Shown: positions 1 through 64,000 of the stretch, piece after piece
How the letters are laid out: each line of letters starts with the position of its first letter
How positions within the stretch are numbered: the first letter of the stretch is position 1
Assembly (NCBI RefSeq): GCF_964204645.1
Contig: NC_134025.1
Coordinates: 18,389,101-18,453,100, forward strand
DNA: 64,000 nt
Source: Tubulanus polymorphus
Taxonomy: Eukaryota > Animalia > Nemertea
Direction of reading: 5' to 3'
The notes under the pieces: generated by a model
Seen by the model: the letters and a program-made list of their open reading frames with translations, nothing else
The model's database searches: none
What the model was told of the DNA's origin: nothing
Program-made: the position numbers and the translations under genes

Positions 1-11147: not shown

Positions 11148-14100
11148 GATTGTAAAATAGGGATTGTCCCCATTATTTATTTATTTGGCTGGTAAATTTT
11201 GTTTGATTTTTCGATTGAGTGTCCCTTACAGACCCACCACGTCTGCCGGGAGCGAAACAGGGGGTTTGATTTTGAAATCGGAAATCGAAGTACAGATATA
11301 GATGTGTGATCGGCGGTCAATTAACAGAATATTTTAAAATCGAAGTACATAATTGGAAATTCGGTTCCGGTTCATCCAAACAATCTTCCATTCAGTCTGA
11401 ACCGGCAAGCGACTGATTGGGATGAATTTTTCTGGCTGCCTAATTTAATACAATGAGATTCTGGAAATAGCTATATTACAAGTTCATTTTGTCCATTTTT
11501 ATATTTTTTGGTCGTTTTCTACGTGTAAATAGTCCGATAGTTTATATTGTGGTTTTTTTTTCTCGGGTAGATGTTGATGTAGAAGTCTTCTAAGTTGATG
11601 ATCCCGCGTGTTGACTAGATAGGAAGAAAGCACATTTCCAAACGCAAATTTTCCAGATGAGAGTATGGCCCTGGGGTATCCGAAGTGTAGTTGTATGACA
11701 TCGACGGTGCAGCTCCAATGAGGATGGGTTTCTCCGTCAAGGGGTGCGCAGTTGGTACTTCACATCTGGTGCTGAATTTGCCTAAAAGTATAAGTTTTAC
11801 ACTGGGAGCAGTTATGTGTTTCTAATATACAGTGAGTTAGGTCCGTGAATGTATCGCAATCAAACGGACAGTGCTATGCGTATTGATAGACCGTCAGTAA
11901 GAAAGCGGCACAGACACGTGAATATTGAATACATGTTTGTACACTTACATATATACAGTCTTGATCGGGTTTTATTTACATCGTCACGATTAGGTTTTTG
12001 GTAGCTTTTAATGAGACTGATGTCAAGAGGCAACTTTCCAGTCACCATTGCGCGTAGATAGACTGAGCTTGCTATCCTAAGGTCACAAACGGAGGCAGCG
12101 TTCCAGCTATCGTGGCAATGAGACTGAGTTTACAGTCAAAACATCAGAAACAGTAAACTAATAAACTAATGCGTATGTGATGATATAGAGCAAAAGTGGT
12201 CAGACAGTTCTATGCGTATTGATAGACCGTCATCCCTGTTCGATCTAAATCAGAACATACCTCAAGTGTCAAAGTCGGGATATGTAGGTGTAAGTAATAA
12301 AAAAGGCGTTGGGTTTAATTAATAGACTACGCTAATGGTGTCGATTGTGATTCTGTTTACTACGTTCAGTCCGTTTGCATCCAGGTGTATAAGTACATTG
12401 TTAAGAGTCCAAATATGAAGGTTTTGTTGAAGCATGATTTCTTGGTTTAGGCGATCTATTAGCGAGTTTTTGAAATAAATTATAGTGTTCATGCGGCCAG
12501 AGCCTTGTTCTAAATTGTAGTGATTTTTGTACAAAATGGATTGTGCGAGAAACAAAAGGTAGTTCGCGAGTGTGCGTTTGAAGAAATCTCTTTCTATTGT
12601 TTTAGTAATTCCTGTGTAGACGATGTCTTGAGTGATATTTATTGGTGTGTCTAGTATGCGTTGAATGATTGGTTGTATAGATGAATATAATTGCTGTGCT
12701 TCTGTGCATGAGAATACTACATGGTCATTCGTTGCCGCGCGTCCACAAATTTTACAATTTGGATCAGTTTTTATTTTCCAAAGTACTAGTTTTGAAGCTG
12801 TTGCCAGAGTATTATGCAGTAATTTCCAATGAATATCACTAAATCGTCTCAATATGTTTATTATAAACTTCATTCCAAATTTCCGGCCAGTTCAGATCAG
12901 CATTTAACATTTCAGTAATTTTGGTTTGCCCTATCGGTGTGATTTGATGGAGATTTTTTAATAATAGAATTCGATAAATTTGAGATGATAAAAGTTTTCC
13001 TATAGTACACACTATATTACCAAATTGTACATAGATTTTTGGTAATTCATCGGGATCTAAATTTTGGTCAGACAGAATTAGTTTCCAATGTTGCGGTTTC
13101 GCATTGTTTATACATGTGTGTTTAAATTTATTTGTTAATGGAATTTCGTTAAATGCTTTGTAGTTTTCACGATTATCGAATAGATGTCGTAGATTGATTA
13201 TACCGTGATGTATGTATTCCGTGAAATTGGTTTTCTTGTTGAGCTTAATTTTTGGGTTGCCAAAAATAGGTTTTTGCAGAATTTCGGTAATGGTCTCAGT
13301 TGTAACTAGATGTTGTTGAAAAACTGTCCATGATTTTAATGTCTGTAGTAGTCATTTGTTATGACTTTTTGGGTATTTCATTGTGAATGATGTTTGAAAT
13401 ATTCCAGCCTGGGCCTAGATATTTTTGCAGATTGTAGTTGATAAGTGGTTTCCAGTGTGTTGGTTTTAGAGCGTGGTTTATTATCGTCTTAATTGCCTGT
13501 GTTTGTTGTCTGTATTTAATGTTGTGTAAGTCGAGACCTCCGTGTTCGATTTTTTTATGTATTATGTCTTTACTGACAAGGCGTTTTCCATTATCCCATA
13601 GGAAATTGATGATTTTTGGTTCAAAGATTTTGATATATTTATCTGGAATTGGAAAAATCTCGGAAGTGTACCATAATATAGGTAGTATAAAAGAGTTTAT
13701 GACAACCTTTTTGCCATGTAAAGATAATTTAGTTTGGCGCCAAAGATTTTTATGATATTTTGAATTTTATTTATTTTCGGATTCCAGTTTAAATCATCAG
13801 TATTTTCATTGCCGAAATGAATTCCATAAATTTTCATTGATTTCTTCCAATTTAAGTCTAACGGTTTATCGTTTCTAGCTTTCCAAGATCCTATCCACAT
13901 ACACTCAGTTTTATCTTTATTAATTTTTGCACCTGATGCTCTTTCAAACAGAGTTAAGGTTGTAAGGACTTGATTCAATGATTCTAAGTCGGTTAGACAT
14001 AATGTAGTGTCATCTGCAAATTGTTTGATTTTAATTTCTGCGTCATCTGGTAGTTTTACTCCTTTGATATTGTTGTTTTCGCGTATTTTAATTGCTAATG

Positions 14101-16472
14101 GTTCCGCTGCTATTATGTAGAGTATTGCGCTCATGGGACATCCCTGTCTTACGCCTCTTTCTAAGGTGAAGGGTTTAGTTAAGAAGCCGTTACTTTTAAT
14201 TCTGGATTTTGGATTTGAATAGCAAGTCTTGATGTACCGAATTAGATTTTCTCCAAAACCGAAAGATTCTAAAGTTTTAAACATATATAGCCAGTCAACA
14301 CGATCAAAAGCTTTCATTTGATCGATGGTCACTAAAAATGCTTCTAAATTATCATTATTAACGTAATCAATTAAGTCTCTTATGATATGACCATTGTCTT
14401 GAATTCGACGTCCCTTTACGCTACATGTCTGGTCTGGGTGTATTATGTCTGTTAGACAGTTAATTAATCTGTTAGCGAGAACTTTTGTGAATATTTTGTA
14501 ATCTGTACATAGTAATGAGATTGGTCTCCAATTTTTCAAGTCTGTTTTGTCATTTTTCCTATGAATTAATGAAATAATACAAGTTTGCATTGATTTAGAA
14601 AGTCTATTTTCTTGTATACACGCATGTACTAATTGTAGAAAGTCATTTTGGAGAGTATGCCAAAATATTCTATAAAATTCAATAGGTAGTCCGTCTATAC
14701 CAGGGGATTTATTATTTTGGAAAGATTTGACTGAATTTGTTAATTCATCGATATCTATTACGGAGTCATGCTGGAGTTTCTTTTGATTAGAAATTTTAGG
14801 TAGATTACTCAGGAATAGATTTTGGGTTTCTAAATCCGTTTCTTCTTTTCTATATAAGTCTTTATAAAATTTTAGTTGAATTTTTTCAATGTCTTTTTGA
14901 CCAGTTTTAATTTCACCCAGATTATTTTTGAGAGTCCTGATGTGATTCTTTTTAGCGCGTTGTTTTTCATAATTTGCAAAGAAGGTACTTGTTTACTCCC
15001 CAAATTCTCTCCACTCAATTTTAGATCTTATCATTGCACTTTTTGCTTTTTCAATGTCGAAGTCACGAATACGCTTGGTAAGATATTCAATTTGATTTTG
15101 GTTAGTGTTTACTCCTAAATCAGAAAGTTTTTCGAGAATGAATAATTCAGATTCTAATGATTTCTTAAGATTGTTTTTAATTCTGCGGAGTTCTAATGCA
15201 AATTTTATAGATCTTTGTTTTATTTGAATTTTGCCCTCTTCCCACCATTCAATAATCGATTCATAAAACTGTTTGTGATTTTGCCATTGATTCCAAAATC
15301 ATAGTGATGTAATTAGGGTTTTTAAGTAGTTCTTTGTTGAGATGCCAGTATCCCTTGCCACGTTTGACTTGAGAAGTGTTAATTGTCAATTCGACGATCT
15401 TGTGATCGGAATGAATAGAGTTGACGTGTTTCACCTGTTCTATGTCTGATTGTAAAGTGTCTGACACATAGAATCGATCTCTTCTTGTTTTAATGACGTT
15501 GTTATTGCATTTTGCTACTCGAGAGAAAGCTGGTGTGTCTGGGTTTTTAAGTCTGTAAGCGTCTGTTAATCTGTTTTGTTGACATAAATTAGCTAATTGT
15601 TCTGAACCACTACGTATTGATGAATTGACGGATGTTGAATCACGATCTATGGGACTTTCTATACAATTAAAGTCTCCGGCTATTATTGTATGCTCATTAG
15701 GGTTTATATTTAGATAATTACTGATATTGCTTATGAAGATTTTCCTATCACGTTCCTTATTTGGGGCATATATGTTAACGATATTGTAAATTTGGCTGAA
15801 TAGGGATATTTTCTAGGATATCAATCTCCCTTGTCTATCTACAGTCTTATCTAAAATTGTATAGTCTAAAGATTTTCGAATACCAATGGTTACCCCACAT
15901 TTTCTTTCGTTTATAATATTAGATATAATTTCAAAATCTTTCCTCAAGGGCTTAAATATTTTTTAAACTTCATAGTCATTCGATATGTGAGTTTCTTGAA
16001 GTAAAATGATATCATAGTTTTTAAGTCTTTCAAAAATGCCAAAAATTCGAGCATTCGAGTAAACTAAGCCGTTGCAATTTAGTGATAGTAATCTAATACG
16101 TTCTAACACGTCCGCCATTTTATGTCTCATTTGCCTACATTAGTAAAACGTTATGAATACCTCACCTTAAGTAGTTTTTTTGGTCTTTGATTTAGTTCCA
16201 TTCTTTGTTTGATTCCTTTTCTGCATTCGGACTGGTGCTGGTGGTGCAGTGCTTGGTTTTGTTGTTTTTGCAGCAACTTCGCACGTATCGTCCGTGTCAC
16301 TTTCTTCGTGTTCGTTTTCTGTTGGTTTCTGTACATCGAGTATTAGTGAGCTTTCTCCTTCCGAGGGCGGCTTTGATTTTTGTGATTTTTTCGGAGTTTG
16401 TACCAGTTCAGTTGGGGAGGGTGGCCTCTTCCTCGACTCCTCAGTGACAACATCCACTTCTGTCGTCGCTTC
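11148..16472 (-). mobile_element. 5'-truncated L1/Tx1-clade non-LTR retrotransposon
   Basis: 12-bp TSD attgttggtttt (11136-11147, 16473-16484); AATAAA near the 3' end; ORF1 tail at 16130-16472; ORF2 with endonuclease and RT; ~1.2-kb 3' UTR. Confidence 0.93.
12319..16118 (-). pseudogene. LINE ORF2: APE endonuclease, reverse transcriptase, C-terminal CCHC-type zinc motif
   Basis: SLNCNGL..LLQETH, AGDFNC, HSDH; NWRPISLLCTDYK, DQMKAFDRVD, GVRQGCPMS, QFADD; CKICGRAATNDHVVFSC; several frameshifts. Confidence 0.92.
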
Positions 16473-16604
16473 ATTGTTGGTTTTATATTGAAATCTGCAG
16501 GAAACATTATTAACTTTGCTGCTGAACATATTATTTTATTTTTAATTACAGTTGTAAGTGCAATTATTTTTGGGTTAGTGAATATGATAAAAAATAAATA
16601 ATTA

Positions 16605-16624
16605 ATTTTTTTGTTAAATAAATG
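16605..16624 (+). promoter_or_regulatory. T-run + TAAATG start motif (structural-gene class; MCP example)
   Basis: tttttttgttaaaTAAATG; the same T6-N6-8-TAAATG pattern precedes ATGs at 6882, 7239, 7486, 7927, 8376, 9688 and most copy C homologs. Confidence 0.6.
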
Positions 16625-17868
16625 AGTGGAAGTTACATAACTCCTTCTAAGAATCATAGAATATCTAATGCTATTAAAGCAGAAAGATCACATCATATAA
16701 TTACTCAGAACCCTTCTAATATTAATCCCGATGAAACTTTATATGTTAGAATCCCTAGATTAACACAAAATACTTTTGATGTTCCAAATAGTATTTATTT
16801 ATTAGCTGATATAAAAGTAACCGGTAATAATAATAATTATGTTGTTGATAATTTTGGAAGATATTTGATTAAAAAATTAATTGTAAAGATTGGAACAGAA
16901 ACAGTTTTCTCATTAGATGAATATAATTTATTTATGCATTATAAAGATTTATGGTTAACTAAAGAAAATAGAAATAATATGATATTTCCAGGAATCCAAT
17001 CAGAAAACCAAAATAAATTAAGATCAGAAGCTCATAGCGCAATATTAACTAATGCTATAGATAAATTGATAAAAAGTATATATGGAAGCAAATATAAAAT
17101 TCCATTAGACTTTGAATTGATAAATAATAATGCACCTTTATATAAATACGCAATTCAAGAAGATGTTATATTCGAAATAACATTTGCTCCTGTTAATGAA
17201 ATTGTAATATCTAGCGTTAATAAAGATATGGGTTATAAATTATCGAATATATGTTTAGAATATGATACAGTAACTGATGAAAATATTTCAAGTATAATTC
17301 AAACTCAATACAATCAAGGATTTTCATTATTATATGATTATATTGATAAATTTAAAACTGTCACTATTAATGCAAGTGATGAAATAATTAATGAGAATAT
17401 TAACTTCCCAAGAAGATCTATTAAAGGTATATTAATATTTTTTACCATTGCAACATATACTAATGGCGCAATAAATGTTGATAATTATTATAATCCTGAA
17501 ATAACAAAAGTAGAAATAACTATCGAAGGAATAGCAAATAAAATATTTTGTCAAGGAATGAGAATGAAAGATCAATGGCCAGAAATGAGAAAACATTTTA
17601 TGAATGAAAAAGTAAATCATCTGAAAATTGTAATATTAATCAAATTGATTAATATACCGGTAATAAATACGCATTATGGTTAGATTTTAGAACAACAGAG
17701 GATAATTCATTACATGGTTCTGGGAAAAAACTACAGAACACTAAAGATGGAATACAATTATTCATGACAAAGAAAAGAGGAGACAAAAATTTCAAAATGC
17801 ACATTTATATTATATCTGACGCACAATTAAATATTGTAAATTCTCAATTAAATAGTATTATGTATTAA
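16622..17868 (+). CDS. Major capsid protein (double jelly roll), one frameshift near the C-terminus (copy A)
   Basis: ~415 codons, beta-rich; NPSNINPDETLYVRIPRL, VVDNFGRYLIKKL, YALWLDFRTTEDNSLHGSG; position and size fit a Polinton MCP. Confidence 0.8.
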
Positions 17869-17917
17869 GTGTTATGAAATATTAAAATTTTAACTTTAAT
17901 AAAAAATCTTATATTAA

Positions 17918-19012
17918 ATGGAAGGTGGAATATATGAAATACAAACTCCAAGTGAAATGATATCAGATATATATTATATATTACCTTATGATGAATACAT
18001 TAAGTATTTCGGAGAATACTTTAATCAATTCATATATAGAATAAGTAAAATAAAAGATAATATTGAAACTAAAATGGAAAATAACATTGAATCTAAAATA
18101 GAAGATAAGAATGATATTGAATATAAAATAGAAGATAATATTGAAACTAAAATAGAAGATAGTAATAATATTGAAACAAAAAAAGAATATAATGTTGAAC
18201 CTAAAATAGAAGATAATATTGAACCTAAAATACAAGATAATATTGAATCTAAAATAGAAGATATAATTAGATGTATGTATTGTGAAGAAGATTTTGATAA
18301 TAATAATGATCATTTATTGCACATCAAAAAAGATGAACATATTTTACAATTAGTAAAAACATATGCTATTATATATAAAGATAAATGCAAAGAAGACCAA
18401 AATTATTGTGCCTTCTGTAATGGATGTATATCAGAGCCTAATTGGGCAAAACATTATAAATTAAAAACAAAAGGTGGAAATGATTCAGCCCATGCAATAA
18501 AGGTATCTAAGTCTTGGTGTGGAAAATGTAAAGAATATGTAATATATGACAAACAATTGAATCATAAATACTCAATTAAACATATAGGTACAGATAATGT
18601 AATAGAAAATCCATTAATTAAAAACCCGAAATTTAATAAAATGAATATATTAGATTATCGGTGGTATAGAAAAACATTTATAGATTATTTCTCGAGTAAT
18701 GATATAGTTAGCATATTGAAACAGTTAGATAACTTTAAACCAAATGTAACTTATGCAATGAACGTATTTGAACTTAAATATGATGATTTTAGAGAATTTT
18801 TAAATAAACATCCATCTAAAAATGAAATCGAAAATTATATTCCAAAAATATTTTCAAGAGAAACATTTGATAAATTTAAGCTCAGGAATCATTTAGGACC
18901 TATGCCAATATCAATACAAAGGAATATATGGTTAGAATATAATAAGCTTAAAGAAAAATATGAAAATGAAAAAGATTTATTTCTATTTACATATTCATGG
19001 ATGAGTGGATGA
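17918..19012 (+). CDS. Variable-slot protein with 8-aa repeats and C2H2-like zinc fingers (364 aa)
   Basis: (IE.KIEDN)n from a 24-bp repeat; CMYC..HIKKDEH, CAFC..HY, CGKC..HKYSIKH. Confidence 0.75.
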   Translation: MEGGIYEIQTPSEMISDIYYILPYDEYIKYFGEYFNQFIYRISKIKDNIETKMENNIESKIEDKNDIEYKIEDNIETKIEDSNNIETKKEYNVEPKIEDNIEPKIQDNIESKIEDIIRCMYCEEDFDNNNDHLLHIKKDEHILQLVKTYAIIYKDKCKEDQNYCAFCNGCISEPNWAKHYKLKTKGGNDSAHAIKVSKSWCGKCKEYVIYDKQLNHKYSIKHIGTDNVIENPLIKNPKFNKMNILDYRWYRKTFIDYFSSNDIVSILKQLDNFKPNVTYAMNVFELKYDDFREFLNKHPSKNEIENYIPKIFSRETFDKFKLRNHLGPMPISIQRNIWLEYNKLKEKYENEKDLFLFTYSWMSG

Positions 19013-19328
19013 GTTGGATGAATTGGATGAGTGGATGAGTGGATGAGAACGGATGAGTGTAATAATATATATATTTTACTTTTTAACACATGAATTGGAA
19101 GAATATTATGAGTGTAAATATAATATTTGTATTCTATATTAAATTTAACACAATAAATATATATATATATATGTTATTAAAATAATATTCAAATATTGTA
19201 TAAAATTGATAATATAACTTAAAATCAAACTCTTAAATATATGTTAATTATATATTATTACACTCGTCCATTCATCCATTCATCCAATTCAGCATTCATC
19301 CAATTCATCCACTCATCCACTCACACAC
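18997..19328. repeat. Inverted repeat of (TGGATGA[G/AT]) arrays at the convergence of the two gene blocks
   Basis: tggatgagtggatgagttggatgaattggatg..gagtgtaataatatat versus atatattattacactcgtccattcatccattcatccaattc. Confidence 0.8.
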
Positions 19329-19361
19329 ATTCAAAATTCTATAATATTTCAAATTAGGATT

Positions 19362-19973
19362 TTATTTTATAAATTTATATTTATATGGAAATTGTAGTCT
19401 CAGTAATAATTTTGAACCTTTATTATTCTTTAATTTATTCATATGTTCAACATGTAATTCAGTAGGTATAATATGATTTTCTTCCAATGATTGTTGCATA
19501 GATTTTCTATCTTTGTTATAAAATAAAACTAGAAATCTTATATTCTCCCTAAAGTCTTTAACAATTGAATTATATTTTTGATTTAAAACCCATGTTGTTA
19601 TCCCAAAATGTCTCCCAGAAAAGGCTAGGTAACATAACTCACTTTCTCTAACTTTTGAATGATGTAAATTTGCGCAATCATCTATAATGAATAATGTATT
19701 TGATCCTTTATAAATATCAATTGCTATTTTTATACAATTATCTAAATTTTCTTTTACTGTTTTAGGATCTAATATAATAAACTTTTTTATTTTAACTATA
19801 TCTCTATTATATGTTTTATTCATTTCATAAGTAGGACAGAATAATATTATTTTATCAAAACGATTCTTATAAATAGTTTCTAACAAATCTAATATGAAAT
19901 GTGTTTTACCACAGTTTGTTACCCCAGTTATTAACATATTATGCGTTTCAAATATAAATAAATCTTTATTCAT
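19362..19973 (-). CDS. A32/FtsK-HerA DNA packaging ATPase (copy A)
   Basis: Walker A GVTNCGKT, Walker B FIIDD, SGRHFGITTWVLNQ. Confidence 0.92.
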   Translation of the reverse strand: MNKDLFIFETHNMLITGVTNCGKTHFILDLLETIYKNRFDKIILFCPTYEMNKTYNRDIVKIKKFIILDPKTVKENLDNCIKIAIDIYKGSNTLFIIDDCANLHHSKVRESELCYLAFSGRHFGITTWVLNQKYNSIVKDFRENIRFLVLFYNKDRKSMQQSLEENHIIPTELHVEHMNKLKNNKGSKLLLRLQFPYKYKFIK

Positions 19974-21057
19974 TTATTCTTTTAATTTTACTAGATAAAA
20001 TCCATTCATTAAATTTATCATCATATCCTTTATATTTCACCAAAGAATACTTTTTTCCTTTAAGAGTTTTCGTTTTCAATACTTTTTCTATTTTGTATTC
20101 TATTTCATCTGGATTTGGTACAAGTGATAATTCTTGTTCATAGAAATAACCTAATATTTCTTCATCTTTTATATCTTCTAGTTTATAAACAAATGGTTTA
20201 GTTAATAGTATCTTTTTAATTTTAAATATTTCTTCAGTAAAATTTGGGGTATAACCTTTATAAAATGTTTTTCTATATTTAGATATTCTAACGTGTTGTC
20301 CTATTTTAAATTTAGGTTCACCGAAATCATGTGTAACAAATGCTCCATATAAATTATTCCAAACTATTTCCGAATTATCTTCTTTTCTAGCTTGTATAGG
20401 TTTCATATTTATAGAACTATGTTTAGAATTATTATAACCTTTCACTAAATCATCTAACACATCGATATATTTATATGTTTTATTAGCAGTAAAATATTTC
20501 CACATTCTAGTTTTCGATGTTATATTAAATCTTTCTATAATAGATGCTTTTTTATCTGAGTGTGTTGAAAAATAATCTACATCGTTATCAGATAATAGTT
20601 TTTTAAAATTTTTATTATAAAATTCCTTACCTTCATCAAATTGTATCTGATCTGGAATAGCTTCTTTAAATATTGATTTAAAAGCATTTGTCACTTCTAT
20701 TCCAGTTTTATTTTTGATTGGAATTGACCATGCGTATCTACTGAATATGTCTATAACATTTAATATCCAAAAATATCCTTTGTTATATTCCTCTAAGTTC
20801 CTCATGTCAATTAAATCAGCTTGCCATTGTTGATCGATATATGAAACCATAACTTTTCTGGTTAAATAATTTTTATCCATTTTCTTATGGATTTGATATG
20901 TTGGTTGATTTTGTAACCATGATTTTAATTCACTATATTTTATATTACCATTTTCTTTATCAGATTTAATTTTATCCCATAATTCTGTAACGCTAGAATA
21001 TGATACTTCACTTTCTGGGTTATAATATAACTCTCTTAAATATTGTTCTTTTTTCAT
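19966..21057 (-). CDS. Retroviral-like (rve) integrase with C-terminal chromodomain, intact (copy A)
   Basis: WQADLIDM, IQFDEGKEF, KASIIERFN (D-D-E); YKIEKVLKTK..YSLVKYKGYDDKFNEWI chromodomain. Confidence 0.95.
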   Translation of the reverse strand: MKKEQYLRELYYNPESEVSYSSVTELWDKIKSDKENGNIKYSELKSWLQNQPTYQIHKKMDKNYLTRKVMVSYIDQQWQADLIDMRNLEEYNKGYFWILNVIDIFSRYAWSIPIKNKTGIEVTNAFKSIFKEAIPDQIQFDEGKEFYNKNFKKLLSDNDVDYFSTHSDKKASIIERFNITSKTRMWKYFTANKTYKYIDVLDDLVKGYNNSKHSSINMKPIQARKEDNSEIVWNNLYGAFVTHDFGEPKFKIGQHVRISKYRKTFYKGYTPNFTEEIFKIKKILLTKPFVYKLEDIKDEEILGYFYEQELSLVPNPDEIEYKIEKVLKTKTLKGKKYSLVKYKGYDDKFNEWILSSKIKRINE

Positions 21058-21111
21058 CTTATTTTAATCCATTAATAATAATTTAGATTTAGTTTCAATG
21101 ACTTTATGATT

Positions 21112-21432
21112 TTATTTATTTTCTGGTATAATAGGTTTATTATCATTGGAATCATCTTTATCATCAGATTTGAATTTTGATTTATATGTTACACCGGATA
21201 ATATAATAATTGTGAATAACCCAATTTTAATATATAAGTAATTATTTCTTCCACTACTAGAAGAATCAGATGGATTATTATTTGAATCAATATCAGATAA
21301 AGTCTGTGACTCATTTATATCAGTTAATTTCTTTTTCTTAGCTTTTTTTAATTCTGCAGATCTTTTACCCAACTCGTTTGCCCACTGTATTTGTTTTTCA
21401 GATCTGGCCTTTTTCTTAACATCATCACTCAT
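21112..21432 (-). CDS. Small basic single-TM Polinton protein
   Basis: Basic N-terminus (ARSEKQIQW..KKAKKKK), TM YLYIKIGLFTIIILSGVTY; homologs at ~37010-37340 and 59241-59591. Confidence 0.7.
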   Translation of the reverse strand: MSDDVKKKARSEKQIQWANELGKRSAELKKAKKKKLTDINESQTLSDIDSNNNPSDSSSSGRNNYLYIKIGLFTIIILSGVTYKSKFKSDDKDDSNDNKPIIPENK

Positions 21433-22033
21433 TTATTTTAGTTAATTTTTGTTCTGGTTCATTTTCTGTTTCACCGTTTGGTTGTAGTACAGCGTCATCT
21501 GTTTCGTTCTTACCTGATTTATATTCCATAGGCTTGATATTCGAAAATGTTATGACACCAATAGAAATTAATGTCATAACCGATCCTAATTGAAATGAAG
21601 CGTAACCAACCCATTTTTGTAATTCAGTCATAACTAAGTAGTCATTTTTCAAATCACTATATAATTTATTTTCATCATCAATTGATATTAACCGGTTACA
21701 TAACTTAGAGTAACATTTTATAATACCATCTGAAATAGAATCATTTATTCTAGCTAATCTTGACTCTTCATAAATCTTAAAATATTTTATTACTTTATCT
21801 GGTTTCATAGAATCTAATTCTTGAAAAGTTATTATTTTCCCGATAAACTGATTACATTTACCACTAGCAATTAATAATTCTAGATGGTGCTTACAATATA
21901 AGTAGTATTCATAATCAATATTACAATTAATATTATTTTCAATTTTGGTTGGAATATCCTTATTATCACTAATACCTAAATCATCTAATGTTTTTTCAAT
22001 GCTAGTATTATTCTTACTCGATTTCTTTGACAT
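21425..22033 (-). CDS. Conserved Polinton protein (MSKKSS.., ~200 aa) with C-terminal hydrophobic segment
   Basis: Intact ORF; homologs at 37339-37935 and 59584-60199, and split around copy C. Confidence 0.78.
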   Translation of the reverse strand: MSKKSSKNNTSIEKTLDDLGISDNKDIPTKIENNINCNIDYEYYLYCKHHLELLIASGKCNQFIGKIITFQELDSMKPDKVIKYFKIYEESRLARINDSISDGIIKCYSKLCNRLISIDDENKLYSDLKNDYLVMTELQKWVGYASFQLGSVMTLISIGVITFSNIKPMEYKSGKNETDDAVLQPNGETENEPEQKLTKINE

Positions 22034-22439
22034 TTATATAGGAGAAAAAAGCAAGAAAAATATTATAAGTATTTTAAAATGATACTAGATAGTTAAAGTT
22101 AAAGAATTATAGTATTGACTACTGATACTAGCTATTTGAATTTAAAGAATTTCTATTTGAATCTATTCAAAATATAAAGTATTCTCTTTTTGAAAAGAAA
22201 ATATTAAAAATATAATAGAATTCACTGGTTAGTTGAAGTTATTGTTTTTTTTGATATTTTTATTTAAATAAGGATTCAATATCTCTATTGTCTATCTATA
22301 GGAGCGGTAACTATAACTATTCAGATAAGTCATTTCGGATTCTCGATAATAAATACTCAAACTGAAAATAAATTCAAAGAAACGACTGGTGGAATTACTA
22401 TTTCATAAACACATATATTTATTATGTAAATTTTAGCGA

Positions 22440-22790
22440 TCGATAATAGAACAATGGAGAACAATAGAAAAGCGGTCCAACCGGACCGGTTATTGCGCAA
22501 TACTTAGTAATATTTTTATTCTGTAAACTACAACATTCAAACATAGAACTGTAACCAATCAATATTGAGCAGCTGTTCCCATCAACAACGATCGATAATA
22601 GAACAACGGAGAACAATAGAAAAGCGGTCCAACCGGACCGGTTATTGCGCAATACTTAGTTAACAGTAAACAATCAATACAGAACAACCGCCGCCATTAA
22701 CAACGATCCATAATAGAACAATGGAGAACAATAGAAAAGCGGTCCAATTGGACCGGTTATTGCGCAATATTTAGTTAACAGTAAACAATA
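22440..22790. repeat. Three-copy array of palindrome-containing units (copy A)
   Basis: agaacaatagaaaagcggtccaaccggaccggttattgcgcaatacttagt at ~22457, ~22610 and ~22725. Confidence 0.85.
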
Positions 22791-22814
22791 CAATATTAAA
22801 ACAGATATATACAA

Positions 22815-23634
22815 TCGAGATTACATTTTTTGATATCTATATTACGAAGACCTTCAGTGTTATAATTTATAATTTTGTCCAGAATTCATTAATTACTGGA
22901 TTGTTTCCAATCATTCCTTCAATTTCTGGTAAATATCTGACTACTTCACTAAATGCTAATCCTAATATTTTGAATTTTTCACACCCCCAAGAAATCCCCG
23001 CAGTTTCTTTATCAAACATTGTAAGCCCTATATTCAGATAACCCCCGAAAATGATGTGGTCCCATAGGTGATTTGCTTTTCTATTTAATATAGTTTTATA
23101 ACTTTTTTTAAGATATCAGTAATTTCAGCAAATGAAATAACTTCTACACTTTGTATTTCTGGAAAGTTTAAATGTTCTGTGTCAATGATTAATTTAGATT
23201 TTAAAAACTCGTTCAATTCTTCTCCACTCATTTTCTTAGTTTTCGATTCTTTGAGTCCAAACAGCAATTTAAGTCGCGTTGCTGGTAATTTTGGTAATTG
23301 TAGTTCGCGCGGTAATTGTTTATTATGTATTACATCACTCAGAATTTTCACCATTTCTTGATGATAATCCAAATGTTCTTGTAATTTTTGTGAAGTTTGT
23401 TCGTCAATTACGAGAGTTTCATCCTCCATTTCTATTGATTCCTGAGTTTCACTATCCATCGTTTCTGGTTCCTCTTCCGATGGTTGACTTGGAATTTCTG
23501 GTCGATTTCTGTCGTGAAAATGAATTACTGTACTTAAATATGTTTAAAGGTTTCCCTACTTCATAATAACTACAAAAACGGTACTTACATTTAGATTTAG
23601 AACTGTAAACTGTATTTTGAGAGAGAATATCCAA
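22815..23634 (-). pseudogene. Disrupted hypothetical Polinton ORF
   Basis: ORFs 23452-23634 and 23085-23459; its 5' part is shared with ~39400-39850 and ~61800-62185 (gtacttacatttagatttagaa). Confidence 0.45.
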
Positions 23635-23857
23635 TACGTACTATGTATGTGAATGTTGATTTCTAACTGCCGACGTGGCGCACGTTCGACCAAACTAATT
23701 ATTTCTGCACGTTTGCCTGGATTGTAACAGATGTTCTTTATGATGAAGTTAATTAATTCTTTAGAATTGAAAACAAGATATATTTGGCGACAGATGTTTT
23801 AGTAAACAAGAGCTATGTATTATAGACATACAAAGCTCAAATAGAATTGCCGGCTTT

Positions 23858-24526
23858 CTAACCACTGATTAAAACCTCAGAATGCGGTTGATTCTGTGAA
23901 ATACTATTCCATAATTCAACAAATGTCTTTGCTTTAACCAGTTGATCTAAATATAACTGTAAATCTAGTTTATTAGATTTAGTTATGTTTTCCTTCATTT
24001 CTAAAGGTCTTAAATTTCTCCAGCTCCAGATTAGCTTCTTATTATAATCATCACTCATGTCAAATTTAGAAATCGGCAACACATGATCAATATGAAAGTA
24101 TTCACCATAATTATCTATATTCATTTTATCGTCGAATTGATATATTATCCATGATATGAAAAATTCATCTGAACAACCCAATAAATTAGATAGTGTTTCT
24201 AAATGCGTTCCTTTGTTAAATAATTGTGTTAATCTAGACCTTAAACATTGTTTCACTTTAAAATTAAAATCTGTTTGATATCTTCCTCTCATATATTCTG
24301 TCATATAATCATTGTAAGCTTCTCTATTATCTTCTCGATATTGTTTGGTATATGGTTTTGTACAAGTTTTACAGCAATATTGAAAACCATCTTTGCTAAT
24401 CTTACGCTTATTAAATTCTGTTATAGCTAATTTATCTAATTCACATTTAGAACACTTCTTGTAGTATATATTTATGACACCAGTGTTATTTGTAATATTG
24501 ATAGTTTGTGGTTGTTCTGATTCCAT
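23858..24526 (-). CDS. HNH-family endonuclease with N-terminal CxxC..CxxC zinc module (copy A)
   Basis: [17 protein letters not shown]; [29 protein letters not shown]. Confidence 0.85.
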
Positions 24527-24586
24527 TTATTATACATATTTTTTTACTAAATTGATTTTAGAAGTTATTCATTTATATGTTATTCA

Positions 24587-25040
<454 letters not shown>

Positions 25041-25048
25041 AGTGAAAC

Positions 25049-25364
25049 TCATATAAAATGAAAAATAAATTCGAGTGTGCGACTTGAAAAACCAGAAATT
25101 TCGTAAAGAGTACTTTCAGCATTCACTTCGTATCGGTCGTATTCCTCGAATACTTTTTCTTCGATGTCTACTGCTGACAACAACAGAATAATTTCATCGT
25201 GGTTCGTTGACAACACATGCAATTTCGACCGCATTTTATCGGCTATATTCGACAGTTTTTGAACGTCTTCAGGGTTATTGATGAAAGAATCGCTTTTGCA
25301 TCATTTACGAACCTTGTCAAGACTTTGCGCTGAGCAGTAGCTTTCAAACTTTCCAAATCCGACA
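25049..25364 (-). pseudogene. Possible BEL/Pao LTR retrotransposon gag N-terminal fragment
   Basis: [59 protein letters not shown] resembles the helical N-terminus of BEL/Pao gag; weak. Confidence 0.4.
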
Positions 25365-25390
25365 TTTTTCCTTTTCTTTTGCTCGATTAC

Positions 25391-25636
<246 letters not shown>

Positions 25637-25689
25637 AGGAGCATGCCGGGAACCCGCGAAAAATTAAGCGGGAAACGACGTGATTGGAG

Positions 25690-26330
25690 GGAAAATTCCC
25701 GACAATGCGTGTGACGATTTCCTCCCGATTCAAAATCATTTTCAATCGGGAGCCGAACCGGGAACCGATCTGAACCCTAATGTCCATTGTGGAGTTTATA
25801 AAATTAACTGTTCTGATTGTAACCTTTTTTACATTGGGGAAACTGGTAGGAATATTAAGGAACGTATTAAAGAACATAAACGGGATGTATTTAATGGGGT
25901 CAAATTAGAAAGTGGGGTAGTTTCTCATTCTTTGGTTACCGGACACAATTTTGATTTTTCTGGAGCCAATACTATTTTTCCCAACAGTAATCGTGCTAAA
26001 CGACATGTAGTTGAACTGCTTTGATTACCACTCATTCCGATCGTTCGGTCAACCTCAATAATGGTTTCAGCCCCCATAATAAACTTCTTTCAATATACGT
26101 CAGTGCTCTAGTCCCCATAACGTAATGTGCAGCGATTCGTATCCTATTTCAGGTATTAATACTGTGTATGTATTTGGCAAGTTATTATAGACTGAAGAAG
26201 GGTGGTAGGGTGGTAGTAACCACCCGAAATATTTCTCCTATGTTTTAAATAAACATTTTATCATTTAATTCATTTATTGTGGGATTTTATTTGTATCGTT
26301 TTATCACGGATATTATGATCTGCAATTGAT
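25690..26330 (+). mobile_element. Penelope-like element 3' fragment (GIY-YIG domain and pLTR)
   Basis: CGVYKINCSDCNLFYIGETGRNIKERIKEHKR; similar to 42990-43436; hammerhead core and aaataaa downstream. Confidence 0.85.
26186..26242 (+). ncRNA. Minimal type I hammerhead ribozyme in Penelope pLTR
   Basis: CTGAAGA-A-gggtggt..accaccc-GAAA-tatttc; helix II stem and palindromic helix III. Confidence 0.65.
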
Positions 26331-26540
26331 TCAACAAGCACATGTGCGCGCTAGTACGCGAAGACTATGTATTATCGAAAAAAAATAATCATCATTTGTT
26401 CACCGTATTCACTGACCTACAGTGCTACTCACTTATATACGATTATCATGGCATATACAACGGTAGCAACACTTACAATGGCAAGAATGTATTTATTCAA
26501 ATCACTCCTAAAACGATAAAATACCACATGAAATGTCTAG

Positions 26541-26729
26541 TGACACGCGCCTGCTAACATAAACAATAACAGTGAGCACGTGCTGAAATTGCCGATTTAA
26601 AAGTGATATTTCTCAGTAATCGCTGATTAACTAAAATTCAAACCATTTCCATATTTGATATTTGTGAATACATCACATTTGAAAATGAATTTTACACAAT
26701 ATTCTATTTTGATGGCATTTGCCCTTTAA
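26541..26729 (-). mobile_element. Kolobok-like DNA transposon end fragment
   Basis: Ends in ..gccctTTAA; reverse complement matches 29918-30100. Confidence 0.55.
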
Positions 26730-27005
26730 TGTTCAGTTTAAACGTCTTGAACGTAAAAGTTTGACAAGTTTCGCTTATTGATACCGATACGCACGTTCAC
26801 GCGAGTGAAATGTGCACGTTACAGGCTCAAATGCGCACGTTAGAATTACAAATCGAAACGTTGTTCGTTCAAAACCCCAAGTGATAAATCTTTTGCATTT
26901 AGTGGGAAAGAATACCTAAGTTAGCTCGCTACCTACAATAAAAATCTTACAAGACTTTTCAAGTGACAAATTTAAGTATTAGAGCTAGTAGTACTAACAA
27001 AGGGT
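26730..27005 (-). repeat. Dispersed host repeat, inverted copy of 1812-2082
   Basis: Direct sequence comparison. Confidence 0.8.
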
Positions 27006-27009
27006 TCAG

Positions 27010-29867
27010 TGAATGATAAAAGAGATAAGTAGGGGGGTACTGGCCAAGATCACCACGAACAGCGGCGTTTAATGACCGCTGATTTACACGTAACAGGTAT
27101 TTGCCGAATCTAACGAATAGGTTTTGGAGTGTGGCAAGGGGAGTGTGGCAAATACTGTAAAAGTTTGAGGGTTCCATGTTAGTAACAGATGATGATCCCC
27201 AAATTTCGCAAAAGTAACTAATAATCGGGTGAATGAGCGAGTTGAAAAGCGTATAAGCTGTGCTTACGAAGCTGTGGTTACGTTATTTCTGATATCAATC
27301 GGTTTTAAATAGAGCCTTATTGGCATGTTCGTTCAATCGTTCACATGCATCTTTGAATTTTCCTGAAGGGGTGAAAATAATTCCTAAGTAACAATAATTT
27401 TTGACTATTTCGATTGGGGTGTTAGCAAAATAGAAGTTGTGTTTCTTTATAAGCCGGCCGCTTTTTGTGAAGATGATTATCTTTGTCTTTGCAAGGTTTA
27501 CGGTAAGACCCCATTCGAGGCAATATGTTTCTATGTTATCTAGAGCTGTTTGGAGACCCGTGGCTTATCTGCTTATAATGACGTGATCGTCAGCATATAA
27601 AAGACAGTTAATTTCAGCATCATGCAGGGTAACCGGGTCACACTTCTCGAATACATTGGGTAGATCACTGGTAAATAAATCAAATAGCAGTGGGCTGAGC
27701 CCGCAGCCTTGCTTCACACCCACATTTGATGGAAAAGGTTCACTGAGGGCTCCATTTGACTTTTAAACATTGTTCTCATTAGAGTAAATGCTTCGAATGA
27801 CAGATAGAAAGTTTCCACCGACTTCCAACTGGGAGAGTTTGTAGAGGAGAGCATGGCGTGGCACGGAATCAAAAGCAGATTAAAGGTCAACAAAGCAGAT
27901 GTAAAGGTTCTGCCTCGACAGCTTATTAACATATTTGTCAATAATTGCCTTGAGCGTTAGGATATGGTCAGCAGTGTGCATACCTTTTCTGAAACTCAAC
28001 TGAACTGTTTTCAAGAGAGAATTTATAGAGGCACTCATTGAGGATGCTGCAGAATGATTTACCAAGATTGCTGCCTATAGCAATGCCACGGTAATTTGAA
28101 CAGTTGTTTTTATCCCCCTTTTTAAAAACAGGATGGAGAATATTGCAACGCCAAGCTTTGGGGAAACATCCGGAGTTTAATATACTGTTAAAATAATTTA
28201 CATAGATGGGGCAAAAGTATAGTACCACTGTCCTTGATCATTTCATTCAAGATATTATCTATACCACAGGCTTTTCGGGATTTTATTTTTGTTTCACATT
28301 TCAAGGTTCCAGCGCAGGTAATTTTAAAGTTAAGTTCATTAAAGACTGATGGTATCCGCCGCTAAGGAGGGAGTTCAACTTAGTTTCAGAGGTTGTTCCG
28401 ATACGGGAGGAGTTAAGTAGTTTAGTCAAGTGGTCGATCTACTCGTCGGTAGTTATCCCGGATTTTGCAGTGGTTTTGTCTAAATTTCTTAGTTATCGAA
28501 AAGACCCAAGAACTCTCTCGGATCCCTGGTCCGGAGTTGGTCCATCTGGGTCAAGATATTTTGCCTCAAGGTTGACTTCTTGCGATTTAGCAGGGATTTA
28601 TATTTTTTCTTTTGCTGGTGGAAGTCACTATGTAGTGTACGGTTATAGGGGTCCTTACGTAATAGAGAGGCCAAACGTAGAATGTTTTTTTTAGTATTCT
28701 ACGCTCAGAATCGAACCATTTTTAGAGTTTTTACATGGCTTTTCTTTAGTACCTGTCAGGTTTTTTTTACCGAGTTTACGTTTGATTGATGCCTTAAAGC
28801 AGGCTTTGGAGTAAATTTTCTCAAGGGCTTCGATATTATCTGAGATACTGTTGATACTTTCTAAACCCTGTATGTCGTTTTGGATGTCATTAGAGCACAA
28901 CGCATCCATGTATTTCGTGTCATCCCCAGGTTGCCAAATAAATTTGTTGGAGCACACCTGAGGTGATGGGTGACAGATGTTCGTTTTGGGGCAACATAAT
29001 TTTATGCCATATTCACTGGTTATTACAGTAGACAAAACCCAGTGTATTGAATATATTAGGATTATTTACATTAAAAGTATCGATTATAGGGATCATATTC
29101 AAAGAACAGAGTAGAATTCAAAGAACAAAGAATAGAGTAGTCGATAACACTGGGGGAACCAGTGTGGCTGAAACAAGTATGGGCACCCATGATATCCCCG
29201 ATTGTCCTATCATTGAGTATCCGAAGCCCTGATGTTTTACATAAGTCTAACAGTTTTCGGCCATGGTGGTCGATAGTATGCAGGTCAGAGTTTGCTCTGC
29301 CTAGTGCGTCGTCTGCAAGGGGGTCAATGTAGTCAAAAACATCACAGCTTAATGGGACATTTTTACAGAAGTCCGGATCAGTGGATGTTTTGGCATTGAA
29401 ATAAACACAGATAAGGCAAAGGCTTCTGTTGAGTAAGTGGCGGTATCATTTTGTAAGAGCTCAAATATATCATCACCTAATTTAGAGACTGTGGATGACC
29501 GAGGGCATATGATTGAAAAAGGACTTGCCCAAGGAAGCCACATGTATTCGGTAGAGGAGACCGGCATAATTTTTATACCGTCTTTTAAGTAATCTTTGAT
29601 AAATACAGCAATGCCACCAAAATTGCGCGGGGCATTTTACTACGGGGACGCGCGGTTGTTTTTGAAAATGCAATAGCCATTTAAGTGCAGGACGTCCTTA
29701 TTAGAACAGTGTGTCTCTACTAACCCAAAAATATCGTATTTTCATAATATATTCTGTACATCATAGTTATCTAATTTACAGACACGTTGATTAGCGATTC
29801 GACTATGAATACCATCAACATTCCAAAAGCCTATTTAGATGTTGCTCTTAAGCTTGGGTGAACGCAT
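27010..29867 (-). pseudogene. LINE ORF2 (APE endonuclease and reverse transcriptase), many lesions
   Basis: GFWNVDG..GLVETH; NYRGIAIGSNLGK, LYICFVD..AFDSV, VGVKQGCGLSPLLF, LLYADD, NAAVRGDLGQYP. Confidence 0.88.
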
Positions 29868-29921
29868 AATTACGATAAAAGGTATCCAAAAATTGGACTT
29901 GAGGTTAAAATGGATCTTTAA

Positions 29922-30189
29922 AGAGCCGTCAAAATAGAATATTGTGTAAGATTCATTTTCATATGTGATGTATTCACAAATATCAAATATGGAATTGGTT
30001 TGAATTTCAGTTCAGCCATTACTGAGAAATATTACTTTTTAATCGGCAATTTCAGCACGTGCTCACTGTTATTGTTTATCCTAGCAGGTGCGTGTTTCTG
30101 ACGTCATCTCTGACAAACGCTCGCGGCTTTCAGTGACTCCATTTCCCGTATCATAAACACGCACTTGTTATGATCTGATGATGGCCCCT
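29922..30189 (+). mobile_element. Short Kolobok-like MITE inserted between LINE ORF1 and ORF2
   Basis: TTAA then agagccgtca at left; tgatggcccct then aaat at right; body matches 26541-26729 inverted. Confidence 0.55.
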
Positions 30190-31171
30190 AAATTATCGGG
30201 GTAAGAGATTCCATTGGAGCGGATTCTACTCTGCGTGTTATATGAGTATATGGTGGAACTGTAATGGTCATATCTTCAGCAAAATTGTCCGGCATCTCTA
30301 CACAGTTTTCACAAGTCAATCTACGGGTGCTGGATGAAAACACGTATAATTGGTATGTGGGCAAACGAGTACACTTGAAATGAGTCCATTTTTGACAAAC
30401 GGAGCACAGAATCATATCTTGTGTATCTTTAACTTGACACGAGCAGTTAACAGGGGCGACGGATACAACCGGTACATCCGGTATATTCTTCCTCGCACCT
30501 TCATTAGCAAGACGGTCAGCTATTTCATTGCCAGCGATGCCGGCGTGGCCCTTCGTATGTACCCATTTGACGTTAATATGTTTGCACGCCTCTTCAAGTT
30601 GAGTCCATAGATCAAAATGAGTGTCCCTTCTGGCTTTCCAATCGGCTAGGTGGCAAGTAATGCCATCTATCACATACATACTGTCAGTTTTGATGATAAC
30701 CGCATCTAATTTTTTATCGTGAGCCTGGTTTACAGCAGTTATAGCAGCAGTAAGTTTGGCGCGGTTGTTTGTAGGAGTAACACCATCATCTAACCTGGCA
30801 CTAACATTGAACATGGAGTCAGGACCCCAATATACGCCATACCCCCAGCAGCCTGGTCATTACCATTATCTATACATGCACCATCCCAGAAAACTTCAGG
30901 TGTGCCAACAGGAGTGCAGAAATCCTTTAGACTAATAGGTGCTTTTAAAGACCCCAAGGTGTCTAGCGTGTAAACATCAACAGCATCGTTGGCTATGCCA
31001 CCATGATTCAGAAAAGCACAGGCCTGTTCTTTAGTTGGTGAATTTCTTATGCTTCGCGCCGGAGTAGCCAGCCACAATATCTTTAGCCGACGCCCAGTCC
31101 GGGAAAATGCCCCTCATTCTCCCGGCAGCTATTGCATAACATGTCACGTTCTTGGTTTTGTTGGTCGCCAT
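30188..31171 (-). pseudogene. LINE ORF1-position protein: RNase H1 hybrid-binding domain, RNase H, PHD finger
   Basis: CYAIAAGRMRGIFPDW..VAGYSGAKHKKF; VFWDGACIDNG, TNNRAKL, IKTDSMY, KGHAGIAGNEIADRLA; CSC..MILCSVCQKWTHFKC..CENC; two frameshifts. Confidence 0.82.
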
Positions 31172-31610
31172 ATTTGATTTCGGAAGTATCAGACTTACGA
31201 ACTTTCTTTTTGTATAGTAGTACACAGCTCGTTGACTTTCAAAGGCAGTAGAGTGAAGTAGAATCTGCCCTACATGCAACTGAAGCTGGTATATGACTTC
31301 TTGATCTTCTGTAGTGTATATTATACGTTTCGAATAGAGTTTTATGCCATCATTTTATCGCAGCAGCAACAAGTTGGTGCTGCCATCTATCCAATCACAT
31401 CGTGCCAATCACAGCGCTTCTCTAACCGACACGCGGCTTCCTTGGATTTCCCGTATTAGTCAAGCGAACGAGGAAGTATTTCGCAAGTTGATATATGACG
31501 TAATGCAAAAGCGCCAGTAATGATTGAAATCGCGCGTCTTGAGGCCAGGGGAGCTGGTGGTGGAAGCGTGTTCGGGAGTCACCGGACCCCTGGCAAGTGA
31601 GGATGGATGT

Positions 31611-31925
31611 TTTTCGATATTTAGATATTAACATGTTGTCCTGGTTTGAATTTTGGTTCACCAAGATCATGTGTTACAAACGCACCATACAAATTATTCC
31701 AAACAACTTCTGAATTATCTATTTTTAGCTTGTATAGGTTTCGTGCCAATACTTGAATGTTAAGAATTATTATAACCTTTAACTAAATCTTATACATCGC
31801 TTTATTTATTTGTTTCATTGGCAGTAAAATATTTCCACATTCTTGTTTTCAATGTTTTATAAAATCTTTCTATAATAGATGCTTTTTTATCTGGGTGCTA
31901 GAAAAATATTCTACACCATTATCAG
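31611..31925 (-). pseudogene. Polinton integrase fragment
   Basis: Matches 20270-20590 (KASIIERF..RMWKYFTANE..VWNNLYGAFVTHDLGEPKF). Confidence 0.8.
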
Positions 31926-32227
31926 GATCGCCAAATCTCATAATTCCCCGAATTTCATAAAAATTCGATTTCAAATTTGCCATTCCACATTAGTTTATCC
32001 CAAAAATTCTACATTTTTTTCGCAGGCGTCAAATAATTTATTGAAATTAAAAATCTTGTTATTTTAATTTTATTTTAATTAAATTATATGTTATATGTAT
32101 AAGATACATATCAATACGTATCTAATACGTATCTGATACAATAATACTTGAGACCCCATTTAATTAATTATTATTTATACAATATATTTTAGATTTCAAT
32201 ATATTTTTATGTGAATCATATTATTAT

Positions 32228-32948
32228 TTAACCACTAAATAATGACTCAGTATACGGTTCATTATTTGGATTATTGTTCCATTGCTCAATAAATTTCTTT
32301 ACTTTTTCTAACAGGTTTATATATAATTGTTGATCTAGTTTGTTAGATTTACTCATATTTTCTTTCTTTTCGAGAGGCCTTAAATTTTTCCAACTCCAAA
32401 TTAACTTCTTATTATATTCATCATTCATATTAGATTTAGATATTGGTAACACGGGGTCGATATGAAAGTTATTACCGTATTTTCTGTCATTCATTTTATC
32501 ATCGATCTGATATATATAATCCATGATTTTAAAAATTCATCTGAAAAACCAAATAAATTAGATAGTGTAGCTGAATGTTTATCTTTATTGAATAATTGTC
32601 TTAACCTAGATCTTAAACATTGTTTCAATTTAAAATTAAAATTTGATAATATTTGTTATTATATTCTGTATTATCCGCTCGCCATTGTTTTTGATACTCT
32701 CGTACATGATCACAATTATCATCTCTCCATTGTTCTAGATATTCTTGAAAATAATTCATATTATCTTTTCGATATTGTTTATTATGTACCTTTTTGCAAT
32801 TTTTTCAATAATATTGCTTGCCATCTTTTCTAATCTTATGTTTACCAAATTCTGTTAACGATTTACTTAATTCACATTTAGAACATATCTTATATATATT
32901 AACAACACTATGTGTAATATCAATAGTTTGTGATTGTTCTGCCTCCAT
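32228..32948 (-). pseudogene. HNH endonuclease, disrupted (relic B')
   Basis: HIDPVLPISK..WKNLRPLEKKENMSKSNK; start MEAEQSQTI directly after the pPolB stop. Confidence 0.8.
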
Positions 32949-32983
32949 TTATTATACAAATTTTTACTAAAATTAAGTCATAA

Positions 32984-35900
32984 TTATTTACATGATAGAA
33001 TTCTGTTCATTATCTCATTTTCTTTATCTTCTTCCTTTTTGAATTTTAAGTATTCATCTAAATTACAACCATACGCAACTGTGTGCATACCATCGTCTAA
33101 TATATACCTTTTATCATCGGAAGGGTTCAAACTAACATTTCCTATCTCTTCAATAAACAATTTGTGGTCCTCTGACCTTAGATATTTCATTTTATTTTTC
33201 CTAACTTCTTCATTAAATATACAATTGATATAATCTTTAAAATGAATATTTTTTCCACTACACTTTTGGTTATTCCATTTAACCTTTTAGCTTCAGGATC
33301 TTTAGTTTTATAACTATGCATCTTCGATCTAATACCTATGAACTCTGTCATTTCTTTTCCACCTAATTCATCTTTAAATTTACATGGAACTTTTTATATT
33401 ATCATTGTTTAACAATTCATGATTTTTAGGATAGTTGCTGAAATCAAAATGATCTTTTAATCTGTTTAAATCATCTGTTATGTTTTATCTTTAATACGTA
33501 AGGATCTGTATTTTTTATGATTAATGGGTGCCACAATTAAATGTACCATCTTCTGCTGTTAAATCATAAACATAGTCATTTGGATTGGATTTTTCAAATA
33601 TATCTCTAACTTCTTCTGTTAGTTAATTTTCTACATGCGTTGATTGAAATACATGTGGTATCATTTCTAATATAAACTACCATATCAAATCCTGATGAAT
33701 TGCATAATATATTAAATCCTGATATAGCACCTTTTCCTTTTTGTACCAAAGATATAGTTTTTGTTTTTGTATATTCTTTTGAACCATCTGCAGCATAGAA
33801 CCCAATTAAGAACCATTTTCTTAAAATTTATTTTGCATTTAATATATAATCTGGCACTATTGTTTCTTTGGTAGAAGTATTACTTTTAACTATTGCATGA
33901 ATATAGAATTCATCATTATATTTTAAAGCAAAATCTTTAGGATTATTTACATCTATTCCATAAACCTTTGTAAATTTCATAAAATCTATGATTCTAAAAA
34001 CTTTATGCGAATAAACTTCTTCACAGTTATTTTTAATTCTTTCTAATAATTTCAAATCTTGATTACATAAATACGACTAATATTTATTGCCTCCAACGTA
34101 TTTATAAACCCCGGCAGAACCATCACACATAAAAATCCTTTAATGAAATAGTTTTTCTTCTAATGTTTCTGGTTCTACGTTATAGATATTATTGATTATT
34201 TCATCAAATGACATATGATTCATTCTTTGAAAAAATCTCTTATGTAATAATTCATCCCCAATTTTTATATCAGTTGGTTTGATTTATATCACCATTTTTT
34301 TTATCAAACTATGATCTTCGGTAACATCTACGTACCCTAATTTAGTTCTAACTCTATAAATCTTTTTATTTGTTTTACGTATAATAATATTTTTTAATTT
34401 TGTCCATCCATTCTTTGTCCTAAAATCCATTAATTGTTTTCCATTTATTTGTATTAATTCCTTTTCACCATATGAAATATTAAGTTCATTTTGTTTACGT
34501 ATTATTGCGGAGAATCTTCTTATTAATATTTCTTTATTATATTTCAATAATATTGGGGTGTCTGCTGTTACAGAATCAAAATATAAGATTTTTATATGCT
34601 TTTCTCCAAAAAGTGGTTGTAAAACATTATAATAAAATTAATAAATTAATAATTTTGATATTTCTAAGACCGCTGTTCCGACATAAATTGATTTATTAGA
34701 ATTCATAGACGTTCTACGTAGTTTTACAGCAGCTAAAATTTTATCAAATATTCTGTTACCTATGAACTTAGGATATGATTGTAAATATCTTATTCTTTAA
34801 CCATTACTAACTAACTCAATATCATTTCAATTCCTAATATTTTCACACGTCTTACCATAGAATGCATTATTCATTATCTTGAAGAAATCTTTCTCAAAAT
34901 CAGTTTTTAGCTTTAGTTCATTGCGTAGTATAAAAATCTATATATTTTTGTAACCATTTAGATTGAATGACATATATTACATTATATGTACTTTTTAAGA
35001 TATCATTCCTTGTTGCATATTTTGTGTTAGTATTAATTTTTCTGTATTTTGGTAATTTGATAATTCTTCATGTGTAACAGTTTTATTTTCTGGACAGTAT
35101 GCTAGATTATTTGATTTAAATTTAATATGTTCAGGGTATTCTAAGTCCGCAACAAAGAAGTATCCAGGATCTGAATCATCTGCAATATCTAGAATTTGTT
35201 TCTTCCAATCAAATTTATCAACATTTTCATCTTGTAAAACTTCAGTTATTTCAAATACTTCATAAGGCTGTGGTTCCATCATTGCCCAACTATATAGATT
35301 ATTTGCATTTATACATAATAATTTGTAACAAGGATAATCATTTATATTAAAACAGCTATCACCTAATACACCTGAAACGCCTCCTCTTGTAGATTTTTCA
35401 AATAATAATAACTGATCTATATTTGTTAATAAATCCATTCTTATTCCTGTAAATTTTAACCCGCAGTCCCATCTTAAACCAGGACTTGAATAACAGTGGC
35501 AAGGATCGGTATTAAAATATTTTAGATTTTCATCTCTAAATCTTTCAAATATATCAGTTGATAATAATACATCTGATTTTAAATATAGTTCAAATAGTTC
35601 ACCATGATTTTTTATTTTAAAATGATACCATATTTTTATTGTTCTATTATATTCTTCATCTTTTACATATTCGAATCTTCATACATCCTAACATTGTTCC
35701 TTTGTAACCTCAGTTACATTAAAATCATTATGATTTTTATAAAAAGAATATGGTATGGCACCTTTATATCTTATTAATTGAAAATCATTATCTTTTGGAT
35801 AGTTTTGTTTCATAATTTGTATTTCGTCATCGATTATACTTTTGGATAAATTATCTAATGATCTATTTAAAAATCTATATGAGTCTATAAATCGTAAACA

Positions 35901-36166
35901 TCCAAATTGGAAAGATATATTGTTTTCAGATGTTTTAGCTAACATTTTTAATGTATAAGTTGGTATTTTTTTATTTTTATTTTTTGAATTTAATATTTCT
36001 ATTTCATTATTATAATTTCGTCTATTTTATGACATAGCCGTTTAATAGATAAATGAGCATCATACCCTAATAAATTATGAAATATAACTGGAACAAAATT
36101 AATTTTCTTAGCTTGCAAGTTACAATTCTCATGTGCTGCGCCTCTTAACTTTCCTTTCAAGTGATC
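32984..36166 (-). pseudogene. polB: Protein-primed PolB containing an intein, degenerate (relic B')
   Basis: RGAAHENCNLQAKK, FIDSYRFL, CINANNLYSWAM, KIMNNAFYGKT; YFD and TDP separated by 1065 bp. Confidence 0.9.
33510..34574 (-). mobile_element. Intein with LAGLIDADG homing endonuclease in pPolB motif C (degenerate)
   Basis: Block A SVTADTPILL; block B RVRTKLGYVDVTEDHSL; endonuclease motifs GFFMCDGSAG and WFLIGFYAADGSK; blocks F/G DYVYDLTAEDGTFNCG..PLIIKN followed by T. Confidence 0.9.
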
Positions 36167-36187
36167 AAATGATTCAAATTATTTTCA

Positions 36188-36670
36188 TCTATTATAATTT
36201 ATTCATGCATTATAAAGATTTATGGTTAACTAAAGAAAATAGAAATAATATGATATTTCAGGGTATTCAATCGGAAAACCATAATAAATTAAGATCAGGA
36301 GCTAATGACGCAATAGTAACTCGTACCACAGATAATTTGATTAAAAAGATTTATGGAAGCAAATATAAAATTCCATTAGACTTTGAATTGATAAATAACA
36401 ATGCACCTTTATATAAATACGCAATTCAAGAAGATATCATATTCGAGATAACATTTGCTCCTGTAAATGAAATTGTATTATCTAGCGTTGTTAAAGATAT
36501 GAGTTATAAATTATCGAATATATGTTTAGAATATGATACAGTAACTGATGAAAATATTTCAAGTATAATTCAAACTCAATACAATCAAGGATTTTCATTA
36601 TTATATGATTATATTGATAAATTTAAAACTGTAACTATTAATGCAAATGATGAAATTATTAATGAGAATA
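36188..36670 (+). pseudogene. Major capsid protein internal fragment (copy B)
   Basis: YNLFMHYKDLWLTKENRNN..INANDEIINEN matches the middle of 16622-17868. Confidence 0.85.
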
Positions 36671-36671
36671 C

Positions 36672-36987
36672 CGAATATGTCTATAACATTCAGTATCCAG
36701 AAATATCCTTTGTTGTATTCTTCTAAGTTCTTCATGTCAATTAAATCAGCTTGCCATTGTTGATCAATATATGAAACCATAACCTTTCTTGTTAAATAAG
36801 TTTTATCCATTTTCTTGTGGATATGATATGTTGGTTGATTTTGTAACCATGATTTCAATTCACTATATTTTATATTACCATTTTCCTTATCAGATTTAAT
36901 TTTACCCCATAATTCTGTAACGTTAGAATATGATACTTCACTTTCTGGGTTATAATATAAATCTCTTAAATATTGTTCTTTTTTCAT
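36672..36987 (-). pseudogene. Integrase N-terminal fragment (copy B)
   Basis: MKKEQYLRDLYYNPES..WQADLIDM..LNVIDIF, then truncated. Confidence 0.85.
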
Positions 36988-37338
36988 CTTATTTTAATCC
37001 ATTAATAATAATTTAGATTTAGTTTCAATGACTTTATGATTTGACTTATTTTCTGGTATGATAGGTTTATTGTCATTGGAATCATCTTTATCATCAGATT
37101 TGAATTTTGATTTATATATTACACCGGATAATATAATAATTGTGATTAACCCAATTGTAATATATAAGTAATTATTTCTTCCACTATTAGAAGAATCAGA
37201 TGGATTATCATTCGAATCAATATCAGATAATTTCTGTGATTCATTTATATCAGTTAATTTCTTTTTCTTAGCTTTTTTTAATTCTGAAGATCTTTTACCT
37301 AATTCTCTTGCCCATTTAATTTCTTTTTCTTAACTCCA

Positions 37339-37935
37339 TCACTCATTTATTTTAGTTAATTTTTGTTCTGATTCATTTTCTGTTTCGACGTTTGGTTGTA
37401 GTACATCTGTTTCGTTCTTACCTGATTTATATTCCATAGGTTTGATATTCGAAAATGTTATGACACCAGTAGGAATTAATGTCATAACCGATCCTAATTG
37501 AAATGAAGCATAACCAACCCATTTTTGTAATTCAGTCATAACTAAGTAGTCATTTTTCAAATCACTATATAATTTATTTTCATCATTAATTGGTATTAAC
37601 TGGTTACATAACTTAGAATAACATTTGACAATACCATCTGAAATATAATCATTTATTCTAGCTAATCTAGCTTCTTCATAAATCTTAAAATATTTTATTA
37701 CTTTATCCGGTTTCATAGAGTCTAGTTCTTGAAAAGTAATGATTCTATTTAAAAACTCATTAGTTTTTCCACCGGCAATCAATAGTTCTAGATGATGCTT
37801 ACAATATAAATAGTATTCATAATCAATATTACAATTAACTTGAGCACAATTAGTTACAACTGTATCTTTATTATCACTTATACCCAAATCATCTAATGTC
37901 TTTTCAATATCAATACTATTCTTACTCGATTTCAA
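37339..37935 (-). pseudogene. MSKKSS-family protein, start lost (copy B)
   Basis: Homologous to 21425-22033. Confidence 0.72.
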
Positions 37936-38214
37936 AAAAAATATTATAAGTATTATAAAATGATACTAGTATCTCTTTAGATTAATACTAGATAGTTAAA
38001 GGTAAAGAATTTTAGTATTAGTTATTGTTTTTTTAGTATTTTTTATTTGTGATATAAAGTATTCTTTTTTGAAAAGAAAATATTAAAAAATATAATAGAA
38101 TTCACAAGCTAGTTGAAGTTATTGTTTTTTAAATACTTTTTATTTAAAATCTATTTGATATCTCACTACTTTTGTTTATCTATTAGGAGCAGTAATTATA
38201 ACTGTCCAGATAAG

Positions 38215-38889
38215 TCATTTCGGATCCTTGATATCAAATTCCTCAACGTATTGTTCATTATTTGGATTATTGTTCCATTGATCAATAAATTTCTTTGCCT
38301 TTGTTAACTGTTCTAAATATAACTTTAAATCTAGTTTATTAGATTTAATTATGTTTTCCTTCTTTTCTAAAGGTCTTAAATTCTTCCAATTCCAAATAAG
38401 TTTTTTATTGTATTCATCATTCATGTTAAATTTAGATATTGGTAACACGTGATCAATATGGTAATAATCCCCATAATTATCTATATTCATTTTATCATCG
38501 AATTGAAATATAATCCATGATTTGAGAAATTCATCTGAACAACCCAATAAATTAGATAGTGTTTCTGAATGTGTTTCTTTGTTGAATAATTGTGTTAATC
38601 TAGATCTTAAGCATTGTTTCAATCTAAAATTAAGATCTGTTTGATATCTTTCTCTCATATATTCTGCCATATAATAATTATAATGTTCTATATTATCTTC
38701 TCGATATTGTTTAGTATATAGTTTAGTGCAAGTTTTACAGCAATATTGAAAACCATCTTTGCTAATCTTACGCTTACTAAATTCTGTTAATGATTTATCT
38801 AATTCACACTTAGAACACTTCTTGTAATATATATTTATAACACCAGTGTTATTTGTAATATTGATAATTTGTGGCTGTTCTGGTTCCAT
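38215..38889 (-). CDS. HNH endonuclease, intact (copy B)
   Basis: KKCSKC..CKTC; [27 protein letters not shown]. Confidence 0.85.
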   Translation of the reverse strand: MEPEQPQIINITNNTGVINIYYKKCSKCELDKSLTEFSKRKISKDGFQYCCKTCTKLYTKQYREDNIEHYNYYMAEYMRERYQTDLNFRLKQCLRSRLTQLFNKETHSETLSNLLGCSDEFLKSWIIFQFDDKMNIDNYGDYYHIDHVLPISKFNMNDEYNKKLIWNWKNLRPLEKKENIIKSNKLDLKLYLEQLTKAKKFIDQWNNNPNNEQYVEEFDIKDPK

Positions 38890-39021
38890 TTATTATATGT
38901 ATTTTTTACTAAATTGGTTAATATTTTAGAATCCTCTTCCATTTCTTCGACCAACGTCATCCTTTTTCATTCCTCGCTGCTTTTGATAAGTTGTTTCGAT
39001 TCCTTGATATCTAAATCATAC

Positions 39022-39345
39022 CACTGAGCAAACCGCGCATTCGTGCGCGCTTTTGATCAATGCGCATGCGCTAATCATAATTATATATAATTATGTAAAT
39101 AGAAACAACCGACATGAAATATCTAAACGCGTTCGCATTAGGCAAACCGCGCATTCATGCGCGCTTTTGCTTAATGCGCATGCGTTAATCATAATTATAT
39201 ATTCATTATGTAAATAGAAACGACCGAACATGAAATATCTGAATCATACAACTGAGCAAACCGCGCATTCGTGCGCGGTTTTGCTCAATGCGCATGCGCT
39301 AATCCTAATTATATATTCATTCTGAATAGAAACGACCGAACATAA
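39022..39345. repeat. Three-copy ~115-bp array of hairpin units (copy B)
   Basis: gcaaaccgcgcattcgtgcgcg(c/g)ttttg..aatgcgcatgcgctaatcataattatat. Confidence 0.85.
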
Positions 39346-40133
39346 AAATTCACCAAACAGATTTACACAATACATTATACAAGTTGTTCGGCCGTTTCTT
39401 CCAATACATCATTCGATTTCTATAAATACAATTTATAATTACAAACATTTTTTCAATTGCTGGTTAATATTTAACTACATCAACAAATGTTAAACTTAAT
39501 CATTGGAGTCTTAATGTTTTTGAAATTCTTATATAGTTTCTTCGTCGATCTTTTGGCGATTCTTGTGTTTCTTGTGCTAATTTCTATTGGTTCGATGTCC
39601 ATTGCTGTTGATTCCTCAGTCAGAAAGAGTATCTTGAGTTTCTCTATCACTTCTTGATGCGTATGGCGTTTTATTAATCTAAAAGATATTAGCGGTAACT
39701 CTAGCTATCTAAAAGATATACTTAATACACTTAAATATATCTAAAGGTTTCATATTTAATAGCCTCAATAACTACAAAAAACAGTACTTACATTTAGATT
39801 TAGAATTGTAAACTATAAACTCCTAATTTCGTTTCGAGAGATAGAATATCCTGAGCACAATGTTACAGCGTATGTTCATTTCCGGGGCGATTTCTAGAAT
39901 GACACGTCGTTGATTATGCCACGTCATGTGGTTCCGGCGCGCCTTTTCTAGAATATTCTACACGTTTCTGATTATGACGTGTCATCTCTATTCAGAGTTC
40001 CAGCACACCTTTCTAGAATTTTCTCTGCACGTTTGTAATAATGAGTCATAAGTCTCGGCGTCATAGTAACAGCTGTAACAGCTGTGAATTTATAGATTTA
40101 TTCCATAGCTCTTTACATTGAATGTATATAGGT

Positions 40134-40385
40134 TCAAATAGAATCATGTTCTAGTATAAACATCGGATCCTTGATATCAAATTCCTCAACGTATTGTTCA
40201 TTATTTGGATCATTATTCCATAATTCAATAAATTTCTTTGCCTTTGTTAACTGTTCTGAATATAACTGTAAATATTCAAGTTTCAATTTATTCTCTAAAT
40301 GTGTTTTAGATTTATTGTGTCTTGCTTTTTGGGATTTATCTACATTGATATTACATGTTGGACAGTAGTACTTATTTGCTTCCAT
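40134..40385 (-). CDS. Chimeric ORF: pPolB N-terminal zinc finger fused to HNH C-terminal tail
   Basis: MEANKYYCPTCNINVDKSQKARHNKSKTHLENKLKLEY matches the start of 45746; LQLYSEQLTKAKKFI..EEFDIKDP matches the end of 38215-38889. Confidence 0.6.
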   Translation of the reverse strand: MEANKYYCPTCNINVDKSQKARHNKSKTHLENKLKLEYLQLYSEQLTKAKKFIELWNNDPNNEQYVEEFDIKDPMFILEHDSI

Positions 40386-40465
40386 TTTAATACTAAATTT
40401 TTTATTAAAATTGATTTTAGAAGTTCAATGATTTAAATGTTATTCATTTATATGAATATTTTAAG

Positions 40466-40869
40466 AGTAATAGGGGTAATGGGCTTTCATATTAAAGGTT
40501 GAATGGTCGAGTTCATTAAAAACAAATATTAAAAGTAATTTAAAACGATAATATATTTTCATAACCGTGTGTATTTCAGTTGAATAATAGAATAATTATT
40601 ATTATTTGAATATATTTGATTATATGAATTTGTGTATTGTAAATAAATCAATTGGTCGCGGAGCGGAGCGGTAGCGAAGTGGAGCGACCAATTGATTTAA
40701 TACAATATGCTTTTTAAATTATTGATATCTTAGAATAAATATTTAGTTTTAATATAAAATGCACACGGTTATGAAAATATATTATAGTTTTTAATTACTT
40801 TTAATGTTTTGTTTTTTAATGAGCTCGACCGTTCGACCTTTGGTATGAAAGCCCATTACCCCTATTACT
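40466..40869. repeat. Terminal fold-back palindrome of copy B (404 bp)
   Basis: agtaataggggtaatgggctttcata at 40466 and its reverse complement ending at 40869; apex aaatcaattggtcgc-ggagcggagcggtagcgaagtgga-gcgaccaattgattt. Confidence 0.92.
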
Positions 40870-41901
40870 GACAAGGATATATCGCTGTTAATTCGATAAA
40901 AGACATCTGTTTTATTTTAATATTTGAAATGATCTTGATTTGTTCCATCAAGAACTCATTCTTATTCTGATGAGTTGACGTTAAACAGAGATAAGGACAT
41001 ATCTCTGTTAATTCGACAAAAGACATCTGTTTAATTGAAATATTTGAAAACATACATTATGCAAATTTCTAGTTCGCCAATAAAGCACTATTATCAATAT
41101 TGCTATAAATTAATAACTGATGGAATCACAAGCAATGAATCCCTTCAGGTCACATGTATGTAAAGTGTCAGAAAACCCGTTATTGCTGCTTTACGGCAAT
41201 ATTTTTGCAGTCGAACTTGTTTACGTCTCAGTTGCAGCGGGGCAGGGCGCTCATTATATTGCTCACTTAAATCACTTGCACATCAGCCCAATGTTTTTCA
41301 GTGTGTAAACTCCATCGTATTCGATTGGTATACAGGGACATTGAGGAATTGAATTTTAGGCACCAGAGCCCTCAACTTGATTCGAGCAAAAGACCTTAAC
41401 TGACTTCACAGAATTTGATGAATTCCGAATTTGATTATGAGTCTAGGATTTTCTAAATTGCTGAATGCTTTCTGCTCTGGTTTTAAGATCAATTCAAATT
41501 CAATCTTGAATACACAAAAGTGAGTCAATTATATATATTCATTTTATTGAAAGAAATTCTACTGAACACAGATTTTGAAATGGATGATATGTTTGTTGAT
41601 TTATCCAGGCGAAATAATTACAGCAAAATCAACTGACGATCAACAAGGTGAACTTTTCATTTATCTCCGGATAATTTGTCTACCCCTGATGATACAAGTA
41701 TTTTGGCTACACCTTTTGAAACCTCAACGCTTTATCTAATCGCGCCAATTAGTCAGCCACAGTCGATTTTCATGCCATCTGACCTCTTTCCACCTGTAAT
41801 TAAGCAATCAAATGAAAGAATTACTCAGTTATGTAATATAATAGAGAAGTGCAAGAAAATATAAATGATATCTTTGGAGACCAATTTAAATCATAATATT
41901 G

Positions 41902-42235
41902 ATGTACGAGTGTACGAATTGGAAGAATGGTACGAATGGTACGAGTGTACGAATGGTACGAGTGTAATAATATATATATATATGTTACTTTTAACATACT
42001 AATGGGAAGAATAGTACGAGTATAAATATAATATTTGTATTCTATTTTGAATATAATATTTGTATTCTATATTAAATATAACATTTTAAATACAGCATAA
42101 AATTGATAAAATAACTTCAAATCAAACTCGTACTGTTTTTTAAATAAGAAACATATATAAATTATATATGTTACACTCGTACACTCGTACCATTCTTCCA
42201 CTTCTTCCAATTCGTACACTCGTACCATTCTTCTA
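41902..42235. repeat. Inverted repeat of (GTACGAGT/GGTACGAAT) arrays, positional equivalent of 18997-19328
   Basis: gtacgagtgtacgaattggaagaatggtacgaatggtacgagtgta versus tacactcgtacactcgtaccattcttcca. Confidence 0.8.
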
Positions 42236-42267
42236 ATACTAAATTTTATATTCCAAATTATGATTTT

Positions 42268-42790
42268 TTTTTAATAAATTTATATTCATATGGAAATTGT
42301 AGTCTCAGTAATAATTTGGAACCTTTACTGCTATTTATTTCATTCATATATTCATCATGTTATTTCAGTAGGTATAATTTTCAGTAGGATTTTCTTCCAG
42401 AGATTGTTGCATAGATTTTCTATCTTTATTGTAGAATAATACTAAAACTCTAATATTCTCCCTAAAATCTTTCACAATCGAATTATAATTTTGATTCAAA
42501 ACCCAAGTTGTTATTCCAAAATGTCTACTAGAGAAAGCTAAATAGCATATTTCACTTTCTCTAATTTTTGAATCATGTAAATTTGCACAATCATCTACGA
42601 TAAATGATGTATTTGTTCCTTTATAAATATCTAATGCAATTTTTATACAATTATCTAAGTTATTCTTTACAGAAGTAGGATTTAATGTAATAAATCTTTT
42701 ATCTTTAAAAACTATATCTCTATTATACGTTTCATTCATTTCATAAGTAGGGCAGAATAATATTTTATTATCAAAATGATTTTTATAAAT
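42268..42790 (-). pseudogene. Packaging ATPase relic lacking Walker A (copy D)
   Basis: LFCPTYEMN..FIVDDCANLHDSKIRESE..SSRHFGITTWVLNQ. Confidence 0.85.
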
Positions 42791-42809
42791 AATAAGATTA
42801 AAACCCACT

Positions 42810-44945
42810 ATCTACAGATTAAAAGAATTAAAAGCAAGAATTTATTTATTCAATCTAAAATATAAATAAGACACGAGGTTTCGATCTCACCCTAGAGATC
42901 ATCGTCAGGTGTGAGATATAGGTTAAAAACAGAGGTATATATACAGAGGAGAACAGGTTAATTGAGTAAATTGGTGAGTGAGTAAATAATTAGGGTTTGG
43001 CAAGGCATGAAGTATTATACTTAGAAAGAAGGGAATTGTGCGGAGAAAAGCCATTATTCAAATTGGTACTAATATCTGAGTGACGAGTAATTAGGGCGGA
43101 CTCAACTATGTGGCGTTTAGTGTAATTGTTGGAAGTATAAATAATTTCGGCATTATCAAAATTAAAACGATGACCAGTGTTCCAAACGTGATTGGTTACG
43201 CCACTAGCCGGTTTTTGATTTATTATATCCTTTTTGTGTTCCGAAATTCGAGTTTTTAATTCACGACCAGTTTCTCCAAAGTAAATTTTATCAGAGCCAA
43301 AACAAGGAATTTTGTAAACTCCGCAGTCCAAAGGTTTAGATTGATTGTTTTTAACCAAAGTCTTACTAATTTTGTTTTCATACGTGAAAATGATTTGTTT
43401 ATCCAATAAAGGGAGAGAGTGATGAAAATCTTCCAAAACAGGTACATACGGAACTACAATGAACTCTGAAATGTGTTTTTTTAATTTCTGGAGGTTTAGA
43501 ATTGAAGAAAGTACGTTTAGCCTTAGAAATAGCGATTTTCAAAATGTGATCAGGGTAAGCCAATTTTTTAAGAGAGTTGGATATATGGTCAAATTCAGCC
43601 GAAAGGAAGGTTTCATCGCAGATCCGAAGTGCACGGAGAAAGAGGCCTTGAGCGAGACCAATTTTGATTGATTTAGCAGTAAACGAAAAGAAGTGAAGGT
43701 ATGCCTCGGCGTTGATAGGTTTACGGTAGACTGAGAAAATCAAATGAGAATATTTATTGTGGTCATTTTGTCTTTTTGTTCCCATTCAAAAGTGAATTTC
43801 AAAGATGGATATTGGGAGTTGATGAAGTCGATAAAAGAGGTAAGATCAAAATTATCAGAAATTAAGCACAGAATGTCATCATCATATCTAATCCAAAAGT
43901 TAGGTTTAGATCCAGCGTACTTTGGAAGAATTTCGGATTCAAAGTGGTCAAGGAAAAGATCAGCCAAAATGGGGGATAATGGGTTACCCATAGCGAAACC
44001 GAAAATTTGTTCATAGAATTTGTCTTGGAATTGGAAATATAGATTGGTTGTACAGAGTTCCAAAAGTTCAAGTAAGCAATCTACAGGAATTGGGAGATCA
44101 AGATTGGAGTCCGGGAGTTTTCTTCTTAAGAAATTGAGAGTTGGTTCCAATGGTATATTTGTGAACAAGGAAACAGCGTCGAAAGATATACATTTTTGGC
44201 CATTAGGTTTGAGATTTTTAAGTTTGTCTAAAAAATCCATATTGTGCCGAATGTGAGAATCAGAAAAAGTACCCAAAGCCGGGGAGAGTACTTTAGCTAG
44301 ATATTTGGAGAGCCGATATGATGGAGAATTGATATTAGAAATGATCGGTCTTAAAGGTGAATTAGGTTTATGAATTTTGGGAAGACCATAAGCATAAGGA
44401 AGATTTGGAAGTCGAGAGTTGAATTTGGAGATGAAGTCCGAATGGTCAGGAAATTTCTTAGAGATGTTTTTTAAACCTAAATTAAAAGCTTATTGCATCT
44501 TTTTCAAAGGGTTGTTTTTGATGGATTTGTAGAAATTGGAATCACCGAGAATGGCAAACATTTTAGAATTGTAATTGATCAAATCTTGAATAACAATTTT
44601 GCCGCCTTTATCAGCCTTGGAGATGCGGATGGTTTTGATGGATTTTAGTTCCTGGAGAGCAATCGAAAATCTCCGAGGAAAGAACTGATTAGATTGACCT
44701 TGAAGGGTATTCCAAATGGTGTCCAAATTCATGAATATAAAATTGCATTGAAAACTAGCCGGAGGAGATCTTTCCATACGTTCAACGAAATCCAAAATGT
44801 GTTGTTTTTTATGCGGAAGAGAGAAATTTAATCCTAAACCCAGAACTTGAATTTGGGTTTTGGTTAATTTAGCTGAAGATAGATTGACAACATTATCAGT
44901 TGCGCAAAATTTGGTCCAAGGGCTGTTGTTAATTAATTTATTCAG
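42810..44945 (-). mobile_element. Penelope-like retroelement (RT and GIY-YIG), degenerate
   Basis: ISKADKGG, YGLPKIHKPNSPLRPIIS, SFDAVSLFTNIP, GFAMGNPLSP, WIRYDDD, SVYRKP, CGVYKIPC..YFGETGR..RISEH. Confidence 0.9.
42870..42912 (-). ncRNA. Minimal type I hammerhead ribozyme at the Penelope 3' end
   Basis: Minus strand: acac-CTGACGA-T-gatctc-tagggt-gagatc-GAAAC-CTC-gtgt; helix III reduced. Confidence 0.65.
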
Positions 44946-45035
44946 ATTTCATATTATCTAATTCTTGATATGTTAAAATTTTACTTAGGAATTCTTTGCA
45001 TTTACCACTAGCAATTAGTTACTCAAGTTGATGTT

Positions 45036-45702
45036 AGTAATAGGGGTTTAGTTGGTTCAGGCCAAAGGTCGAACGGTCGAGCTCATTAAAAAACAAATAT
45101 TAAAAGTAATTTAAAACTATAATATATTTTCATAGCCGTGTGTATTTTATATTATAACTAAATATTTATTCTAAGATATTAATAATTTAAATTTTAAAAG
45201 CATATTTAAAAGCATAAAAGCATATTTTAAAAGCATAAAAGCATATTTCAGCATAAAAGCATAAAAGCATATTGGTCGCTCCGCTTCGCTACCGCTCCGC
45301 TCCGCGACCAATTGATTTATTTACAATACACAAATTCATATAATCAAATATATTCAAATAATAATAATTATTCTATTATTTAACTAAAATACACACGGCT
45401 ATGAAAATATATTATAGTTTTAAATTACTTTTAATATTTGTTTTTAATGAACTCGACCATTCAACCTTTAACCTGAACCAACTAAACCCCTATTACTCTT
45501 AAAATATTTATATATATATATGTATAACATATAAATTGATAGATTATTCAATATAAAAGTAACGAGTAATTAACGAGCTCTTATAGAATAGATAGATAGA
45601 TATATTTTAAACATTATTTCAATATTTATATTTGTATGAGTTAGATTTTTAAACATTAAAAGTGTTAGTAAAGTGTGATTGAAATAATACATATTTAAAT
45701 CA
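45036..45702 (+). repeat. Left TIR of copy C, with terminal palindrome 45036-45497
   Basis: Reverse complement of 62491-63071; 45036-45148 also recurs inverted at ~45385-45497; (AAAAGCAT)n expansion at ~45196-45272. Confidence 0.93.
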
Positions 45703-45720
45703 TTGAACTTCTAAAATCAA

Positions 45721-45748
45721 TTTTAATAAAAAATTTAGTATTAAAATG
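45721..45748 (+). promoter_or_regulatory. A-run + TAAA(A)TG start motif (replication-gene class; pPolB example)
   Basis: ttttaataaaaaatttagtatTAAAATG; the same TTTA(A/G)TAAAAA-N8-10-TAAA(A)TG pattern precedes 5743, 49827, 17918, 56485 and the HNH genes. Confidence 0.6.
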
Positions 45749-48700
45749 GAAGCAAATAAGTACTACTGTCCAACATGTAATATCAATTTAGATAAATCCC
45801 AAAAATCAAGACACAATAACACTAAAACACATTTAGAGAATAAATTGAAATTAGAATATAAAGATGATATATTAGAAACTAAATTAGAAGAATTAAAGAA
45901 TGAAAAAGAAACCTACAAATGTGATACAAATGTGATACATCATTCATTCAGTGATAAAAGATATTATAAAGAACATTTAAAATCTAAAAGTCATATTGGA
46001 AATATGAATAATGATATTTTAGGTGAGGATTATTTTGATAATGACAATGATAAGAAACATAAGACAATTAAAAGAATAAGAAATAAATTAAACAATAAAA
46101 GACCATACATGGAAGATGTAAGAAATTATATTAATTCATTAGATAATAAAAAAGATATAGAGATGACCGAAGCATTTAAAAGTGATATTGGTCCAGCAGC
46201 TATTGAGTTTAAATTTCATAAAGGAAAAACATTAGAAGAAAATAAAAAACATTTAGAAAATATGAAAAATATTATAAAAATAATTACTGTTATGTTGAAT
46301 ACCCTAAAATTAGTATATCTTCTAAAGTAAAGTTTATAAAATCTGAAGATAAACTAATATATAATATAAATTCTCATTCACAACATATTATATCTAAACA
46401 ACATATAGATGAAAAATTAGATAAATGTTATAATGAAGTAAAAACTAAAATAGAAGAGAAATATTTTGAAGGATCTGGTTTAATATTTGATGAAATAATA
46501 TTTATGACTTTACATGTTTATAACACAAAATATAATAAGTTAACTAAATCGAAACCAATAGATGAAAATAATGTATCATATGATAAAGAACCAGATATTG
46601 AAGCGTCGAGTTATATCAAATTACCATTTAAAAACTAATGCTGTTATAAATGTACAAAATGAAGATGATAAATGTTTTCTATGGGCAATAATTAGTTGTT
46701 TACACCCAGTTGAAGATTATAATAAACATACTTATAGATTAACTCATTATAAACCATTTGAAAATAATTATAAGATAGATAATTATCCTGTTAGAATTAA
46801 AAATATCCCAAAAATAAAAAGAGATAATAATCTAAGAATAAATGTATTTGATTTAATCAAATTGCCAAATACAAAAGGTAACAATATAAAACATTATACA
46901 TTAGAACCTTTATATCTATCAAAAGATTATGATTCAAACGATGTTATAGATACATTATATTATGAGAATCATTATATGTGGATTAAACAAATCGATTTAT
47001 TTTTAAATCAGAAAATGATTTTGATAATAAAATATATATATGTAGAAAATGTTTACATAAATTCAGAACTGAAAGTGCATTATTAAATCATAAACAATTA
47101 TGTGAAAATCATGATTATTGTAAATTAGTTTTACCAAATGAAAAGGATAAAATATTAGAATTCACAAAATATGATTACAAAAATAAAGTACCATTTGTTA
47201 TATATGGAGATTTTGATTCATTAAATAAAGAACTAACTGATCAAGATAGAAAAGAAATATATTATAAAAGAAAGAAATCAAATTCTAATGAAAATGATTT
47301 TTCAGATGAACCACCAAAAACAAATACAATTAAAAACATTCATCAATCAGCTGCTGCTTTCGGGTTATATATAAAATCTGATTATCCAGAACAAATTGAA
47401 AGTGAATATTATGATTACAGAAATGAAAATGTTATCAATCATTTTTGTGACTTATTAATTGAATATGAAATAAGATTTAGTAAATTATTGAATATAAATA
47501 TAGAAATTATAATGACAGAAGAAGATAAAGAAGCATTTGAGTTTGCAGATAAATGTTATTATTGTGAAAAGATATTTAATTATAAAGATAAAAAAGTAAG
47601 AGACCATGATCATTTGAATGGAAAGTTTAGAGGTGCCGCACATGAGAATTGTAACTTACAAGCTAAGAAAATTAACTTTGTTCCAGTTATATTTCATAAT
47701 CTATCAGGATATGATGCACATTTATTCATCAAACAGTTATGCCATAAAATAGAAGAAATTAATAATGAAATAGAAAGATTGAATTCAAATAGATCAAAAG
47801 ATAAAATACCAACTTATAAATTTAAAATGTTAGCTAGAACATCTGAGAATTATATATCATTCCAATTTGGTTGCCTAAGATTTATAGATTCATATAGATT
47901 TTTAGGTAGTTCATTAGATAACTTATCAAAATCATTAGTTGATGATGAATTAAAAATATTAAAACAACACTATCCAAATAATGATGATTTTAAATTAATG
48001 AGATATAAAGGCGCAATTCCATATTCTTTCTATAAAAATCATAATGATTTCAATATAACTGAATTATTAAAAGAACAATTCTATGATGAATTAAAAAATG
48101 AATATGTTAAAGATGAAGTATATAATAGAACATTGAATATTTGGAATCATTTCAAAATAGGAAATCATGGACAATTAGTAGATTCATATCTAAAATCAGA
48201 TGTATTATTATAAACTGATATATTCGAAAGGTTTAGAGATGTAAACCTAAAATATTTTAACATTGATCCATGTCATTGTTATTCTAGTCCAGGTTTAACA
48301 TGGGATTGTGGATTAAAATTTACAGATATAAAAATGGATTTGTTAACAAATATAGATCAATTACTATCATTTGAAAAATCTATAAGAGGAGGAGTTTCGG
48401 GTGTATTAGGGGATAGATATTTCAATGTAAATGATAACCCTGGATATAAATTATTATATATAGATGCAAATAATCTTTATGGTTGGGCAATGATGGAACC
48501 AAAACCTTATGGAGTATTTGAAATAAGTGAAGTTTTACAACATGAAAATAATGACAAATTTGATTGGAAGAAAAGAATTCTAGATATTGCAGATGATTCA
48601 GATACTGGTTACTTTTTTGTTGTAGATTTAGAATATCCTGAACATATTAAATTTAAATCTAGAAATCTAGCATACTGTCCCGAACATAAAACTGTAACTC

Positions 48701-49797
48701 ATGAAGAATTATCAAATTATCAAAAAAGAATTAAACCTGAAAATCATATTCATACAGAAAAGTTAATGGTAACTCAGGAAGATAAATATAATTATGTAGT
48801 ACATTATAGAATGTTGAAGTTTTATTTGAATCAAGGAATGATTCTAAAAAAAGTACATAGATATATTTCATTTAGCCAATCTAAGTGGTTAGAAAAATAT
48901 ATAGATTTTAACACCAAACAGAGAACTGAAGCTAAAACTGATTTCGAGAAAGATTTCTTCAAGTTAATGAACAATGCATTCTGTGGTAAGACTTGTGAAA
49001 ATATTACAAACAGAAATGATATTGAGTTAGTTAGTAATGGCAAAAGGATAAGGCATTTACAAACATATCCTAAATTTATAGGTAACAGAATATTTGATGA
49101 AAATTTAGCTGCAGTTAAAATGAGAAGAACATCAATGAAATTTAATAAACCAATCTATGTTGGTGCTTCAGTTTTAGAAATCTCAAAGCTATTAATGTAT
49201 GAATTCTATTATAATGTATTACAACCTCATTTTGGAGAAAAGCATATAGAAATCTTATATTTTGATACTGACAGTTACATATTAAAGATAAAAACTAATA
49301 ACATAACTGATGATTTAAAAACATTAAAACATCATTTTGATTTCAGTAACTATCCTAAAGATCATGAATTGTTTAGCAATGATAATGAAAAAGTTCCTGG
49401 TAAATTCAAAGATGAATTAGGTGGTGAAGAAATGATTGAATTCATTGGTATTAGATCTAAAATGTATTCATATAAAACTAAAGAACATGAAGCTAAAAAG
49501 TTAAAAGGAATAACCAAAAGTGCAGTAGAAAAGAATATTCATTTCAAAGATTATATCAATTGTATATTCAAAGAAGAAGTTAGAAAACATAAAATGAGAT
49601 GTTTAAGATCTGAAGATCATGAAATGTTTATTGAAGAGATAGAGAAGATAAGTCTAAACCCATTTAATGATAAAAGATATATTCTGGATGATGGAATTCG
49701 TACAGTTGCTTATGGTTGTAATTTAGATGAATACTTAAAATTTAAAAGAGAAGAAACAAAAGAGAACGAGATAATGAAAAGAATTCTAACGTGTTAA
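45746..49797 (+). pseudogene. polB: Full-length protein-primed PolB (ZnF, putative terminal protein, vOTU-like, exonuclease with endonuclease VII insert, polymerase), several frameshifts/stops
   Basis: YYCPTC..H..H; NEDDKCFLWAI..HYMWIK; IYGDFDS; CYYC..VRDHDHLNGKFRGAAHENCN; FHNLSGYDAH; YIDANNLYG, KLMNNAFCGK, YFDTDS. Confidence 0.94.
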
Positions 49798-49826
49798 TCA
49801 AATTTTAATAAAAATATGTATTATAA

Positions 49827-50180
49827 ATGGAGAGTAAACAAGCACACAGTGAGAACAACAAATTATTTCCAGATAGAATAAAAGATACTTCAAATGTCAA
49901 ATCAGTAGATTATAAATTTAAGAAGTTAAAAGAATTAATAATCCATAAGAAATATCTAATTACAAATATTGATACAGTTACTAACAAATATGGAGATAAA
50001 TTAGTTATACACTTAGAATATGAAGGATTAAAAGGAAATACATATAAATTCAGAACATATTTACCAGATAGATTTCGTAGATTATCAAGTGAAGATCTAG
50101 AAGAATTATGTTCTGGAGATTTCTATTTCGTATACAAAGGTAAGAATGAAAAAGGGCATCATGAAATAGATTTCGAATAA
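49827..50180 (+). CDS. Conserved 117-aa protein (copy C)
   Basis: Near-identical to 5743-6096. Confidence 0.7.
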   Translation: MESKQAHSENNKLFPDRIKDTSNVKSVDYKFKKLKELIIHKKYLITNIDTVTNKYGDKLVIHLEYEGLKGNTYKFRTYLPDRFRRLSSEDLEELCSGDFYFVYKGKNEKGHHEIDFE

Positions 50181-50197
50181 GAAAATATGTAAAATAA

Positions 50198-50959
50198 ATG
50201 GTAGAATTAAAAGAATACAGAATATTTGTTGATTCTAGAAGACTTACAAATTATAAATCACATAATTTACTAGTACAATTAGATAGAGAATTTAAGAATT
50301 GTGTTGATTTAAAATAAGTAAATATAAGTTTACGTAATTCTTTTTATAATATAACGAATAAAACTATTGAACATAGAGCCTTTTTAATTTTTGATAAAGG
50401 TAAAAATGAATGGTCTTATATATATCTAAAACCGGGGTTATATAATTTAGATACATTTGCACAAGAAATTAATAGAAAAGCCTGGCACAAATTAGGTAGT
50501 AGTTCTGGGTTTAGTATTAGATTTTTAAAAAGTGATAGTTCTGATAGAATAAAGATAAGGTTGTCTAATAGTGAAAAACATAAATTTATGGTAAAAAAAC
50601 CTAGAGCTAAACTGTTAGGAATTCTTCCAGATAGATCTTTTAAAAATATTGATGCTGTTACACCAAACTTAATACCTTACACACATTTTTTTATTTATTG
50701 CAATTTAATCGATCCTACAAAAAAATTCGAAGCAACTAAAGATATAACTTGTAATTCTGGTTTACTAAACATTTTACCATTGAAGAATGTTAAAGAATTT
50801 GGAACGCAAATAAATTATAATTTAACAGAATGTGATTTCAAACCATGCATTCCTCGTTTTAATAATTTTAGATTAGAAATTAGAAATCATAATGGATACT
50901 TAATTGATTTAAATAATTTCCCTGTAATTTATGAATTAGTTATAAGATGTAAAAAGTAA
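50198..50959 (+). pseudogene. Penton/minor capsid protein, frameshifted (copy C)
   Basis: HFFIYCNLI..FRLEIRNHNGYLIDLNNFPVIYELVI. Confidence 0.72.
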
Positions 50960-50976
50960 TTTTTTTCACTATACAA

Positions 50977-51318
50977 ATGAATTATACTGTTGGACCGAGT
51001 ATATGTTTTGGGTTTGATTTTAAACATGGTAAAGAAATGAGAATTAAACTAAATGATGTAATTACTGATATAAAATGTAAATCATTTAACAATGCATCAA
51101 TGATTAATAAAGAAAATTGTAATATAGAAAAAGTAATTGATTTAATTAAATCACCTTTAGAATATTATGAATTAAATGAAGATGGAATTATTGATGATAT
51201 TAAAAACATATTAACCAAAATATATGATAATCATAAAAGTAGTAATGAAATAAATGTTGAATTAATCATAAATAAGTTAACTAAATATTTTGAAGATAGT
51301 AATTTTTTTGATAAATAA
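50977..51318 (+). CDS. Hypothetical protein (113 aa)
   Basis: Homolog of 6882-7238. Confidence 0.68.
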   Translation: MNYTVGPSICFGFDFKHGKEMRIKLNDVITDIKCKSFNNASMINKENCNIEKVIDLIKSPLEYYELNEDGIIDDIKNILTKIYDNHKSSNEINVELIINKLTKYFEDSNFFDK

Positions 51319-51540
51319 ATGAGTGATAATAAGTGGATAATAACTGAATTATATAATGGCGCATTACTATCAGTTGGAACTGTTGGTTATTCAATGGTAT
51401 TGAAAAAAGTATTTAAAATGGGAAGTGTTAATGTTGATAGATTTGATATTAATGATATTTTAAAATTAACATTAGCAGTTACTTTATCTAATTTAACTAT
51501 TGATTATTTGGAAAAACAAAAATATATTCCTCCTATATAA
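51319..51540 (+). CDS. Small hydrophobic protein (73 aa)
   Basis: Homolog of 7239-7460. Confidence 0.75.
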   Translation: MSDNKWIITELYNGALLSVGTVGYSMVLKKVFKMGSVNVDRFDINDILKLTLAVTLSNLTIDYLEKQKYIPPI

Positions 51541-51564
51541 ATGCATAATTATTTTACTAAATAA

Positions 51565-51985
51565 ATGGCTTCTGCAGTTATAACTATTATAGGATCGGCA
51601 ATTGTTAACGCTTTAGCATTTACTGGTGGTGGATATTTATTTAAGCATATTGATAAAAATGGATCATTAACAGAACAAAAAAGACATAATTTAGCATTAG
51701 AAAAATATAATAAAGAAGCGGAAGAATATAGAGAAAAGAGGCAAAACTATATGGATTATATTAACAAGGAATTATATGATCAGAAGATTTCACATAGAGA
51801 TTTTCAATCAGTTGATGATGCAATGAGTTTATATAACGGTAACAAATAAAGAAAAATTACATCTATACAAACCTAAATTATCAGATTATTATACCCCAAG
51901 TAATGAACAGAAGAAATATGAAATAATATGGATTTTAGGCGGAACAGTTATTGTTATATTTGTAGCGTATAGATGTACTAATTAG
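51565..51985 (+). pseudogene. MASA-type membrane protein, frameshifted
   Basis: Homolog of 7486-7908 with a frameshift near 51838. Confidence 0.72.
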
Positions 51986-52006
51986 TAATTTTTTTTTGCT
52001 AAATAA

Positions 52007-52424
52007 ATGGATGATAATATTGATATTATTCCTCATGATATAAATAAAACTATATTAAAAACATATTTAGAAAAACAAATATTATAATTTGAAAGTGACT
52101 TAAAGATAAAAAAGAAAGAATATTTAAAAAATAAAAATTATATATTATCTTATTATTAGTGGTTCAGTTACAATTAGTTCTGTAATAACATTTTTAGCAA
52201 TATTCAGTCCATTAACACCTTTAGCTATATCAATTGGCGTATTAGGATTAAGTTCAAGTGTTTTAACTGGTATAAGTTCAAAATTAAATATAAAAAGTAA
52301 TAAAGAAAAAATTAAAACTAATATAAAAGAAATTAAAAAATACACTAGATTATATAATAAGTTTAAATGGCCATATAACAGTTGAAGAACAAGATAAATT
52401 ATTAAAAGAACTAGTTAATTATTA
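52007..52424 (+). pseudogene. Two-TM membrane protein, frameshifted
   Basis: Homolog of 7927-8359. Confidence 0.62.
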
Positions 52425-52441
52425 ATTCTTTAATTATATAA

Positions 52442-53763
52442 ATGGTAGATAGTTTTCCAAAAGCTTTCCAATATAATAAATCAATTAAATATAATATTCC
52501 TGCAATAGATTTTAATAAAGATATTTCATATAGAAATGAAGTTTTAAATTCAGTAATTGATTTATATATTTATGTCACTGAAAGTAATAATTTTCATGTA
52601 AAGATGTAAAATATATTTCATGTGTATACAATTAATTTTAAAAATTTAAATGAGGCAAAACAATGGTTATTAAAATCTAATATGAAGTATTGGCAGAACC
52701 AATTAAATTATGCTGTTTATTGTGCAACAACAGGATGTGGAATTAGTTGGAATGATCATTTAAACAAACCAAGTTTACCATTGATGTTATCACTTTTTAG
52801 ATTTCATACTTATTTTCAAATAGAATTAATATTAGATGAATTAGAATGTCCTTTACCAGGTTCAAAATATTTTAAAGAATTGAATAATAAAATTAATTTT
52901 TCTAAGTTTTATAAAATATGTAATGAATTTAATATTAATTCAAATAAAGATTTTAGAGCAAAAATTGGAACAATGGGTGGATTAGGAATATTATATACTA
53001 AAGAATTTGGAAAAATAATGACAAATTCAGATATAAGAACACTAAATTGGAATGAATTACCAAAATATTATAATAATATACAACAACAAAACAATAATGG
53101 TTGGGTTTATTTCATTTTAGAAAATAGTGAAGGTTTTACTAAAGCTGGAATACAAAGAATAAATCAATCTATTAGAAATTATTTGATATGTATTTTAGGT
53201 GCGCAAGTTGAAACAAGATCACCAATAGTTGGAAATGATAACACTTCATTCGATGCGCAGAAACAATTCAAAGTATTATTTGAAGATTCCATTCATAATG
53301 ATAAAAATAGATCGATTCCAGAAAACATTGTAAGATATCAAAATTATTTAGATAAATAACATATTAGATTAAATTATTGTATAGGCCCTAATCTATTAAT
53401 TATTTCTAATGATTTAGTATTAAAGATGGGAAATATAATTGGTTATAATAATCTAATTAAAACTGCGACAATAAATAATTCATTTTGATTGAATGATATT
53501 AATAAAAAAGATAATTACTGCTCCAAAATTAATGGAAGGTGAAAAAAATAAAAAAACACATTCAATCAACTGAAACTAAAAATATTAAATTGGATAATGA
53601 TTCTAAAATAAAAGATTACAATACATCAGAAAATATTAAAACTGATAATATTCAACATGATATAATTAAAACTAATGATGATAATAAATCCCATGAAAAT
53701 ACTAAATTTGCTTTAACTTGTATAGGAATTGTAATCGGAGGAATATTATATTTTAAATTTTAA
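52442..53763 (+). pseudogene. YWQNQLN/CATTGCG protein with C-terminal TM, several stops
   Basis: Homolog of 8376-9687. Confidence 0.72.
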
Positions 53764-53779
53764 TTTTTTTATTATATAA

Positions 53780-55189
53780 ATGGATGTAGAAGGTGGAGAA
53801 GATATTGGAATGGAAGGCACGGGAAATAATAATGAAGGATATATTGATGATGATTATAATGATGCTGAAACTAATATTGATGATAATTCATCAGCGCGTA
53901 ATTCTAATTTAGCAGAGAGTGGTTCTAATGCCCCATCAACAGATGAATTTGATAGAACTAGATCGAGAATAAATCCTGAAAATGAAAATCAAGGTTTATT
54001 AAAGCAAAATTTAGAATATAATGAATATATTTATAATTTCAAACATGTATTTGAAAAATCTGGATATAATATCAATGATAGAGGCGCCAGACAAAATTTT
54101 TTAGACGGTGAATATTATTATAAATTGAAAGATGATTATTATATTGATATCTCTTATAAAAAACAAGAAGAAATATTAGCAGAATCAACTTTGCTTAAGT
54201 TAGACCTATCTAGAATTAAAAGAATAAGAAATAGTGATGAAATAGAAGATGTAACACAAGAAGAAATTATTAAAAATGAATGAGTATTTGAACAAAGAAT
54301 TAATAAATTATTTGAAACAATCGATAATAATTTAGAACCAAAAACAACTTCTGGTAAACTTAAATCAAATAAAGTTCCAATTGAAAAACTTTTACCAAAT
54401 GGATTACTTGATGCAACAGATCAAGAATTAGAAGATTTAGATATATTTTCTGATAAAGCAATTAGAGAAATTATTAGTATAAGACTTGCATCTGATAAAA
54501 TTGCACATGATAAAAGTATAAGAGATTTTAAAATTAGAACTTTGGAAAAAGAATTAACTAATGCAAATAAAGAAATAGAACAACTAAAGTCTGATTAAGA
54601 TCATCAAGTAATTGATGAAATAGAATATAGGCAAAAAGAATTACGTTTAGAAAAAGAAATTAATAATTTAAAAGATAATTTAGAAGTACAGAAAGAAGAA
54701 ATTAAATTATTATTAAAATCACATGATTATAATATTAATAGATTAAAAGGTATTTTTAAAGATTTGTTGATAAAACCAAATTCTGAAATATCATTGAAAG
54801 ATAGTATAAAATTATTATTTAAATTAGAAGGAATAACAATTTTTTCAATTCTAACAGCTGTAACTATGTTATTTACAACAATTGGTTAAGCAATATCAAA
54901 TTCTTTGAAATCTACTCCTACTCCCAATAAACCGGATAAACCCCCAGATAATAATAATTCTATACAAGATAAAGTTAAAGATGGTTTAAAGAAATTAGCA
55001 AAATATTTATGGGAGCTATCAAAAAAATCTGCTGCAGCACTGCCCGGAGTTATTGCATCAATTATTGGTTTTATATTGAAATCTGCTGGGAATATTATTA
55101 ACCTTGCTGCTGAACATATTATTTTATTTTTAATTACAGTTGTAAGTGCTATTATTTTTGGGTTAGTAAACATGATAAAAAATAAATAA
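53780..55189 (+). pseudogene. Acidic/coiled-coil/multi-TM protein, several stops
   Basis: Uninterrupted homolog of 9688-16601. Confidence 0.75.
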
Positions 55190-55209
55190 TTAATTTTTTT
55201 GTTAAATAA

Positions 55210-56452
55210 ATGAGTGGGAGTTATATCAATCCTTCTAAGAATCATAGAATATCTAATGCTATTAAAGCAGAAAGATCACATCATATAATTACTCATAACC
55301 CTTCTAATATAAATCCTGATGAAACTTTATATGTTAGAATCCCTAGATTAACACAAAATACTTTTTATGTTCCAAATAGTATTTATTTATCAGCCGATAT
55401 AAAAGTAATCGGTAATAATAATAATTATGTTGTCGATAATGTTGGGAGGTATTTGATTAAAAAATTAACAATAAAGATTGGTCCAGAAACAGTTTTCTCA
55501 TTAGATGATTATAATTTATTTATGCATTATAATGATTTATGGTTAACTAAAGAAAATAGAAATAATATGATATTTCAAGGCATCCAATCAGAAAACCAAA
55601 ATAAATTAAGATCAGAAGCTAATAGCGCAATATTAACTAATGCTATAGATAAATTGATAAAAAGTATATATGGAAGCAAATATAAAATTCCATTAGACTT
55701 TGAATTGATAAATAATAATGCGCCTTTATATAAATACGCAATTCAAGAAGATGTTATATTCGAAATAACATTTGCTCCTGTAAATGAAATTGTAATATCT
55801 AGCGTTAATAAAGATGTGGGTTATAAATTATCGAATATATGTTTAGAATATGATACAGTAACTGATGAAAATATTTCAAGTATAATTCAAACTCAATACA
55901 ATCAAGGATTTTCATTATTATATGATTATAATGATAAATTTAAAACCGTAACTATCAATGCAAATGATGAAATAATTAATGAGAATATTAACTTCCCAAG
56001 AAGATCTATTAAAGGTATATTAATATTTTTTACCATTGCAACATATACTAATGGTGCAATAAATGTTGATAATTATTATAATCCTGAAATAACAAAAGTA
56101 GAAATAACTATCGAAGGAATAGCAAATAAAATATTTTGTCAAGGAATGAGAATGATTGATCAATGGCCAGAAATTAGAAAACATTTTATGAATGAAAAAG
56201 TAAAATCATCTGAAAATTGTAATATTAATCAAATTGATTATTATACCGGTAATAAATATGCATTATGGTTAGATTTTAGAACAACAGAGGATAATTCATT
56301 ACATGGTTCTGGAAAAAAACTACAGAACACTAAAGATGGAATACAATTATTCATGACAAAGAATAAAGGAATCAAAAATTTCAAAATGCACATTTATATC
56401 TGACGCGCAATTAGATATTGTAAATTCTCAATTAAATAGTGTTATGTATTAG
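55210..56452 (+). CDS. Major capsid protein (copy C), frameshift in the last ~17 codons
   Basis: 397-aa ORF 55210-56403, near-identical to copy A MCP. Confidence 0.82.
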
Positions 56453-56484
56453 AATTTTAACTTTAATAAAAATTTATATAATAA

Positions 56485-57335
56485 ATGGAAGGAGGTAAAG
56501 TATATAAACATATTCCATACATCGATTCACATGAAAATAATGATGGTTTATATTATGTAATACCTTGTAATATAGCTTTGATATTTGATCCTATTTTCAA
56601 AATTTATAAAACTAAACTAATAGAAATCGATAATAATAAAAGTGGTGTTGTTGATAATTTAAGTAGTAATTGATAATAATGTAATACCTTCTACATCTAA
56701 TAAAGTAATACCTTCTACAGCTAATAATGGAATACCTTCTACATCTAATAATGTAATACCTTCTACATCTAATAATGTAATACCTTCTACATCAAATAAT
56801 GAAATAATATTAAATATCAGTGAAAATAGAAATTATTGTGATTCTTGTAAAGGTGAATTTTCAAATGCTCCATCAAATTGGAATAAACATATGAATACAA
56901 AGGTACATATTACTAATGTAATAGAACGTGTTGGTTTATGAGAATTTATAGAACACCCATATATATATATATGTTACAAAGTTTGTTTCAAATAAAAAAG
57001 TAAATGGTAAAGAATTATAAGAACATTTATTAGGTGAATTTTTATCTAAGGAACCTAGTAATGATAAATTAGATTTATCTGCTGCTAATAAAATATTATG
57101 ATCAAACATTGTAAATGAAATATTAGGAGCAAACACTAAGAAAGATGATAATGAAAATATAGTTACAAATATTGATATTAAAGATAATGTGGATACATTT
57201 TTTACGAAAGATAAAGTAGTAACTATTGATGATGCGGTAAAAAGGATGAATAAGTATAACAATAATGAAGAATTTGAAGAAGATTCGGTAGAGAGTTTGA
57301 ATAAATTGTTAGGGTCTGATAGTGAAAGTGATTAA
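56485..57335 (+). pseudogene. Variable-slot protein with PSTSNNVI repeats and zinc finger
   Basis: MEGG start as in 17918; 24-bp repeats taataccttctacatctaataatg; YCDSCKGEF..WNKHMNTKVH. Confidence 0.62.
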
Positions 57336-57529
57336 GATATTAATTATATTTAACTCAAATAATAATATTGGTTGAAAATTGTATAAAATAATAGTAAATA
57401 AAAAAGGGGGTTTTAAGTATTTAAGGTATCTAATAGGGTATCTAATACATAGTAGGTATTAGGGTATCTAATAGGGTATCAGGTATTAGGGTATCTAATA
57501 GGGCATCTAATACATAGGTATATAAATAG

Positions 57530-58141
57530 TTATTTTATAAATTTATATTCATAGGGAAATTGAAACCTAAGTAATAATTTTGAACCTTTATTATTCTTTG
57601 ATTTATTCATATATTCATCATATAATTCAGTAGGTATAATATCATTTTCTTCCAATGATTGTTGCTTAGATTTTTTAGATTTGTTATAAAATAAAACTAG
57701 AAATCTTATATTATCCCTAAAGTCTTTAACAATTGAATTATATTTTTGATTTAAAACCCATGTTGTTATCCCAAAATGTCTCCCAGAGAAAGCTAAATAA
57801 CATAACTCACTTTCTCTAACTTTTGAATCATGTAAATTTGCACAATCATCTATAATGAATAATGTATTTGATCCTTTATAAGTATCAATTGCTATTTTAA
57901 TACAATTATCTAAATTTTCTTTTACTGTTTTAGGATCTAATATAATAAACTTTTTCATCTTAACTATATCTCTATTATATGTTTTATTCATTTCATAAGT
58001 AGGACAAAATAATATTATATTATCAAAATGATTCTTATAAATAGTTTCTAACAAGTCTAATATGAAATGTGTTTTACCACAGTTGGATGCCCCAGTTATT
58101 AACATATTATGCGGTTCAAATATAAATAAATCTTTATTCAT
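57530..58141 (-). CDS. A32-like packaging ATPase, intact (copy C)
   Basis: GASNCGKT, FIIDD, SGRHFGITTWVLNQ. Confidence 0.92.
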   Translation of the reverse strand: MNKDLFIFEPHNMLITGASNCGKTHFILDLLETIYKNHFDNIILFCPTYEMNKTYNRDIVKMKKFIILDPKTVKENLDNCIKIAIDTYKGSNTLFIIDDCANLHDSKVRESELCYLAFSGRHFGITTWVLNQKYNSIVKDFRDNIRFLVLFYNKSKKSKQQSLEENDIIPTELYDEYMNKSKNNKGSKLLLRFQFPYEYKFIK

Positions 58142-59226
58142 TTATTCTTTTAATTTTACTAGATAAAATCCATTCATTAAATTTATCATCATATCCTTTA
58201 TATTTCACCAAAGAATACTTTTTTCCTTTAAGAGTTTTTGTTTTCAATACTTTTTCTATTTTGTATTCTATTTCATCTGGGTTTGGCACAAGTGATAATT
58301 CTTGTTCATAGAAATAACCTTATATTTCTTCATCTTTTAGATCTTCTAGTTTATAAACAAAAGGTTTAGTTAATATTGTCTTTTTAATCTTGAATATTTC
58401 TTCTGTAAAATTAGGGGTATAACCTTTATGAAAGGTTTTTCTATATTTAGATATTCTAACGTGTTGACCAATTTTAAATTTAGGTTCACCGAAATCATGT
58501 GTAACAAATGCTCCATATAAATTATTCCAAACTATTTCCGAATTATCTTCTTTTCTAGCTTGTATAGGTTTCATATTTATAGAACTATGTTTAGAATTAT
58601 TATAACCTTTCACTAAATCATCTAACACATCGATATATTTATATGTTTCATTAGCAGTAAAATATTTCCACATTCTAGTTTTCGATGTTTTATTAAATCT
58701 TTCTATAATAGATGCTTTTTTATCTGAGTGTGTTGAAAAATAATCTACATCGTTATCAGATAATAGTTTTTTTTAAATGTTTGTTAAAAAATTCCTTACC
58801 TTCATCAAATTGTATCTTATCTGGAATAGCTTCTTTAAATATTGATTTAAAAGCATTTGTTACTTATATACCAGTTTTATTTTTGATTGGAATTGACCAT
58901 GCGTATCTACTGAATATGTCTATAACATTCAATATCCAGAAATATCCTTTGTTGTATTGCTCTAAGTTCTTCATGTCAATTAAATCTGCTTGCCATTGTT
59001 GATCGATATATGAAACCATAACTTTTCTTGTTAAATAAGTTTTATCCATTTTCTTGTGGATTTGATATGTTGGTTGATTTTGTAACCATGATTTTAATTC
59101 ACTATATTTTATATTACCATTTTCTTTATCAGATTTAATTTTATCCCATAATTTTGAAACGTTAGAATATGATACTTCACTTTCTGGGTTATAATATAAC
59201 CCTCTTAAATATTGTTCTTTTTTAAT
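58134..59226 (-). pseudogene. Integrase-chromodomain, disrupted (copy C)
   Basis: Colinear with 19966-21057; start codon mutated, internal stops and frameshift. Confidence 0.9.
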
Positions 59227-59240
59227 CTTATTTCAATCCA

Positions 59241-59591
59241 TTAATAATAATTTAGATTTAGTTTATGATTTGACTTATTTTCTGGTATAATAGGTTTATC
59301 ATCATTGGAATCATCTTTATCATCAGATTTATACTTATATTTATATATTACACCGGATAATATAATAACTGTAATTAACCCAATTGTAATATTTAAGTAA
59401 TTATTTCTTCCACTATTAGAAGAATTAGATGGATTATTATTTGAAGTAATATCAGATAAAGTCTGTGATTCATTTATATCAGTTAATTTCTTTTTCTTAG
59501 CTTTTTTTAATTCTGCAGATCTTTTACCTAATTCTCTTGCCCATTTAATTTGTTTCTCGGATGTAACCTTTTTCTTAACGCCATCACTCAT
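59241..59591 (-). CDS. Small basic single-TM protein (copy C)
   Basis: Homolog of 21112-21432. Confidence 0.7.
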   Translation of the reverse strand: MSDGVKKKVTSEKQIKWARELGKRSAELKKAKKKKLTDINESQTLSDITSNNNPSNSSNSGRNNYLNITIGLITVIILSGVIYKYKYKSDDKDDSNDDKPIIPENKSNHKLNLNYY

Positions 59592-60199
59592 TTATTTTAG
59601 TTAATTTTTGTTCTGATTCATTTTCTGTTTCGCCGTTTGGTTGTAGTACATCTGTTTCGTTCTTACCTGATTTATATTCCATAGGTTTGATATTCGAAAA
59701 TGTTATGACGCCAGTAGAAATTAATGTCATAACCGATCCTAATTGAAATGAAGCATAACCAACCCATTTTTGTAATTCAGTCATAACTAAGTAGTCATTT
59801 TTCAAATCACTATATAATTTATTTTCATCATCAATTGGTATTAACTGGTTACATAACTTAGAATAACATTTGACAATACAATCTGAAATAGAATCATTTA
59901 TTCTAGCTAATCTAGCTTCTTCATAAATCTTAAAATATTTTATTACTTTATCTGGTTTCGTAGCATCTAATTCTTGAAAAGTAATAGTAAAAGTCTTAGT
60001 TAAAAATTGTTTAGATTTCCCGCCAGCAATTAGTAACTCAAGATGGTGTTTACAATATAAATAGTATTCATAATCTATATTGTTATTAACTTGAATATTA
60101 TTTTCAATTTTGGTCGGAATATCCTTATTATCACTAATACCTAAATCATCTAAAGTTTTTTTCAATGCTGGTATTATTCTTACTCGATTTCTTTGACAT
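59584..60199 (-). pseudogene. MSKKSS-family protein, 5' frameshift (copy C)
   Basis: Homolog of 21425-22033. Confidence 0.72.
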
Positions 60200-60300
60200 T
60201 TATATTAGAGAAATTTAATGAAAAAAATATTATAAGTATTATAAAATGATACCAGTATCTCTTTAGATTAATACTAGCTTAGTTAAAGGTAAAGAATTTT

Positions 60301-60392
60301 AGTATTAGTTATTGTTTTTTTAGTATTTTTTATTAGTGATATAAAGTATTCTTTTTTGAAAAGAAAATATTTAAAAAACAATAACTAATACT
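60301..60392 (-). terminator. AT-rich hairpin downstream of the HNH gene, putative 3'-end signal
   Basis: 20-bp perfect stem agtattagttattgtttttt / aaaaaacaataactaatact, 55 bp after the HNH stop. Confidence 0.4.
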
Positions 60393-60446
60393 AGCTAGTT
60401 GAAGATATGTAATTTTTAATACTTTTTATTTAAAATCTATTATTCT

Positions 60447-61115
60447 TTACCCACTCATTGAAGACTCAACGTATTGTTCATTATTTGGATTATTGTTCCA
60501 TTGATCAATAAATTTCTTTGCCTTTGTTAACTGTTCTAAATATAACTGTAAATCTAGTTTATTAGATTTGATTTTATTTTCTTTCTTTTCAAGAGGTCTT
60601 AAATTTTTCCAATTCCAAATAAGTTTTTTATTGTATTCATCATTCATGTTAAATTTAGATATCGGTAACACGTGATCAATATGAAAATAATCTCCATAAT
60701 TATCTATATTCATTTGACTATGGAATTGAAATATAATCCGTGATTTGAGAAATTCATCTGTACAACCCAACAAATTAGATAGTGTTTCTGAATGTGTTTC
60801 TTTGTTGAATAATTGTGTTAATCTAGACCTTAAGCATGGTTTCAATCGAAAATTAAGATCTTTTTGATATCTTTCTCTCATATATTCTGCCATATAATAA
60901 TTATAATGTTCTATATTATCTTCTCGGTATTGTTTGGTATATAGTTTAGTGCAAGTTTTACAACAATATTGAAAACCATCTTTGCTAATCTTACGCTTAC
61001 TAAATTCTGTTATAGCTAATTTATCTAATTCACACTTAGAACATTTCTTGAAGTATATATTTATAACACCAGTGTTATTTGTAATATTGATAGTTTGTGG
61101 TTGTTCTGGTTCCAT
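60447..61115 (-). CDS. HNH endonuclease, intact (copy C)
   Basis: KKCSKC..CKTC; [27 protein letters not shown]. Confidence 0.85.
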   Translation of the reverse strand: MEPEQPQTINITNNTGVINIYFKKCSKCELDKLAITEFSKRKISKDGFQYCCKTCTKLYTKQYREDNIEHYNYYMAEYMRERYQKDLNFRLKPCLRSRLTQLFNKETHSETLSNLLGCTDEFLKSRIIFQFHSQMNIDNYGDYFHIDHVLPISKFNMNDEYNKKLIWNWKNLRPLEKKENKIKSNKLDLQLYLEQLTKAKKFIDQWNNNPNNEQYVESSMSG

Positions 61116-61254
61116 TTATTATACGTATTTTTTACTAAATTGGTTAATATTTTAGAATCCTCTTCCATTTCTTCGACCAACGTCATCCTTTTTCATTCCT
61201 CGCTGCTTTTGATAAGTCGTTTCGATTCCTTGATATCTAAATCATACCAGTTAC

Positions 61255-61690
61255 AATACCCGCGTCACATGCGGGCATACAGGAGCGCTTTTGCTTAATG
61301 CGCATGCGTTAATCATAATTATATATTCATTCTATAAATTCTGTAAAATAGAAACAACACATGCGTTACATGCGGCCATTTATGGCCGGTTTTGCTTAAT
61401 GCGTATGCGTTAATCATAATTATATATTCATTCTGTAAATAGAAATAACTGAACACATAAAATATCAAAACGCATGTGCACTAGGCAAGACCGGGCATTC
61501 AGGCCCGGTTTGGATCAATGCGCATGCGCTAATCATAATTATATATTCATTCTGTAAATTCTGTAAAATAGAAACAACCGACATAAAATATCAAAACGTG
61601 TTCGCATTAGGCAAGACCGGGCATTCAGGCCCGGTTTGGATCAATGCGCATGCGCTAATCATAATTGAAACGACTGAACATAAAAATTCG
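61255..61690. repeat. Four-copy array of hairpin units (copy C)
   Basis: gcaagaccgggcattcaggcccggtttggatcaatgcgcatgcgctaatcataattatat and variants. Confidence 0.85.
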
Positions 61691-62490
61691 CCAAACAGAT
61701 TTACACAATACATTATACAAGTTGTTCAGTCGTTTCTTCCAATACATCATTTGATTTCTATGAATACAATTTATAATTACAAACATTTTTTCAATTGCCG
61801 GTAAATATTTAACTACATGAACAAATGTTAAACTTAATCATTGGAGTCTTAATGTTTTTGAAATTCTTATATAGTTTCTTCGTCGATCTTTTGTGATTCT
61901 TGTGCTTCTACGGCAATTTCTATTGGTTCGATATCCATTGCTGTTGATTCCTCAGCCAGAAAGAGTATCTTGAGTTTCTCTATCGCTTCTTGATGCGTAT
62001 GACGTTTTATTAATCTAAAAAATAATAGCGGTAATTCTAGCTATCTAAAAGATATACTAAATACACTTAAATATATCTAAAGGTTTCATATTTAATAGCC
62101 CTAATAACTACAAAAAACAGTACTTACATTTAGATTTAGAATTGTAAACTATAAACTCCTAATTGCGTTTCGAGAGAGAATATCCTAAGCGTTATGTTAC
62201 ATCGTCTATTCAGTTCCGGTGCGATTTCGAAATGAACACGTCTTCGATTATGACACGTCATCTAGTTCCGGTACACCTTCTAGAATGTTCTACGCGTTTG
62301 CAGTATTATGATATGTCATCTCTATTCAGAGTTCCGGTACACCTTCTAGAATGTTCTACGCGTTTGCAGTATTATGTCTCATATGTCTCGGCGTCATATT
62401 AACAGCTGTGAATTTATAGATTTATTCAATAGTTCATTACATGAAATGTATATAGGCTCAAATAGAATCATGTTCTAGTATAAACAGCTA

Positions 62491-63071
62491 TGATTTATAT
62501 ATGTATTATTTCAATCGCACTTTACTAACACTTTTTATGTTTAAAAATCTAACTCATACAAATATAAATATTTAAATAATGTTTAAAATATATCTATCTA
62601 TCTATTCTATAAGAGCTCGTTAATTACTCGTTACTTTTATATTGAATAATCTATCAATTTATATGTTATTCATATATATAAATATTTTAAGGGTAATAGG
62701 GGTTTAGTTGGTTCAGGTTAAAGGTTGAATGGTCGAGTTCATTAAAAACAAATATTAAAAGTAATTTAAAACTATAATATATTTTCATAGCCGTGTGTGT
62801 TTTAGTTAAATAATAGAATAATTATTATTATTTGAATATATTTGATTATATGAATTTGTGTATTGTAAATAAATCAATTGGTCGCGTATTGTATTAATAC
62901 AATATGCTTTTAAAATTTAAATTATTAATATCTTAGAATAAATATTTAGTTATAATATAAAATACACACGGCTATGAAAATATATTATAGTTTTAAATTA
63001 CTTTTAATATTTGTTTTCTAATGAGCTCGACCGTTCGACCTTTGACCTGAACCAACTAAACCCCTATTACT
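62491..63071 (-). repeat. Right TIR of copy C, with terminal palindrome 62692-63071 (GC apex deleted)
   Basis: Reverse complement of 45036-45702; inner arm begins ggtaataggggtttagttggttcagg. Confidence 0.93.
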
Positions 63072-64000
63072 GGTGTTTACAATATAAATAGTATTCAATT
63101 AGTTGCTACGTTATCATTATTATCAGTAATACCTAAATCATCTAATGTTTTTTTCAATATCAATATTATAGCCTATTAGATTTCTTAGACATTTATTTCA
63201 GAAAAGAAATATCATAATATTTTGATACTAGCTAGTTAAGTAAAAGAATTCTTGTTGTTAACTAAGAAATATTAGATCTTAATATCTATTTGAATTTATT
63301 GTTTTGTTATTCGAATCTAATTGTAATATAAAGTCTTCTAGTTAATAATTAGAAATATTAGAATTCTAATATATTTGCAATAATTATAATAGGTTAAGTT
63401 ATTGTTTTTTATTATGAAGTTTTTACGTTGAATTCTATTACAGTCGTTTCTAATTATTACATTGAATGATGGCAGCACTGAGATACGAAGCACTATGCTA
63501 ATGAGTTGAATTTGATAATCAATTAACATAGATAATCGATTATTAATTTGATTAAAAATTAAATCATGATTAAGTAAAAAATATATAATTCATTCATTGG
63601 TTTTCATTCTTTTATTCTTTTCACTCGGAATAATTGATAATTTCAAGTAACGTTTTTCTTTAGTAAATACCGTTATATTGACTTCGGTGTTTTAGCTAAG
63701 TATATAAGGCAATTCATTTCACTACTAGAGTGGCCGCCGGGCCTGGCTTGCAGGAGCATTTTGTAAATGCATCTTTGTCCACTCTCCGTGGTTCTGCTTC
63801 AGTTTCGAATTTCGATCCCCCTTTCGATGATATGGGGTTGATAGGAAACGCATTAGGCGCCTTAGATAAAATGTGTTTCCTGTCAATCATTGAAGGAGAA
63901 TTGGTGAGGCGTGGGTGGCAGGGGTGTAAGTATAAATGCTTGGGGATAAGTATTGCGTGGCGCCTCTCAATAACGGGATGCTCCTAAAAACTCTGCGAGT

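Follow-up and report, generated by a model that had tools for sequence, protein, structure and literature searches.

A decayed LAGLIDADG intein in a Polinton protein-primed DNA polymerase, from a Polinton-specific clade with a likely giant-virus PolB origin

The window (the whole 64,000-nt stretch of DNA that was analysed) contains three Polinton copies, designated A, B, and C, and an insert that splits the polymerase gene of copy B.

31609..40869: Polinton copy B, rearranged, with one terminal repeat (40431-40869)
45036..63071, plus strand: Polinton copy C, 18 kb, with both termini, an A32 ATPase, a capsid-like ORF, and an intein-free pPolB
5171..5194, plus strand: intein-free site of copy A, YFDTDS, cut point after 5182
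49255..49278, plus strand: intein-free site of copy C, YFDTDS, cut point after 49266
34575..36199, minus strand: N-extein, the exonuclease/palm part of the copy B pPolB; the N-terminal ~650 aa are missing here
33510..34574, minus strand: intein coding region, pol-c allele, decayed, 1065 bp (from translation, profiles, and stop count)
32984..33509, minus strand: C-extein, starting with Thr-Asp, frameshifted

Judged by their sequences, the copies are Polinton/Maverick elements, with a protein-primed B-family DNA polymerase (pPolB), an integrase, a packaging ATPase, a capsid gene, and terminal repeats. Profiles matched rve plus Chromo and Pox_A32 in copy A, and Pox_A32 and, weakly, Capsid_N (E 0.008) in copy C; the pPolB ORFs of the window gave no PF03175 match by themselves, and they align to P0002, a polymerase that does match PF03175. 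The 6-bp flanks of copy C differ at one of six bases, and copy B has one end only. Copy B retains only fragments of the integrase and capsid genes and is a rearranged composite, with the pPolB inverted relative to these fragments; a short remnant of the polymerase start (40272-40449) is found next to its terminal repeat, and an RNase H with a Cauli_VI N-terminal domain and a PHD finger (30188-31354) adjoins its broken end. Copy A is interrupted by a non-LTR retrotransposon (endonuclease, RT, and zf-RVT; 11200-16470). Each of the Polinton termini at 45036-45497, 62692-63071, and 40466-40869 is a long imperfect palindrome (~380-460 nt) with the terminal motif repeated in inverted orientation at its inner end; the terminus at 45036-45497 folds at -120 kcal/mol (z -21.7), and the palindromes could form hairpin ends during replication. 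An ORF with a zinc ribbon and an HNH-like domain (weak HNH_4 match, E 0.05) recurs in all three copies, twice in copy B (38215-38889, 23858-24526, 60447-61115, and 32228-32971), and possibly encodes a free-standing homing endonuclease. No tRNA or Rfam match was found in the window.

Six-frame translation places the 1065-bp insert on the minus strand at 34574-33510, where it splits YFD/TD of the copy B pPolB: the polymerase reads KHIKILYFD to 34575, the insert runs from SVTADTP at 34574 to IIKN at 33510, and the polymerase continues with TD. The insert length is a multiple of three, the insertion is codon-exact and in frame, and its flanks together correspond to the YFDTDS that copies A and C have without interruption; the DNA of these two copies is 84-87% identical to that of copy B across 330 bp on the upstream side and 430 bp on the downstream side. 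Over the 45 nt upstream of the site, copies A and C differ from copy B at four and three positions, respectively; in a co-conversion comparison beside the site, the upstream flanks are nearly identical and the downstream differences are confounded by decay. The first-pass annotation had described an insert at this position with its intein motifs, uninterrupted sites in copies A and C, flanks belonging to a single YFDTDS motif, and a frameshifted copy, and all of this was recovered in the translations. As to decay, five in-frame stops fall within the first 324 codons of the intein, its block F lies in a frame other than that of blocks A-E and G, the N-extein has eight stops in 459 codons, and Pro replaces Ser at position +3. 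The intein and the polymerase of copy B are dead. The blocks that can still be read within the insert are the following:

34545..34574, minus strand: block A, starting with Ser1 (SVTADTP); Ser1 in 54 of 54 viral alignment rows
34303..34349, minus strand: block B region with Thr and His (RTKLGYVDVTEDHSL); VDVTEDHS in 54 of 54 viral rows
34110..34151, minus strand: first LAGLIDADG helix (block C), with its acidic residue, interrupted by a stop
33783..33818, minus strand: second LAGLIDADG helix (block E, GFYAADG); LAGLIDADG_3 match, residues 254-302
33530..33577, minus strand: block F (YVYDL...FNCG), in a different frame; 58% match to P0270, E 3e-18
33510..33527, minus strand: block G, ending in Asn, with a penultimate Lys as in the Mimivirus intein

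Aligned with its relatives, the window intein has Ser1, the block B Thr and His, two LAGLIDADG helices, the terminal Asn, and Thr+1, and on these sequence features the insert is a canonical class 1 LAGLIDADG intein at the pol-c site (motif C) of a Polinton pPolB. Searched with X in place of stops, it scored 27.5 bits against TIGR01445 (intein_Nterm; cut-off 24.5), so that the Hint and LAGLIDADG profile check proposed in the first-pass annotation came out in favor of an intein at this model, with Pfam Intein_splicing (E 1e-4) and LAGLIDADG_3 (E 1.2e-3) matching the decayed copy below their Pfam cut-offs. Among open-frame carriers of the same intein, P0204 lies above the TIGR01445 cut-off and P0002 and P0003 lie just below; P0204 also passes the Pfam cut-offs for Intein_splicing, Hom_end, and LAGLIDADG_3, in addition to DNA_pol_B_2, and, when the window copy and the intact carriers are compared, it alone is above the cut-off for PF14890. 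The window intein is 54% identical to that of P0002 (E 5e-87). With a 64-row family profile, inteins and LAGLIDADG enzymes of solved structure were matched (PI-PkoII, 2.8e-17; TFIIB mini-intein, 4.6e-11; I-DmoI; PI-SceI); with the window intein alone as query, no PDB sequence match was obtained at E 1, and a single-sequence structure model of the P0002 intein was of unusable quality (pLDDT 40). The penultimate intein residue is Lys in the window copy and P0003, Ser in P0002, and His in P0204. A spliceosomal intron was rejected as the identity of the insert; a hedgehog-type Hint domain was rejected because the insert contains an endonuclease and has canonical junctions on either side, and identity with the HNH/VSR inserts already known from pPolBs was likewise rejected.

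Intact intein-positive pPolBs, which the first-pass annotation had suggested looking for in relatives, do exist: three full-length, open-frame pPolBs (P0002, P0003, and P0204) carry the same intein at the same site, with the junctions YGD/S..N/TDS, YLD/S..N/TDS, and YMD/S..N/TDS, respectively. Across the family, YGD, YLD, YMD, or YQD precedes Ser1, and TDS or TDA follows the Asn. Among the best 120 of the 215 longer proteins found with the window intein, the top two were the open-frame pPolBs P0002 (54%) and P0003 (40%), 113 had PF00136 (RNA-primed PolB, including Mimivirus), and five were topoisomerase II proteins. A set of ~750-aa proteins (P0018, P0021, P0024, P0036, P0044, P0050, P0052, P0055, P0059, and P0066) starts ~65 residues before PolB motif C and carries a ~420-aa pol-c intein; these may correspond to the second half of viral PolB genes that are split. 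With the intein-free copy C as query, 5511 relatives were found, and two of the best 120 full-length ones (P0002 and P0204) have the intein. P0204 represents a cluster of 136 members whose longest contig is 657 kb, and the open-frame carriers come from JGI and ENA sources. Fragments P0137, P0138, P0139, P0270 (69% identity with the window copy across 106 residues), P0272, P0336, and P0384 extend the family; P0272, P0336, and P0384 were placed in the pPolB intein clade by tree only. In ESM Atlas, P0204 retrieved PolB and intein clusters that are mostly Nucleocytoviricota, with scores all <0.9, which we take as a lead only. No confirmed locus was obtained for P0204 in viral contigs or for P0002 in metagenome contigs, and the degenerate pattern RTKLGxVDVTEDH, which does match the window, had zero matches in viral and metagenome contigs. 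P0153, a close intein-free relative among Polinton pPolBs, bears the UniRef label Sulfurimonas sp., probably a binning contaminant.

With a profile built from 119 Endonuclease_7-type pPolB N-exteins, P0002 and P0204 were the sole intein-bearing matches, to which a C-extein profile added P0270 and P0138. P0003, which we take to carry the motif of the VSR-type pPolB class, has an intein 44-46% identical to those of P0002 and P0204; its N-extein gave no BLAST or profile match to theirs and still matches PF03175. The kinship of the P0003 intein, set beside an N-extein with no such match, requires a jump between polymerase classes. Between P0002 and P0204, identity is 47% for the intein and 44% for the N-extein. 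The three intact carriers share 42-49% identity in the endonuclease, as against 54-63% in the N-terminal splicing region and 27-31% in the linker next to the endonuclease, and they retain the two acidic residues of the LAGLIDADG motifs.

Contigs assembled from three runs of one organism in one study, which may be the window's own source, also contain the insert. The 3′ junction is spanned by one contig that matches the window exactly (33201-33806) and the 5′ junction by two diverged ones, and further diverged intein copies are present. In X1, several distinct pieces cover the intein region at a depth (38-57) roughly that of window-identical contigs (31); in X2, one 428-nt intein piece has a depth of 323 versus 5.4-6.9 for window-identical pieces (~50-60x), a depth that does not equal copy number. 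We read the depth as a rough sign of a multi-copy, intein-bearing subfamily. A one-off junk insertion of giant-virus DNA into a dead element, or a chimera created in assembly, would suit the rearranged and decayed state of copy B and the GC content of the intein (25%), which falls within the range of viral inteins (23-52%). However, the position is codon-exact, open-frame pPolB carriers come from both JGI and ENA, contigs bridge both junctions, and the GC content of the intein equals that of the exteins (25% and 28%), and we regard such an artifact as extremely improbable.

Separate trees of intein and extein (quick searches with SH-aLRT support only), also proposed in the first-pass annotation, place the pPolB inteins in a single clade and scatter their carriers among empty polymerases. 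The first intein tree kept 89 of 126 rows, dropping 18 badly delimited ones and those outside 310-450 aa; its seven pPolB inteins are a single clade (SH-aLRT 100), which falls within a group from RNA-primed PolBs (starred, 96). The second (78 rows, rooted on the topoisomerase inteins) groups all 11 pPolB-type inteins (starred, 100) inside groups with starred support of 99 and 98. The nearest non-Polinton relatives are giant-virus-type PolB inteins, so the giant-virus kinship claimed in the first-pass annotation stands, but the direction of transfer implied there does not stand as established: the nesting (SH-aLRT 96-99) favors movement from giant virus to Polinton, and an AU test on 46 of the 78 rows, with the pPolB inteins forced out to join the topoisomerase ones, did not reject that arrangement (p=0.16). 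An intein older than the split, leaving sister lineages, or one moved the other way with Polintons as donor, would be compatible with this test, with the long stem branch of the pPolB clade (0.41-0.55), and with the occurrence of the same allele in archaea (Ogata 2005, PMC549080, in the text available). Both forms of this history appear improbable to us, as two starred branches enclose the pPolB clade in each of the intein trees, and the RNA-primed PolB relatives are far more numerous and diverse (113 of the best 120), with all 67 distinct inteins from 80 viral loci at YGD/TDS. We are fairly confident that the insert is a decayed LAGLIDADG intein in motif C of a Polinton pPolB, from a Polinton-specific clade that likely has a single giant-virus PolB origin and is predicted to persist by splicing and by homing into intein-free Polinton copies.

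The N-extein tree (53 rows, in which 50 of 118 empty polymerases were kept) separates the carriers copy B, P0002, and P0204 by starred branches, each with intein-free sisters. Copy B groups with the empty copy C and three empty relatives (starred, 100), P0002 with five empty relatives (starred, 97), and P0204 with two near-identical empty ones (starred, 99) at a distance of 0.02-0.04; the presence of the intein needs three changes on this tree. All three carriers nevertheless fall in one 19-row Endonuclease_7-type clade (starred, 99), the intein tree mirrors their branching, and intein and N-extein identities are similar (47% and 44% between P0002 and P0204). Because the intein and polymerase branching agree within this clade, one ancient gain followed by vertical inheritance and repeated precise loss, with little or no present-day homing among Polintons, fits the branching as well as repeated homing does. 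Such a history would nonetheless need many exact losses (16 of the 19 rows are empty, some of them nearly identical to a carrier) and a jump to account for P0003 in another pPolB class, and the endonuclease is conserved well above the linker, which is unexpected once homing stops; we consider it unlikely, though it deserves attention. The alternative that we advance tentatively, with slightly more doubt than conviction, is a living homing intein family carried by Polintons in animal genomes, with a giant-virus origin, a second jump between pPolB classes, and ongoing conversion.

Under the known chemistry of class 1 inteins, Ser1, the block B Thr and His, the terminal Asn, and Thr+1 of intact members are predicted to excise the insert and rejoin Y-x-D to T-D-S; since excision would rejoin motif C, the polymerase should work only after splicing. 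On the standard homing model, the endonuclease would then cleave the intein-free site of a second Polinton present in that cell, and the intein would be copied into it during repair; filled and empty Polinton copies ~85% alike in one genome suit ordinary homing of this kind. Across the gap between virus and Polinton, ordinary homing is unlikely, since, over 18 bases, the empty Polinton site agrees with 35 viral sites at just 11.5 bases on average and at 14 in the best case, chiefly at the positions fixed by the Asp-Thr-Asp codons. Ogata 2005 (PMC549080) judged it implausible that an intein homes directly from one PolB gene to a distant one. The first capture was probably a rare off-target event, poor in homology and perhaps enabled by the D-T-D codons common to both sites, during replication of a Polinton and a large DNA virus in one cell. 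A second, similar jump would have crossed between two pPolB classes, and intein-bearing Polintons may then have multiplied in this host genome before the window copy decayed. The same intein family occurs in topoisomerase II, between Asp and Thr-Asp-Gly, as a clade of its own (P0080, P0088, P0094, P0101, and P0117), and this placement between Asp and Thr-Asp suggests that the family can make non-allelic jumps. A capture implies both genomes in one cell; the shared cells and the carriage into the host germline put forward in the first-pass annotation are inferences. The crossing into a protein-primed polymerase put forward there is favored, with an adjustment of its age and place, since the intein belongs to an old clade of at least 11 sequences: the four longest pPolB-type inteins are 40-54% identical across two very different pPolB classes, which dates the crossing to long ago, and it may have taken place outside this host or outside animals altogether.

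The host is likely an animal, as suggested by the neighboring retroelements. The LINE inserted in copy A has mostly eukaryotic Atlas neighbors, in which Chordata are the most frequent group at ranks 1 and 3 and bacteria predominate at rank 2, and an element with RT and GIY-YIG domains, presumably Penelope-like, flanks the Polinton copies. A protist or fungal host, with the intein in the endogenous virus of a microbial eukaryote, would recall the endogenous viral PolBs with inteins reported from algae and a labyrinthulomycete in the main text of Gallot-Lavallee 2023 (PMC10710043). The LINE neighbors, the RT plus GIY-YIG element together with several non-LTR elements around the Polinton copies, and the rve-chromo integrase and A32 ATPase, which fit animal Polintons, all speak against this, and we think a non-animal source of the window quite improbable.

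Reviews describe inteins as absent from metazoan genomes (PMC8529194, available text), and a clade of inteins in Polinton pPolBs breaks this pattern, but in an endogenous virus and not in a host gene. A family at one site across protein-primed and RNA-primed PolBs and across two pPolB classes offers a clean test case for non-allelic intein spread, and with filled as well as empty alleles present in one genome, genomic data alone can test for homing. The findings are also relevant to the questions of a virus phase in animal Polintons and of their encounters with large DNA viruses: an active site blocked by the intein up to the moment of splicing, together with a conserved endonuclease, would imply an expressed polymerase with access to empty alleles. 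If the proposal of a living homing family is true, it would be a molecular trace of Polintons having replicated in cells shared with large DNA viruses, and would amount to a natural gene drive between transposon copies.

The first-pass annotation was not aware of such an intein described for Polintons, and the literature searched agrees: no Hint/LAGLIDADG intein in a pPolB appears in the full-text literature covered, a scope outside which lie supplements, Repbase, InBase, and most subscription journals. Specifically, the available texts of PMC12220804, PMC11071308, PMC3671162, PMC10748475, PMC10710043, PMC5718144, PMC13768754, PMC5784728, 10.1101/299784, PMC8529194, PMC549080, PMC10583447, and PMC8502044 contain no Hint/LAGLIDADG intein in a protein-primed polymerase. 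A survey of eukaryotic viruses reports inteins only in NCLDV families and unclassified viruses (PMC5784728, available text). The placement of this known intein allele in pPolB is thus apparently undescribed. HNH and VSR nuclease domains have been described within Polinton pPolBs (Jeong 2023, PMC10748475), and “intein invasions” have been proposed, citing that work, for homing-endonuclease domains in pPolB (Krupovic 2024, PMC11071308). These inserts, as presented in the texts available, resemble the present one as nuclease domains within pPolB but are HNH/VSR domains and not Hint plus LAGLIDADG, and it is these that the 2024 suggestion concerns; the word “intein” is absent from the main text of Jeong 2023, and LAGLIDADG is absent from the available text of both papers. 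In the window's family, an Endonuclease_7 domain lies elsewhere in pPolB, apart from the Hint plus LAGLIDADG insert.

Endogenous viral genes for PolB with inteins in Klebsormidium, Tetrabaena, and Hondaea, and inteins in Anaeramoeba, are described in the main text of Gallot-Lavallee 2023 (PMC10710043), where “animal” and “metazoa” are absent. These cases share with ours virus-borne inteins on nuclear scaffolds and virus-linked non-allelic spread, but their hosts are algae and protists and their polymerases are described as viral-like DNA polymerases. The elements themselves resemble the Polintons/Mavericks (adintoviruses) of Starrett 2021 (PMC8502044), whose main text describes a pPolB, an rve integrase, an A32 ATPase, a capsid-like ORF, terminal inverted repeats, and 6-bp flanks, and mentions no intein. 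The closest known inteins are those in the PolBs of Mimivirus and other Nucleocytoviricota, which share the motif C site YGD/TDS (pol-c, as defined by Ogata, Raoult, and Claverie 2005, PMC549080, available text), Ser1, Asn, and Thr+1, and two LAGLIDADG motifs. The Mimivirus intein is also similar in length (351 versus 346-355 aa) and has the penultimate Lys, and it is 35% identical to the window copy and 37-39% identical to the intact pPolB carriers. Unlike in Mimivirus, the intein here sits in a protein-primed PolB (PF03175) in which BLAST shows no similarity to the N-extein of Mimivirus, the residues before the intein are YFD, YGD, YLD, YMD, or YQD, and the carrier is an integrating Polinton whose inteins form a clade of their own.

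Follow-up and report, generated by a model that had tools for sequence, protein, structure and literature searches.

The window analysed here, a 64,000-nucleotide stretch of Tubulanus polymorphus DNA, contains Polintons whose ends are long fold-back palindromes, raising the question of whether such ends prime replication, protect the element, or are by-products of copying. Three decayed Polinton copies lie amid pieces of non-LTR retrotransposons, namely element A (about 3716-25082), element B (about 31600-40869), and element C (45036-63071, 18.0 kb), the last of which is complete in outline, with polymerase, ATPase, integrase, and probable capsid genes, several of them broken. C is bounded by terminal inverted repeats (TIRs) of ~580–670 nt with 97–99% identity, the left repeat (45036-45703, forward strand) consisting of the palindrome plus ~200 nt, and the right repeat lying on the reverse strand at 62490-63071. 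Copies of a 6 bp target-site duplication flank the element on the forward strand (45030-45035 and 63072-63077, matching at 5 of 6 positions), and the tips of C read AGT...ACT, with the initial AGT close to the (AGT)2 motif given in the consulted part of PMC8097293.

The packaging ATPase of C is A32-like (57530-58141, reverse strand; Pox_A32, E = 4e-13), and the broken rve integrase gene (58170-59232, reverse strand) has an open copy in element A at 19966-21057, with a Pfam rve match at E = 2e-9. The probable major capsid protein (55210-56403, forward strand) shows a weak match to Capsid_N (E = 0.008, below the cut-off), and a stand-alone ORF at 60447-61115 (reverse strand) is endonuclease VII/HNH-like (PHROG 1035, E = 1e-15), with no match to an Ulp1-like maturation protease among the ORFs scanned, which comprised part of the frames. 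By most of the features tested, the window element is a Polinton. Further copies of the endonuclease VII/HNH-like ORF were seen near 23858-24526, 32229-32971, and 38215-38889, and at 4079-4849 of L007, a metagenome relative with 79% DNA identity to C and an open frame of 1305 residues; the ORF lies near the right end in the window elements, and directly behind the polymerase in L007. Tandem units of 114–126 bp with short GC-rich palindromes are present at 39007-39347 and 61253-61666, ~0.8–1.5 kb inside the right end, and a 120-bp tandem repeat adjoins the end of element B (40873-41000 of the window), where reads jump back by 120.

The three intact ends, that of B and both of C, are palindromes of 380–462 nt, with the coordinates and the ~110 nt arms given in an earlier note on this DNA confirmed here. 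At end B (40466-40869), where the forward strand is the 3′-ended strand, the inner arm (~40466-40577) and outer arm (~40756-40869) enclose an apex (40644-40699, forward strand) formed by a 16-bp stem round a purine-rich loop and holding two GCGNAGC mini-hairpin words. The left end of C (45036-45497, reverse strand 3′-ended) has its outer arm at ~45036-45147 and its inner arm at ~45386-45497, with an 8-mer expansion (45195-45271) and an apex with four GCGNAGC words (45278-45305) in the interior, and the right end of C (62692-63071, forward strand) has lost its apex by deletion. The earlier note, which described the three intact ends, missed a fourth, truncated end in element A (24944-25082, forward strand), with a divergent inner arm and a different apex (25062-25082), cut at 25083. 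Every intact end follows the same layout of outer arm, apex, and inner arm in one fixed orientation, with the arms, ~110 nt in length, almost fully paired, the AT-rich middle poorly paired, and a GC-rich apex present in B and C-left.

Folding of both strands favours the 3′-ended strand at each end, by 9–12 kcal/mol in prediction. For end B, the predicted fold of this strand has an energy of −119.2 kcal/mol (z = −24, with 0 of 100 shuffles as stable) compared with −108.3 kcal/mol for the opposite strand, and at the two ends of C the 3′-ended strand is predicted to be more stable by 9 and 12 kcal/mol. In the predicted fold of end B the 3′ terminus pairs flush, as the earlier note had claimed, whilst the central ~180 nt pair poorly in the centroid structures. 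The local fold (−112/−113 kcal/mol) is ~12 kcal/mol weaker than the panhandle (−124/−127 kcal/mol), as calculated with 112-nt arms. Six of the nine GCGNAGC words in the window sit in the apices of B and C-left, with 2.5 expected in the whole window, and the words are absent from the apex of element A. This motif is known from single-strand origins, with a related form binding SSB poorly according to the passages of PMC13037366 that were available; the complement of GCGGAGC is equally stable (PMC5449611, in the extract used) and the apex of A lacks the words, so GCGNAGC marks the strand only weakly.

A separate, internal fold-back of ~320 nt was seen just past the ATPase stop codon (18998-19319 and 41904-42225), with predicted energies of −68 and −75 kcal/mol. 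Its arms are formed of 8–9-nt tandem repeats that differ between copies yet are mirrored. Palindromes occupy the same place in three relatives (L005 3033-3105, L006 3504-3695, and L008 9082-9359), whilst element C has direct repeats at this position instead. The internal fold-back may act as a terminator in both directions or as a further single-strand signal.

The mismatches within the terminal arms are strand-polarised. Over alignment columns 1–112, the arms contain 100 Watson-Crick and 7 G.T pairs in B, 106 and 5 in C-left, and 104 and 6 in C-right, with no C.A pair in any intact end, confirming the claim of the earlier note that G.T wobbles lie on the 3′-ended strand. Reading the arms from the tips, an outer C has become an inner T at 7 of 15 sites in B, 5 of 13 in C-left, and 4 of 12 in C-right, compared with an outer G becoming an inner A at 0 of 19, 0 of 22, and 0 of 22 sites respectively (Fisher p = 0.0012, 0.004, and 0.011, which count as one test as the three ends share ancestry). 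The result is weaker, at only p = 0.03–0.07 per end, when wobbles are counted against C.A in a plain sign test. Since an outer C faces an inner T, the G.T pairs fall on the 3′-ended strand. Four arm differences had been described as shared by all three ends; the four are indeed kept in C-right, but B and C-left share five, at positions 27, 28, 35, 39, and 47 from the terminus (p27 and so forth), and B has two more at inner-arm positions 62 and 107. The earlier note suggested that shared descent plus CpG decay could explain two of the four positions; only two of the seven wobble sites in B are CpG, and with the other five at non-CpG sites, CpG decay alone is ruled out as the source of the wobbles.

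The claim that both arms change together between copies is borne out by the comparison of B with C, in which 10 differences are mirrored in both arms, one is confined to the inner arm, and four to the outer arm, the count skipping two positions where the C ends disagree. Under independent arms the hypergeometric probability of this mirroring is 3e-10, an optimistic value given that 9 of the 10 differences fall in one block. A B/C difference at position 99, cited in the earlier note, is real between these copies, but is a minor variant family-wide, in under 20% of reads.

Raw Illumina reads of the same species (run X4, from a study different from that of runs X1-X3) extend these observations to the family. 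With ~12% of X4 mapped, 9355 reads were placed on end B, only 69 of which fitted two places equally, and depth is unbroken through both arms and the apex. The Logan contigs of runs X1-X3 are fragmented, and none spans the stretch. The continuous depth, and the presence of only 5–8 strand-switch reads per joint, rule out an assembly artefact, a possibility that the earlier note had raised and that these short reads refute. At the terminus (40869/40870), 1909 + 407 loose-ended reads run on into unrelated sequence with an agreement of 0.34–0.35, indicating many insertion sites.

The read differences mirror one another in the two arms. Differences present in at least 20% of reads number 43, of which 40 are listed, the rest being one G>A, one T>A, and one T>G. 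By frequency, five widespread variants recur in both arms: p11 (670/1944 inner reads, 34%; 1078/3506 outer reads, 31%), p16 (727/1909, 38%; 1395/3647, 38%), p25 (1165/1842, 63%; 1647/4304, 38%), p26 (1236/1838, 67%; 1762/4313, 41%), and p103 (287/1154, 25%; 463/1738, 27%). At three positions that are mismatched or wobbled in B, pairing is restored by variants in the reads: at p76 by an inner (265/1075, 25%) or an outer change (1070/1802, 59%), at p107 likewise (316/1156, 27%, or 711/1718, 41%), and at p62 by a variant in 601/2173 reads. The inner variants at p42, p55, and p60 have no listed partner, and a second outer variant at p25 is also unexplained. As the X4 tables are unphased, covariation of the arms across the family is deduced from matching frequencies, with phasing seen only in B against C.

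The strand bias holds in this larger sample. Inner T-to-C changes are found in under 20% of reads at p27, 35, 39, and 47, with all seven T>C differences listed, and outer G-to-A changes stay below that share at no fewer than three of the four positions p28, 35, 39, and 47, with seven of the eight G>A differences listed. More than 80% of reads retain the wobble asymmetry at p35, 39, and 47 (one of the eight G>A differences being unlisted), and it is partly lost at p27, repaired in 1053/4377 outer reads (24%), and at p28, repaired in 603/1858 inner reads (32%).

The reads also bear on orientation. A flipped end would place the T-type arm beside host DNA, so loose ends would be expected at 40466; none occur at this inner boundary among the six loose-end classes listed (249 reads or more each), compared with 2316 at the tip. 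Across the tip, depth falls from 3760 to 4, as opposed to a step of only 2146 to 2273 at the inner boundary. Counted by loose ends, the flipped form thus makes up less than about 10%; the share of outer-type letters at the inner boundary puts it below 20%, and only one orientation is seen among the reads, which derive mostly from integrated copies. Free mini-elements of 400 bp are rare or not seen, with no loose ends at the inner boundary among the classes listed. Depth at the inner boundary is ~60% of that at the outer tip, so that a lack of the inner arm in most copies, which the earlier note had held would refute its reading, is not observed; the remaining ~40% may represent divergent or truncated ends.

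Symmetric resolution of the AAV or poxvirus type is expected to yield flip and flop forms at 1:1, and the fixed orientation removes models of this kind. In poxviruses and N15, a resolvase acts on a palindromic junction to produce covalently closed hairpin telomeres. One model of this type has the palindromes of the integrated duplex extruding as cruciforms and an endonuclease VII-like nuclease of the element cutting them, so that a hairpin-capped element is set free much as in poxvirus telomere resolution. The long palindromes are flush with both junctions and the element has two endonuclease VII-like domains, a putative nuclease, as this would require; however, the poorly paired central ~180 nt would hinder extrusion, both strands fold in a cruciform and a wobble bias on one strand is not predicted, and the flip and flop forms that symmetric resolution predicts are not seen. 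We consider cruciform excision highly improbable.

The 400-nt form represents about one third of the terminal depth (1100–1450 against 3760–4620), and other forms are discernible. The inner arm of element A is identical to that of B at 46 of 57 positions over positions 1–57, and at 33 of 66 columns thereafter. In the read joint 40510>40825, the read letters match the apex of A (25062-25082) and continue as its reverse complement; this joint is exactly symmetric, from p45 to p45, and represents a short form round the apex of A in 21 reads. A group of loose ends at 40813 (771 reads) resembles, by eye, the complement of the A inner arm, and may consist of misplaced inner arms. The palindrome architecture thus seems to outlast sequence, apparently being kept by a subfamily with a different arm and apex. 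The apex is often deleted or expanded, as seen in C-right, C-left, and the read joints. Outside this genome, ~89 related loci from viral records, metagenomes (the best 80 of 167), and genome contigs, found with the polymerase, integrase, and terminal-protein region, included none that extended as far as a terminus or showed a terminal palindrome of this kind, and a search with the terminal DNA pattern gave one match, attributable to chance. One related locus (L060) carries a 393-nt inverted repeat (12074-12444 and 14212-14604, 91% alike, ~1.8 kb between) beside a distant integrase homologue, and Polinton-like polymerase and integrase sequences in bacteria-labelled records (L088-L090, proteins P0039 and P0124) are probably contamination of assembled genomes.

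These data also bear on a neutral origin, in which an old template-switch duplication without function has arms that are patchily homogenised when single-stranded, with the C-to-T differences frozen and amplified with the family. The mirrored arms of the second, internal fold-back, the two CpG wobble sites, the partial conversion of p27 and p28, and the frequent deletion or expansion of the apex are all compatible with such an origin, and the relevant section of a preprint on virophage and Polinton-like palindromes (bioRxiv 10.64898/2026.07.28.741278) names chance annealing where one strand is broken as another possibility. Against this, all seven C/T differences in B share the same polarity, five of them at non-CpG sites, the asymmetry at p35, 39, and 47 persists whilst flanking sites are homogenised, and the architecture apparently survives in the subfamily whose arm and apex differ in sequence. 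Neutral copying is, in our judgement, unlikely.

Whether the ends prime replication depends in part on the replication proteins. The broken polymerase gene of C, on the forward strand, retains a terminal-protein (TP) piece, D1 (46246-46638, 68% identical to L007), with the serine codon of a Gly-Ser-Gly loop at the priming position (46474-46476), a vOTU protease piece (46562-47086, 75% identical to L007, with the Cys and His of L007 both present), and the exonuclease and polymerase pieces of the protein-primed family B polymerase, pPolB (46987-49797), with a stop at 48211-48213 and an endonuclease VII-like insertion. Residues 75–365 of L007 were modelled from a 9-row alignment (pLDDT 69). In this model D1 comprises four strands and two helices and matches the little finger of Y-polymerases (Z = 9.0, RMSD 2.8 over 105 aligned residues), the following domain has an OTU fold (Z = 7.6, RMSD 3.2 over 96 aligned residues), and the serine lies beside glycines between helix 2 and strand 4. 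A Foldseek search returned nothing at E ≤ 0.001, though each of the 39 matches listed was a Y-family polymerase, and a PDB sequence search with the polymerase returned zinc fingers only. The same anatomy, including the serine beside glycines, is described for TP-vOTU polymerases in the portion of PMC11161782 consulted. The Pfam search gave no direct PF03175 match on the polymerase pieces of the window; among the 120 best relatives, PF03175 was found in 33 and PF02945, corresponding to the endonuclease VII-like insertion, in 26, an insertion that the same portion of PMC11161782 reads as a homing-endonuclease insertion in Polinton polymerases. No Rep/HUH domain was matched by Pfam in the 25 and 9 translations scanned. 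Since a TP domain with a serine at the priming position and an OTU-type protease are kept, protein priming is, on the strength of these models, not abandoned by this Polinton.

This weighs on self-priming, in which the flush 3′ end would prime the second strand, giving a hairpin-closed duplex or head-to-head dimer, with a nick in one arm, chosen by the wobbles, resolving it and keeping orientation, and protein priming occurring only at the open end. In minute virus of mice, the left-end hairpin is resolved by such a one-arm nick and keeps a single orientation. The predicted position of the 3′ end, flush and next to template, the wobbles marking the 3′-ended strand, and the two endonuclease VII/HNH-like candidates encoded are in keeping with this model, which is also drawn for virophage/Polinton-like palindromes in the section of bioRxiv 10.64898/2026.07.28.741278 that treats them. 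Moreover, some parvovirus termini with a mismatch bubble occur in one form (PMC8242256, in the text consulted), so that a flip-only state is compatible with self-priming. Nonetheless, no joint from tip to inner boundary occurs among the 15 joints listed (down to 4 reads, mostly integrated copies being sampled), outer-type letters at the inner boundary stay under 20%, TP and vOTU are kept with no Rep/HUH match in the translations scanned, Polinton polymerases commonly carry the endonuclease VII insertion (26 of the 120 best relatives), and, in that section of the preprint, the palindromes go preferentially with non-pPolB elements. We regard self-priming as doubtful. A hybrid cycle, in which protein priming is kept, the flush 3′ hairpin primes the second strand, and an endonuclease VII-like nuclease resolves one arm selected by the G.T sites, is likewise an improbable outcome; if true, it would place the logic of the parvovirus left end in a protein-primed, capsid-encoding eukaryotic element.

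The reading that we prefer, to which we assign roughly an even chance, is that the palindrome lets the 3′ single strand fold back into a metastable cap, which also serves as a template for repair and is opened out when protein-primed synthesis begins. The palindromes, forming the outer 380–460 bases of the TIRs, would serve as a temporary cap whilst the 3′ strand is single-stranded, the 3′-ended strand being predicted to fold with its 3′ end flush and paired. A TP-primed polymerase is predicted to unroll this cap and start copying at the true tip. The ~90-nt AT-rich middle is poorly paired, which makes cruciform extrusion from duplex unlikely and suggests a single-stranded stage; as the wobbles favour one strand only and the loose middle hinders cruciforms, the fold would most plausibly arise on a single-stranded 3′ end, at excision or strand displacement. 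Being ~12 kcal/mol weaker than the panhandle, it would form quickly and stay displaceable.

The fold may further shield the 3′ end, with a nibbled end refilled on the inner arm, and such refilling would account for positions 1–26 being perfectly matched and co-changing. Patchy template-switch correction would explain the mirrored changes further in. We infer that the outer arm is constrained in sequence, as origin and integrase end, whereas pairing is the only demand on the inner arm, so that C-to-T changes would be tolerated because G.T pairs remain. These changes may even be kept, in that they would prevent the inner arm from being taken for a true end and leave the cap less stable than a perfect duplex. 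Protein priming at the tip would copy the outer arm first, giving the same orientation in every cycle. Several points stand against cap and repair: formation and use of the fold are predictions from sequence; refilling past p27 would erase the asymmetry, so that the mirrored changes at p76–107 need a second process; the internal fold-back also has mirrored arms, and arm copying may be a general by-product; and the bias could also be produced by C-to-T mutation that favours one strand of an inner arm free of constraint. The earlier note had proposed hairpin-primed replication or end protection in this family. The conserved, strand-polarised fold-back stands, with protection as the best reading, whereas hairpin-primed replication is less likely, TP and vOTU being kept and a 1:1 flip/flop ratio absent.

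Polinton excision and replication are so far described by a model, to which a single-stranded stage is central, and the preprint (bioRxiv 10.64898/2026.07.28.741278) still calls for experiments. Co-varying arms with G.T-only mismatches would be a sequence record of the 3′-ended strand folding as single-stranded DNA, and a natural end offers a small substrate on which cap and repair, self-priming, and neutral copying predict different results.

The TP-bearing telomeres of Streptomyces offer a precedent for the preferred cap-and-repair reading, with 3′ fold-back, GNA loops, and repair of truncated ends on the fold-back followed by protein priming, as described in the portion of PMC5449611 consulted. 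They differ in having several short palindromes in ~180 nt, Tap/Tpg proteins, and an internal origin (same portion of PMC5449611), and the likeness is drawn as an analogy, with no homology claimed. Parvovirus terminal hairpins share the flush 3′ fold-back, conserved mismatches, and, at some ends, one orientation (PMC8242256, in the text consulted); in contrast, both ends of this Polinton carry the same palindrome, and it encodes TP-pPolB and an integrase, with no Rep/HUH nickase found in the translations scanned. Closest in position are the endogenous virophages and Polinton-like viruses of Halocafeteria seosinensis, whose palindromes lie, as here, at the TIR extremities beside the target duplication, and for whose ends section 7 of bioRxiv 10.64898/2026.07.28.741278 puts forward hairpin priming as a hypothesis. 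The example given there is a 52-nt palindrome from a protist, and such palindromes go preferentially with non-pPolB replication genes, compared with ~400 nt and a TP-bearing pPolB here, and that section contains no analysis of wobble bias, orientation, or covariation. Hairpin priming has thus already been proposed for virophage and Polinton-like ends, whilst strand-biased wobbles and fixed orientation were not found in print: the literature searched, which lay largely outside subscription journals and repeat databases and did not include the founding report of 2006, gave no description of a TP-pPolB Polinton whose long fold-back tips have wobbles on one strand and a fixed orientation, and the words ‘hairpin’ and ‘palindrom’ do not occur in the text obtained of the vertebrate Polinton survey PMC8097293. 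With the Polintons/Mavericks described in the consulted parts of PMC8097293 and PMC11161782, the element shares its 18.0-kb size, within the 15–25 kb of the group, long TIRs, 6-bp duplication, AGT...ACT tips, TP-vOTU-exonuclease-polymerase gene, rve integrase, A32 ATPase, and probable capsid protein; it differs from them in that each TIR ends in a 380–460-nt fold-back with fixed, one-sided G.T pairs.

What the first reader, a model, noticed from the sequence alone, without database searches (positions are those of the whole stretch)
45036..63071. Synthesis: candidate endogenous virophage-like virus of a cytoplasmic large DNA virus
Seen in one family: complete capsid and packaging module, no RNA polymerase, poxvirus-like start motifs, hairpin ends, a giant-virus-type intein, an HNH gene of a kind common in large DNA viruses, and intergenic hairpins. 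Inference: an integrating hyperparasite, analogous to mavirus, that is activated by a nucleocytovirus infecting this host; a dense cluster of copies could act as an antiviral reservoir. Lesions differ between A, B and C (integrase intact in A, ATPase in A and C, HNH in A, B and C), so a working consensus looks reconstructable.
Basis: inference. Interest (0 to 1): 0.8.

Follow-up and report, generated by a model that had tools for sequence, protein, structure and literature searches.

The report
Polinton virus wired with poxvirus promoters
This is a broken, integrated copy of a high-copy virus-like element whose genes start at poxvirus-style late promoter sequences and whose sister copies carry a polymerase intein, so it likely multiplied by borrowing the transcription machinery of a cytoplasmic large DNA virus that has not been found.

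Summary
45036-63071 is a full-length but decayed polinton-like provirus (terminal inverted repeats, 6-bp target duplication, protein-primed polymerase, integrase, ATPase, major and minor capsid proteins; no RNA polymerase or maturation protease detected). It belongs to a high-copy family. The promoter claim holds: 13 of 16 gene starts are TAAATG against 5% of other ATGs. In 80 related loci the motif is confined to one half of the capsid tree, and it carries the upstream T-run of vaccinia late promoters (40 of 81 starts versus 5 of 123 other TAAATG sites). The intein is real but lies in copy B (33510-34574). It belongs to a small clade of polinton-polymerase inteins nested among motif-C inteins of RNA-primed polymerases; the donor is unresolved. 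Palindromic ends are real and co-evolve. A hairpin rule, a giant-virus origin of the HNH gene and an antiviral reservoir are not supported. Best reading (0.62): a hyperparasite of an unidentified poxvirus-like cytoplasmic virus; no helper, RNA or particle was seen. It works like mavirus but is not shown to be a virophage. My paper searches found no report of this. This scan noted the same promoter wiring before in another genome (e1-8580207).

The parts
45036..63071 (+). Copy C: full-length, decayed polinton-like provirus (18.0 kb, about 20-26% GC in most 1-kb bins)
45030..45035 (+). Left target-site duplication (6 bp; partner 63072-63077, one mismatch)
45036..45703 (+). Left terminal inverted repeat; its first 462 nt (45036-45497) form a palindrome with 114-bp arms
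62490..63071 (-). Right terminal inverted repeat, palindrome at 62693-63071
45746..49797 (+). Protein-primed DNA polymerase B with an internal endonuclease-VII/HNH domain; broken by frameshifts and stops; intein site empty; start context TAAAATG with an A-rich core
49827..50180 (+). Open 117-aa ORF, no family hit, homolog in L001; TAAATG start
50198..50959 (+). Minor capsid (penton) protein gene, one internal stop; TAAATG start
50977..51540 (+). Two small ORFs (113 aa and 73 aa); the 73-aa one is in 23 related loci
51565..51985 (+). Conserved ~140-aa protein with hydrophobic ends (predicted membrane protein), frameshifted in C, open in A
52007..52422 (+). SLATT-like two-helix membrane protein gene, broken
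52442..53763 (+). Conserved ~430-aa core gene of unknown function (30 related loci), broken
53780..55189 (+). Conserved coiled-coil protein gene with hydrophobic C-terminus (48 related loci), broken; split by a LINE in copy A
55210..56403 (+). [quoted passage not shown]
56485..57335 (+). Variable, decayed gene after the capsid gene
57530..58141 (-). A32-like packaging ATPase, open, Walker A and B present
58134..59226 (-). Retroviral-type integrase with chromodomain, broken in C (open in A, 19966-21057)
59241..60199 (-). 116-aa ORF and conserved ~200-aa core gene of unknown function
60300..60393 (.). Single strong intergenic hairpin downstream of the HNH gene
60447..61115 (-). Zinc-finger plus HNH (endonuclease VII-like) gene, open in A, B and C
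61253..61666 (.). Subterminal 101-126-bp tandem repeats, shared with B (39007-39347)
3716..25006 (+). Copy A: left end missing, right terminal repeat partial, LINE inserted at about 11150-16470
32929..40869 (.). Copy B: rearranged and deleted; polymerase on the minus strand; one complete palindromic end (about 40466-40869)
33510..34574 (-). 1065-nt intein with LAGLIDADG-like endonuclease in polymerase motif C of copy B; four in-frame stops and a frameshifted C-terminal end
31607..32971 (-). Fragments of a further copy (integrase and HNH pieces)
41896..45035 (-). Older decayed copy (ATPase remnant 42270-42790; 200-aa-gene remnant 44899-45035, continuing at 63072-63205) into which C inserted; interrupted by a Penelope-like retroelement

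Best explanation
The element is a decayed, integrated polinton-like virus whose genes begin at two-part poxvirus-late-type promoter sequences, and it likely worked as a hyperparasite transcribed by the RNA polymerase of an unidentified poxvirus-like cytoplasmic DNA virus. Shown: the gene set, the ends, the high copy number, the TAAATG initiator with a T-run about 10 nt upstream, its restriction to one lineage, and an intein in the polymerase of many but not all copies. Inferred cycle: (1) the provirus sits largely silent in host chromosomes because its promoters suit a viral polymerase; (2) when a helper infects the cell, element DNA reaches the cytoplasmic factory, by co-infecting particles or by release of an integrated copy; (3) the helper's post-replicative machinery initiates at TAAAT, which would give mRNAs with 5' poly(A) leaders; (4) the protein-primed polymerase copies the genome from the palindromic ends, whose arms are kept alike by copying; (5) ATPase and capsid proteins, probably with a membrane and without a maturation protease, package it; (6) the integrase inserts new copies with a 6-bp duplication. 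Sharing a replication compartment with large DNA viruses would also explain how a motif-C intein of RNA-primed polymerases entered this polymerase family. The copies in this window can no longer do this on their own.
For: Promoters: 13 of 16 starts in C and 13 of 15 in A are TAAATG against 36 of 721 other ATGs in C (binomial P about 6e-15; starts were hand-picked). Automated first-ATG calls on core genes of related loci: 68 of 80 in 23 loci against 2 of 286 in the rest, and 0 of 47 in AT-rich loci of the rest. All 20 motif-using rows fall in one half of the capsid tree (SH-aLRT 100; with 5 non-users), none among 38 scored rows in the other half. The motif persists at 40-44% GC (L007, L008). 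TTT at -14..-12 in 40 of 81 starts against 5 of 123 non-start TAAATG sites (P 1e-14); only 5 of 81 TAA triplets are the stop of an upstream ORF. Vaccinia late promoters have TAAAT(G) at the start codon and a conserved T ten bases upstream (PMC11980589, passages). Asfuvirus (TATATA) and CroV (TCTA) late motifs differ (PMC5294985, PMC11788076, passages). No RNA polymerase hit in C or in the related ORFs scanned. Two motif-using relatives carry nucleotide kinases (L001 dNK 1.7e-31; L008 thymidylate-kinase-like). Intein: 124 of 129 hits with a mapped N-junction sit at YGD of RNA-primed polymerases; six rows, five with polinton-polymerase context or the window's own, form a clade (100). Precedent: polinton-like viruses in entomopoxvirus occlusion bodies (PMC11296320, parts 1-3 of 8 read) and helper-dependent Gezel and Tsv elements (bioRxiv 2026.06.19.733378, parts 1-3 of 5 read).
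Against: No helper sequence, transcript or particle was observed, and no host genome was available to search. The intein does not point to poxviruses: of 109 classifiable hits, 93 had exteins nearest a polymerase-delta-like reference, 12 nearest an ASFV-like one, 2 nearest a T4-like phage one and 2 none (no poxvirus reference was included), and the sister group is unresolved. The HNH gene's nearest matches are phage families. No hairpin rule at gene ends. The family reached high copy number in the germ line, which needs integrase and polymerase activity reaching the nucleus; a helper-free route is possible. Yeast cytoplasmic linear plasmids also use a TAAAN initiator (PMC6211774, passages), so the motif is not exclusive to poxviruses. 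The polymerase start is TAAAATG, not TAAATG.
Confidence: 0.62

Rival explanations
1. An autonomous nuclear polinton-like virus or transposon transcribed by host RNA polymerase II. TAAATG with its T-run is a lineage-specific initiator or translation-start context that resembles poxvirus promoters by convergence in AT-rich DNA.
For: High germ-line copy number and nested insertions fit ordinary transposition. Sister loci with the same gene set lack the motif, so the gene set does not need it; some use AAAATG, a common invertebrate start context (recalled). Coral polintoviruses are described as expressed in host tissue (PMC11131425, section title and passages).
Against: The motif is nearly invariant across loci of 20-44% GC, is absent from 47 starts in other AT-rich loci, and has a second element at the vaccinia spacing. 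It is kept even where it lies inside the upstream gene's codons (ATPase and 116-aa starts).
Confidence: 0.15
2. A relic: the lineage was helper-dependent and acquired its promoters and intein then, but in this host it spread mainly inside the cell, by leaky nuclear expression or in trans, without a living helper.
For: All window copies are broken. A rearranged B-type junction recurs in well over a hundred reads, as expected of non-autonomous derivatives copied in trans. No RNA holder was listed.
Against: The promoters are still near-perfect in A and C, and intein-bearing and intein-free alleles coexist, which fits fairly recent selection and homing.
Confidence: 0.13
3. The helper is not a poxvirus-like virus but another cytoplasmic transcription system with a slippage initiator, such as a linear virus-like plasmid or a different nucleocytovirus lineage with unstudied promoters.
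For: Yeast virus-like elements use TAAAN (PMC6211774, passages). The intein's relatives are mostly polymerase-delta-like or ASFV-like. L051, inside the same half of the tree, has TATAG-rich starts and a weak VLTF3-like gene.
Against: The T-run ten bases upstream of TAAAT is described for vaccinia late genes (PMC11980589, passages); late motifs described for asfuviruses and CroV differ.
Confidence: 0.1

Closest known systems
Maverick/Polinton elements (Polintoviricetes; adintoviruses, PMC8502044)
   Same: Protein-primed polymerase, retroviral-type integrase, A32-like ATPase, major and minor capsid proteins, terminal inverted repeats, 6-bp target duplication, about 18 kb.
   Different: No maturation protease detected; capsid protein gives only a weak nucleocytovirus Capsid_N hit and ranks nucleocytovirus capsids above adintovirus and MELD entries by fold; poxvirus-type promoters; complete intein in the polymerase; palindromic terminal repeats.
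Animal-derived elements grouped with Aquintoviricetes (ATPases from octocoral, hydrozoan and bivalve genomes, bioRxiv 2026.06.19.733378; Polinton-3_NV and N1A_NV, PMC11296320)
   Same: Polinton-like elements in animal genomes outside Maverick-Polinton groups 1 and 2; this is the likeliest home of the family (inference from gene content).
   Different: Placement was not tested, since no named reference sequences were available. No promoter or intein feature is given for them in the parts read.
Mavirus (virophage of CroV)
   Same: Protein-primed polymerase plus integrase, integrates in the host genome, no RNA polymerase; shares its helper's late promoter motif (recalled); minor capsid fold matches.
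   Different: Virophages encode a vUlp1 protease (PMC11161782, passages), not detected here; the major capsid is no closer to mavirus than to nucleocytovirus capsids; the motif is TAAATG, not TCTA; helper dependence is untested.
Entomopoxvirus-associated polinton-like viruses (Barth et al. 2024, PMC11296320)
   Same: Proposed polinton-like hyperparasites of poxviruses in invertebrates.
   Different: Those are about 12 kb, encode a cysteine protease and lack an rve integrase; the word 'promoter' does not occur in that paper's main text. Here the link rests on promoter sequence, not on co-isolation.
Motif-C inteins of family-B polymerases (Mimivirus/HaV type; name recalled)
   Same: Same insertion point (after the aspartate of Y-x-D in motif C), Ser start, Asn end before Thr, LAGLIDADG-like endonuclease, about 355 residues.
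   Different: The host is a protein-primed polymerase of an integrated element; these inteins form their own clade. PMC11161782 (passage) only suggests that endonuclease domains in polinton polymerases stem from intein invasions.

Membership tests
Maverick/Polinton (Polintoviricetes) | Protein-primed family-B polymerase | tested here: met
   C matches L043 and L016 polymerases over 86-94% of their length; L043 is DNA_pol_B_2, E 1.8e-15
Maverick/Polinton (Polintoviricetes) | Retroviral-type integrase | tested here: met
   rve 2.2e-9 plus chromodomain in A; D, D, E motifs present; broken in C
Maverick/Polinton (Polintoviricetes) | Terminal inverted repeats and 5-8-bp target duplication | tested here: met
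Maverick/Polinton (Polintoviricetes) | Major capsid, minor capsid and packaging ATPase | tested here: met
Maverick/Polinton (Polintoviricetes) | Adenovirus-like maturation protease | tested here: inconclusive
   No protease hit in Pfam scans of C, A and relatives nor in a six-frame motif scan of C; three conserved genes remain unassigned, so absence is likely but not proven
Maverick/Polinton (Polintoviricetes) | Capsid or ATPase phylogeny within groups 1/2 | not tested
   No named reference sequences were available; homologs found were unnamed
Virophages (Maveriviricetes/Virophaviricetes) | Virophage-type major capsid protein | tested here: inconclusive
   Mavirus capsid ranks 47 in PDB (TM 0.49) behind PBCV-1 and iridovirus capsids (TM 0.54-0.62); all at 8-12% identity
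Virophages (Maveriviricetes/Virophaviricetes) | vUlp1 protease | tested here: inconclusive
   Not detected
Virophages (Maveriviricetes/Virophaviricetes) | Replication only with a nucleocytovirus helper | not testable with these tools
   Needs infection experiments; no helper sequence could be sought in the host genome
Poxvirus late-type promoter | TAAAT initiator overlapping the start codon | tested here: met
Poxvirus late-type promoter | T-rich core with a T ten bases upstream of TAAAT | tested here: met
   T at -13 in 60 of 81 starts versus 36 of 123 controls, TTT 40 versus 5; in C alone T at -13 is 8 of 13 versus 13 of 36 (not significant) and TTT 5 of 13 versus 1 of 36 (P 0.003)
Poxvirus late-type promoter | Non-templated 5' poly(A) leader on the mRNA | not testable with these tools
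   No RNA run holding the element was listed
Motif-C family-B polymerase intein | In-frame insertion at motif C, Ser start, Asn-Thr junction, splicing and LAGLIDADG domains, empty allele known | tested here: met
   (both Pfam hits below curated cut-offs); 57 reads lack exactly these 1065 nt

The most novel reading that the evidence does not exclude
A widespread, undescribed lineage of protease-less polinton-like viruses parasitises poxvirus-like viruses of invertebrates that have not been discovered yet. Its promoters are a fossil record of those helpers, sub-lineages have retuned their promoters to different helpers, and a giant-virus-type intein has jumped into and is homing among their protein-primed polymerases inside an animal germ line.
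Probability: 0.45. Interest if true: 0.88.

Novelty: new variant of a known kind. Interest (0 to 1): 0.72.

Why it matters
Whether animal polintons are autonomous viruses, transposons or parasites of larger viruses is a long-standing open question, and no helper is known for integrated animal copies. A promoter signature that matches vaccinia late promoters in sequence and spacing makes the question directly testable with a reporter assay and with 5'-end RNA sequencing. It also predicts a poxvirus-like virus in hosts where none is on record. A complete intein in a protein-primed polymerase would be a direct trace of gene flow between large DNA viruses and polintons; it was not found described in my searches.

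Tried and rejected
No host genome is held, so intact copies and helper markers could not be sought. Viral-contig scans with the capsid, its alignment, an intein relative, two intein-bearing polymerases and the 430-aa gene gave no confirmed locus; a prokaryote-genome scan gave none. No RNA holder was listed; one run guessed to be RNA laid nothing; neither is evidence on expression. Hairpin rule: 16 gene ends, none below z -2.5, rejected. Stop-start coupling as the cause of TAAATG: 5 of 81, rejected. AT-richness as the cause: 0 of 47 starts in other AT-rich loci, rejected. TTTTTNT depletion in coding strands: 9 versus 22.4 and 3 versus 13.5 expected in two motif-using groups, but 17 versus 21.3 in the third and 12 versus 16.8 in a non-using control; not used. 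An ASFV-like donor for the intein: suggested by FastTree (0.83), unresolved in two IQ-TREE quick trees on 57 of 103 rows (the careful searches did not finish). HNH homolog search gave 5 unnamed hits, too few for a phylogeny. The 430-aa gene had no usable hit in Pfam, NCBIfam, PHROGs, PDB or the Atlas. No Rfam match in the window. A split into A-core and T-core promoter classes by gene function is visible by eye in C but was not clear across loci. Capsid hits labelled Bartonella lie on contigs under 2 kb and were read as likely contamination.


Full report
1. What is there. The window holds at least five pieces of one AT-rich element family. Copy C (45036-63071) is full length: its terminal inverted repeats are 97-99% alike and it is flanked by a 6-bp duplication with one mismatch. 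Its flanks match the element's own 200-aa gene, so C inserted into an older copy. Copy A (3716-25006) lacks its left end and carries a LINE; copy B (32929-40869) is rearranged and lacks most structural genes. LINE and Penelope-like debris fill the gaps. The host is likely an invertebrate animal; that is inference from the repeats, and I did not determine it. No whole genome was held. In a raw-read DNA run, depth over most of C is about 300-800 against 7-11 in the thinnest bins near B (different identity cut-offs, no single-copy calibration), so the family has at least tens and probably hundreds of copies.

2. Genes. [quoted passage not shown] The major capsid ORF folds as a double jelly-roll (pLDDT 86), with nucleocytovirus capsids ranking first at TM about 0.5-0.6 and 8-16% identity, too distant to place it. 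The minor capsid matches mavirus, MELD, PBCV-1 and adenovirus pentons. No RNA polymerase and no maturation protease were detected; three conserved genes stay unassigned.

3. Promoters, the main result. In C, 13 of 16 gene starts read TAAATG, and 13 of 15 in A, against 36 of 721 other ATGs in C. I picked those starts by hand, so I repeated the test on 80 metagenome loci found with the capsid alignment (the best 80 of 174 confirmed), using automatic first-ATG calls. Core-gene starts were TAAATG in 68 of 80 cases in 23 loci and 2 of 286 in the rest; in AT-rich loci of the rest, 0 of 47. That split was drawn, so I checked it on a capsid tree: all 20 motif-using rows lie in one half (SH-aLRT 100, with 5 non-users), and none among the 38 scored rows of the other half (80 rows, 17 unscored). 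The motif is two-part: TTT at -14..-12 occurs in 40 of 81 starts and 5 of 123 non-start TAAATG sites in the same 19 loci (three near-duplicate loci and L014 left out). Only 5 of 81 TAA triplets are an upstream stop. A review describes vaccinia late promoters as TAAAT(G) over the start codon with a conserved T ten bases upstream (PMC11980589, passages), which is position -13 here. Described late motifs of ASFV and pacmanvirus (TATATA) and CroV (TCTA) differ (PMC5294985 and PMC11788076, passages). Yeast cytoplasmic linear plasmids use TAAAN with slippage (PMC6211774, passages), so the signature marks a poxvirus-related transcription machine rather than poxviruses alone.

4. The intein. It lies in B, not in the given interval: 1065 nt at polymerase motif C, with four stops and a frameshifted end. 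Pfam gives weak intein-splicing and LAGLIDADG hits. A profile-free HMMER search found 1285 relatives. Among the best 150, 124 of 129 with a mapped N-junction sit after YGD of RNA-primed polymerases; of 109 with both junctions, 93 exteins were nearest a polymerase-delta-like reference, 12 an ASFV-like one, 2 a T4-like one and 2 none. The closest relatives (42-68% identity) have polinton-polymerase flanks where flanks are present, and form one clade with the window's intein (100). Its sister group is unresolved. Reads show intein depth of about 100-145 and 57 reads lacking exactly these 1065 nt, so filled and empty alleles coexist. The intein thus supports contact with large DNA viruses but not specifically with poxviruses.

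5. Ends, hairpins, HNH. Each terminal repeat starts with a palindrome (114-bp arms; z -20.8 for the left one). B's two arms share a variant block absent from C's four arms, which indicates copying between arms. Whether free genomes have closed hairpin ends is not shown, and a protein-primed polymerase does not need them. There is no hairpin rule: 16 gene ends gave at best z -2.5; one strong hairpin follows the HNH gene. The HNH gene keeps its motifs and occurs in four motif-using relatives, but its nearest named matches are a phage endonuclease VII family (1e-15) and viral Atlas clusters whose few labelled members are mostly tailed phages. It is not evidence for a giant-virus link.

6. Mechanism. 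See Best explanation. The steps from promoter sequence to helper dependence are inferred. The antiviral-reservoir idea is unsupported here: broken, nested copies among retroelement debris fit an insertion sink at least as well.

7. Comparison and novelty. The element has the polinton gene set except the protease. It most likely belongs with the animal-derived elements that a 2026 preprint places outside Maverick-Polinton groups 1 and 2 (bioRxiv 2026.06.19.733378, parts 1-3 of 5 read); I could not test that. It works like mavirus by inference but is not shown to be a virophage. [quoted passage not shown] Searches for TAAATG plus polinton (1 unrelated paper), polinton plus poxvirus plus late promoter (6 listed, 2 read in passages), polinton plus intein (15 of 18 listed; 3 of 5) and intein plus protein-primed plus maverick (7 of 9 listed) showed no report of either feature. 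I saw most of these only as listings. PMC11161782 (passage) suggests intein origins for endonuclease domains in polinton polymerases; PMC12220804, PMC8502044, PMC11131425, bioRxiv 2026.10.13.758929 and bioRxiv 2023.08.22.554363 were seen as passages only. Subscription journals and all supplements, including the closed bioRxiv ones, were not seen and could hold either feature. An earlier, unchecked note of this scan (e1-8580207) reports the same promoter wiring in another animal genome; I had recorded my reading before seeing it, and I found no RNA polymerase subunit in my loci. Two other notes were leads only: fold-back polinton derivatives (e1-8073239) and a polinton with its own transcription factors (e1-9810199), a reminder that host-polymerase routes exist.

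8. Verdict. Real feature, new variant of a known kind. Helper dependence on a poxvirus-like cytoplasmic virus 0.62; autonomous nuclear element 0.15; relic 0.13; other cytoplasmic helper 0.10. Interest 0.72.

Noticed in passing
window 45036-45160, 45375-45497, 62693-63071, 40460-40869: The outer and inner arms of each terminal palindrome share copy-specific sequence: B's two arms carry one variant block, C's four arms another. Both end types are abundant in reads. This points to copying between arms during replication.
   Followed up: partly
window 40163-40449 (copy B): B's junctions (subterminal region to an HNH-end piece to the inverted polymerase start) recur in about 130-150 reads each, so the rearranged form is an amplified subfamily, not a one-off.
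   Followed up: partly
L051 and L052 (6543-7049 and gene starts): A relative inside the same half of the capsid tree lacks TAAATG, has TATAG/ATAGA-enriched starts (8 of 16, 0.8 expected) and a weak VLTF3-like gene (E 6e-4, below cut-off); it may be tuned to another helper.
   Followed up: partly
L001 10343-10981 and L008 2898-3380: Deoxynucleoside or thymidylate kinase genes in two motif-using relatives.
   Followed up: no
L079 8189-12253; L036 9970-13596: Replication genes are swapped within the family: L079 has a different polymerase type (no BLAST link to C's) and L036 a helicase-type protein instead.
   Followed up: no
L023, L030, L036 and other GC-rich loci: Upstream regions of the GC-rich sister lineage are enriched for TTGAA (28 of 84, 3.7 expected; 23 of 91, 5.0 expected), a different unexplained motif.
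   Followed up: no
P0171, P0176: Two T4-like phage polymerases carry the same motif-C intein family, so it crosses between phages and eukaryotic viruses.
   Followed up: partly
window 11150-16470, 25340-26030, 26950-31350, 42990-44950: Retroelement debris: a LINE with endonuclease and reverse transcriptase inside copy A, Penelope-like elements (RT plus GIY-YIG), an RNase H plus PHD fragment, and long (AT)n tracts at 24592-24739 and 25391-25633.
   Followed up: no
P0046 cluster: Capsid relatives (54% identity) are filed as Bartonella proteins on contigs under 2 kb, likely eukaryote-derived contamination.
   Followed up: partly
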